Below are positions 1-43,593 of a stretch of 43,593 bases of DNA, one piece after another. The stretch comes from Nitrospinota bacterium (GTDB taxonomy: Bacteria; Nitrospinota_A; UBA7883; JACRGQ01), in the NCBI GenBank assembly GCA_016194375.1, contig JACQBU010000063.1, positions 1-43,593 of the forward strand, read 5' to 3'. Position 1 is the first letter of the stretch, and each line of letters starts with the position of its first letter. Position numbers and translations under genes: made by a program. A model generated the notes under the pieces. That model did no database searches. It was not told where the DNA came from and saw only the letters and a list, made by a program, of their open reading frames with translations.

Positions 1-197
1 GAAATTTTCGAGGGGCTAAAATCCCTTTACGACAGCCTTTCTAAGAATAAATAGGGGTTCATAACGACCAAGGCGGATGGACAGGTTTGCTTCGGCGCGG
101 GATTCGCTCCCGAGGCCCCCGCCCATTCGCCCGGTCGAGGCATAAACGCGACCACCGATACAAAAAACGTTTCTAGGGGAAACCCGATGACGTCAAC

Positions 198-1769
198 ATG
201 ACAGACCCGGCATTTCAGCTCCCAAAACCGGTTGTGTTGGCGGTTGACGACACGGAAGACAACCTTTTCCTTCTCACCCACGTCCTGGGCGACGTCTACC
301 AAGTTAGGACGGCAAGCAACGGGGCCGAGGCACTGAAAGAAGTTGCGTCCGACCCCCTTCCTGACCTCGTTCTACTGGACATAATGATGCCGGGGATGGA
401 CGGATACGAGGTCATCGCCAGGATGAAGTCGACCGCCAGGACAAAGGACGTGCCCGTTATTTTCCTAACCGCGAAGGCTGACGCGAAAACGGAAAAAAAA
501 GGGCTGGAGTTGGGCGCCTCCGATTTCATCTCGAAGCCGATAAACCCTGACATCTTATTGGCGAGGGTACGCACACAATTGGCCCTAAAGAGCGTCTCCG
601 ACATTCTGCGCGACCAAAACGAGTTCCTTGAACAAGAGGTGAGACGTAGGACCTCGGAGGTGCTTGCAATCCAAGAGGAAAAGAACCGAGTGAACCGGCT
701 TTATCAGGAATCGCTCGAAAACGCCAAATCGGAGCTTGAACAGAAGGTCGAGCAACGCACCGCGTTCATAAAGAGGACATTCGGCAGGTACGTTTCTGAC
801 GAGGTGGTGGAGTTGTTGCTCGAGAATCCGGCCGGCCTCAAGCTTGGGGGCGAAAGCCGGGTTGTCACCGTCATGATGACGGATTTGCGCGGCTTCTCCG
901 TCATATCCGAGCTTTTGCATCCTGAAAAGGTGGTGGACCTTCTAAACGGATATTTTATGGACATGAACAAGGTCATCCACGCCCATCAGGGGGTGATAAA
1001 CGAAATAATGGGCGACGGCATGTTGGTGCTTTTCGGCGCGCCCAACCAACGACCCGACGACGCCGACCGCGCGGTGGCGTGCGCCTTGGAAATGCAACGC
1101 GCAATGGCGTCGGTCAACGAGCGCAACGCGCTCCGGAACCTGCCGGAATTGGAGATGGGAATAGCCCTAAACACCGGCGCCGTGGTCGCGGGGAACATCG
1201 GGTCGGAATCGAGGGTTAAATACGCCGTCGTCGGAAGCAACGTCAACCTCACCGGCCGCGTCGAATCCTACACGCTCGGCGGGCAGGTGCTCGCCACCGA
1301 GGGCGTGCTCAGGGCGGCGACGGGAAAAATCGAGACCGACAGGGAGTTCAAGGTGTCGTTCAAGGGATTCGCCGCCCCCGTGCGCGTCTACGAAATCACG
1401 GCTATTTCCGGGGCGCACAACGTGCGACTTCCCGAAGATAAAACCGTCCTCCGGCCGCTTTCCAACCCCCTGGACGTCTCCTTCCAAATCTTGGACGGAA
1501 AACTGGCGTCCGGCGAGGAATTCGCCGGGTCGGCCACGCGGCTTGCGGAAAAGGAAATGGTCATCAGTTCCGAAACTCCCATGGAGGAATACATGAACAT
1601 CAGGCTGTTCATCGGAAAACCGGGCGAAGGGAAGAAAAATGATTTTATTTACGCCAAGGTCACCGACGTCGCCGAAGGCGGAAACTACAACGTCCGCCTT
1701 ACCTTCGTTCCCCCGTCGTTAAAGGAAAACCTAAAACGGATAATGGAACAAAACCGCAGGCCCGCTTGA
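198..1769 (+). CDS. Response regulator receiver + class III nucleotide cyclase (adenylate/guanylate cyclase family), with a C-terminal ~100-aa beta-rich domain
   Basis: REC motifs (VDD, LLDIMMPGMDG, FLTA, KP); cyclase motifs VMMTDLRGF, EIMGDGML, GNIGS, VNLTGRVES. Confidence 0.9.
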   Translation: MTDPAFQLPKPVVLAVDDTEDNLFLLTHVLGDVYQVRTASNGAEALKEVASDPLPDLVLLDIMMPGMDGYEVIARMKSTARTKDVPVIFLTAKADAKTEKKGLELGASDFISKPINPDILLARVRTQLALKSVSDILRDQNEFLEQEVRRRTSEVLAIQEEKNRVNRLYQESLENAKSELEQKVEQRTAFIKRTFGRYVSDEVVELLLENPAGLKLGGESRVVTVMMTDLRGFSVISELLHPEKVVDLLNGYFMDMNKVIHAHQGVINEIMGDGMLVLFGAPNQRPDDADRAVACALEMQRAMASVNERNALRNLPELEMGIALNTGAVVAGNIGSESRVKYAVVGSNVNLTGRVESYTLGGQVLATEGVLRAATGKIETDREFKVSFKGFAAPVRVYEITAISGAHNVRLPEDKTVLRPLSNPLDVSFQILDGKLASGEEFAGSATRLAEKEMVISSETPMEEYMNIRLFIGKPGEGKKNDFIYAKVTDVAEGGNYNVRLTFVPPSLKENLKRIMEQNRRPA

Positions 1770-1791
1770 AGAGGGGGAGGCCGGACGGCCG

Positions 1792-3162
1792 CTATTCCTT
1801 TATCCCGTGGCGTTCCAGCATTTTGTAAAGGACCGACCGGTGGATTCCCAGCATTTTGGCCGCCTTGAGCTTGTTGTTGCCTGTTTTTGCCAGCGCCTCG
1901 AGTAGCACCTTTTTTTTCGCGTCGCTTAACCGCATGACGTCCTCCCCGGAGCCGGACTGCTTGTGGTCAAAAAGATTCTGGGTCCTTATCTGTTTTACGT
2001 CTATGGCCTCGAGACCGGGAATCGCGTAACAGCTTTCAATCACGTTTTGCAGTTCCCTCACGTTTCCGGGCCAGTCGTATTCCACCATCGCCTCCAGCGC
2101 CTCCTCGGTGACGCCTTTTATGTTTTTTCCGAATTTATCGTTCAGCCTCGATATCGTAAACCGGGCCAGAAGCGGGATGTCCTCCTTGCGTTCGCGCAGT
2201 GGGGGGAGCTTGATGCCCAGCACGTTAAGCCTGTAATAAAGGTCCTGCCTAAGTTTGCCGGCCTTAACGCACTCCTCGACGTTCAAGTTTGTGGCGGCTA
2301 TGACGCGGACATCCACGGGAGTCTCCTCCACGCTCCCGACCATCCTCACGGTTCCCTCCTGGAGAACGCGCAACATTTTCGCCTGAACCTCCGCCGGCAT
2401 CTCGGTAATCTCGTCCAAAAAAAGGGTGCCGCCATCGGCCGCCCTGAACAGCCCCTCGGAAGCGGACTGCGCGCCCGTGAAGGCGCCCTTTTTATGGCCG
2501 AAAAGTTCGGATTCTATGAGCTCCTTTGGCAGGGCCGCGCAGTTCACCGCGACGAACGGCATGCTGGCGCGGGACGAGCCGTAATGAATCCCTTTGGCCA
2601 CGAGCTCCTTCCCGGTGCCGCTTTCGCCGCTGATGACAACCGGGCTGGTGATGCCGGAGGCGCCGCGCATCTTTTCGAACACTTCCTTCATCTTCGCGCT
2701 GGTGCCTATCATGTCGGCGTAACGCCCCTTTAGCTCGGCGGAAAGCCGTTTGATCTCCACGTCCTTTTTCTCAATCTGGTTTTTAAGGTCCTTAATCCGC
2801 AACATGGCGCCTATCCGGGCGGAAAGCTCGTCCATGTCGAAAGGTTTGTCGATGTAATCGTCCGCGCCCACGGAAAAACCCCTTATCCTGCTCTCCTTGT
2901 CGTCATTGGCGGTGAGCATAATTATCGGCAAAAAGACGCCCTTCGTGATTTCCCGCATCCGGGTGCAGGTCTCGAAACCGTCCATGCCGGGCATCATCAA
3001 ATCCAAGAGAACCAAGTCGGGCGACACGTCGGACAGAATTTTCAACGCCTCGGTTCCGTTCGAGGCGCAAACGGTTCCGTAATCCCGCCGCTCGAGACGA
3101 GACTCCAGAACAGCCCTGTTGTTTTCCTCGTCGTCAACAATAAGTATGAGAGGCCGTTTCAT
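1792..3162 (-). CDS. Sigma54-dependent response regulator (NtrC family: REC-AAA+-Fis HTH)
   Basis: REC domain, Walker A GESGTGKE, intact GAFTGA loop, FLDEI Walker B, WPGNVRELQN, C-terminal AAKMLGIHRSVLY HTH. Confidence 0.95.
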   Translation of the reverse strand: MKRPLILIVDDEENNRAVLESRLERRDYGTVCASNGTEALKILSDVSPDLVLLDLMMPGMDGFETCTRMREITKGVFLPIIMLTANDDKESRIRGFSVGADDYIDKPFDMDELSARIGAMLRIKDLKNQIEKKDVEIKRLSAELKGRYADMIGTSAKMKEVFEKMRGASGITSPVVISGESGTGKELVAKGIHYGSSRASMPFVAVNCAALPKELIESELFGHKKGAFTGAQSASEGLFRAADGGTLFLDEITEMPAEVQAKMLRVLQEGTVRMVGSVEETPVDVRVIAATNLNVEECVKAGKLRQDLYYRLNVLGIKLPPLRERKEDIPLLARFTISRLNDKFGKNIKGVTEEALEAMVEYDWPGNVRELQNVIESCYAIPGLEAIDVKQIRTQNLFDHKQSGSGEDVMRLSDAKKKVLLEALAKTGNNKLKAAKMLGIHRSVLYKMLERHGIKE

Positions 3163-3208
3163 ATTGAGAATGCTAACACACCTTTAATAAATTTCTAAAA
3201 TAGTGTTT

Positions 3209-3247
3209 TGTTTCAGGACACTTTCAAAAAAGACATGTTTCAGGACA
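3209..3247. promoter_or_regulatory. Two direct copies of TGTTTCAGGACA (3209-3220, 3236-3247); putative enhancer (UAS) for a sigma54 activator
   Basis: Identical 12-mer twice, ~93 bp upstream of a sigma54 promoter; third copy at 5875-5886 upstream of a second sigma54 promoter. Confidence 0.65.
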
Positions 3248-3339
3248 ATATTTTTTTTACATAATATTTTTTTTGTGTAATTTCGTATAAAGTCCTAATT
3301 TATGGCATTGTTTTATTGAGCGTTATCCTTGGATTTTTC

Positions 3340-3354
3340 TGGCACGCATCTTGC
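3340..3354 (+). promoter_or_regulatory. Sigma54 (-24/-12) promoter
   Basis: TGGCAC-GCATC-TTGC, exact TGGCAC-N5-TTGC consensus, ~60 bp upstream of ATG 3416. Confidence 0.85.
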
Positions 3355-3415
3355 CAAATAAATTGCACAGTGGTTGTTTGCAATTAATTTTTATTGTGTG
3401 AGGAAGAGGAAAGAC

Positions 3416-5797
3416 ATGAGTAAGCTGTCGTGCGCAGTTTCAATCCTCCTCTTATCCTTTATATTTTCGGCTTGTAACGGCAACGGCCCTTCCCAATCAT
3501 CGTCCGGTTCATCCCCCGGTTCGTCGTCCGGCTCCTCATCGGGCTCCGCGGCAAACTTAAACGGCTGGGCGCTTTTCGAGGTGAACACGGTTACGACACC
3601 GACGCAACCATCTCAGGTCAACCACAATGATTATTTGACCGGCTCTCATTCCAAATACACCTGCAACGACTGTCATTCGATGACGCAATCGGTTCCGATT
3701 AACAAGCCAGTCCAAGCATCCGGCACAACCAAGGCGACCATGGTTACCTCCTACGTCACAAGAGATCAGATATGCGCAACCTGTCATCCGTTTTCAAAAT
3801 ACACCTCCCTGCTGACCGACGTGGACCACGTGAAGGTTGGGGCGGGATCTCACTGCAACGGCTGTCATTTTTCCGCCCCCGGGGTGGCGGGCTCCGCGAT
3901 AACGGGCTGGAGATGGTCCTCGGCCTCGTCGGTCACCCGCATATCAAGCACCCTCTGGCACAAAGACGTGCAGGGTGTTTGCACAAACTGCCATTTGCCG
4001 GCCAACGCGCCGAAATATCCGGCGAACCATTACACCGGCGGTTGCGAAACCTGCCACACCTACAATAACGGCTCATGGGGCTCCGGCAAGGGACACCCGG
4101 CGGCGACGTCCGGATGCTCCGCCTGCCATCCGGCGCAAACCCACGGTCCGATAACCGGGTTTTCGGTGATCGCAGGCTCGCAGTTTGCGGGGGTGGATTG
4201 CTCCACCTGCCACCAGCCTTCCATCACCGCAAGCTACGCGAACTGGCTGGGCGCGCCCGGCACTGGTTTCCACGCCAACATCACCGGCCCCTGCCTTAAC
4301 TGCCACGCGCCGTCCGCCATACCGACTTATCCGTCGGGCCATTACGCCGCCGAATGCCAGAAGTGCCACACTTACAACGGAGGCTCTTGGAAGGGGGCGA
4401 CGGGACACATCGCGGCCACCACGGGGTGCCTGACCTGCCATTCCGCCCATCCGCACACGCTCGCCGGAACTTCCGTTACCCCGGGGACGGTGTTCGCCGG
4501 CGCGGACTGCTCCATATGCCACCAACCCTCCGTCGCCGCAAGTTATACAAACTGGCTCGGCGCGCCCGGCGTAGGTTTCCACGCCGGCTTAACCGGCGCA
4601 TGCACGAATTGTCACACCGCCTCCGCAATCCCGACTTATCCGACGGGCCATCACACCGCGGGATGCGAATCGTGCCACACGTACAACGGAGGCTCGTGGA
4701 AGGGGGCGACGGGACACCCGTCCGTGGCTTCCGGATGCCCGACTTGCCATACGCCGCACACCCACCTCGCGATTGCCGGGACTTCCGTCACGACCGGCGC
4801 GCAGTTTACGGGAGTTGATTGCGCCACCTGCCACCAGCCCTCCGTCGCCGCAAGCTACGCGAACTGGCTGGGGGCGCCCGGCGCCGGTTTCCACGCAGGC
4901 CTTACCGGTCCGTGTACGAACTGCCACACCCCCTCCGCAATCCCGACGTATCCGGCGGGCCATAACACCGCAGGATGCGAGAAGTGCCACACTTACAACA
5001 ACGGCTCGTGGAAGGGGCACCAGGCCGTAACCGCGGGTTGCGCGACCTGCCACGCCATTCATACCCACAACCCGATGACGGGGTATTCCGTGACAAACGG
5101 CGCGCAGTTCGCTGGTGTTGATTGCTCCACCTGCCACCAGCCCTCCGTCGCCGCAAGCTATACAAACTGGCTCGGAGCGCCCGGCGCCGGGTTCCATTCG
5201 GGCATAACGGCCCCGTGCCTAGACTGCCACACGCCGTCGGCCATACCGACCTATCCCTCGGGACATTACGCATCAGGTTGCGAGGCGTGCCACACCTACA
5301 ACGGCGGGTCATGGCTGGGGGCCGCGGGACATGCAAACGTAACCACCGGTTGCAACCGGTCCGGATGCCACGCGACGCACACCCACACCACGGTGTCAAG
5401 CGCCACGCTATTGTCCCCGGAAACCTTCAGCGGGATAAGTTGCGAAAACTGCCATTCGGCTTCAATAACTTCCGGGTACGCCAACTGGCTTGGCGCCGCG
5501 CACGAGGCCTCGCCGGCGGCATGCAACACGTGCCACGCAACGCACACCCATACGACGCTCGCGTCAGGCACCATCGCAAACGGCTCGACGTTCAGCCAGT
5601 TCAGCGGAACCGGTTGTGAAAAATGCCATGCCGCCTCGGCTCCGGGGTACGCAAGCTGGCTTGGCGCCGGAAGCGGCGCGCTTCACATGACAACCCCCCC
5701 CGCTTGCAACACCTGCCACCAGAAACACAACAACACCAAAAATTGTATAAATTGCCACACCAACACCTTCTACCAATGGACTGGCGCCGGCGGCTAA
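3416..5797 (+). CDS. Large multiheme c-type cytochrome lipoprotein (26 CxxCH + 1 CxxxxCH)
   Basis: Start moved to ATG 3416 (AGGA RBS); signal MSKLSCAVSILLLSFIFSA-C lipobox, Ser-rich linker; heme motifs counted by eye; ~104-aa internal repeats. Confidence 0.92.
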   Translation: MSKLSCAVSILLLSFIFSACNGNGPSQSSSGSSPGSSSGSSSGSAANLNGWALFEVNTVTTPTQPSQVNHNDYLTGSHSKYTCNDCHSMTQSVPINKPVQASGTTKATMVTSYVTRDQICATCHPFSKYTSLLTDVDHVKVGAGSHCNGCHFSAPGVAGSAITGWRWSSASSVTRISSTLWHKDVQGVCTNCHLPANAPKYPANHYTGGCETCHTYNNGSWGSGKGHPAATSGCSACHPAQTHGPITGFSVIAGSQFAGVDCSTCHQPSITASYANWLGAPGTGFHANITGPCLNCHAPSAIPTYPSGHYAAECQKCHTYNGGSWKGATGHIAATTGCLTCHSAHPHTLAGTSVTPGTVFAGADCSICHQPSVAASYTNWLGAPGVGFHAGLTGACTNCHTASAIPTYPTGHHTAGCESCHTYNGGSWKGATGHPSVASGCPTCHTPHTHLAIAGTSVTTGAQFTGVDCATCHQPSVAASYANWLGAPGAGFHAGLTGPCTNCHTPSAIPTYPAGHNTAGCEKCHTYNNGSWKGHQAVTAGCATCHAIHTHNPMTGYSVTNGAQFAGVDCSTCHQPSVAASYTNWLGAPGAGFHSGITAPCLDCHTPSAIPTYPSGHYASGCEACHTYNGGSWLGAAGHANVTTGCNRSGCHATHTHTTVSSATLLSPETFSGISCENCHSASITSGYANWLGAAHEASPAACNTCHATHTHTTLASGTIANGSTFSQFSGTGCEKCHAASAPGYASWLGAGSGALHMTTPPACNTCHQKHNNTKNCINCHTNTFYQWTGAGG
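3980..5500 (+). repeat. Intragenic tandem repeat, ~303-318 bp period, about 5 units, four heme motifs per unit
   Basis: Equivalent Cys codons (CxxCHQPS-type motif) at 4199, 4508, 4820, 5123, 5441; repeated blocks NWLGAPGxGFH, SAIPTYPxGH, CHTYNxGSW. Confidence 0.9.
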
Positions 5798-5874
5798 CCC
5801 AAACGTCGTTTATTCCGTCAAAACCACTGGAGGCGAGCAAAACCGTTCCCACCTTTTTTTATAGAAATTTGTAT

Positions 5875-5886
5875 TGTTTCAGGACA
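5875..5886. promoter_or_regulatory. Third TGTTTCAGGACA copy (putative UAS)
   Basis: Identical to 3209-3220 (shared extension TGTTTCAGGACACTT), ~91 bp upstream of the sigma54 motif at 5977. Confidence 0.6.
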
Positions 5887-5976
5887 CTTATCGTAAAAGG
5901 CCCGTTTCCTAAGGCCGAATAATTCATCTGCCAATCATAACGCCTTGATTATCCTAAGTCTCGTAGCCATTGATTT

Positions 5977-5991
5977 TGGCATATGGTTTGC
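5977..5991 (+). promoter_or_regulatory. Sigma54 (-24/-12) promoter
   Basis: TGGCAT-ATGGT-TTGC with correct GG-N10-GC spacing. Confidence 0.75.
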
Positions 5992-6051
5992 CTTATTGGT
6001 ATCTGCCCAATGGAATGTGATAATTTAATTCAAATGTTGAGGATAAAATTG

Positions 6052-6891
6052 GTGATTGGAAAAAACCTGTCTTCTCGCGCGACTGTTTTCCTGGCGGCTC
6101 TGTTATTACTGCCAATCCTTGGTTGCGGCGAAGGCCACCCCACCATCCAGCCGTCCGGCGGAGGAGGCGGGGGCACCGTGACCGACTGGTCCACCCTAAG
6201 GGTTAACACGGTTTCCTCGGGAACGACCGTTTCCTCGGTTGACCACAAGGACTATCTTGCAGGCTCCCATTCCGCATACCAGTGCTCTGCCTGTCATTCA
6301 ATAACCCAAACCGACCCTGCGACCAACCAGACCGTGGACGTGGCGAGGGACAAAATTTGCGCGTATTGCCACCCGTTTTCCAACTATACTTCCATAATGA
6401 CCAACGTGAACCACACGACCCTAAAGACGGGAACGCACTGCAACGCCTGTCACTATTCCGCGTCCGGGGCGGCCGGCTCGACGGTCAGCGGCTGGAGATG
6501 GCCGTCCGTGGCGGGTTCAAAAACCCGGATTCCTCCCTCGCAGTGGCACAGCAACGTGAAGGGAACCTGCCTTAACTGCCACACGGCCTCGAACGAGTCA
6601 ATCCCGGCGGCGCACCCGACGATAACCCCGACCACGGCGTGCGAAACCTGCCATTATTATAGCAACGGAAAATGGGCGGGACAACACGCGCCGTACACCG
6701 CCGGGTGCCGCGCCATCGGTTGCCACAGCGGCCACTACAGCCCGTACAACTGCGAATGGTGCCACACCACGGTCGCGGCAAACGGGTATTTAAGCTGGGC
6801 ATTGTCGTTCGGCGATTCGCACCGGAGGGACTTTGACCAGCGCTCATGCTCGGCGTGCCACGCTGGCGGCGGAGGGGGAGGAGGAGATTGA
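6052..6891 (+). CDS. Multiheme c-type cytochrome lipoprotein (7 CxxCH + 1 CxxxxCH), short paralog of 3416-5797
   Basis: Lipobox ILG-C, Gly linker; N-terminal region aligns by eye with the large cytochrome (VNTV, DYLxGSHS, RDxICxxCHPFS, GWRW). Start uncertain (6034 ATG, 6049 TTG or 6052 GTG); ATG 5983 lies inside the sigma54 promoter. Confidence 0.88.
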   Translation: MIGKNLSSRATVFLAALLLLPILGCGEGHPTIQPSGGGGGGTVTDWSTLRVNTVSSGTTVSSVDHKDYLAGSHSAYQCSACHSITQTDPATNQTVDVARDKICAYCHPFSNYTSIMTNVNHTTLKTGTHCNACHYSASGAAGSTVSGWRWPSVAGSKTRIPPSQWHSNVKGTCLNCHTASNESIPAAHPTITPTTACETCHYYSNGKWAGQHAPYTAGCRAIGCHSGHYSPYNCEWCHTTVAANGYLSWALSFGDSHRRDFDQRSCSACHAGGGGGGGD

Positions 6892-6893
6892 CC

Positions 6894-7994
6894 ATGAGAA
6901 AAGGGATGTTTTTCGCCGCGACGCTTTTCTTGGCGGAGTTGTTTTTGAGCGCCAGTCCGGCGTTCGCAATCGACCTGTCCAAAATAAGCTTTAACGGATA
7001 CGTAGACGTTGAGTACAGTACCGCGGACAACGCCGAGGGAAATTACAACAGCTCCTTCCACATGCACCACCTCAGCTTCCTGCTGGACGTGCCGATTACC
7101 GACAAGCTTTCCACCTACGCCCACGTCGAGTTCGACCACGGCACAAACATCGGCACTTCGTCCGTAAACAAGACCGGCGCGCCCGTGGGGGGGGGCGACT
7201 TGGTGGTCGAAAACGCATTCATAAGGTACGTCTCGTCGGACGCGGTGCAGTTCCGGGTCGGGAGGATGCTGACCCCCTTCGGCTACTATAACGAGATACA
7301 CGACGCGACTCCCACCATCATTTCCTTCGCGGTGCCGAGAGCCATCAACAATATGGAAGACAGGGGCGGAACCACGATGTTCCCCAGATGGAACACCGGA
7401 GTGGGTATGCTCGGGACGGTTTTGCTTGGTTCCTCCACGCTGGACTACATCATGTACGTGGGAAACGGCGAGAACCCGCCTGGATTGAACGACTCGGAGT
7501 CCGACGCAAATCCCAACAAGGCTTTTGGCGCGAGGGTGAATTTCCAGCCGAACGAGCGCATGCAGATAGGAGCCTCGGTTTACAGCGGGGAGCGGGCCTT
7601 CCAAACGACGACAATCGCGCCTATTCAAAACGGGCCGCATAACACGGGCGGGCTTTTGTTCGCCCTAAACGGCGAGAAGTGTTCTTTCCTATCCGAGTAC
7701 GCGGTGTCGCAGGAACAGGGGTTCACCGAGTCGGCCGGTTACGGTCAGCTCACATATCGGCTTTTAAAGCGGCTTTCAGCCTATTACAGGCTTGAATATT
7801 CGAACCCCAACCAGTCCGTTTCCGACGACGCATGGGTCGAGCACATAGCCGGCCTGAATTTCATGCCCATGAACATATCGAACATAGTTCTCAAATTCGA
7901 GCTTTCGGACAACATCAGGGGAGCAAACAACGCGGCCGTGACGAGAGACCTTATCTACAAGGAAGCGCGCTTTGCGGTCACGTTATTTTTCTAG
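6894..7994 (+). CDS. Outer-membrane beta-barrel porin
   Basis: Sec signal ending AFA, alternating amphipathic beta-strand pattern (FNGYVDVEY, YAHVEFDH, QFRVGRMLTPFG), C-terminal Phe (AVTLFF); starts 2 bp after cytochrome stop. Confidence 0.8.
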   Translation: MRKGMFFAATLFLAELFLSASPAFAIDLSKISFNGYVDVEYSTADNAEGNYNSSFHMHHLSFLLDVPITDKLSTYAHVEFDHGTNIGTSSVNKTGAPVGGGDLVVENAFIRYVSSDAVQFRVGRMLTPFGYYNEIHDATPTIISFAVPRAINNMEDRGGTTMFPRWNTGVGMLGTVLLGSSTLDYIMYVGNGENPPGLNDSESDANPNKAFGARVNFQPNERMQIGASVYSGERAFQTTTIAPIQNGPHNTGGLLFALNGEKCSFLSEYAVSQEQGFTESAGYGQLTYRLLKRLSAYYRLEYSNPNQSVSDDAWVEHIAGLNFMPMNISNIVLKFELSDNIRGANNAAVTRDLIYKEARFAVTLFF

Positions 7995-8430
7995 CCGGAG
8001 TCTTCTCAAGGCTTCGATCGTCGCGCTTGCGCTATCCCTGGCCTTCGCGGACAAGGCGTTCGCCGAGCTGATCGTAATCGTCAACAAGGACAACCCCGCG
8101 ACAGCGTTTCGGGCGGCCGACCTTAGGAGGATTTACAACGGCGGGAAAAGGATGTTCGAAAACGGCGTTGTCATCCAGCCCGCGAACCTTGCGTCGGACA
8201 ACCCCCTTGGAAAGGATTTTTTCATCAGCGTGCTTCATATAGACGCCGAGTCGTACAGGCTTTTCTGGGTTAGGATGATATTTTCCGGAAAGGGAAGGCC
8301 GCCCGTCGAGTTTGAGACGGAGCAAGAGGCGATAAAATTTGTGGCGGCAAACAAAGGGGGGCTGGCGTTCGTGGACTCGCCCAACGCGACCGACGCGGTA
8401 AAAACGGTCAAAATTATATTTGATGACTAA
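7972..8430 (+). CDS. Small exported periplasmic-binding-protein-like protein (often labelled phosphate ABC substrate-binding-like)
   Basis: Signal peptide ending AFA; VIVNKDNP, LRRIYNG, WVRMIFSGKGRPP, VAANKGGLAFV motifs typical of the small PBP-like proteins that follow such porins. Confidence 0.7.
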   Translation: MRSRYFSSRSLLKASIVALALSLAFADKAFAELIVIVNKDNPATAFRAADLRRIYNGGKRMFENGVVIQPANLASDNPLGKDFFISVLHIDAESYRLFWVRMIFSGKGRPPVEFETEQEAIKFVAANKGGLAFVDSPNATDAVKTVKIIFDD

Positions 8431-9846
8431 AGGCGGCGGAGGCGGGCCTTTATTTCGCCCGACCATAGGCGCGAGATTGTGGGGGATTCTGGCGTTCTTC
8501 CTGCTGGCGATGGTGCTGGGCATAATCGCCACGTACACGGGGACAAGGCCAACTGGGACGAATACTCGTCCCTTCGGCAGGATTTCCACGATTATTTTTC
8601 CGCCGCGTACTCGGTAGACAAGAGTCTTATACAAGAGGGCCTGTTTTCCCCGGCAATACAGAAAAACGTCGAGAAGGTCGGCATCCTTCTTCCAAAACTG
8701 CACGGACGGATAGACAGGGCGATAAACACCAAATACGCGCTTTTCGAGCGCATGATATCCGTCTCCAAAAAGGAGGCGGCGGGCATAATAATAGAACAGA
8801 CCCTTTTTCTCGTGACGTTGGCGCTGGCGGGTTTTGTGCTCGTGTTCGCCGTCATCCGGAGCATCATCAAGCCTATAACGTCGCTCGTGGCGGCCACAAA
8901 GGAGCTGGGGGCGGGCAAGCTGGACGTGAGGATCAACGTGAAATCCGCAGACGAAATCGGCGACCTGGGGGTTTCATTCAACGCCATGGCGGACAGGCTT
9001 AAGGAGGACCGGGACAGCCTGAGGGACCTGCTCGAAGAGCGTGAAAAAATGCAAAAGGTGATTTTAAAAACCAACAAAAACCTTAAGGAGGCGAATAGTC
9101 TGCTTCAGCAGGCCGACGTCGCCAAAACCAACTTCCTCGCCAGCATGTCCCACGAACTGCGTACTCCGCTCAACGCGATGATAAATTTTACCGCGCTGGT
9201 GATTGAGGACTGGGACGACCTGAAAACCGACGAGAAGTGGTTCGCAAAGGCAAAGGACATGCTCGAACGGGTCAAAAGCTCGAGCTACCACCTTCTTGAC
9301 ATGATAAACGACATCCTCGACCTCGCAAAAATAGAGTCGGGAAAAATGACGCTCGACCTGCAGGAGGCCGACCTGGCCGAGATAGCGGGGGATTGCGCGG
9401 CGTCGCTCGAGTCGCTGGCGAAAAAGAAAGACTTGCGGCTAATCCTGAACGTCGAGAAGACCCCCAATCCGATAATTTGTGACAGACGCAAGGTCAAGCA
9501 AATAGTCCTGAACCTTCTGGGCAACGCGATAAAGTTCACCGACTCCGGGCAAATAACCGTTTCCGTCCGCAGGGAGGGGGCGGACGAACGTTGGTACGCC
9601 CTGGAGGTTGCCGACACCGGCATAGGAATAGACCCCAAACATCAACAAATCATCTTTAACCGGTTCGAGCAGGTGGACAACTCCGACACCCGTCTGCACG
9701 CCGGCACGGGGCTGGGCCTAAACCTGGTGAAGGAGCTGACCGAAATGCACGGGGGAAAAGTAGCCGTGGAAAGCGAACCGGGCAAGGGCTCCGTCTTTAC
9801 GGTCCATTTGCCGGACAGGGCGATTCCGCCGGTTCACGCGATTTAA
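8423..9846 (+). pseudogene. HAMP sensor histidine kinase, frameshifted/internally deleted near 8540
   Basis: First TM helix in frame 8423-8540; remainder (short periplasmic segment, TM2, HAMP, H-box MSHELRTPLN, N/G1/F/G2 boxes) in a different frame to 9846. Confidence 0.75.
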
Positions 9847-9954
9847 GTCCGAACGAGGTCGATCCGCCCGACGTTGCGCGCAATGCGGAGGCGCCTCGGC
9901 CCGAAGGCAAAAAACCGGGGTTCCGCCATGAGAAGAGCTTGATTTCATTGAAAA

Positions 9955-10032
<78 letters not shown>

Positions 10033-10121
10033 TGCGACTCCGCATTTCATCACGGATAAAAACAAACAAGGCGCCATTATATCCCCCAAAACCGGATAGT
10101 CAACAGGGTATTGAGAGTTCC

Positions 10122-11024
10122 CTAACCGGACGTTTTTATCCGGTTTCGCCCCTCTTTTTTGGCCTCGTAAAGGAGGTCGTCGGCCCTCTTTACCAGGGTT
10201 GTGAACGTCTCTCCGTCGGATGGAGTCGTGGTCGAAACCCCCATGCTCAACGTTACGCATTTGCACACCGTCGACTTCTCGTTGGCGATATTTAGGTTGG
10301 CGACGGCCTGTTGAAATGTTCTTGCGACCGAATACGCCCCCTCCGCCGAGGTGTTCGGAAGGATGCACGCAAACTCCTCCCCGCCGTATCTTGCAACCAT
10401 GTCGGAGGGCCTGTGCAGGCTCTCCTCGAGGCATCGGGCGATTTTCCTCAGGCAGTCGTCGCCCGGCAGGTGGCCGTATTTGTCGTTGAAAGGCTTAAAA
10501 AAGTCTATGTCCATCAATATCAGCGAAATCGGTTTTTGTTCGCGATGCATCCTGGACCACTCCTTGGCGAGCACGTCGTCAAAACATCTCCTGTTGTTTA
10601 TTCCGGTCAGGCCGTCCTTCATGGTCTGGTGTTCCAATTCGTCGCGGTATTGCTTAAGGACGAGGTGAGTCTTGACCCTCGCCCTGACCAAGGAAATGTT
10701 GAACGGCTTTGTTATGTAGTCCACCGCCCCGACCTCGAACCCCATGGCCTCGTCCTCCTCGGAACCCAATGCCGTGACGAAGATGACCGGAATGGATTTG
10801 CTTTCCTGAATGGACTTGAGCGCCACACAAACGGCGTACCCGTCCATCTCCGGCATCATGACGTCAAGAAGTATCAAATCGGGTTGTTTTGACTGCGCAA
10901 TGTCCAGAGCTTCCCTGCCGGAATAGGCCGTTAACACGTCGCAGTCGTTTTTGAGGGCTTCCTTAAGAACCCAAATATTGGGCGGGGTGTCGTCAACAAT
11001 TAGAACCGATTGTTTTTTAATCAT
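10122..11024 (-). CDS. Response regulator diguanylate cyclase (REC-GGDEF)
   Basis: REC domain; DGLTGINNRR, DIDFFKPFND, RPSD I-site, GGEEF active site. Confidence 0.95.
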   Translation of the reverse strand: MIKKQSVLIVDDTPPNIWVLKEALKNDCDVLTAYSGREALDIAQSKQPDLILLDVMMPEMDGYAVCVALKSIQESKSIPVIFVTALGSEEDEAMGFEVGAVDYITKPFNISLVRARVKTHLVLKQYRDELEHQTMKDGLTGINNRRCFDDVLAKEWSRMHREQKPISLILMDIDFFKPFNDKYGHLPGDDCLRKIARCLEESLHRPSDMVARYGGEEFACILPNTSAEGAYSVARTFQQAVANLNIANEKSTVCKCVTLSMGVSTTTPSDGETFTTLVKRADDLLYEAKKEGRNRIKTSG

Positions 11025-11160
11025 AAATCTTTTTCGCCAATTTTTATGCCCTTAAGTCCACAGTCTTGCAATGTTACCATAAATTTGCCGTCTGCAAGGG
11101 GCGGAAGGCTCAAAAATGTCAACTTGCAGTTTTGGTCGATTCACGGTATTGGTAAACAGT

Positions 11161-13149
11161 ATGCCGCCGTTAAACAGCATCGGGAAAGACAACCCGGCAA
11201 AACAGACCCCGCTAAACGAACGCCAGCTCGAGGCCGTAAACCACGACTACGGGCCCGCGCTTGTCCTGGCCGGGGCGGGCTCGGGCAAGACAAGGGTGAT
11301 AACGACCCGCACCGCCAGGCTTGTTTCCGAGGGTTTGGCCCGTCCGGACGAGATATTGTGCGTGACCTTCACAAACAAGGCCGCAAACGAGATGCGGGCG
11401 CGCGTGGCCGCCCTGCTCGGATTTTCCGCGGACTCAATTTGGACGTCGACCTTTCACGCCGCCTGCCTTAGGATACTAAGGCGGGAACATTCGGCGGCGG
11501 GTTATGAAAAGATGCCGGTGATCTTCGACGCCACCGACCAAAAATCGCTGGTAAAGGCGATAATAAAAGAAAACGGGATATCCGACGAGGACCTCCCGCA
11601 CCGTAAGATGACGGGGCTCATAAGTCGGTATAAGAACGAGATGAAAGGCCCGGACGACATGGCCAAGAACCCCCAACTGCGCGGTTCCGCCGTAAAATTG
11701 GCCTCCATATTTCACGAATACCAAGGCCGGCTTAAATCCAACAACGCCGTTGATTTCGACGACCTGTTGTCGCTTTGCATATCAATATTTGGGAACCGGC
11801 CGGACATACTAGAACGGTACCAACGGCAGTTCAGGTTCGTCATGGTGGACGAATTCCAAGACACAAACGCGGCGCAGTACCGCCTGGTTAAAATGCTCGC
11901 GGGGGAGCGCAAAAACCTGCTAGCCGTGGGGGACGACGACCAGTCCATCTACCGATGGCGCGGTGCGAAAGTCGGGAACATCTTCGATTTCGAGCGCGAC
12001 TATCCAGACTGCAAGGTGATTTTATTGGAGGAAAACTACAGGTCGACGGGGAACATCCTTCGCGCCGCGTCGTCCGTCGTGAAAGAGGTGGGCGGGAGGA
12101 AGGAAAAGACCCTGTGGACGCGGCAGAAACCCGGGGAGCCGGTGACGTTGTTCGTCACCGAGAACGGATACGAGGAGGCGCACTGCGTTGCGATGGAGAT
12201 AACCAAGTTGGCGAAATGCGGGGCGAGCTACGGCGATTTCGCCGTGTTCTACAGGACCAACGCCCAATCCCGACTGATCGAGGACGCCATGAACGCCTGG
12301 AAAATACCGTACCGCGTTTACGGCGGCCTAAAATTCTACGAGCGCAAGGAGATAAAAGACCTGCTTTCATGGCTGAGGCTCGCGGTCAACGAGAGGGACG
12401 ACGTCAGCTTCCGCCGTGCCATCACGTCGCCTTCGCGCGGAGTCGGGGCGACGAGCCTGGCAAAACTCTCCGCCTATGCCGCCGCGACGGGCGTGCCGAT
12501 GCTGGCCGCCGCCGCCTCGCCCGACGCGGGCGTTCCCTCCGTGGCCAAAAGGGAGCTGGCGAAATTTGCCTCCATGGTTTCGCAAATCGCCCAAAAAATC
12601 CGAACGGAACCGGCGGCGGACGTCATCAAGTTTACGGTCGAAAACACCGGGTATCTTCAATCCCTTTCGGAGAAAAAAACGGCCCAGGACAACGTAAGGG
12701 CGGAAAACCTGATGGAGCTGGCCTCCGCGGCAGGTGAGGAGGAGGACGTCACGGAGTTCCTCGACCGCATAACTCTTGCCTCGGAGGCCGACAGGGTGGA
12801 GGAGGGGAGGGGGGCGGTTTCAATAATGACCCTCCACGTATCAAAGGGGCTTGAGTTTCCCGTCGTCTTCATGGTCGGGATGGAGGACGGACTGCTACCG
12901 CACGTGAACTCGATGGAGAAGACGGAGGAAATGAACGAAGAAAGACGGCTCTGCTACGTCGGCATGACGCGCGCGATGAAAAAACTCCATCTCTCCAGGG
13001 CCTTGAGCAGGAACCTGTTCGGCGCTTGGACCAGAGCTAATCCGTCCGTCTTTCTTTCCTCGTTGCCGGAGGATGTCCTCGACGTAAAAGATAGCGCCAG
13101 GGGCTTCGGGACGAGAACGGATGGAACGCGGGAGAAAGTCTGGAGATAG
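11161..13149 (+). CDS. uvrD: ATP-dependent DNA helicase UvrD/PcrA (SF1A)
   Basis: AGAGSGKT, TFTNKAA, DEFQDTN, VGDDDQSIYRWRGA, LEENYRST, TLHVSKGLEF, EERRLCYVGMTRA; start 11161 or 11116. Confidence 0.93.
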   Translation: MPPLNSIGKDNPAKQTPLNERQLEAVNHDYGPALVLAGAGSGKTRVITTRTARLVSEGLARPDEILCVTFTNKAANEMRARVAALLGFSADSIWTSTFHAACLRILRREHSAAGYEKMPVIFDATDQKSLVKAIIKENGISDEDLPHRKMTGLISRYKNEMKGPDDMAKNPQLRGSAVKLASIFHEYQGRLKSNNAVDFDDLLSLCISIFGNRPDILERYQRQFRFVMVDEFQDTNAAQYRLVKMLAGERKNLLAVGDDDQSIYRWRGAKVGNIFDFERDYPDCKVILLEENYRSTGNILRAASSVVKEVGGRKEKTLWTRQKPGEPVTLFVTENGYEEAHCVAMEITKLAKCGASYGDFAVFYRTNAQSRLIEDAMNAWKIPYRVYGGLKFYERKEIKDLLSWLRLAVNERDDVSFRRAITSPSRGVGATSLAKLSAYAAATGVPMLAAAASPDAGVPSVAKRELAKFASMVSQIAQKIRTEPAADVIKFTVENTGYLQSLSEKKTAQDNVRAENLMELASAAGEEEDVTEFLDRITLASEADRVEEGRGAVSIMTLHVSKGLEFPVVFMVGMEDGLLPHVNSMEKTEEMNEERRLCYVGMTRAMKKLHLSRALSRNLFGAWTRANPSVFLSSLPEDVLDVKDSARGFGTRTDGTREKVWR

Positions 13150-13153
13150 CGGG

Positions 13154-13897
13154 TTACCGCTTCGCGTCAATCAAGCGGCTGGGCGGTTTGAAAAAGAAAA
13201 AAACGCCGTGGTCGGCGCTGAAATGCAACAGCGAGAACCCCGCGAATAGAAAGAAGACGATCAAGGCGTCCTGCGGGAACTTATAGTATTCGTTTCGCGC
13301 GACGCGCTCGTTATAATCCTTTAGCGCGGTTTCCAACACCGGCCATTTTTCATCAAAGGTTTCGAGGGACAGGCCCAACTCCAGATGTTTTTCGCGCAAG
13401 TGTCTTTTATGCGCCTCTAGGTCGTAAACGGGGGGCACGTCTTGTATGCACACAAATCCACGGTCGTTCGTCAAATCGTAAAGCCTTTTGATCAACAGTT
13501 GGTAGGAGTCGACGTCCTTATGCAGGTGGTAAAAAGAGCGTTGAAATATAAAAACGTCCTGTTTGTCCAGGGCGTGGATGACCTGGTCGAGCCTGTTCTT
13601 CATGAATACGCACTGTTTGCCAAGGCGCGGCCTGGCCCTTTCAAGCATGGATTCCGACGGTTCGACGAGAAGAAGTTCCACGTCGGGTCTTTGTTTCAGG
13701 AGCATCCGGGAAAAATAACCCGTGCCTCCCCCCACCTCGCATACCTTGGATTTTGCCCCGAGCAGGCCGGCGACAAAATCCATGAAATATTTGTTCGACG
13801 GCGAGAAGCGCTCGTCCGAGAAATAATCGAAAACCGTCGAATATTCCCCGTAAACGTCCTCCGGGCCGGTTTGTAGAAGCGCGCCGTTATGAAGCAT
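13154..13897 (-). CDS. Class I SAM-dependent methyltransferase
   Basis: VCEVGGGTG motif I, LLVEPSESMLERAR motif II. Confidence 0.75.
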   Translation of the reverse strand: MLHNGALLQTGPEDVYGEYSTVFDYFSDERFSPSNKYFMDFVAGLLGAKSKVCEVGGGTGYFSRMLLKQRPDVELLLVEPSESMLERARPRLGKQCVFMKNRLDQVIHALDKQDVFIFQRSFYHLHKDVDSYQLLIKRLYDLTNDRGFVCIQDVPPVYDLEAHKRHLREKHLELGLSLETFDEKWPVLETALKDYNERVARNEYYKFPQDALIVFFLFAGFSLLHFSADHGVFFFFKPPSRLIDAKR

Positions 13898-13913
13898 ATT
13901 GTGTCTCCTTATA

Positions 13914-14273
13914 TTATTGATTTACGCCCGCAAGAAAATTTGCCGTTGAAATTCCCCACGAATTCTCCACGTGAACCGCCTTTCCCGTCACGTTGGCCCG
14001 CGATATTTGCACGTTGATGAACGAATAAAGTCTGTCGAGTTGAACGGCTATCTCGCCGCCCTCGGTTTGGTTCAGTGAGCCGTGGAGTTGGCCGACTATC
14101 CTCAACGCTTTGGATAGGTATGCGCTCCTGCCGGGCGCGTCGTTCAGCTCGATCCTATTTCTGGCCTCCCTAAGAAAGCGGATGGCGCCGTCGTACAGCA
14201 TCAACACGAGTTTCATCCTGTTGGCGGTGCTCACGTCGTTTAACTTGTAGGTCTGGGAATGATTGGCCGGCAT
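13914..14273 (-). CDS. fliS: Flagellar export chaperone FliS (C-terminal helix looks altered)
   Basis: KLVLMLYDGAIRFL, SLNQTEGGEIAVQLDRLY; directly downstream of fliD. Confidence 0.9.
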   Translation of the reverse strand: MPANHSQTYKLNDVSTANRMKLVLMLYDGAIRFLREARNRIELNDAPGRSAYLSKALRIVGQLHGSLNQTEGGEIAVQLDRLYSFINVQISRANVTGKAVHVENSWGISTANFLAGVNQ

Positions 14274-14295
14274 CGTCTTCTCCTATTTTTCTTAG

Positions 14296-16131
14296 TCAGG
14301 CCGTGCTGTTGTTGGATGTCCTTGGCATCGTCCATCCGGGCAGATAGTTGAGCTGTTGCGTCAAATACTGGCCCTGCGCCTGCAGACTTGCGAGCTGTTT
14401 CTCCAAATTAGTGAACTGTTGTTGCAGGGTTGTTTTCATCTGCGCCGCGCGGGCGTTTATCCGGCCAATCTGGGTCTGGAGGTCTTGGTTGTTCTGAGTA
14501 AGCGAGTTTTCGGCCGTGGTTATAAGGCCGCCGTTGTAGCTGGAAAAATTCTTAACCCGGGCGTCGACCATAAGCGCCGCGCCGCCGGAAAAGGTCCAGG
14601 TCCCCGTCCCCGCCGCGGTGGAGGAAGCCAAAAGGACGACCCCGTCAAGCGCGCTTCCGGCGGGGCCCGTGAAATAGCCGTTGCCGGCGTTTGTCATGGT
14701 GACCGCGGCGCCGGCGCCCTTGAGTTGCATCGTCAGTATGCCGGCGGAGTCCATCGTGCTGGCGTAAACGCCGGGGGTCGCGTTGCCAAGCGACGAGACG
14801 AAGGAGTATGTAGAAGCCGCGCCGGTTCCGCTCGCGCTTGGCGTGAAGAGATTTTGCAGGGCCGTAGGGTTTGCCTGAAGGGCCTGCGTCAGTGCGTTTG
14901 TGTCGACCGTAATCGTGTTCCCTTGAAAGTAATTAGTGTTTATTCCGACGTCGGACATGGAGCCATAGGCGTTGCTCGTGTTGCCGATACCCGTGCCGGC
15001 TCCGGAAAAGACGCCCTGAAGAGTCGTTTGGATGGTCTGCAGGGTCGAGTCAGCAAACAACGGTGGCTGTGTCGCGGCGGTTGGGTCGTATGTTTCCTGG
15101 GCGTTGATGAAACTCGTCACGCTGTCGTAGGCCGCCACGAAATTGGTTATGTTTTTGACCGTAGTGGCGACGTCGTTTGACAGGTTGATGGTGCCGGAAC
15201 CAAGCGCCGTCAAAGACATGCTTAGCCCCGGGATTATGTCCGTGATGTTGTTGGACGACCTCTTGATGCTTATCCCGTCCACCGTCAGGGCGGCGTCGAC
15301 CGCCGAGGCGTATGCCGAACTTCCGCCCAGCGAGGTCGCCTCCGAGGCGCTGTTGGCGAAATCAAGCGTGCCGGTTTTGGCGCCCGAGGCGGAGCCGTTG
15401 GTCGAGACAGTAAACGCGTTAACGGCGCCGGAGTTCGCGGCGGCCAGTTGCATCACGTAATTTGGGGTGGCGCCGGACGCGGCGGTGTTCACAACCGTCG
15501 CCCTCACGCCGATGTTGGCCGCGTTAATGGCCGACTGGAGTCCCTCGAGCGTGGTTTGGTTGAAGGCGGTGGTTTTGCCGGAAGCCGTGTTCGTTATCGC
15601 CAGGCTCGTCAGGCCGCTTATGGCGGTGGTTGTGGAGGAATAACCCTGGGCGCCGACCGTCTCCTGCTGTTGGGCGAGCGCGCCCACCGTTATGCCGTGC
15701 GAACCGGGTGCTATGTTGGCGGTTGCGTTTAAATTAAGTATACTCGGGTTGCCCGCGACACCGTTGGTAAAACTCGCGGTCGTACCCATGAACGTTGCGG
15801 GGTTTTCGATGGCTTGAGCCGCGTTTTGAAGGGTGTTTAGCATGGTTGTCAGCGACAGCCACGCCGCCTGTTTGTTGTTGTTGGTTGTCTGTTGGTTTTG
15901 AAGGGCGGCTATAGGCTGGGTTTCCAACGCCATCAACTGGTTGATTATGCCGCTGGTGTCCATTCCCGACGCCAGCCCGCTTATTGACAGCAGGCCGGAG
16001 CTGGTGGTTGTGGCCGCGCTGTTCAGGCTTACGAGCCCGGAGGTCGTCGTAGTCGCGGCTGGCGTTTTCGCGCCGGAGGTCGTAGTCGGCGCGGTTGTGG
16101 ACGCCAAACTGGCGACGCTCGATGTGGCCAT
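14296..16131 (-). CDS. fliD: Flagellar filament cap protein FliD
   Basis: GLASGMDTSGIINQLMALE N-domain, DAALTVDGISIKRSSN, C-terminal QQFTNLEKQLASLQAQ; Thr/Ser-rich N-terminal extension. Confidence 0.92.
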   Translation of the reverse strand: MATSSVASLASTTAPTTTSGAKTPAATTTTSGLVSLNSAATTTSSGLLSISGLASGMDTSGIINQLMALETQPIAALQNQQTTNNNKQAAWLSLTTMLNTLQNAAQAIENPATFMGTTASFTNGVAGNPSILNLNATANIAPGSHGITVGALAQQQETVGAQGYSSTTTAISGLTSLAITNTASGKTTAFNQTTLEGLQSAINAANIGVRATVVNTAASGATPNYVMQLAAANSGAVNAFTVSTNGSASGAKTGTLDFANSASEATSLGGSSAYASAVDAALTVDGISIKRSSNNITDIIPGLSMSLTALGSGTINLSNDVATTVKNITNFVAAYDSVTSFINAQETYDPTAATQPPLFADSTLQTIQTTLQGVFSGAGTGIGNTSNAYGSMSDVGINTNYFQGNTITVDTNALTQALQANPTALQNLFTPSASGTGAASTYSFVSSLGNATPGVYASTMDSAGILTMQLKGAGAAVTMTNAGNGYFTGPAGSALDGVVLLASSTAAGTGTWTFSGGAALMVDARVKNFSSYNGGLITTAENSLTQNNQDLQTQIGRINARAAQMKTTLQQQFTNLEKQLASLQAQGQYLTQQLNYLPGWTMPRTSNNSTA

Positions 16132-16163
16132 TAGTTAAAATCCTCTTATCATATTTGCCGTCC

Positions 16164-16191
16164 TTATCGGTAACGGGGAAAAACTACTTTA
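16164..16191 (-). promoter_or_regulatory. Sigma28 (FliA) promoter of fliD
   Basis: Minus strand TAAA-N16-ACCGATAA, ~33 bp upstream of fliD ATG; GAGGA RBS follows. Confidence 0.7.
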
Positions 16192-16313
16192 GGGCTGTTT
16201 TGCCCCCGGAAAAAAAGCGAAAAAACCCCGCATATTCGGATTGACCGCAAACGCCAAAATTTAAAGAAAAAAGGTTGAATTAAGCGCACAAATGGAAATA
16301 TCATGAACATTGC

Positions 16314-18791
16314 ATGGCTGGGCGCAAAACTTCTCCTAAAGCAAAAAAAAGCAAGGACGAGGTTGCGTCGTTTGTCACGTCCATAAAAAATCATGTTCTT
16401 GCGACCCTTGCCAAGGACCCCTCCAGATCCCGCCTTTACGACGTATATAACGCCACCTCATACGCGGTAAGGGACCGCCTGATAGAAAGATGGGTGAAAA
16501 CCCAGGACGCGTACTATAAATCGAACGCAAAAAGAGTCTATTACCTTTCGATGGAATTTCTCGCCGGGCGCACGTTGGGCAACAGCCTCGTCAACATGGG
16601 GTTGACCGACCTGTGCCACGAGGCGACGCACGAGCTGGGGTACGACCTAGAGGAAGTTCGGGAGGCGGAATGGGACGCCGGGCTTGGCAACGGCGGGCTC
16701 GGCCGGCTTGCGGCCTGCTTCCTTGATTCGCTGGCGACGCTTGAGATACCGTCCTATGGATATGGCATTCACTACGAATACGGCATTTTCTACCAGAAGA
16801 TAGTCAACGGCGGCCAAGTCGAGGTGCCGGACAACTGGCTCCGTTACGGCAACCCGTGGGAGTTCTCCCGGCAGGGATACCTGTATCCGGTCAACTTCTA
16901 CGGACGGGTGGACCAGTTTGTGGACGACCACGGTAGCCTGCGAAACGAATGGGTGGACACCGAGAAGGTCATGGCGATGGCCTGCGACACCCCCGTGCCG
17001 GGATACAAAAACAACCACGTCATCAACATGCGGCTCTGGGTCGCGCGCTCTTCCCGCGAGTTTGACCTGAGCTTCTTCAACCAAGGGGACTACATCAGGG
17101 CCCTTGAGGACAAGATGAGGTCCGAGACCATCTCCAAGGTCCTTTATCCGAGCGACCATATGGCGGAGGGCAGGGAACTGAGGCTTAAACAGCAGTATTT
17201 TCTCGTCTGCGCCACGCTTCAGGACATCGTCAGGAGACACGAGAAACACAACAAAAGCTTCGATAATTTTCCCGAAATGGTCGCCATTCAGTTGAACGAC
17301 ACCCACCCCGTGTTGTCCATCCCGGAGCTGATGAGGATACTGGTGGACAAGAATGGCTACGATTGGGACGCCGCTTGGGATCTCACCGTGAGGACCTTCG
17401 GCTACACCAACCACACCCTTATGCCCGAGGCGCTCGAAAGGTGGTCCGCGGCGCTCCTTGGAGCCGTCCTGCCCAGGCACCTCCAGATAATTTACGAGAT
17501 AAACAGGCGTTTTCTGGAGCATGTGGCGAAGGCGTTCCCCGGCGACGCCGAGATGATAAGAAGGGTCTCCATCATCGAGGAGGGGAAGGAAAAGATGGTC
17601 CGAATGGCCCATCTCGCCATAGTCGGCTCCCACTCCGTCAACGGCGTTTCGGCGTTGCACACGGAACTGCTTAAAACGAGGGTCTTGAGCGATTTCGACA
17701 AAATTTTCCCCGGCAGGTTCAACAACAAAACAAACGGCATAACCCCCAGAAGGTGGCTTAAGAAGTGCAACCCGGGACTTTCCGACCTAATAACCTCCAA
17801 AATAGGCGAGGGATGGGTCACAAACCTGGACCAGTTGAAAAAACTGGCCCCTTTCGCAAAGGACGGGAGGTTTAGGGAGGAATGGAGGGCGGTAAAACAG
17901 GGGAATAAGGAGCGGCTTGCAAAATATATCCGCGAACACGAAGGCCCGACGGTCAACACGGACTCCATGTTCGACGTGCAGGTCAAGCGGATACATGAAT
18001 ACAAAAGGCAGTTGCTGAACGTCCTGCACGTGATAACGACGTATAACCGCATTAAGGCCGCGCCGTCGGCAAAAGATTTCACGCCGAGAACCGTCATTTT
18101 CGGGGGGAAGGCCGCGCCCAGCTACCAAATGGCAAAACTGACCATAAAACTCATCAACTCCGTGGCCGACGTCGTGAACGAGGACAAACAGATCGGGGAC
18201 AGGCTCAAGGTGGTTTTCCTGGCAAATTACCGCGTGTCGCTCGCGGAAAAAATAATGCCCGCGGCGGACCTCTCGGAACAGATTTCCACCGCCGGCACCG
18301 AGGCGTCCGGCACCGGCAACATGAAGTTCGCCCTAAACGGCGCGCTGACCATAGGAACGCTCGACGGCGCCAACATCGAGATAATGGAGGAGGTCGGCGC
18401 CGAAAACATCTTCATTTTCGGACACACGGCGGAGGAGGTCGCCAAGATGGGGCGCGAGGGGTACAACCCGGTTGAATACTACGAGAACAACCCGGAGCTC
18501 AAAAAGGCCGTTGACATGATTGGCAACGGGTATTTTTCGCCGTTTCAAACCAACCTGTTCGCGCCCATAGTCGAATCACTTCTCGTCCACGGCGACAACT
18601 TCAGGGTGCTCGCCGACTACGCCTCCTACGTAGAGTGCCAGGACAGGGTGTCGGCCGCGTTCAAGAACAAAAATATTTGGGACAAAATGTCCATACTTAA
18701 CACCGCCAACATGGGTAAATTTTCAAGCGATCGCACAATTTTGGAATACGCCAAGGAGATATGGAACGTCAAACCCGTCCATGTCTCTTGA
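16314..18791 (+). CDS. glgP: Glycogen/starch/alpha-glucan phosphorylase
   Basis: GLGNGGLGRLAACF, QLNDTHP, KRIHEYKRQ, EASGTGNMKF PLP-binding motif. Confidence 0.97.
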   Translation: MAGRKTSPKAKKSKDEVASFVTSIKNHVLATLAKDPSRSRLYDVYNATSYAVRDRLIERWVKTQDAYYKSNAKRVYYLSMEFLAGRTLGNSLVNMGLTDLCHEATHELGYDLEEVREAEWDAGLGNGGLGRLAACFLDSLATLEIPSYGYGIHYEYGIFYQKIVNGGQVEVPDNWLRYGNPWEFSRQGYLYPVNFYGRVDQFVDDHGSLRNEWVDTEKVMAMACDTPVPGYKNNHVINMRLWVARSSREFDLSFFNQGDYIRALEDKMRSETISKVLYPSDHMAEGRELRLKQQYFLVCATLQDIVRRHEKHNKSFDNFPEMVAIQLNDTHPVLSIPELMRILVDKNGYDWDAAWDLTVRTFGYTNHTLMPEALERWSAALLGAVLPRHLQIIYEINRRFLEHVAKAFPGDAEMIRRVSIIEEGKEKMVRMAHLAIVGSHSVNGVSALHTELLKTRVLSDFDKIFPGRFNNKTNGITPRRWLKKCNPGLSDLITSKIGEGWVTNLDQLKKLAPFAKDGRFREEWRAVKQGNKERLAKYIREHEGPTVNTDSMFDVQVKRIHEYKRQLLNVLHVITTYNRIKAAPSAKDFTPRTVIFGGKAAPSYQMAKLTIKLINSVADVVNEDKQIGDRLKVVFLANYRVSLAEKIMPAADLSEQISTAGTEASGTGNMKFALNGALTIGTLDGANIEIMEEVGAENIFIFGHTAEEVAKMGREGYNPVEYYENNPELKKAVDMIGNGYFSPFQTNLFAPIVESLLVHGDNFRVLADYASYVECQDRVSAAFKNKNIWDKMSILNTANMGKFSSDRTILEYAKEIWNVKPVHVS

Positions 18792-19107
18792 CCATAAAAC
18801 TGAAAGATTCAATTCGTTGTCTGCGTACGTCTAAATAAAAAGATTACTTTACGGCTATACCGAGCGGATTGGCGCTTGCGTTGGGGGGCGCCCTTAAATA
18901 TGCCGCTAATGAACGCTAAAAAATAGGGGTTGACGTACGCACCCTCAATAATGCTCCCAAGACGTTCGGATTCGGAGCAATCAAAAAAACCTAAATTGAC
19001 CCGCCACTTTTTTCTCATTTGGTGGCCTCTTTCATATAGTACAAATAAAAACAATATGTTGAAATTTTATTTGGCAAGCCAGTAATTTTCGTGTTATTTT
19101 CGGTTGT

Positions 19108-20292
19108 ATGGAGCGAAGGGTCATTCACCTCAACGTGGCCGATTTTGCCGTGGCGGTTGAGAGGAGGGCGGACAGGAGGCTTGGCACACGCGCCGTCATA
19201 GTTTCGCCGGGCGGGGCTAGGTCGGTGGTTTATGACATGAGCGACGAGGCGTATCGCGACGGGGTGCGAAAGGGGATGGCGTTGGGGCGCGCCAAGCGGC
19301 TCGTCCGCACGGCCGCCGTCGTCCCGCCCAAACCGGACCTCTACGAGCGCGCCATGAAAGCCTTTGTCAGGCACGTTTTTCCGTTTTCCCCGTTGGTCGA
19401 GCACGGTGGGTGGGACGGCCACGTTTTTTTGGACGTCACGGGGGTTCGCCGACTTTTCGGCCCGCCGCAGGACATAGCTCAACGGATACGCCGCTCGGTG
19501 GCGCGCGACATGTCGCTGACCCCGGCCTGGGCGGTGGCCTCCAACAAGCTGGCCTCCAAAGTGGCCACGCGGCTCGTCAAACCGCGGGGCGAATGCGTCG
19601 TGGGGGAGGGGGGGGAGGGGAGGCTCGTGGAACCCGTGCCGTTGCGCATGCTACCCGGCCTGCTCGACTCGGAAATCACGCGGCTAAGGGAGCTGAACAT
19701 AACCAGGGCGGGGGAGGCGCGCGCGTTCTCAATGCAAAACCTCGAGACGCTGGTCGGCTCCCGCGCCCGCCTACTGTACGAGGCCGTGCGCGGCGCGGAC
19801 GACTCGCCGGTGCTTGCCGCCGGCTCCGTCGGGGACGCGGCCGAGGCGGACTATGCGTTCAACGGCGACACGAACGACGTCGCCGTCGTGGAGTCGGCGT
19901 TGCGCCTTTGCGCGGAGGGGATCGGCCGGGAATTGCGGAAAAAACGGCTGTCCGCCGGAAGCATCGTCGTTACGGCGGACTATTGCGACGGGATCCGCTC
20001 GACAAGGCGCGTGGCGCTCGGTCCCGGGTCGTCCAACAACGGACTGTTCGAGTGCGCGCTCAAGGGGCTTCGGATCGCGTGGTCGCGCAGGGTGCGCCTG
20101 CGCCACATCCGGCTGAGGGGGGAGGGGTTGCGCGTGGTTCCGGTCCAACTGGAGCTTTTCGGGGGGCGCGACGAAAAGGCGCTCCGCGATTCGGCGCTGG
20201 ACTCCGCCGTTGATTCCCTGCTGGAGCGTTTCGGCAAAAACGCCGCGATGTCGGGAAAATGTTTTTTGGCAAGGCCGGAGCAGGACGTTTGA
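19108..20292 (+). CDS. imuB: Y-family polymerase-like protein, ImuB-like (catalytic residues degenerate)
   Basis: HLNVADFAVAVE (cf. DinB HVDMDAF), GGWDGHVFLD replacing SIDEAFLD, NKLASKVA, QLELF clamp motif; immediately upstream of dnaE2. Confidence 0.75.
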   Translation: MERRVIHLNVADFAVAVERRADRRLGTRAVIVSPGGARSVVYDMSDEAYRDGVRKGMALGRAKRLVRTAAVVPPKPDLYERAMKAFVRHVFPFSPLVEHGGWDGHVFLDVTGVRRLFGPPQDIAQRIRRSVARDMSLTPAWAVASNKLASKVATRLVKPRGECVVGEGGEGRLVEPVPLRMLPGLLDSEITRLRELNITRAGEARAFSMQNLETLVGSRARLLYEAVRGADDSPVLAAGSVGDAAEADYAFNGDTNDVAVVESALRLCAEGIGRELRKKRLSAGSIVVTADYCDGIRSTRRVALGPGSSNNGLFECALKGLRIAWSRRVRLRHIRLRGEGLRVVPVQLELFGGRDEKALRDSALDSAVDSLLERFGKNAAMSGKCFLARPEQDV

Positions 20293-20316
20293 CATTATCA
20301 AGAGTGGTTTAACGCG

Positions 20317-23286
20317 TTGATTCCCTTGGTCGTGCGTTCGCATTATTCCCTGATGCGGGGAACCGCGCCCGTGGACGAATTGGTGCGTCACGCCGCCAAG
20401 CTCGGATACCGGACGCTGGCGCTCACCGACATGGACAACCTGTACGGCCTTTGGTCGTTCCTAAAATCGTGCAAAATTCACGGCGTCAGGCCCGTGGTCG
20501 GGGCGCAGATAACCGACCCGTCGTCCGACATGCTGGTCGCGTGCCTCGTTAAAAGCCAAACGGGGTACGAAAACCTGTGCCAAATCATCACGGCCCGAAA
20601 AATAAAAAAAGGTTTCGACGTCGGGAACGAACTTGAAAACTTGGGGGAGGGGCTTTGCATCCTGACAAACGACGGCGGCCTTCTGGGGCGTTTGCGCGAA
20701 GCCGGGCTGGACGCGTATGCGGCGATTCCCAGAAAGCCGGCGGCGGATTCCGCCGACCTGCGGAAGACGGCCGTTAAAATCGGGGCGCCGGTCGTCGCCG
20801 CCCCGGACAATTTTTTCCTGAATCCGGGCGGGTTGAAACTGCACTTGCTTCTGCGTGCCATCGCGCTAAACAGCTCCTTGTCGAGGCTGGAAAGCGGGGA
20901 CGCGGCGTCCGCCGACGCGTGGCTGTCGTCGCCGAAGGAATACGAAAAACGGTTTTCCATCCTGCCGGAGGCGCTGGAAGAAACGCACGGAATCGCCGAG
21001 CGGTGCGAATTCACGGGGCCGGACACGACCACCGTCTTCCCGCCGTGGGACGGCGGCGGCAGGACGGCAGGCGACGTCCTGCGCGAGACCGCGTACGCCG
21101 GCGCGGAAAAAAGATACGGCGCCCCGCCCGGCGCCGAGGTGAAAAAGCGGCTTGAGTACGAGCTTGGGATAATCTCCCAAAAGGGCTTTTCCGAATACTT
21201 CCTCGTGGTGCGGGACATAGTCCTTCGCAGTCCGCGCATATGCGGCAGGGGCTCCGGCGCGGCCTCGCTCGTGGCGTACTGCCTGGAAATCACCAACGTA
21301 TGCCCGATGAAGAACAACCTATATTTCGAGCGGTTCCTAAACCCGGGGCGGAAGGACCCGCCGGACATAGACGTCGATTTCGCGTGGGACGAGCGCGCCG
21401 ACGTCATAGCCTCGGTTTTGAGGCAGTACGAGGGGCGCTCGGCGATGGTCTGCAACCACGTTTTTTTCCAGCCCCGAATGGCGATACGAGAAACGGCCAA
21501 GGTCTTCGGGCTGGGCGCGGGGGAGATAGCGGAGGTCGCCGACAAGGTGCCGTGGTTCAGGCGGCAGGGGGACGAGGGCCTTCTAGAGGGGTTGCGGCGC
21601 CTGCCGAACACGCGGGGGCTCGGGTTCGGCGAGCCGTGGCCGGAGATACTGCGCCTTGCCGGCCGGCTCGTGGGGACGCCCAGGAACATCTCCGTGCATC
21701 CCGGCGGGGTGGTCATAACCCCCGGCCCGATAAGCCAACGCGCGCCTTTGGAGCTAAAGCTGGACGGCGTGCCGGTCATACAATGGGAAAAGGACGGCGC
21801 GGAGGAGGCGGGGCTGGTAAAAATAGACCTTCTTGGCAACAGGAGCCTCGGCGTCATACGCGACGCGATCGACAACATCCGCGCAGACGACCGGGCGTTC
21901 GACGAGGGGCGCTGGGAGCCGGAGGAGGACGAGGCGACGCGCTCGACGGTGGCGAAGGGGCTTACGATGGGCTGTTTTTACATAGAAAGCCCCGCCATGC
22001 GCCTTTTGCAGGAGAAGTCGGGAAAGGGGGACTTCAACCACCTAGTCATCCACAGCTCCATCATACGGCCCGCGGCGAACGAGTTCATACGGGAATACCT
22101 CCTGCGGCTACGCGGCGCCGGGTGGAAACCGATTCATCCCTTGCTCGACGGCGTGCTGGACGAGACCTTCGGCATAATGGTGTACCAGGAGGACGTGTCG
22201 CGTGTGGCGGTGGCGCTGGCCGGATTCTCGCATTCCGACGCCGACCGCCTGAGGAAGATAATGTCGAAAAAGGAGAAGGAGCTCGAACTGAACGACTTCC
22301 GCCAGAAATTCGAACGGGGCGCGATGCTAAACGGGGCGACCAAGGAACAGGTTGAGGAAATATGGCGCATGATATTGAGTTTCGACGGTTATTCGTTCTG
22401 CAAGCCGCACAGCGCGAGCTATGCGCGGGTGTCGTTCCAGGCGGCGTATTTGAAGACGCATTTCCCGGCGGAGTTCATGGCGGCGGTGATAAGCAACCAA
22501 GGGGGCTTTTACAGCGCGTTCGCCTACGTATCCGAGGCGAAGCGGCTCGGGTGCAAAATATTGCCGCCGGACGTCAATAAAAGCGGCGTTAAATGGCACG
22601 GCCACGACCGTTGCCTGCGCGTTGGACTGCTTTCGGTAAAAAACCTAGGCGGCGAAACTGCGGGGCGGATGGCGGCGGAGCGCGAACACGGCTTGTACAA
22701 AGATTTTGACGATTTTATGGCAAGGGTTCGTCCGGCCGAGGACGAGGCGCGCGCCCTGATATTTTGCGGCGCGTTTGACGAGGTCGAGCCGTTAAAATCG
22801 CGTGCGGACCTATTGTGGTTGCTTGCAAGTCGGCGAAAGTCGGACGGCGACGGTCTTGACACCGGAGTCGGAGGCGCGTCGGGGGCGCCGCCCAAATTGC
22901 CGCCGGACGACGAAACGGGGCTTTTGCGGCGGCAATATTCGACCCTCGGCTTTTTGTGCGACCATCATCCGATAATTTTTTACGACAGCGCCCGCGTAGA
23001 CGCGCGGTCGGTCAAGGCGGCGGACGTAAGGCGAATGGTCGGCAAAACGGCGAGCTTCGCCGGATGGCTGATCACCGGCAAGGTCGTCACCACAAAACAC
23101 GGGGAGCCGATGGAGTTTTTAACGTTTGAAGACGAGACGGGGGTGTTGGAGACGGTGTTTTTCCCCAAAACGTACCGAAAGTTCTGCTCGATACTGGACA
23201 GCCACAGGCCGTATTTGTTGAGGGGCAAGGTTGAGGAGGATTTTGGGGCCGTAACCATGTCCGTAAACGACGTCAGGGCCTTGTAG
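20317..23286 (+). CDS. dnaE2: Error-prone DNA polymerase III alpha-like DnaE2 (ImuC)
   Basis: PHP-like N-terminus (RSHYSL), GRGSGAAS, PPDIDVDF, KIDLLG, GYSFCKPHSASYA, C-terminal OB fold; operonic with imuB-like gene; separate housekeeping dnaE in window. Confidence 0.88.
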   Translation: MIPLVVRSHYSLMRGTAPVDELVRHAAKLGYRTLALTDMDNLYGLWSFLKSCKIHGVRPVVGAQITDPSSDMLVACLVKSQTGYENLCQIITARKIKKGFDVGNELENLGEGLCILTNDGGLLGRLREAGLDAYAAIPRKPAADSADLRKTAVKIGAPVVAAPDNFFLNPGGLKLHLLLRAIALNSSLSRLESGDAASADAWLSSPKEYEKRFSILPEALEETHGIAERCEFTGPDTTTVFPPWDGGGRTAGDVLRETAYAGAEKRYGAPPGAEVKKRLEYELGIISQKGFSEYFLVVRDIVLRSPRICGRGSGAASLVAYCLEITNVCPMKNNLYFERFLNPGRKDPPDIDVDFAWDERADVIASVLRQYEGRSAMVCNHVFFQPRMAIRETAKVFGLGAGEIAEVADKVPWFRRQGDEGLLEGLRRLPNTRGLGFGEPWPEILRLAGRLVGTPRNISVHPGGVVITPGPISQRAPLELKLDGVPVIQWEKDGAEEAGLVKIDLLGNRSLGVIRDAIDNIRADDRAFDEGRWEPEEDEATRSTVAKGLTMGCFYIESPAMRLLQEKSGKGDFNHLVIHSSIIRPAANEFIREYLLRLRGAGWKPIHPLLDGVLDETFGIMVYQEDVSRVAVALAGFSHSDADRLRKIMSKKEKELELNDFRQKFERGAMLNGATKEQVEEIWRMILSFDGYSFCKPHSASYARVSFQAAYLKTHFPAEFMAAVISNQGGFYSAFAYVSEAKRLGCKILPPDVNKSGVKWHGHDRCLRVGLLSVKNLGGETAGRMAAEREHGLYKDFDDFMARVRPAEDEARALIFCGAFDEVEPLKSRADLLWLLASRRKSDGDGLDTGVGGASGAPPKLPPDDETGLLRRQYSTLGFLCDHHPIIFYDSARVDARSVKAADVRRMVGKTASFAGWLITGKVVTTKHGEPMEFLTFEDETGVLETVFFPKTYRKFCSILDSHRPYLLRGKVEEDFGAVTMSVNDVRAL

Positions 23287-23866
23287 GATTTGGCTAGGCC
23301 GCTTTATATGGGGCGGTCATTTTCTCGCTTCGGTCATTACCACAGGTTTTTTAGAATTTGCATCAACGCCCGATTACCGTGCGTCGCGCCTCCGCACGAG
23401 CCTTTGGCGAGAGGCGTCGTTCCATAAAAACAAGACCCGCATTCTACGACGGATGGTAAAACAAAAATAAAGGGATGGGCGACGGATTCTCGAGAAATTT
23501 TTGCTGGACGTCCTTTACCTCTCTTGATTTGCCGTCGTCGGCATCCTCACGCCTGCGGGCCATGTTGAAGGGCCGAAGATGAAGTGTGTCAGGACCCGAC
23601 GGAAACCGTGAAGCCGCGCCATTTTTTTCACACTTTCGAACGGCGCACGAAAAAGGTGACTCCGAGGGAGGTTTTCCTAAAAGCAGGCTACTTCCGATAA
23701 GGGATACGATGGGGAATGGATTTAAAGCTGGTTTTGCGATTGAGGGGGCCGGCCCTTCGGGTCGCCGCCTATCGCGCAACGGGTTTAGAGACTATTTCGC
23801 CATTGAGTTCCTTATCGCGGCCCTTGCCGAGTTTAGCGAAACTCAGCGCCGGAGAATCGCGGACAC

Positions 23867-23958
23867 GCCAAACATTGTGTTGCAGCCGACGTATTCACGC
23901 CGAATTGTGCGGGTCTTTGACGACATGATGCTCGGGGTTGCGGCTGAACGTGTTAGAA
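23867..23958 (+). other. Degenerate integron attC-like recombination site
   Basis: GCCAAAC-N5-GTT[G]CAGCCG[A]C ... GCGGCTGAAC-GT-GTTAGAA: L''/L' arms pair with two extrahelical bases; R'' imperfect and L'-R' spacer short. Confidence 0.55.
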
Positions 23959-24175
23959 GTACCCCTGGGGGCGTCACCCCCGTAAACATGCTGAAAGCAT
24001 CAAAAGCGGAGGAAAAATGCGCCTAGGGGTTTACAATCGTTTTCAGGGGCGGGTTGTAAAGCGTCCCGCCGGGCCCCGCGTAGCGGGTGGCGGGATCGCC
24101 CGTTTTACACCCGACGCTAGTAATACGGGTGTAAACCTCTCCATTTTCAATTTGTTTTTCCTTAAGGTTGGTTTG

Positions 24176-24218
24176 CAGGGGGGTAATCTCTCCATTTACA
24201 GGGGGGTAATCTCTCCAT
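24176..24218. repeat. Iteron-like direct repeat CAGGGGGGTAATCTCTCCAT x2 (23-bp period), degenerate third copy at 24126-24144
   Basis: Exact 20-mers at 24176-24195 and 24199-24218. Confidence 0.85.
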
Positions 24219-24344
24219 GTTTGGTCGTAATTCCCCTTTTCATAAAGACAAAGCTCGCCGGACTCGGCGGGATGCGTACTTTACATAATTTTGCGGGTTC
24301 CGCCGACGGGTTTGCCGGCCGCCGTTATTTAAACTTGACAACGG

Positions 24345-24372
24345 GCTTCCGATAAGGGATATTATGTCAAGT
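24345..24372 (+). other. dif: dif site (XerC/XerD chromosome dimer resolution site)
   Basis: GCTTCCGATAA-GGGATA-TTATGTCAAGT: 11-6-11 layout matching E. coli GGTGCGCATAA-TGTATA-TTATGTTAAAT; intergenic; KOPS octamers converge on it. Confidence 0.85.
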
Positions 24373-24511
24373 ACGACCGGGGCGCGCCAAAGCCACGCCG
24401 CGTTTGGGATTGGTAATTTAAATAACGCATGCCCGGCCGGAGATACCACTGTGTCCGGCCACCGTTATGGCCGGGAGAAAATCTCCCTGGGCCATAGCGG
24501 AATGAAGGGCG

Positions 24512-25120
24512 TTAAAAAAGTGGATGCATGGGCTTATCGAACCAATACCGCGGTTCCCCTACCCCATAAGAGCCGACAATTTTCCAAGCCCCGTCCTCTT
24601 TGGCGAGCACGTGACTCATGTTCTTCCAATGGTCAAGCGCCTGATTGTTTTTTTCCCCTATTTTTGACCCCACAAGGACGCCGCTACACGACAATATAAT
24701 AGTGTTCTTGTCGGGGATTTCGGATATGAAGCGCAGATTATGAGTCAGTCTGAGGTCATCGAATTTGTCGAAAATCCGTTGCCAAACCTTCAGCACATCT
24801 CCTTTCGTATGGTCGCCATCCCTATACCTTTCGGAATAAAGACTGCCGAGCGCCCTTATGTCCTTTGTCTTGACGGCGTTGTCCGCATAATCGAAAAATG
24901 AGCCGAGCTGTTCCAACACATCCTTGCCAACTTTAGCCTTGTTGGTCTTGTCTATCGCAACTTGATAGATTTTGGGAAGAACTTTTCTTGGTTCCGATTC
25001 CGGCGTTGCGGCTTTTGAAACGCCATAAATGGCGAGCGAAAGAAGGAAAACCGCAGAGCAAACGGTAAAAAATAATTTCTTGCCGCCCTTTTTGGGCGCC
25101 CCGGATGATGAATTAAACAT
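24512..25120 (-). CDS. Exported hypothetical protein, probable NTF2/SnoaL-like fold
   Basis: N-terminal signal/TM; helix + YSERY, C-terminal LAKEDGAWKIVG typical of NTF2-like proteins; GGAG RBS. Confidence 0.65.
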   Translation of the reverse strand: MFNSSSGAPKKGGKKLFFTVCSAVFLLSLAIYGVSKAATPESEPRKVLPKIYQVAIDKTNKAKVGKDVLEQLGSFFDYADNAVKTKDIRALGSLYSERYRDGDHTKGDVLKVWQRIFDKFDDLRLTHNLRFISEIPDKNTIILSCSGVLVGSKIGEKNNQALDHWKNMSHVLAKEDGAWKIVGSYGVGEPRYWFDKPMHPLF

Positions 25121-25700
25121 AACCGTCTCCCTTTCCGGCGGTTTACCCTTTGAAGGTAGTCCGCCATGATAAGTTTCTAAGCGGAAAAAACGACACGCCC
25201 CCCAACTGCGGCAAAGTGCCTACTTTTTTCATTCTCCCTCCTATGCTAACAAGTCATACCACCAATTAAATTATACACCATCATAAATAACCCCTCCCAA
25301 ATTAAAAGCAATTTGTTGAAAATAGATGTTAATTGTTCATGTAAAAATGACCCGCTGTTGATGAATAAAATAAGCATAATTGAGGCCAAACATGGCCTTC
25401 GTGCAGCCCTTGGCCCAAGAGATTGATGTTTCGTGCTTTACGTTTGTTCCCTCCCCGCCATAGTTAATGGGAGGGCAGATACAATTTCAGTTCTGGGAAG
25501 AACTGGGACTAAATTATGAAAACCGGGAAATCCGACAGTCGGAATCGGCCTTTTAGCCGCAACCACCGTAGGTCGACAAAGGGAGTAATTGCCGTCGGTT
25601 CTCGTCCTAACCGCATCCTGGCGGCTGGGGCTTGGCGGCCAGGTTGGCGAAACGGGAATGCCTAGAGAGAGCAGACGCGGACCATCCGCCGGGCCGGTGC

Positions 25701-26561
25701 TCATAAAAGCCTGCGGAGGGATTTCAATTCCCGCCGCCGTTTAGGGGTGGTCTTGGGATACTCCAATTTAAGCTCGTTGAGCGAGTCCAGGATGATTTGG
25801 GAAACTATCAGCCTGGCGTTTTCCTTGTCGTCGGCGGGAACGACGTACCAAGGCGCGTGGCGGGAGCTCGTCGCGCTCAGGCAATTCTCGTACGCCCTCG
25901 CGTAATCCGCCCAGTAGTTCCTCTCGCGGACGTCCGAAAGCGTGAATTTCCAGTTCTTGGACGGCTCGTCAATGCGCCCGAGGAAGCGCCTTCGTTGTTC
26001 CTCCTTCGAAAGGTGGAGGAAGAACTTGATTATGCGCGTTCCGTTCCGGTGGAGATGCCCCTCCAACTCCGCGATGGAGCGGTACAGCTCCGGCCAAACG
26101 GTTTTCTCGTCGCACAACTCATCGGGAAGACCCTGGTTGCGCAGAATCTCCGGATGCACGCGGACGACGAGCACCTCCTCGTAGTATGAACGGTTGAAAA
26201 TGCCTATCTGCCCGCGTTCCGGAAAGTTCAGAACCGCGCGCCAGAGAAAGTCGTGCCTTAGCTCCTCGTGGCTCGGCTGTTTGAAGCTCGTGACCCTGCA
26301 CCCCTGCGGATTGACCCCGGACATGACGTGCCGGATGACGCCGTCCTTGCCCGCGGCGTCCATCCCCTGAAAAATAAGCAACAAGGAATATCGGCCGGAG
26401 GCCGCGTGCAGGCGTTCCAGCGCGCTCAATCCCGCGACGTGGTTTCCCAAAATTTTTTGATAATCCTTCTTCGACTTGTCCGCGTTGCGTCTGAAGGACG
26501 CAAGAAACAAAACCTTTGCCTCTAACGCGACAAACGCAGACAGGAGTGTCTGCGCCGCCAA
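25701..26561 (-). pseudogene. ppk2: Polyphosphate kinase 2 family (class III-like), native 5' end apparently lost
   Basis: [10 protein letters not shown] Walker [26 protein letters not shown]; family-like sequence starts only at KSKKDY (~26478); upstream part overlaps two hairpins. Confidence 0.75.
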
Positions 26562-28028
26562 TTAGCGGGCGGCGGTGGCGAGGGTCTTGTTTTTCGATTC
26601 GAGGCGGCTGGAGCCCGTCAAGAACAGGTCAATCTCGCGGGCGCACTCGCGCCCTTCGGAGATCGCCCAAACGACGAGGGACTGTCCACTTCTTGCGTCG
26701 CCGGCGGCGAAGAGGCCGGGCACGCTCGTTTGGTAGTCCGGGCCAGTCTTGACGTTGCCGCGCTCGTCCCTTTGAAGCCCCAACTCTTCGACAATCCCCT
26801 TCGGGTTCGTGTGGAGAAACCCCATGGCCAGAAAAGCTAGGTCCGCCTTATACAACCCCTCGCTACCCGGAATTTCCTCGAACTTGGAAGGGCTGACCCA
26901 TTTCAGCTTAACGTGCTTCACTCCCTTGAGGTTTCCGCCTGAATCCTTTAGAAATTCCTTCGAAAGAACCGACCATTCCCTTGCGCACCCCTCCTCCTGC
27001 GAGGACGAAGTGCTGAACATCCGCGGACCGGGAAAAATCGGCCATTCCGTGCCTTGAGTCCGTGTCGCGGGCGGCTTTTCCAACAGTTCGATCTGCGTAA
27101 CCGAGGCCGCCCCCTGCCGGATGGAGGTTCCGACGCAGTCGGAGCCGGTGTCCCCTCCCCCGATGACGACCACGTGTTTTCCGGTCGCTAGAATCTCCAC
27201 CGTCTTAGGGACGGAGTCCCCGGCGACGCGCCGGTTGTTTTGCGCGAGGAAGTCCATGGCAAAATAAACCCCTTTTGCGTCCCTGCCGGGGATGGGAAGG
27301 TCGCGGGGAATCGTGGAGCCGCACGCCAGAGCCACTGCGTCGTACTCCGCCGTCAATTTTTTTGCCGGAATGTCCTTGCCGACGCTTGCCTTCGTCACGA
27401 ATTTAACCCCGTCGGCCCTCATTATGTCCATCCTTCGGTCTATGACCGATTTGTCCAGTTTAAAATCGGGGATTCCGTACCTGAGCAACCCGCCTATCCG
27501 GTCGGCCCCCTCGTAAACGGTAACCTCGTGCCCCGCCTTGTTGAGTTGGGCCGCCAACGCCAGCCCAGACGGGCCGGAACCGACCACCGCCACCTTCTTT
27601 CCCGTGCGTACGGCGGGCGGGTTCGGCCTTATCCAGCCCTCCCTGAACGCATGCTCGATGATGGAAAGCTCTATGTTTTTTATGGTGACCGGCTTTTCTA
27701 TCAGGCCGAGCACGCACCCGAACTCGCACGGGGCCGGACAAAGCCTTCCGGTGAACTCAGGAAAATTGTTCGTGCTCAGCAACGACTTGAGCGCGTCCTC
27801 CCACCTGCCGTTGTACACCGCGTCGTTGAAATCCGGCATGATGTTGTGCAGGGGGCAGTTCGGCTGGCAAAAGGGGGTGCCGCAATCCATGCACCTCGCC
27901 CCCTGGTTTTGCAATTCGGGGTCCGACAGCTGGACCGCGAACTCCTTGTAGGTCTTTATCCTCTTTTCAACCGGCTCGTACTGCATCCCCTTCCGGCTAA
28001 ATTCCATGAACCCGTTTATCTTTCCCAT
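26562..28028 (-). CDS. gltD: Glutamate synthase small subunit
   Basis: [10 protein letters not shown] Fe-S motif, [29 protein letters not shown]. Confidence 0.97.
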
Positions 28029-28049
28029 AATCCTAACTTTCTCCCAACC

Positions 28050-31000
28050 TCAAACCGCCAGCGCGCGCGCCGGGTCTTTTCCGGCCTCCGCAAGCGCCTT
28101 TTTGTAGTCCTGCGGCATGACCTTGATGAATTTGGGGAGGATTTCGCCCCAATGGTCCAGCACCCATCGCGCATGGGGGCTGTTTGTGTATTTTAGGTGC
28201 TTTTCCACGAGCCCCCTTACGAACGCCGTTTCCGAGGGGTCGTCCAAAGGCTCCGGCTCGACCGCGTTCCCGTTGATTCGCGGCCTTGACTTTCCGTCCA
28301 AGTCCAGGATGTAGGCTATCCCTCCGCTCATGCCGGCGCCAAAATTTTTTCCGACCGGCCCCAGAACGACGACGCGTCCGCCGGTCATGTATTCGCAACC
28401 GTGGTCTCCCACGGCCTCCACGACGACGTTCGCGCCCGAGTTGCGCACGCAAAACCGCTCGCCTACAATTCCCTTGACGTAAACCTCCCCCTTTGTCGCG
28501 CCGTAGAGCGCGACGTTGCCCACTATCACGTTCTCGTTCGCCTTGAAGGTGGATTTTTTGTTCGGGTAAAGTATCACCTTCGCGCCCGAAAGCCCCTTGC
28601 AAAAATAGTCGTTGGCCTCCCCCTCAAGCTCGAAGGTCAGCCCCTTGGCGCCGAATGCGGCAAAGCTTTGCCCCGCCGTTCCCGTCAGTCGTATTTTTAT
28701 CGTGTCGTCCGGAAGGCCGGCCTCCCCGTACCTTCTGGAAATTTCGGCTGACAACATAGTGCCTATGGCCCTGTTTATGTTTCTAACCGCGAAACTCCCC
28801 GTCGCGGGTTTTCCGTGTTCAAGCGCGGGTTTGGCCGTCTCCATAATTTTATAGTCAAGCGCGTTGTCCATGCCGAAGTCCTGGGAATCGCGGCAATACG
28901 GTGCGCATCCGGGCGATTTGGCGGGATGCAAAAGCCTTTCCGCCTTCACGTGCCTGGCCTTGTGATGCGTGATTCCGCCCTTTACCTTAAGCTTATCCAC
29001 CCGCCCGACCATTTCGTTCACGGTTCTGAAGCCCAATTGCGCCATGTGCTCCCTAAGTTCTGCGGCAAGGAACAGGAAAAAATTGACGACGTGTTCCGGC
29101 TTGCCGGGGAAGTTCTTTCTCAGTTCCGGGTCCTGCGTGGCCACCCCCACGGGGCAGTTGTTTAGGTGGCATTTCCTCATCATTATGCAACCGGCCGAGA
29201 TTAACACCGCGGTGGCGGCGCCCCATTCCTCCGCGCCGAGCAGGGCCGCTATCATGGCGTCGCGCCCGGTTATGACCCTCCCGTCGGTCTGCACCACTAT
29301 CCTGCTCCTGAGGTTGTTCCTCATGAGCACCTGGTGCGCTTCGGCAAGGCCGAGTTCCCAGGGCAGTCCGGCGTGTTTGATGGAGCTTAGCGGAGACGCG
29401 CCGGTTCCCCCGTCGTGGCCGGATATGAGGACGGCCTCCGCGTGCCCCTTGGCGACCCCGGCCGCGATTGTGCCCACGCCGGCCTCGGAGACAAGCTTCA
29501 CGTTGATTCTGGCCTTGGTGTTGGCGTTCTTGAGGTCGAATATCAACTGCGCCAGGTCCTCGATCGAATAGATGTCGTGGTGAGGCGGCGGCGAAATAAG
29601 CCCCACGCCGGGGGTCGAGTGGCGAAGCCCGGCTATGTTTGCGTCCACCTTCCTGCCCGGCAACTGGCCCCCCTCGCCTGGCTTGGCGCCCTGCGCCATC
29701 TTTATCTGAAGCTCGTCGGCGTTCGCGAGGTAGTTCGACGTCACGCCGAACCTGCCCGACGCCACCTGCTTTATGGCCGAGCGCGGAAAATCGCCGTTTG
29801 GGAGCCTCGCGTATCTTTTTGGGTCCTCGCCCCCCTCCCCCGTGTTGCTTCTGGCGCCGATTCTGTTCATGGCTATCGCCACCGTCTCGTGGGCCTCCTT
29901 GCTTATGGAGCCGAGCGACATCGCGCCGCTGAAAAACCGCCTCGCTATTTTTTCAACCGGCTCCACCTCGTCCAGCGGGATTGGCGACGAGTTTGTGAAC
30001 TCAAGCAGACTCCGCAGGGTGTTCAGGCCGGATTCTTCGACGACCATTTTTGAATACTGTTTGAACGCGGCGTAGTCGTTGTTCCTCACCGCCCGTTGCA
30101 GAACCTGAATCGTTTCGGGGTTGAAGGTGTGCTTCTCCCCCCTCGCCCGCCAATAATAGTCTCCCCCCGGCTCCAGCCCCGGCTCGGCGCCGCGAGCCTT
30201 CGGGAATCCGGCATGGTGCCGCGCCAAGGCCTCCTTTTCGAGCGTCTCCAGCCCCACGCCGCCTATCCGGGACGGGGTCTTGGTGAAATACCGCGCCACG
30301 AGCTCCTCGCCCAGCCCGACCGCCTCGAATATCTGCGCGCCTATGTACGACTGGATGGTAGATATCCCCATTTTGGCTATGGTCTTTAGCAGGCCCTTTT
30401 CAATCGCCTTGATGAAGTTCTTCTCCCCCTTTTCGACGCTAGTCTTTTCCTCCAGCATTCCCCGCTCCACGAGGTCGGCTATGGACTCGAACGCCAGATA
30501 AGGGTTGACCGCGGACGCGCCATAACCGAGCAAAAGCGCGAAATGATGCACCTCGCGGGCCTCGCCGGTTTCCACGACTATCCCGCACTTCGCCCTTTTC
30601 CCCTCGCGTATGAGGTGGTGGTGGACGGCCGAGGTCGCCAGCAGGGAGGGTATGGGGGCGTTTTTTTCGTCGACGCCGCGGTCGCTGAGGATGATGATGT
30701 TCCTGCCGGACGCGACCGCCTCCGCCGCAAGGGCGCATATTTTGTCCAGCGCCGCCCCGAGGCCCGCGCCGCCGCTTTCGACGGACGGGAAAAGAATCGG
30801 GATGCTGACCGCGCCAAACCGGTCGTTGTTGATGTTCCTAAGTTTTTCCAGCGCGTCGTTCGTCAAAACCGGGTTCGGAATCTCTATCACCCGGCAGTGC
30901 TCCTTCGCCTCCGAAAGCACCTGCCCCTGCGCCCCTATGAAGGACACCAGGGACATCACCGACTCCTCCCTTATGGAGTCAATCGGTGGGTTCGTGACCT

Positions 31001-32582
31001 GCGCGAAAAGCTGGTAAAAGTAGTTGAAAAGCAGATGGGGCCTGTCGGACAGCACCGCAAGCGGCGCGTCGTTCCCCATGGAGCCGACCGGCTCCTCCCC
31101 CGCCTGCGCTATCGGGGCGAGAATCATCTTCAGGTCCTCGAATGTGTAGCCGAACGCGGACTGCCTTCGCACCAACGTGGGGAAGTCGTTCTTATATTTT
31201 GACTTGACGGGCGGGAAGTCCGCCGTGGTCGCCCTGCCTTCCTCAAGCCATTTTGCGTAAGGTTTCGCGCCGGCCATCCTCTCCTTTATCTCGTCGTCGG
31301 GGATTATCCTCCCCTCCTCCAGGCTCGCCACGAACATCCGGCCCGGCTGGAGCCTGCCCTTTAGCCTTATGCTCTCCGGCGGGAAGTCCAGCACCCCCGC
31401 CTCCGAGCTCATCACCAGGACGTTGTCGTGGGTGAGGAGATAGCGGGACGGCCGCAGTCCGTTTCTGTCCAGCGTCGCGCCGATTATCCGGCCGTCGGTG
31501 AAGGCGATGGACGCGGGGCCGTCCCACGGCTCGATGAGGGTCGCGTGGAACTCGTAGAACGCCTTTTTGGTCGCGCTCATCTCCTTGTCGCTGGCCCACG
31601 CCTCCGGTATCAGCATCATCATAACGTGCGGCAGGGAGCGCCCGTTCAGGACGAGGAGCTCCACCACGTTGTCCAGGATGGCCGAGTCGGACTGACCGTC
31701 GTCTATGACGGGCCGCAGTTTATCCAGCTCGTCCGTCGTGAAGAGGTCGGGCGCGAACAGCGCCTCCCTTGCCCTCATCCAGTTGATGTTGCCCCTCAGC
31801 GTGTTTATCTCGCCGTTGTGGGCGAGGAACCGGAACGGGTGCGCCAGAGGCCAGGACGGCATGACGTTCGTGGAGAACCTGCTGTGGACGAGCGCCAGGG
31901 CCGACTTCAGGCTGTCGTCGCTCAAGTCCGGGAAATATGCCGACAACTGCGACGCCGTGAGCATCCCCTTGTAGCACAGGGTCCGGCTGGAAAGGGAGGC
32001 GACGTAAAACGTCCCGGCGTCCTTAATCCCGCTTTCTTGCACCAGTTTTTTGGAATGGTTGCGAATTACGTACAGCTTCCGTTCGAACGCGTCCTGGTCG
32101 GCCACGTTTTTTCCCCGCCTTACGAACGCGTGGCTGATGTGCGGCTCGGCGTTCAGGGCGGACGCGCCAAGCATGTGGTTGTCGGTGGGCACCCTCCTCC
32201 ACCCCAGGAGCTCCTGGCCTTCCTCCTCGACGCACTTTTTGAATATCGCCATGATTTTTTCGCGCGCGCCGTCATCCTTGGGCAGGAACACCATCCCCAC
32301 CGCGTAGTTTCCCTCGTCCGGCAACGCAAAGCCGAGGTTCGAGCCCTTTTTCCTGAAAAACTCGTCGGGAGTCTGGAGCGTCAGCCCCGCGCCGTCGCCG
32401 GAGTTTTTCTCCGCGCCCGAGGCTCCGCGATGCTCCAAGTTCTCGAGTATTTGTATTCCGTTCCTTATCGTCTTGTGGGTCTTTTTTCCGTCAAGGTCGG
32501 CCACGAACCCAACGCCGCACGAGTCGTGTTCAAACGACGGCTCGTAAAGACCCTCGTGCTTATCTTCCACTTGTTCTTCCAT
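28050..32582 (-). CDS. gltB: Glutamate synthase large subunit
   Basis: EHDSCGVGF N-terminal nucleophile, HNGEINT, AQGAKPGEGGQL, CIMMRKCHLNNCPVG 3Fe-4S motif, GXGXG domain. Confidence 0.98.
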   Translation of the reverse strand: MEEQVEDKHEGLYEPSFEHDSCGVGFVADLDGKKTHKTIRNGIQILENLEHRGASGAEKNSGDGAGLTLQTPDEFFRKKGSNLGFALPDEGNYAVGMVFLPKDDGAREKIMAIFKKCVEEEGQELLGWRRVPTDNHMLGASALNAEPHISHAFVRRGKNVADQDAFERKLYVIRNHSKKLVQESGIKDAGTFYVASLSSRTLCYKGMLTASQLSAYFPDLSDDSLKSALALVHSRFSTNVMPSWPLAHPFRFLAHNGEINTLRGNINWMRAREALFAPDLFTTDELDKLRPVIDDGQSDSAILDNVVELLVLNGRSLPHVMMMLIPEAWASDKEMSATKKAFYEFHATLIEPWDGPASIAFTDGRIIGATLDRNGLRPSRYLLTHDNVLVMSSEAGVLDFPPESIRLKGRLQPGRMFVASLEEGRIIPDDEIKERMAGAKPYAKWLEEGRATTADFPPVKSKYKNDFPTLVRRQSAFGYTFEDLKMILAPIAQAGEEPVGSMGNDAPLAVLSDRPHLLFNYFYQLFAQVTNPPIDSIREESVMSLVSFIGAQGQVLSEAKEHCRVIEIPNPVLTNDALEKLRNINNDRFGAVSIPILFPSVESGGAGLGAALDKICALAAEAVASGRNIIILSDRGVDEKNAPIPSLLATSAVHHHLIREGKRAKCGIVVETGEAREVHHFALLLGYGASAVNPYLAFESIADLVERGMLEEKTSVEKGEKNFIKAIEKGLLKTIAKMGISTIQSYIGAQIFEAVGLGEELVARYFTKTPSRIGGVGLETLEKEALARHHAGFPKARGAEPGLEPGGDYYWRARGEKHTFNPETIQVLQRAVRNNDYAAFKQYSKMVVEESGLNTLRSLLEFTNSSPIPLDEVEPVEKIARRFFSGAMSLGSISKEAHETVAIAMNRIGARSNTGEGGEDPKRYARLPNGDFPRSAIKQVASGRFGVTSNYLANADELQIKMAQGAKPGEGGQLPGRKVDANIAGLRHSTPGVGLISPPPHHDIYSIEDLAQLIFDLKNANTKARINVKLVSEAGVGTIAAGVAKGHAEAVLISGHDGGTGASPLSSIKHAGLPWELGLAEAHQVLMRNNLRSRIVVQTDGRVITGRDAMIAALLGAEEWGAATAVLISAGCIMMRKCHLNNCPVGVATQDPELRKNFPGKPEHVVNFFLFLAAELREHMAQLGFRTVNEMVGRVDKLKVKGGITHHKARHVKAERLLHPAKSPGCAPYCRDSQDFGMDNALDYKIMETAKPALEHGKPATGSFAVRNINRAIGTMLSAEISRRYGEAGLPDDTIKIRLTGTAGQSFAAFGAKGLTFELEGEANDYFCKGLSGAKVILYPNKKSTFKANENVIVGNVALYGATKGEVYVKGIVGERFCVRNSGANVVVEAVGDHGCEYMTGGRVVVLGPVGKNFGAGMSGGIAYILDLDGKSRPRINGNAVEPEPLDDPSETAFVRGLVEKHLKYTNSPHARWVLDHWGEILPKFIKVMPQDYKKALAEAGKDPARALAV

Positions 32583-32859
32583 TTACCCCGACATCCATGG
32601 TTTATCGCCGCCTTTTCCGGACTTCCGGCCGGAAAAGAACCGTTCATAAGTTTACAACCGAAACACTTTATCAGAGCCGGTTGCTTTTTCAATGAAAAAT
32701 CTTCGCCATTTTTCCACGATCGTCGGCCCCGGGGCGGCGGGCGCGGATATTTGAATCTCACGGAGTTATTTGGTAACATCCCGTCTGTTGATTTAGTTTT
32801 ATCCAATTAACAAGGCCAAAGGCGCGGATTTGTCGATGAGCCGCCCAAATGATTAGGAG

Positions 32860-33462
32860 ATGGTGATGAGAATTAAGGGAATCTTGAGTTTCGCGGTCGT
32901 CCTGTCGGCCGCATTTTATTTGGCGGGGTGCGCCAGCTCCAAGGCAAAAACGGAGGGCGCCGCCCCCCCTCCACCGCCGTCCGAGGTCGTGATCACGCCC
33001 AGCCCCGAGGAAACCGCCAGACGGGAGGAGATGGAGCGCGAAAGGGCGCGCAACGCGGAGCTGGAAAGCCAAAAAAAGGCCGAGGAGCAAAGGCGCCTTT
33101 CGGAACAAGCCGCTTCAACAACCTTCATCGACGGTCTTGGGACTGTTTACTTTGATTTCGACAAATACGACGTAAAGCCGGAATACCGGGGCGTGTTGGC
33201 GAAAAACGCCGAGATTATAAAGGACCACCAGTCGATGAAGGTCGCCGTCGAGGGGCATTGTGACGAGCGCGGCACGGCGGAGTACAACCTGGCCTTGGGC
33301 GAGCGCAGGGCCCTTTCCGTCAAGAAATACCTCCTTTCCCTCGGGGTCGGCGAATCGAACCTGTACACCATAAGCTACGGCGAGGAAAAACCCGCGGACC
33401 CGGGGCACAACAAAGAGGCCTGGGCAAAAAATCGCAGGGTACAGTTCGGCAAAGTAGAATAG
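32860..33462 (+). CDS. pal: Peptidoglycan-associated lipoprotein
   Basis: Lipobox LAGC; VYFDFDK, EGHCDERGTAEYNLALGERRA, SYGEEKP, KNRRV. Confidence 0.95.
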   Translation: MVMRIKGILSFAVVLSAAFYLAGCASSKAKTEGAAPPPPPSEVVITPSPEETARREEMERERARNAELESQKKAEEQRRLSEQAASTTFIDGLGTVYFDFDKYDVKPEYRGVLAKNAEIIKDHQSMKVAVEGHCDERGTAEYNLALGERRALSVKKYLLSLGVGESNLYTISYGEEKPADPGHNKEAWAKNRRVQFGKVE

Positions 33463-33488
33463 AACCCCTCCGAAACCACCCTGCAGGC

Positions 33489-34643
33489 ATGAGACTCCGC
33501 GCGGCGCTGATTTGGACGTCCCTGCTCGCGGTCTCCTGCGCCATGCGAGAGGACGTGGTCGGCGTACAAAACAGGCTCGGCGACCTTGAGCGACAAAACT
33601 CGAAATCTTCCGATGAGATTAGGGCGAACCAAAAACGGTTGGAGGCGACACTCGCCGCGATACAGACGAAGGTGCTTGTCGACATCGAGGCCAAGCAAAA
33701 ACGAATCGACGACAACCTCAAAACCATGTTGCGGAACAGCGCCGACGACAAGGAGGAGCACAACTCCCTAAACGAGCGCCTCAACGTCATAGGCGGAAGC
33801 ATCGACGAGGTCGTCTATCGCCTCAAACAGGAGGAGGAGAGGCTCAACAAGCTGGAGGCCAAGTTGCGGGACGAACACCGCGCCATGACCGAGTCCTTTC
33901 TGGCTAACACCCAAAAAATTGAAACCATGCGAAACCAACTCGGCGAACAGTCTGCCGCCGTCAAGGCGCGGCTTGACGAACAGTCCGCCGCCGTCACGGC
34001 CCGGCTTGACGAACAGTTCGCCGCGGTCTCGGCCCGTCTTGACAAACAGTTGGACGCCTCGGCGCGGCTTGGCGAAGAGTTGGCCGCGGTCTCGACCCGG
34101 CTTGAGGAGCTAAGGCAGTCCTCCCCCAAAACTGCCGACAAGAAGAAAAAAAAGGAAAAAGAAAAATCCCCCAAGAAGGCGGATAAGGTAAAAGGGAGAC
34201 CGCCAAAGGAGGCGGACGAGGAGACGGAATCCACGGGCGAACCAGAGGCCGCCTCCCAGGACGACCTTTACAACGCCGCCTACGACGATTTTCTCAACGG
34301 AAACTACGACAAGGCCGGCGCAAAATTTTCGGAGTTCCTCAAACGCTATCCCAACAGCGAGTTAAGCTACAACTCGCAGTACTGGATCGGCGAGGCGCTT
34401 GCCAACCAAGGCAGGGCAAGGGAAGCCGTGGAGGCGTTTAAACTGACCGCCGCCAACTACCCGAAGTCCACCAAGGCCCCCGCCGCCCTTTGGCGCGCCG
34501 CCGAGATAACGGAAAAAACGGGGTCGCGGGAAGATTTGAGGGCAATTTTGGGAAAAATACGTGATAATTACCCGGCCTCGCAGGAGGCGGTTATGGCCGA
34601 CGAGAAATTAATAAAACTGAACGTACGCGGAAAACAGGAGTAA
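33489..34643 (+). CDS. cpoB: Tol-Pal system protein CpoB/YbgF with extended coiled coil
   Basis: Follows pal; lipobox AVSC; long coiled coil; C-terminal TPRs (LYNAAY, YPNSELSYNSQYWIGE, YPKSTKAPAAL). Confidence 0.85.
   Translation: MRLRAALIWTSLLAVSCAMREDVVGVQNRLGDLERQNSKSSDEIRANQKRLEATLAAIQTKVLVDIEAKQKRIDDNLKTMLRNSADDKEEHNSLNERLNVIGGSIDEVVYRLKQEEERLNKLEAKLRDEHRAMTESFLANTQKIETMRNQLGEQSAAVKARLDEQSAAVTARLDEQFAAVSARLDKQLDASARLGEELAAVSTRLEELRQSSPKTADKKKKKEKEKSPKKADKVKGRPPKEADEETESTGEPEAASQDDLYNAAYDDFLNGNYDKAGAKFSEFLKRYPNSELSYNSQYWIGEALANQGRAREAVEAFKLTAANYPKSTKAPAALWRAAEITEKTGSREDLRAILGKIRDNYPASQEAVMADEKLIKLNVRGKQE
33939..34100 (+). repeat. 33-bp (11-aa) tandem repeat, 5 units (one 30 bp), inside cpoB
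   Basis: LGEQSAAVKAR/LDEQSAAVTAR/LDEQFAAVSAR/LDKQLDASAR/LGEELAAVSTR. Confidence 0.85.
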
Positions 34644-34646
34644 GGA

Positions 34647-36566
34647 ATGCTTCAAATACTTAGGGACAGGGCCTCCGGGCTGTTTGTGAAGACCATTTTG
34701 TGGACTTTGGTGCTGGCATTCATCGGCACGATAGTCGTCGTTTGGGGATACGGGCGCGACAAAAGGGAGAAGCCCGTCGCCAGGGTGGCGGGGACGCCAA
34801 TCACCCAGGCCGAGTACAAGCTGTACTACGACTCGACCCTCAGGAACCTGCGCGAGATGTTCGGCGGCCAAGAGTTTTCGAGCGACATGATAAAGCAGTT
34901 CAATGTGGAAAAAATCGCCTTGGACTCCGTCATCATGGACCGCCTGGAGTACCAGGCCGCGCAGGACGCCGGGATGTCCGTGACCGAGGCCGAGTTGAAG
35001 ATGACCATCGGGAACACCAAGGACTTCCAAAGGGACGGAAGGTTCGACAAGGCGGCCTTTTTCGCCGTGCTAAAGGCGAACAGACTCACCCCCAAGGAGT
35101 ACGAGAAGCGGATGCGCCGCGAGCTGATGGTCAGAAAAATAACCAGACTGATATCCGATTCGGTTCCCGTCACCGACCAAGAGGTGAGGAACGCCTTCAC
35201 GTCGAACAATGAGCAGTTGAAAATAAGGTACCTGGCCGTCACGCGCCAGGCCGTCGCGTCAAAGGTGAAGGTGGACGACAAAACGCTCGAGGAGCGGATG
35301 AAAAAGGAGTCCTTCCGCTTCACCCTTCCCGAGCAGAGAAAAGTCGAGCGCGTCACCGCGCACCCGGAGGATTTTCGCTCCGGACAGAAAATAAGCGACT
35401 CTGAAGTGCAAACTTACTACGACGCCCACAAATCCGATTTTGTGACGAAGGAGGACGAGGTTCGCGCGAGGCATATTCTTTTCGAGACGCCGAAAAATCC
35501 GACCCCGGAGGCGATGGCCGAAACGGCCAAAAAAGCCCTTTCCGTCCTGGACAAATTGAAGAAGGGCGCCGATTTTGCCGAAATGGCGAAAAAATATTCC
35601 AACGACGCCGGCTCGGCGAAACAAGGCGGCGACCTCGGGTTCTTCCCGCGCGGAAGGATGGTGCCGGAGTTCGACAAGGCGGCGTTTGCCCTCCCCGCCG
35701 GGAAAATAAGCGACTTGGTTAAGACAAACTTCGGCTGGCACATTATCAAGGTCGAGGAAAAACACGCGGCAGGACCGTTGAAATTCGAGGAGGCGGCGAA
35801 GAGCATCAGGGAAAAGCTCGTTAATGACGCGGCGAGGCTCGAGGCCCAGCGCCGCATCTCGCTCATTCTTGCGGACAAATCGGGCAAATCGCTCGAAGAA
35901 CTCGCCAAAACGCATAAATGTAATCACGGCATTTATACCCTCAAGGCCGGGGAGCGGACGGAAAACCTGCAAGGCTCCGAACCGCTGGTAAAACGGACAT
36001 TCGAGATTCATAAGGGCGAAACGGCCGGTCCCGTCGAGGCGATGGGCGCGTTCCACATCATTCGCCTTTTGGACGTCATCCCGCCGCATCAACCGCAACT
36101 AGCCGAGGTTAGGAAAGAGGTCGAGGAGGTCTTCAGAAAGGAAGAGGAATCGAGGCTTGCCGGGGAAATGGCGGACGCCATACTCAAGGACGTCCGCGCC
36201 GGTGCGGACCTGAAGTCGGCCTCGAAGGAGGCCAAGGAACTGCCGAAGGAAAGCGGCTTCGTAAAGAGGCACGACAACGCGGTGGACGGAATCCAACAGG
36301 GGAATTCGCTTATAACGGCGGCGTTTGCCCTCAAACCAGGCGCATATGACAAGGTTGGCATTGGCGACACGTTGTACGTGATAACCGTTGCAGAGAAAAA
36401 AACCGCCGACATGGCCGAATTCGACAAGGAGCGGGGTAAGATCAAGGCGGGCATCGCATTCGAAAAGGGGAGAGCCGCGTTGCGCGAATGGCAGGCCGCG
36501 CTTAGGAAGGACGCCGATAACAGGGGGATCCTGACGATAGACAAACAGATTAATCAGGAATCCTAA
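34647..36566 (+). CDS. ppiD: PpiD/SurA-family periplasmic chaperone with parvulin domain
   Basis: N-terminal TM, SurA-N domain, VRARHIL...GGDLGFFPRGRMVPEFDKAAF...FGWHIIKV. Confidence 0.9.
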   Translation: MLQILRDRASGLFVKTILWTLVLAFIGTIVVVWGYGRDKREKPVARVAGTPITQAEYKLYYDSTLRNLREMFGGQEFSSDMIKQFNVEKIALDSVIMDRLEYQAAQDAGMSVTEAELKMTIGNTKDFQRDGRFDKAAFFAVLKANRLTPKEYEKRMRRELMVRKITRLISDSVPVTDQEVRNAFTSNNEQLKIRYLAVTRQAVASKVKVDDKTLEERMKKESFRFTLPEQRKVERVTAHPEDFRSGQKISDSEVQTYYDAHKSDFVTKEDEVRARHILFETPKNPTPEAMAETAKKALSVLDKLKKGADFAEMAKKYSNDAGSAKQGGDLGFFPRGRMVPEFDKAAFALPAGKISDLVKTNFGWHIIKVEEKHAAGPLKFEEAAKSIREKLVNDAARLEAQRRISLILADKSGKSLEELAKTHKCNHGIYTLKAGERTENLQGSEPLVKRTFEIHKGETAGPVEAMGAFHIIRLLDVIPPHQPQLAEVRKEVEEVFRKEEESRLAGEMADAILKDVRAGADLKSASKEAKELPKESGFVKRHDNAVDGIQQGNSLITAAFALKPGAYDKVGIGDTLYVITVAEKKTADMAEFDKERGKIKAGIAFEKGRAALREWQAALRKDADNRGILTIDKQINQES

Positions 36567-36614
36567 CCCGATTTTTACGGGTAGAGCCCGGCCGAAGCGC
36601 GGGTGGGAAAACCA

Positions 36615-37262
36615 ATGGGGCTAAAAGTTTCTGTCCTGACCGTGGGGCCCATCGACGTGAACTGCCACGTCTTGTATTGCGAGGAACACAAGTCCGCGAT
36701 AATCGTGGACCCCGGCGACAGCTCCGCGAAAATAATTAAATTCGTCGAGGACAACGGGCTCAAGCCGGGGATGGTCATAGCCACGCACTGCCACGCCGAC
36801 CACACCGGAGCCGTCGCCAAACTCACGGAACACTTCGGGTTGCCCTTCCTTTGCCACGCCGACGACGAATGGATGCTGGACAACCCGGAGCAAAAGGAGA
36901 TGGCAAGGTACCTGGGGATTTCGTCCCCGCCTAAAAACGACGACTCCCTGACGGACGGCGAATCGGTAGACGTATGCGACGATTACGCCGTCAAAGTCAT
37001 ACACACGCCGGGCCACACTCAGGGCGGGATATCCCTTTACGCGCGGGGGATTCTAATAGTCGGCGACACGCTTTTCAGGGCGTCCGTCGGTAGGTCCGAC
37101 CTGGCCGGCGGAAACCACGACCAACTTGTAAAATCAATAAAGGAACGACTTTTTTCGCTGCCGAACGACACGGTGGTGTATCCCGGCCACGGCGAAACCA
37201 CCACAATCGGATATGAAAAGGAGCACAACCCGTTCTTGAGGCAGACCGAAGGGTACAACTGA
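36615..37262 (+). CDS. MBL-fold metallo-hydrolase (glyoxalase II/YcbL-like)
   Basis: THCHADH, HTPGHT, GDTLF, PGHG motifs. Confidence 0.92.
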   Translation: MGLKVSVLTVGPIDVNCHVLYCEEHKSAIIVDPGDSSAKIIKFVEDNGLKPGMVIATHCHADHTGAVAKLTEHFGLPFLCHADDEWMLDNPEQKEMARYLGISSPPKNDDSLTDGESVDVCDDYAVKVIHTPGHTQGGISLYARGILIVGDTLFRASVGRSDLAGGNHDQLVKSIKERLFSLPNDTVVYPGHGETTTIGYEKEHNPFLRQTEGYN

Positions 37263-38149
37263 TGAACCCGCTTTTGGACGAGTGGCTTTCACATCTTGCC
37301 GTGGAGCGGAACCTGTCCGAAAACACCGTCTCCGCCTACCACTCCGACCTAGAAGATTTCCTAAATTTTTTCAAGGTTCGCGACCCGGAATCCCTGGGTG
37401 CAATACGACCGTCTGACGTCGTGGAATACTTCAGGATGTTGATGGAAAAAAAGGGGGCGTCGGCAAGGACGCGCGCGCGAAAACTTTCCGCGATAAAGGC
37501 GTTCTACCGCTACCGCACCGCTGAGACCAAGTCCGGCTCGAATCCAGTTGAAAACATGGAAACCCCCTCCTCGGCCAGATATCTTCCCCGCGCACTGAAC
37601 ACGGCGCAGGTCGAGCTCCTACTAAAAAAGCCCGACGTCAGGACCGACGACGGTGTCAGGGACGCCGCGATGCTGGAGCTCATGTATTCCACGGGACTGC
37701 GGGTTTCGGAGCTGGTGAATATAAGGACGGGTGAGGTCAACCTCACGGCGGGATTCGTCACTACGATGGGCAAGGGCTCCAAGGAGCGGCTTGTTCCGAT
37801 GGGCGACCACGCGGCGGACAAAATAAGAAATTATCTAAAAACACGCCCCCACTACGTAAGAAAGTCGAACCCCCCCGAGCTTTTTCTCACCCGACTCGGA
37901 AAACCTATGACACGGCAGATGTTCTGGCTCATAATAAGAAAATACGCCCTGACCGCCGGCATAAGGGGGAAAATATCCCCCCACGCCCTCAGACATTCAT
38001 TTGCGACACACCTGCTGGAAAATGGGGCCGACCTGAGGGCGGTGCAGATGATGCTCGGGCATTCCAGCATAACCACGACGCAGATATACACCCACGTCAA
38101 CCGAACCCGCCTCGCCGGAATACTCGCCAAGGCCCACCCGCGCGGATAA
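37262..38149 (+). CDS. xerD: Site-specific tyrosine recombinase XerD
   Basis: ERNLSENTVSAY, YSTGLRVSEL, GKGSKERLVP, MTRQMFW, SPHALRHSFATHLL, LGHSSITTTQIYTHV. Confidence 0.93.
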   Translation: MNPLLDEWLSHLAVERNLSENTVSAYHSDLEDFLNFFKVRDPESLGAIRPSDVVEYFRMLMEKKGASARTRARKLSAIKAFYRYRTAETKSGSNPVENMETPSSARYLPRALNTAQVELLLKKPDVRTDDGVRDAAMLELMYSTGLRVSELVNIRTGEVNLTAGFVTTMGKGSKERLVPMGDHAADKIRNYLKTRPHYVRKSNPPELFLTRLGKPMTRQMFWLIIRKYALTAGIRGKISPHALRHSFATHLLENGADLRAVQMMLGHSSITTTQIYTHVNRTRLAGILAKAHPRG

Positions 38150-38187
38150 ATAATACGACCGGGACTCCGTCGGCGGGGATGGCCGAC

Positions 38188-39975
38188 TTATTTCGGGCTT
38201 CGAGCCGCGTTTTCCAAGACCTGTTTCAAAAGCATGTTGGAAGGGTCGACGGAAAGGCCGATTTTCGCTATGTTAACGGCAGTCGCATTTTTACCGGAGA
38301 GAAGGTAAAAATTCGCCAGATTCGCAAGGAAGTCGATGTTTCCCGAAGCGGCGTAGGCCGCTATGAAATGCCCGGGCCAGGTGGGTTTCCCTTGCGCGAA
38401 AAGTGTCGAAACGTAACTGATGAAGGTTTTTGGCGCGTCCGGATGCACTTCAAGCACGTCCCCGAGCATTTTTTCGGCCTCGGCGTACCTTCCCTGTTTT
38501 ATCCTGATTTGGGCCATGTCGTAAATGATTCGATATTGGACGCGCGAGTGCGGGGGAATTTTTCGAAGGCTTCTCTCGGCCTCGTCCAGCCGGCCCGACT
38601 CCAGGTATATTTCCCCGAGCTCCATCAACACAAAAATTTTCCTCGGGTTTTCCTTGAGCGCGTTAAGCAGTATTTTTTCCGCTTCTAACGATTGGCCGGA
38701 GGACCTTAGCACCGAAGAAAAATTGGCGACCGCGACGTTGGTTCCAATCGGGTCCGCGTTTACCGCGGAGGCCCACAACGCCACCTCGTTTCTCCAGTCC
38801 TTGTTGCGGACGGTCGTCGCGGCAAAATACGCGGCGGCGACGAGCGCGCAACCGACGGCAAGGAGTACGCGGCGCCGGCCGGAGGTATTCAAGAACGCCA
38901 GCGCCACAAAGAAAGAGAGCGTTGCGGAAGGGAGGTAAACGTATCGCTCGGCCATGAAGGTTCCCGTGGGGATGATGTTAAGGTTCGGCGAAACTACCAC
39001 GAAGAACCAAAGAAACGAAAACGCCGCCCCGGGCCTTTTCCGCAGATACAACAGCGCCGCGACCACCGCGGAGGCGACCCCGGCCGCCGAGGCCAAAAGC
39101 GAGGCCGAGTACGGGGCGGCGGCCTGCTCCACCTCGTGAATCGGAACCAACGGCCACGGGAACAGCATCAGCTTGAAATACTGCGCGACCACGCCGCTCA
39201 TCGTCACAAATATCCCGAAAGAACCGAGGCCGAGCGCGGACTCGCCGGTTCGCGAAATTATGCCCAACACGCTGAATCGCAACAAAATGTAGCCCGATAG
39301 GATGACGAAATACGGGATCCAAACAAATTTGGAGAGAATCGCCCCCCCAGTGGGACGCGCGTTCGGTTCCGACACGACGTCCTTTTCCCGTCCCAACGTC
39401 ATGTCGTACAGGATTATGACGAAGGGCGTCACGGCCGCCGTCTCGGAGGAAAGAAGCCCGACAAAGAATAACAGCAGGGAACACGCGACATATCCCCGAC
39501 CAACCCCGCGTTTCCCGGCGACGTAGCAGGCGAATGCGGAAAGCCAGAAGAAATCGCCCAAAATGTCGTAGCTCGCCGTTATCCACGCGACCCTCTCCGT
39601 ATGCAACGGGTGGAGCGCGAACAACAGCGCGCCCCAAAACGCGCCTTCCCGGCTTCCGAACAGCAGGACGATAAGCGCGTAAAGCACGCAGACCGTGAGG
39701 GCGTTAAGGAGTTTGCCGACCAAATGGTAACTTACCGGATTAAGCCCGCCGACGCGGTAGGTGGCCGAATACAACATGGTTCGAAGCGGCCTGTATAAGT
39801 TTTCCGTCCCCTCCAGGAAATATTTCGGCGTCGGTTGGTCCTGTTGGATTAGCTTGTTGCGAACGATGAAGTTTTCGTCGTCCCAAACGAACTGGTTGCC
39901 AAACGAGTTTAAATATACAAGGATCGAAAGACAGGCGAGGACGACGAGGTTGAGAAGGTTATTTCTCACGCGCAA
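38188..39975 (-). CDS. TMTC-like GT-C membrane glycosyltransferase with C-terminal TPRs
   Basis: FVWDD, YRPL, LFALHPLHTERVAWI, AERYVYLPS, RNKDWRNEVALW, many TM helices, TPR tail. Confidence 0.8.
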   Translation of the reverse strand: MRVRNNLLNLVVLACLSILVYLNSFGNQFVWDDENFIVRNKLIQQDQPTPKYFLEGTENLYRPLRTMLYSATYRVGGLNPVSYHLVGKLLNALTVCVLYALIVLLFGSREGAFWGALLFALHPLHTERVAWITASYDILGDFFWLSAFACYVAGKRGVGRGYVACSLLLFFVGLLSSETAAVTPFVIILYDMTLGREKDVVSEPNARPTGGAILSKFVWIPYFVILSGYILLRFSVLGIISRTGESALGLGSFGIFVTMSGVVAQYFKLMLFPWPLVPIHEVEQAAAPYSASLLASAAGVASAVVAALLYLRKRPGAAFSFLWFFVVVSPNLNIIPTGTFMAERYVYLPSATLSFFVALAFLNTSGRRRVLLAVGCALVAAAYFAATTVRNKDWRNEVALWASAVNADPIGTNVAVANFSSVLRSSGQSLEAEKILLNALKENPRKIFVLMELGEIYLESGRLDEAERSLRKIPPHSRVQYRIIYDMAQIRIKQGRYAEAEKMLGDVLEVHPDAPKTFISYVSTLFAQGKPTWPGHFIAAYAASGNIDFLANLANFYLLSGKNATAVNIAKIGLSVDPSNMLLKQVLENAARSPK

Positions 39976-40609
39976 ACATTCTGTGGCGCGCGAACTCGAG
40001 TACGGCCGGCAGGATCGAGACGAAGATTATGGCGATAATGACGAGGGAAAAATTCCTTTTAACCGCCGGCACGTTGCCAAAAAAGTAACCGGCCGCCAAG
40101 AACAGTCCGACCCACAAAAACGCGCCGAATACGTTGTACTTCATGAACTCCCGCCACGACATCCCTCACATCCCCGCCACAAACGGGGCGAACGTCCTCA
40201 CTATCGGTATGAAGCGCCCTATGACCACGGTTTTCCCCCCGTAACGCGCGAAGTATCTTTGCGTCATCACAAGGTACTCCCGGTTGAATATCCTCGAGTC
40301 CTCTTTATTGAAGACGACCGGGCCGAGGCGCAACCCGACCTCGTAGTTCGACAGGTTTCCCACCACGGCCGCCGCAAACAGGAGGCCGAAAACGGCCCCG
40401 ACGTTCAAGGTGCCCATGGAGGAGGCCACAGCCCCCGTGGCGAAAAGGAGGGAGTCTCCCGGTAGAAACGGGGTCACCACAAGCCCGGTTTCGGCGAAGA
40501 TTATCACCATCAGTATCGCGTAGGTCCACGCGCCGTAGTCCGCGGTGACGTTGTGGAGGTGCTTGTCCAGATGCATGACAATTTCGAATAAAGCGCTCAG
40601 CAGTTCCAT
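39959..40609 (-). pseudogene. dedA: DedA family membrane protein interrupted by in-frame TGA (40166-40168)
   Basis: [54 protein letters not shown] continuous in one frame. Confidence 0.85.
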
Positions 40610-40616
40610 CTTCCCC

Positions 40617-43517
40617 TCACGAGCAATAGACCGAATCGGCGCCCAGGACTTCCTCCACTTCGGCGAGAAAGGCCTCGCTTGCGCTCACCTTGTATTTGTC
40701 CGACGCGCCCACGCGAAGCCTGCTTTTGTCCGGGAAGGTGAAATAAAGCACGAGCCTGCTCGCGCCCTTGTGCCTGGATGCGATTTCTTTTAATTCCTCC
40801 AGCGCCGGTTCCTCGAGCCCCACGATGTTGATGTTCAGGTGCACGGCGCCCGTAAGCTTCTCCTTGGCCTTCATTATTGGCAGTATCTCATCGGCTATTA
40901 TCTTTACGTCGGTCTCGTCCTTGTCGGTCTTGCCGCGCACGAAGACCGGCTCGTTGGACTCTAGCAACCGGGCGGTTTGCGAGAACAGCTCCGGCCACAC
41001 CAACATTTTCACGCTTCCGGTCAGGTCCTCCAGCGTCACGTGGGCCATCGTCTCCTTTTTTTTCGTCATCTGGGTCCTCAGCGCGCTGACCACCCCGCAG
41101 AGCCTGACCTCGCGCTTGTTCTCCACCTCTCCGATTGTCGCCGCATGATGCGTCACCAGCAGTCTCATGTCCCTCTTGTGCCGCTCGAGAGGGTGGCCTG
41201 AGATGTAGAACCCGAGGGTCTCCTTCTCGTAGTCAAGCCGCGTCCGCTCCGGCCATTCCTCGGCCGGCTTGATGAGCCGAGCCGCCCTCTCCTCCTCCGT
41301 CTCGATTTGGGCGAACATGTTGGCCTGCCCCTTTTTTAGGTCGTCGCGGGCGGCGGCGGCCTCGCGGATGACGTCGTCAAGCGAGGCGAATATCTGAGCG
41401 CGGTTCGGGTGCAGGGCGTCGAACGCGCCACATTTTATGAGAGCCTCGAGCACCCTTCGGTTGACCTGCCTCATGTCCAGCCGCCGGGAGAAATCGGGAA
41501 ACGACCGAAAAGCGCCCCCCTCCCCCCGCGCGCGAATTATCTCCTCGACTCCGGCGACTCCCACGCCCTTCACGGCGGCGAGCCCGAATATTATGGCGTC
41601 GCCCGAGACGGTGAATTTGGCGACGCTTCTGTTGATGTCCGGCGGAGAAACGGTGATGCCCATCTCCCTGCACTCGCTAAGGTATTGGACGACCCTGTCC
41701 GTGTCGTCCATTTCGCTCGTCAAAAGCGAGGCCATGTACTCGCGCGGGTGGTGCGCCTTGAGATACGCGGTCTGGTAGCTCAACAGCGCGTATGCGGCGG
41801 AGTGGGACTTGTTGAAGCCGTATCCGCCGAACTTCTCGATGAGGTCGAACACGGCCCCGGCCTTTTTCGGGTCTATCTTTTTCGTCTTGGCGCCGCTTAC
41901 AAACGCGTCCCGCTGGGCCGCCATGACGTCCTTGTCCTTCTTTCCCATGGCCTTTCTCAACGTGTCCGCCTGCGCCATGGTGAACCCCGCCAGCTCGTTG
42001 GCGAGTTTCATCACCTGCTCCTGATACACCATTACTCCATACGTCTCGGCCAGGGCGTCGTTCATTTGGGGCAGGATGTTCTCCACCTTCTCCAGGCCGT
42101 GCTTTCTCTTGATGAAGGAGTCGACCATGCCGCTCTCAAGGGGGCCGGGGCGAAAAAGTGCCACGAGTGCGATGATGTCAGTGAACGCCTGAGCCTTTAG
42201 CTTTCGCAGTATGTCCCTCATTCCTGACGACTCCAGCTGGAATATTCCGAGCGTCTTTGCGGACGAGAGAAGCGCGAACGTGGCCGGGTCGTCCATCGGG
42301 AGCTTGCGTACGAAGAAGTCGGGGTTTTTTGTCGCCCTCACGAGCTTTTCGGTCCAGTCGATCACCGTGAGCGTCCGAAGGCCGAGGAAATCCATCTTAA
42401 GGAGGCCCAGCTTTTCTATGTCGGTCATCGAAAACTGGGTCACGACGTCCCCCTTGCTGGTTTTAAACAGCGGCAGGAAATCCGTGAGGTTCGAGGGCGC
42501 GATGACGACTCCGGCGGCGTGGGTCGAGGCGTGTCTTGAAAGCCCCTCGAGCACCCTGGCTATCTCCATCAGTTTCTTGACCCTCGGATCCTTCTTTTCC
42601 ATTTCGGGGAGCCTTTTCTCGGCCTTCATCGCCTTCTCGATGGTCATGTCCGGAGCCTCCGGCACGAGCTTGGCTATCTGGTCCACCTCGCCATACGGAA
42701 GCTCGAGAACGCGCCCGACGTCGCGTATCACCCCGCGGGCCTTCATGGTGCCGAAGGTTATTATCTGCGCCACGTTGTCGGCGCCGTATTTCTCTCGGAC
42801 GTATTTGATCACTTCGTCGCGCCTGTCCATGCAGAAGTCAATGTCTATGTCCGGCATTGAAATGCGGTCCGGATTTAAAAACCGCTCGAATAGTAGCCCG
42901 TATTTCATCGGGTCTATGTCGGTTATGCCCAGGGAGTACGCGACCAAGCTTCCCGCCGCGCTTCCCCTGCCCGGCCCGACCGGTATTCCGCGCTTTTTGG
43001 CCTCCTCGATGAAGTCCCAGACGATGAGGAAGTAGCCGGCAAAATTCATCTTCTTTATGACTTCCAGTTCGAGCGCCACCCTTTCCCTATACCCCGCCTC
43101 CGAATCGGGCGCGGCGTTTCCGGAGTCCGCCAGCCTATCCGATAGATTGTGGGCCACGAGGTCCTCAAGGTACTGGCCCGGCGTTTCGTCGCCCGGAACT
43201 GAGTATGCCGGCAGGTGGTACTGGCCCAGCCTGAAGTCAATGTTGCACTTGTCCGCCACCTCCCGGGTGTTTTTTATGGCTTCGGGCAGTTCGGAGAAAA
43301 GCGCCCGCATTTCGTCCGCCGACTTCACGTAAAATTCCCCGGCGCCGTACCTGAGCCGGTTGGCGTCGCCCAACAGCTTGCCGGTGCCGATGCACAATAG
43401 GGCGTCGTGCGCCTCCCAATGCCTTTTCTCAAGGTAGTGGCAGTCGTTTGTGGCCACCAGCCTCACCTCGTGCTTTTTTGACATCTGCACGACCGCCTGG
43501 TTCACCTTCGCCTGCGC
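40617..43517 (-). CDS. dnaE: DNA polymerase III alpha subunit (5'-partial; most of PHP domain absent)
   Basis: ATNDCHY, GPGRGSAAGS, PDIDIDF, HAAGVVI, KMDFLGL, YGFNKSHSAAY, OB fold. Confidence 0.95.
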   Translation of the reverse strand, partial: AQAKVNQAVVQMSKKHEVRLVATNDCHYLEKRHWEAHDALLCIGTGKLLGDANRLRYGAGEFYVKSADEMRALFSELPEAIKNTREVADKCNIDFRLGQYHLPAYSVPGDETPGQYLEDLVAHNLSDRLADSGNAAPDSEAGYRERVALELEVIKKMNFAGYFLIVWDFIEEAKKRGIPVGPGRGSAAGSLVAYSLGITDIDPMKYGLLFERFLNPDRISMPDIDIDFCMDRRDEVIKYVREKYGADNVAQIITFGTMKARGVIRDVGRVLELPYGEVDQIAKLVPEAPDMTIEKAMKAEKRLPEMEKKDPRVKKLMEIARVLEGLSRHASTHAAGVVIAPSNLTDFLPLFKTSKGDVVTQFSMTDIEKLGLLKMDFLGLRTLTVIDWTEKLVRATKNPDFFVRKLPMDDPATFALLSSAKTLGIFQLESSGMRDILRKLKAQAFTDIIALVALFRPGPLESGMVDSFIKRKHGLEKVENILPQMNDALAETYGVMVYQEQVMKLANELAGFTMAQADTLRKAMGKKDKDVMAAQRDAFVSGAKTKKIDPKKAGAVFDLIEKFGGYGFNKSHSAAYALLSYQTAYLKAHHPREYMASLLTSEMDDTDRVVQYLSECREMGITVSPPDINRSVAKFTVSGDAIIFGLAAVKGVGVAGVEEIIRARGEGGAFRSFPDFSRRLDMRQVNRRVLEALIKCGAFDALHPNRAQIFASLDDVIREAAAARDDLKKGQANMFAQIETEEERAARLIKPAEEWPERTRLDYEKETLGFYISGHPLERHKRDMRLLVTHHAATIGEVENKREVRLCGVVSALRTQMTKKKETMAHVTLEDLTGSVKMLVWPELFSQTARLLESNEPVFVRGKTDKDETDVKIIADEILPIMKAKEKLTGAVHLNINIVGLEEPALEELKEIASRHKGASRLVLYFTFPDKSRLRVGASDKYKVSASEAFLAEVEEVLGADSVYCS

Positions 43518-43593
43518 CGACGAGCGGGCCATCGAGTCCTTCAACGACGAAGCGATGGCCGGGCTCAAGCTCGGCGAAGTCCGGGAATTCACC

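Follow-up and report, generated by a model that had tools for sequence, protein, structure and literature searches.

A 27-heme lipoprotein cytochrome built from tandem four-heme units, a candidate outer-surface electron wire in a Nitrospinota genome

The stretch of DNA analyzed here (the window) is a contig of 43,593 nucleotides from a Nitrospinota bacterium, and it carries a gene for a long multiheme cytochrome on its plus strand (W27; 3416..5797; 793 aa, 27 hemes), in which Pfam Cytochrome_C7 matches nine stretches (1.3e-26). The reading frame runs for 794 codons without a stop, and the ribosome site GAGGAAGAGGAAAG precedes its ATG at 3416, as is also the case in the ortholog M27. A 705-aa version of W27 is present in the protein collection (P0002), for which the gene caller chose a later start. 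The N-terminus is a lipoprotein signal peptide, MSKLSCAVSILLLSFIFSAC, that ends with Cys20 of the lipobox FSAC (3416..3475); its hydrophobic segment covers aa 4-22, and the lipobox Cys is conserved in the family alignment. It is followed by a 27-residue Ser/Gly/Asn-rich stretch (aa 21-47; 3476..3556), part of which is encoded by a 12-nt tandem repeat at 3497-3531 (Tandem Repeats Finder). W27 is therefore read, as in an earlier note on this DNA, as a protein with a predicted lipid anchor and a flexible Ser linker, and its heme motifs together with the signal peptide and lipobox place it among the c-type multiheme cytochromes. The protein is rich in Thr (12.5%), Ala (12.3%), Gly (12.2%), and Ser (10.9%), the four residues making up 48% of the mature protein. 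The Ser/Thr-Pro-Ser/Thr sequence, known as a ‘hematite-binding’ motif, is not enriched in mature W27 (3 occurrences versus 2.3 expected).

Altogether, W27 has 27 heme sites, including 26 CxxCH motifs and one Cx4CH motif (aa 646), and contains 61 His, 56 Cys, and 5 Met residues. This corresponds to 29.4 aa per heme for the whole protein (793/27), close to the one heme per 30 aa estimated earlier, and to 26 aa per heme within the repeat units. The N-terminal module (aa 48-181; 3557..3958) has three hemes, at aa 83, 120, and 147; it holds the best Pfam c7 stretch (aa 76-151) and is common to all members of the W27 family. Five four-heme units of 101-104 aa follow: unit 1 (aa 182-285; 3959..4270), unit 2 (aa 286-388; 4271..4579), unit 3 (aa 389-492; 4580..4891), unit 4 (aa 493-593; 4892..5194), and unit 5 (aa 594-695; 5195..5500), the last of which holds the Cx4CH site. 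The C-terminal four-heme segment (aa 696-793; 5501..5794) consists of a degenerate half unit and a tail with two closely spaced hemes, and is 41% identical to the C-terminus of the short relative P0026; the unit profile detects here a degenerate, half-length sixth unit at aa 695-752 (3.6e-13). Tandem Repeats Finder reports a period of 303-312 nt in 3.8-4.0 copies, with 73-74% matches over 4090-5331. The modular build from tandem four-heme repeats that the earlier note described is thereby reproduced, and it points to multiplication of a four-heme unit by tandem duplication. Within the unit itself, a search for an internal two-fold (diheme) symmetry with hhalign gave only a 15-column match around one heme motif (probability 68%).

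Each unit also carries His residues outside the heme motifs. Among the 13 units of W27 and its two closest relatives, the GFH and GH histidines are present in all 13 and the PxGH and HxH histidines in 12, in agreement with the conserved residues that had been listed earlier as sufficient for distal ligands. Met occurs zero or one time per unit and never at an aligned column. Because there are four additional His per unit and no conserved Met, bis-His ligation, as previously proposed, is the economical reading, and the W27 hemes are probably all bis-His and low-spin.

At the DNA level the units are 57-80% identical to each other, and the longest exact word common to two of them is 34 nt (units 3 and 4), with 10-25 nt for the other pairs; the statement that DNA-level similarity between the units is still high was thus overstated. 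The same divergence bears on the question whether the array is an assembly error, or a pseudogene with a frame open by chance. The source is a fragmented metagenome-assembled genome (135 contigs, read depth 3-9), and the later start in P0002 could be taken in the same sense. However, the units differ by 20-43% in DNA, so that the array cannot easily collapse or expand in assembly, and all four unit junctions were reproduced without differences by a second assembler. In run X1, Logan contigs agree fully (0 differences) with the window over 3300-5012 and 5250-5935 and extend across junctions 1/2, 2/3, and 3/4; junction 4/5 is bridged by a contig of run X2. M27, which comes from another metagenome and is 64% identical, belongs to the same length class and keeps all 27 heme motifs and 29 of the 34 other His, and a decaying gene would hardly stay open over 794 codons. 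We consider an artefact or decaying gene extremely improbable, and largely refuted already.

The neighborhood of W27 suggests dedicated regulation. On the minus strand, a divergent gene (1792..3162) encodes a sigma-54-dependent response regulator with receiver, AAA+ sigma-54 activator, and Fis-type HTH domains (Pfam Response_reg 1.1e-30, Sigma54_activat 6.6e-69, and HTH_8 1e-08, respectively), and its ortholog lies beside cytochrome genes in three other loci (L016, L030, and L036). Two exact copies of GTTTCAGGACA (3210-3220 and 3237-3247, together 3210..3247, plus strand) precede W27, and a third is found at 5876..5886 (plus strand). The window has three exact copies versus 0.66 expected, the expectation being for up to one mismatch, and contains three of the four copies in the genome; they are putative enhancer sites that the regulator may bind. 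A sigma-54 type promoter (TGGCAC-N5-TTGC; 3340..3354, plus strand) is located 62 nt 5' of the W27 start codon, and a second one (TGGCAT-N5-TTGC; 5977..5991, plus strand) stands before the paralogous gene W8. These two matches compare with 0.13 expected in the window, and none of 100 shuffles reaches two. The whole 1.9-Mb genome has nine matches, and a match is also present at the start of a cytochrome gene on another contig (C33).

Four genes downstream of W27 lie on the same strand. W8 (6034..6891; 285 aa) is an 8-heme lipoprotein paralog with seven CxxCH motifs and one Cx4CH motif, the lipobox ILGC, and a Gly linker; in the N-terminal module it shares 51% identity with W27. The next gene (6894..7994) encodes an outer-membrane beta-barrel with the terminal signal FAVTLFF, described as OprO/P- and BBP2-like by weak Pfam matches that are under the curated cut-offs (BBP2 2e-05, Porin_O_P 4.4e-04; 1.3e-06 for an ortholog). 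It aligns with six orthologs at 47-70% identity, and a predicted complex of the barrel with W8 was uninformative either way (score 0.00, the fold of the partner being uncertain). A small secreted protein of 152 aa (7972..8430; Atlas feature score 0.96) resembles PBP_like_2, a ‘phosphate-binding protein’ half-domain (TM 0.76-0.82 to PBP_like_2-like Atlas clusters), and has no Pfam match. The last gene (8479..9846) encodes a sensor histidine kinase with Pfam HAMP, HisKA, and HATPase_c domains. The row of lipoprotein cytochrome(s), OprP-like porin, and small protein, the latter always following the porin, is shared by the window and five other loci (L017, L030, L033, L034, and L035), and the kinase keeps its position next in the row in L017 and L033-L035 as well, whereas in L030 the contig ends.

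The phylum is small, and our search covered 33 species genomes. Unit number varies within the family, a small group of lipoprotein multiheme cytochromes, from about 5.5 in W27 and M27 to three in M16, two in P0038, one in P0026 and P0104, and less than one in W8 and M8. A scan of genome contigs found only two distant loci (L001 and L002), which were left out of further comparison, and the unit profile also has distant matches to giant repeat cytochromes. It had been proposed that the length of the protein can change by recombination between repeats. In favor of this, repeat number differs among homologs (about 1, 2, 3, and 5.5), and inner units are 78% and 82% alike within one protein versus 65-68% to their positional counterparts in the ortholog (W27 and M27), which points to homogenization of the inner units by recombination or conversion within the array. 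In addition, run X3 has a 228-nt contig of depth 2.7 in which unit 2 passes into unit 3 in register, displaced by exactly one unit (312 nt). On the other side, W27 and M27, the only two long forms known, agree in both heme sites (27) and units (5.5), and their first and last units correspond in position, from which we judge the array to be stable over long divergence; with only 57-80% identity, the DNA of the units is likewise too diverged to favor frequent homologous recombination. The proposed extensibility by recombination thus has support in part.

The genomic context of the relatives is informative about function. In four genomes of the phylum (loci L023, L028, L031, and L032), the lipoprotein relative, a periplasmic cytochrome, and a porin are encoded in one row, with the family lipoprotein gene as the first gene of the cluster. 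These clusters combine a lipoprotein cytochrome of 8-12 hemes, a soluble periplasmic cytochrome of 27-36 hemes, and a porin of about 420 aa, and a PCC3-type di-heme-b inner-membrane protein and an Fe-S flavoprotein are often encoded nearby. In L016 and L036, the regulator, inner-membrane protein, and Fe-S flavoprotein adjoin the cytochrome gene, and in L016 the operon for the latter two proteins abuts the W27 ortholog. The genome of W27 has only 11 reading frames with at least three CxxCH, and counterparts of some of these partners are found on two other contigs. Contig C33 encodes a periplasmic, non-lipoprotein cytochrome of about 29 hemes and a 428-aa porin; because the cytochrome gene is read as two overlapping frames, it may be broken or misassembled. 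Contig C23 encodes a 311-aa inner-membrane protein with two WX3HX13H motifs and SGFLG, the sole such frame in the genome; a strict hydropathy scan picks out three segments of it, with a weaker signal for the stretches that hold the motifs.

The W27 sequence alone had no matches in the PDB, and no NCBIfam model matched it above cut-off; membership in the MtrA/DmsE decaheme family was rejected (TIGR03508, 58.8 bits versus a cut-off of 192.2). The unit profile gave weak rows only (an MtrA chain, 3.2e-4; NrfB, 4.2e-3), with HmcA absent. The family profile (alignment A4) matched HmcA (2e84_A, 7.3e-21; 1gws_A, 3.8e-16; 1h29_A, 4.4e-13), MtrC (7.7e-11), and GSU1996 (2.5e-10), E-values that are inflated by composition among heme-rich proteins (HMMER bias 18-27 bits). 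The match to HmcA 2e84 runs collinearly from the signal peptide through the first three hemes and on over six more motifs, nine heme motifs in all. AlphaFold2 gave an unusable model of whole W27 from the 9-row alignment A2 (pLDDT 39.8) and a poor one of aa 48-388 from the 43-row alignment A4 (pLDDT 62.5, pTM 0.36). The best-modelled part is within the three-heme module (model residues 11-80, aa 58-127; block-mean pLDDT 60-84). The aa 48-388 model had no Foldseek match in the PDB at E <= 0.001, the top row being GSU1996 (3ov0; E 2.8, TM 0.14), and no chain with Z >= 2 among 48,161 chains in VIA-align 2. The linear geometry put forward earlier was thus not demonstrated: models this poor do not allow a claim for either an elongated or a globular shape.

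The closest published parallel is the PCC3 cluster. As described by He et al. 2017 (PMC5566968), PCC3 combines extracellular cytochromes rich in Thr, Ser, Ala, and Gly with a periplasmic multiheme cytochrome (median 21 hemes), a porin, and a roughly 300-aa inner-membrane protein that has five TM helices, SGxxG on TM4, and WX3HX13H on TM3 and TM5; 10-35 hemes are reported for the extracellular subunit (PMC5566968; Hoover et al. 2023, PMC10734462). W27 is similarly repeat-built and T/S/A/G-rich, with a very low aa-to-heme ratio and a heme number that varies among relatives, and a porin gene is part of its cluster. An inner-membrane protein of this size, with SGxxG and two WX3HX13H motifs, is likewise encoded in the genome and lies next to the cluster in relatives, and the TM layout of the C23 protein is as in He et al.; a 27-36-heme periplasmic cytochrome with its own porin is found both in the phylum and in the genome. 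By composition and motifs, W27 appears PCC3-like, the published PCC3 proteins being compared by their descriptions. In contrast to PCC3, which is known from Proteobacteria, W27 comes from another, small phylum, and its unit is a 104-aa four-heme block. Its presumed parts are spread over three contigs, the second cytochrome of the window is an 8-heme lipoprotein, and the barrel beside W27 is OprO/P- or BBP2-like and accompanied by the PBP-like protein, histidine kinase, and sigma-54 regulator.

W27 also shares features with the Geobacter Pcc complex OmbB-OmaB-OmcB, in which OmcB has 12 hemes, the periplasmic OmaB has 8, and the porin-like protein has 18-22 strands; Shi et al. 2014 (PMC4245776) also stress an atypical heme motif in the outer cytochrome. 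In both cases the genes for a lipoprotein multiheme cytochrome and a porin-like protein go together (joined, in the relatives of W27, by one for a periplasmic cytochrome), and the Cx4CH motif of W27 recalls the atypical motif. A barrel gene does adjoin W27, with weak Pfam matches of the OprO/P and BBP2 types. However, W27 has 27 hemes and the periplasmic cytochrome of its relatives 27-36, and neither NCBIfam nor the PDB gave a sequence match that links W27 to the Geobacter proteins. Another comparison is with the c7-domain polymers of Geobacter sulfurreducens, GSU1996 and GSU0592 (12 hemes) and GSU2210 (27 hemes), described as soluble periplasmic chains whose three-heme domains each contain one His-Met heme (PMC10138318). 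W27 is likewise one polypeptide of concatenated small multiheme modules with Cytochrome_C7 matches along the chain; its heme number equals that of GSU2210, and GSU1996 is both a remote profile match and the top, non-significant Foldseek row. Nevertheless, we rejected W27 as a c7-domain polymer: its units are four-heme blocks of 101-104 aa and the nine Pfam c7 matches are partial. A c7-type His-Met heme per domain was also rejected, given four conserved non-motif His and no conserved Met per unit. Finally, W27 is a predicted lipoprotein (lipobox FSAC) and the c7 polymers are soluble.

By family profile, the closest solved relative is HmcA of Desulfovibrio (PDB 2e84, 1gws, 1h29, and 1z1n), though a remote one. 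HmcA starts with a three-heme module followed by four-heme modules, the same module order as in W27. It is a soluble protein with a fixed number of 16 hemes and part of the hmc membrane-complex operon; W27 has 27 hemes, and its neighbors (paralog, porin, PBP-like protein, and two-component system) provide no hmc context. In the article texts searched, we found no description of this cytochrome family. Wire cytochromes that are built from repeats and vary in length have been published before (PCC3, GSU1996/GSU2210), and we see W27 as a further version of them.

We propose that W27 is the product of an intact gene, a lipid-anchored c-type cytochrome with 27 hemes whose four-heme units arose by tandem duplication, and that it would serve as the outer, cell-surface cytochrome of a trans-envelope electron conduit. 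Its assignment as the outer cytochrome follows from the clusters of relatives, with their lipoprotein cytochrome, periplasmic cytochrome, porin, and nearby PCC3-type inner-membrane protein and flavoprotein. In this lineage, the protein would have grown from about 8-12 hemes to 27, and the roughly 20 nm that separate the outer-membrane conduit from an external mineral or partner would be crossed by electrons hopping from heme to heme. For such cytochromes, edge-to-edge length is reported to be linear with heme number, about 27 hemes corresponding to about 200 Å (PMC7096707). The neighboring histidine kinase and sigma-54 response regulator may switch expression via the two sigma-54 promoters with common upstream repeats. 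As a whole, this outer-surface reading seems to us the probable one, held with some reserve. Several observations run counter to it. Both cytochromes of the window are lipoproteins, and the sequence does not tell the membrane leaflet. The adjacent barrel is of the diffusion-porin type, unlike the porin of about 420 aa in the relatives, and the barrel, PBP-like protein, and kinase may form a sensing module rather than a sheath. The presumed partners, moreover, are on other contigs (C33 and C23).

An alternative that fits some of these observations is a tethered wire that spans the periplasm. W27 would then be suspended from the outer membrane's inner leaflet (or from the inner membrane) and bridge the periplasm of about 20 nm. 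It would give the ferric-reductase-like inner-membrane protein and the Fe-S flavoprotein a direct link to the outer membrane, and the OprP-like porin there would admit a soluble redox substrate. The diffusion-porin type of the barrel, the operon abutting the W27 ortholog in L016, and the lack of a soluble periplasmic cytochrome gene in the window cluster agree with this, as do the estimate that about 27 hemes would span a 200 Å periplasm (PMC7096707) and the proposal that PCC3 periplasmic cytochromes of 21-27 hemes do so (PMC10734462). Yet four relatives pair the family lipoprotein gene with a separate soluble cytochrome of 27-36 hemes that fits that role, and this genome keeps a soluble multiheme cytochrome on C33. 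In E. coli, Asp at position +2 after the lipid Cys means retention in the inner membrane; W27 has Asn there, which argues against such retention, though the rule may not apply here. On balance we regard a periplasmic wire as unlikely, if worth keeping in view. We give little credence to a more elaborate variant, a length-tuned lipid-tethered bridge from a NOX/ferric-reductase-like exporter (cytoplasmic Fe-S flavoprotein and di-heme-b membrane protein) to the outer membrane, with a length that depends on the gain or loss of 104-aa four-heme units and now and then changes in the population; such a change is hinted at by the in-register unit-2/unit-3 hybrid contig. If this were true, NAD(P)H-derived electrons would be discharged outside without the quinone pool. 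It is about equally improbable that the 27 hemes serve mainly to store electrons in times of scarce acceptors and not to conduct them over a distance. The heme density within units is very high (26 aa per heme), and a capacitor role has been proposed for the periplasmic dodecaheme GSU1996 (PMC10138318) and large PCC3 cytochromes (PMC10734462). However, a conductor with a set position agrees better with the lipid anchor, the tether, and the dedicated regulation next to envelope components, and this genome, with its 11 multiheme frames, is not cytochrome-rich, so that spare storage proteins are not expected.

Cytochromes with dozens of hemes on a single chain are believed to move electrons over tens of nanometres. 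To our knowledge, no PCC3-type cytochrome has been tested, and according to a preprint (bioRxiv 10.1101/2025.05.29.656830) none larger than the 16-heme HmcA has been solved among single-chain many-heme cytochromes. W27 represents a compact and regular case, with a three-heme head and four-heme units of identical architecture, in a host with a 1.9-Mb genome and only 11 multiheme candidates. The natural series of about 1, 2, 3, and 5.5 units in its family would permit a clean test of how conduction length, redox behavior, and function depend on module number. On the outer-surface reading, a small and little-known phylum from groundwater would be added to those with porin-cytochrome-type envelope wiring that includes a PCC3-type inner-membrane protein.

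The stop-free frame at 3416-5797 (+), here called W27, translates to 793 residues with 26 CxxCH motifs and one Cx4CH motif (aa 646). These 27 heme sites correspond to one site per 29.4 residues, close to the one heme per 30 residues proposed in the earlier note, and the composition includes 61 His, 56 Cys and just 5 Met. The N-terminus, MSKLSCAVSILLLSFIFSAC, reads as a lipoprotein signal with Cys20, which is followed by 27 Ser/Gly/Asn-rich residues encoded in part by a 12-nt DNA repeat. In the mature protein, Thr, Ala, Gly and Ser make up 48% of residues. Because a strong ribosome site precedes the ATG at 3416 and the ortholog M27 (locus L016) begins in the same way, the shorter call of W27 in the protein collection (P0002, 705 aa) is a choice of the gene caller.

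In the W27 gene, Tandem Repeats Finder detected 3.8-4.0 copies of a repeat with a 303-312-nt period, at 73-74% matches. We delimited five units of 101-104 aa (aa 182-285, 286-388, 389-492, 493-593 and 594-695, numbered 1 to 5), each with four heme motifs as the earlier note had claimed, and a match to the unit profile marks a sixth, half unit at aa 695-752. Given these five four-heme units and the half unit, the heme layout is 3, then 5 x 4, then 4. The units align with 36 of 106 columns invariant and are 46-78% identical in protein and 57-80% in DNA; the longest exact word in common measures 34 nt between units 3 and 4, against 10-25 nt in the remaining pairs. The high DNA similarity between units claimed earlier is overstated.

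We compared 13 units from W27, M27 and M16, a 16-heme paralog from a relative. In all 13, the heme motifs (four per unit) and two Trp residues are invariant. The additional conserved His residues noticed earlier amount to four positions, retained in 13, 12, 13 and 12 units, and this set has no conserved Met. Since each unit has four hemes and four spare conserved His, bis-His ligation would be the simplest reading of these counts. The M16 gene (P0004; 20-1564 of locus L017), the third paralog in the cluster of that relative, codes for three units and 16 heme sites and is located between the 27-heme and 8-heme genes; a gene of this type is absent from the genome that contains the window.

The possibility that the repeats are an assembly artefact was addressed with Logan contigs from four groundwater-metagenome runs of one study, placed on 3300-6000 of the window. 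Contigs of run X1 (3300-5012 and 5250-5935) have no differences to the window and span junctions 1/2, 2/3 and 3/4, and a contig of run X2 (5182-5452) spans junction 4/5, leaving a coverage gap at 5164-5181 only. All unit junctions are therefore reproduced and the array is not an artefact, although the runs may include the source sample of the window and so count as a second assembler, not as independent DNA. M27 (P0003), from another metagenome, does provide independent support: it is 64% identical to W27 (495/771 aligned positions) and retains 27/27 heme motifs and 29/34 other His residues. Judged from this conservation, the W27 gene is real and under selection.

A word-based search of 5.8 billion proteins with W27 gave 8 matches at E <= 0.001 among 7,998 scored candidates, and the unit profile gave 297 matches at E <= 0.001 (7 at E <= 1e-30) among 1.84 billion representatives. 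The strong unit-profile matches are mostly giant cytochromes with different repeat types. Defined by an N-terminal module in common with W27, true family members are few: M27, M16, P0026, P0038, P0104, P0048, P0034 and the fragment P0118. Within the phylum of the window, 17 of 33 species genomes, including its own, have matches at E <= 1e-10, nearly all via 250-370-aa lipoproteins that carry 8-13 heme sites. The 43-row family alignment reveals a common plan of lipobox, Gly/Ser/Thr linker, three-heme module and units. Repeat number is not fixed among these homologs, ranging from about 5.5 units in W27 and M27 through three in M16, two in P0038 and one in P0026 and P0104 to less than one in the 8-heme proteins W8 (6034-6891 (+) of the window) and M8. 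Many short members have a C-terminal tail of poly-Gly or poly-Asp/Glu (for example GGGGGGGD or D runs), which is absent in W27 and M27.

The suggestion that array length changes by recombination is borne out in part. Family members range from 1 to 5.5 units, which counts in favor, while the two known long forms, W27 and M27, have equal unit numbers despite 36% divergence, and the DNA identity of 57-80% between units offers scant substrate for homologous exchange. Other observations also count in favor. Units 1 and 2 of M16 are 78% identical. Within a protein, inner units resemble each other (78% for W27 units 3/4, 82% for M27 units 2/3) more than they resemble their positional partners (65-68%), whereas the first and last units of W27 and M27 pair by position with support of 89; such a pattern is typical of conversion within an old array. 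W27 also appears to be a mosaic, with an N-terminal module closest to the W8/M16 group (46-56% identity vs 31% to P0026) but a last unit and tail closest to the P0026-type lipoprotein (50% and 41% vs 36% and 25% to W8). A 228-nt contig of run X3 (depth 2.7) has 38 letters before 4829 that do not fit the window; the 30 of these that are shown equal 4487-4516 in unit 2, joined in frame to 4829-5018 in unit 3, exactly 312 nt, or one unit, out of place. Units 2 and 3 have just 8 and 17 identical letters in common there, fewer than a 31-mer graph needs. In this single low-depth record, the join may represent a variant of the sample that is one unit shorter or gene-converted, or a library chimera. 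In our reading, the array was probably built by duplication long ago with some conversion since, and ongoing length switching is unproven.

The single W27 sequence had no match among PDB chains. The family profile matched the 16-heme HmcA best (2e84, E 7.3e-21; 1gws, 3.8e-16; 1h29, 4.4e-13; 1z1n, 2.7e-12), followed by MtrC (7.7e-11), GSU1996 (2.5e-10) and the MtrA chain of 6r2q. The alignment with HmcA runs collinearly from the signal peptide onwards and takes in nine heme motifs. Because the HMMER bias terms of these matches are large, we take the likeness as remote homology within the c3/c7/Hmc class and not as membership.

Upstream of W27, a sigma-54 response regulator is encoded divergently; downstream are W8, an OprO/P- or BBP2-like barrel (6894-7994, C-terminal end FAVTLFF), a small secreted protein (7972-8430) and a histidine kinase. 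Two matches to the sigma-54 promoter pattern TGGCAY-N5-TTGC lie in the window, one before each cytochrome gene (0.13 expected; 0/100 shuffles reach two). Of the exact whole-genome copies of GTTTCAGGACA, three of four are in the window, two before W27 and one before W8. The barrel has an unusual invariant His cluster (FHxHHLSF, EFDHG, NE[IV]HD) in 6/6 aligned orthologs. The small protein had no Pfam match; the Atlas search alone, through language-model features and predicted structure, grouped it, with a high score, with PBP_like_2-type 'phosphate-binding' half-domains, so that it resembles half of a phosphate-binding protein. Since it always lies between barrel and kinase, it may be the periplasmic ligand sensor of that kinase. 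A receiver fused to an adenylate/guanylate cyclase domain (198-1769) adjoins the sigma-54 regulator, and a receiver-GGDEF protein is encoded at 10122-11024. The remaining genes are housekeeping (glutamate synthase, PPK2, SurA-like chaperone, XerC/D-type recombinase, DnaE, an ImuB-DnaE2 pair, FliD, glycogen phosphorylase, UvrD), and this gene content includes no obvious mobile element around the W27 cluster. The ImuB-like (IMS family) and DnaE2-type genes (19108-23286) are likely a mutagenesis cassette, and a second DnaE-type polymerase III alpha gene (40617-43592) continues past the window end.

Two arrangements recur among relatives. In type 1 (L023, L028, L031 and L032, four genomes), a family lipoprotein cytochrome with 8-12 hemes is followed by a non-lipoprotein cytochrome (763-999 aa, 27-36 heme sites) and a porin of ~420 aa, with a kinase and sigma-54 regulator ahead in L031. 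In type 2 (the window, L017, L030, L033, L034 and L035), one to three family lipoproteins precede an OprP-like barrel, the small protein and a kinase, the last missing only from L030, where the contig stops after the small protein. In the sister genome G003, P0026 adjoins a periplasmic cytochrome and porin. Elsewhere in the window's genome, contig C33 encodes a large periplasmic cytochrome (1785-4500 (-)) that is split between two overlapping frames, one with 12 and the other with 17 CxxCH motifs. A repeated peptide is common to both at the break, where either the gene has a frameshift or the repeats were misassembled. The next gene encodes a 428-aa porin, the start of the cytochrome gene has sigma-54 promoter matches (4417 and 4601), and C33 has no lipoprotein gene. 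The genome also encodes a probable cbb3-type oxidase fusion, recognised by eye in the C7 sequence. Directly behind the cluster's sigma-54 regulator in L016 and L036, and divergent from the cytochrome gene, come a PCC3/PCC4-type inner-membrane protein of ~300 aa (4465-5358 and 2572-3480, respectively; also L023 11589-12482) and an oxidoreductase. The oxidoreductase is membrane-anchored by an N-terminal helix and has 2x[4Fe-4S] and FAD/NAD(P) domains. The window's own genome encodes such a membrane protein on contig C23 (912-1847 (-)), before the start of a flavoprotein; it is the genome's only frame with two WX3HX13H motifs, has SGFLG on the fourth hydrophobic stretch and gives a weak Ferric_reduct match. 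WX3HX13H and SGxxG form the signature of PCC3/PCC4 inner-membrane proteins given by He et al. (PMC5566968).

By analogy with the Geobacter Pcc complex (PMC4245776) and PCC3 (PMC5566968, PMC10734462), the W27 family appears to occupy the position of the outer-membrane lipoprotein cytochrome in porin-cytochrome systems. The Thr/Ala/Gly/Ser content and repeats of W27 also agree with the description of the PCC3 'extracellular' cytochrome. Since position, composition and repeats fit these outer cytochromes, W27 is most likely the surface-side wire of a porin-cytochrome conduit, extended to 27 hemes. The main rival places W27 as a tether in the periplasm, linking the ferric-reductase-like membrane protein to the outer membrane, a reading favored by the diffusion-type porin next to it and the lack of an encoded soluble cytochrome in the window; however, a separate giant periplasmic cytochrome is present in relatives and on C33. 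The length of elongated cytochromes is linear with heme number, with ~200 Å for ~27 hemes (PMC7096707).

Repeat-built cytochromes that vary in heme number and are portrayed as wires have been published before. They include GSU1996, GSU0592 and the 27-heme GSU2210 (PMC10138318), as well as PCC3 subunits, for which 10-35 and 21-27 hemes and a long, linear modelled shape are reported (PMC10734462). Cytochrome evolution by module grafting and pruning has been described (bioRxiv 10.1101/2025.05.29.656830), and long single-chain 'nanowire' clusters, one with 27 hemes, are known in Desulfuromonadia (bioRxiv 10.1101/2024.01.05.574438). The main texts searched had nothing relevant on a named four-heme repeat unit; supplements may list related genes. 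Particular to W27 are a sequence family without a curated model in a small host phylum, a regular 104-aa four-heme unit with probable bis-His ligation, a predicted lipid anchor, and putative sigma-54 and two-component control, as gene context and promoter matches suggest.
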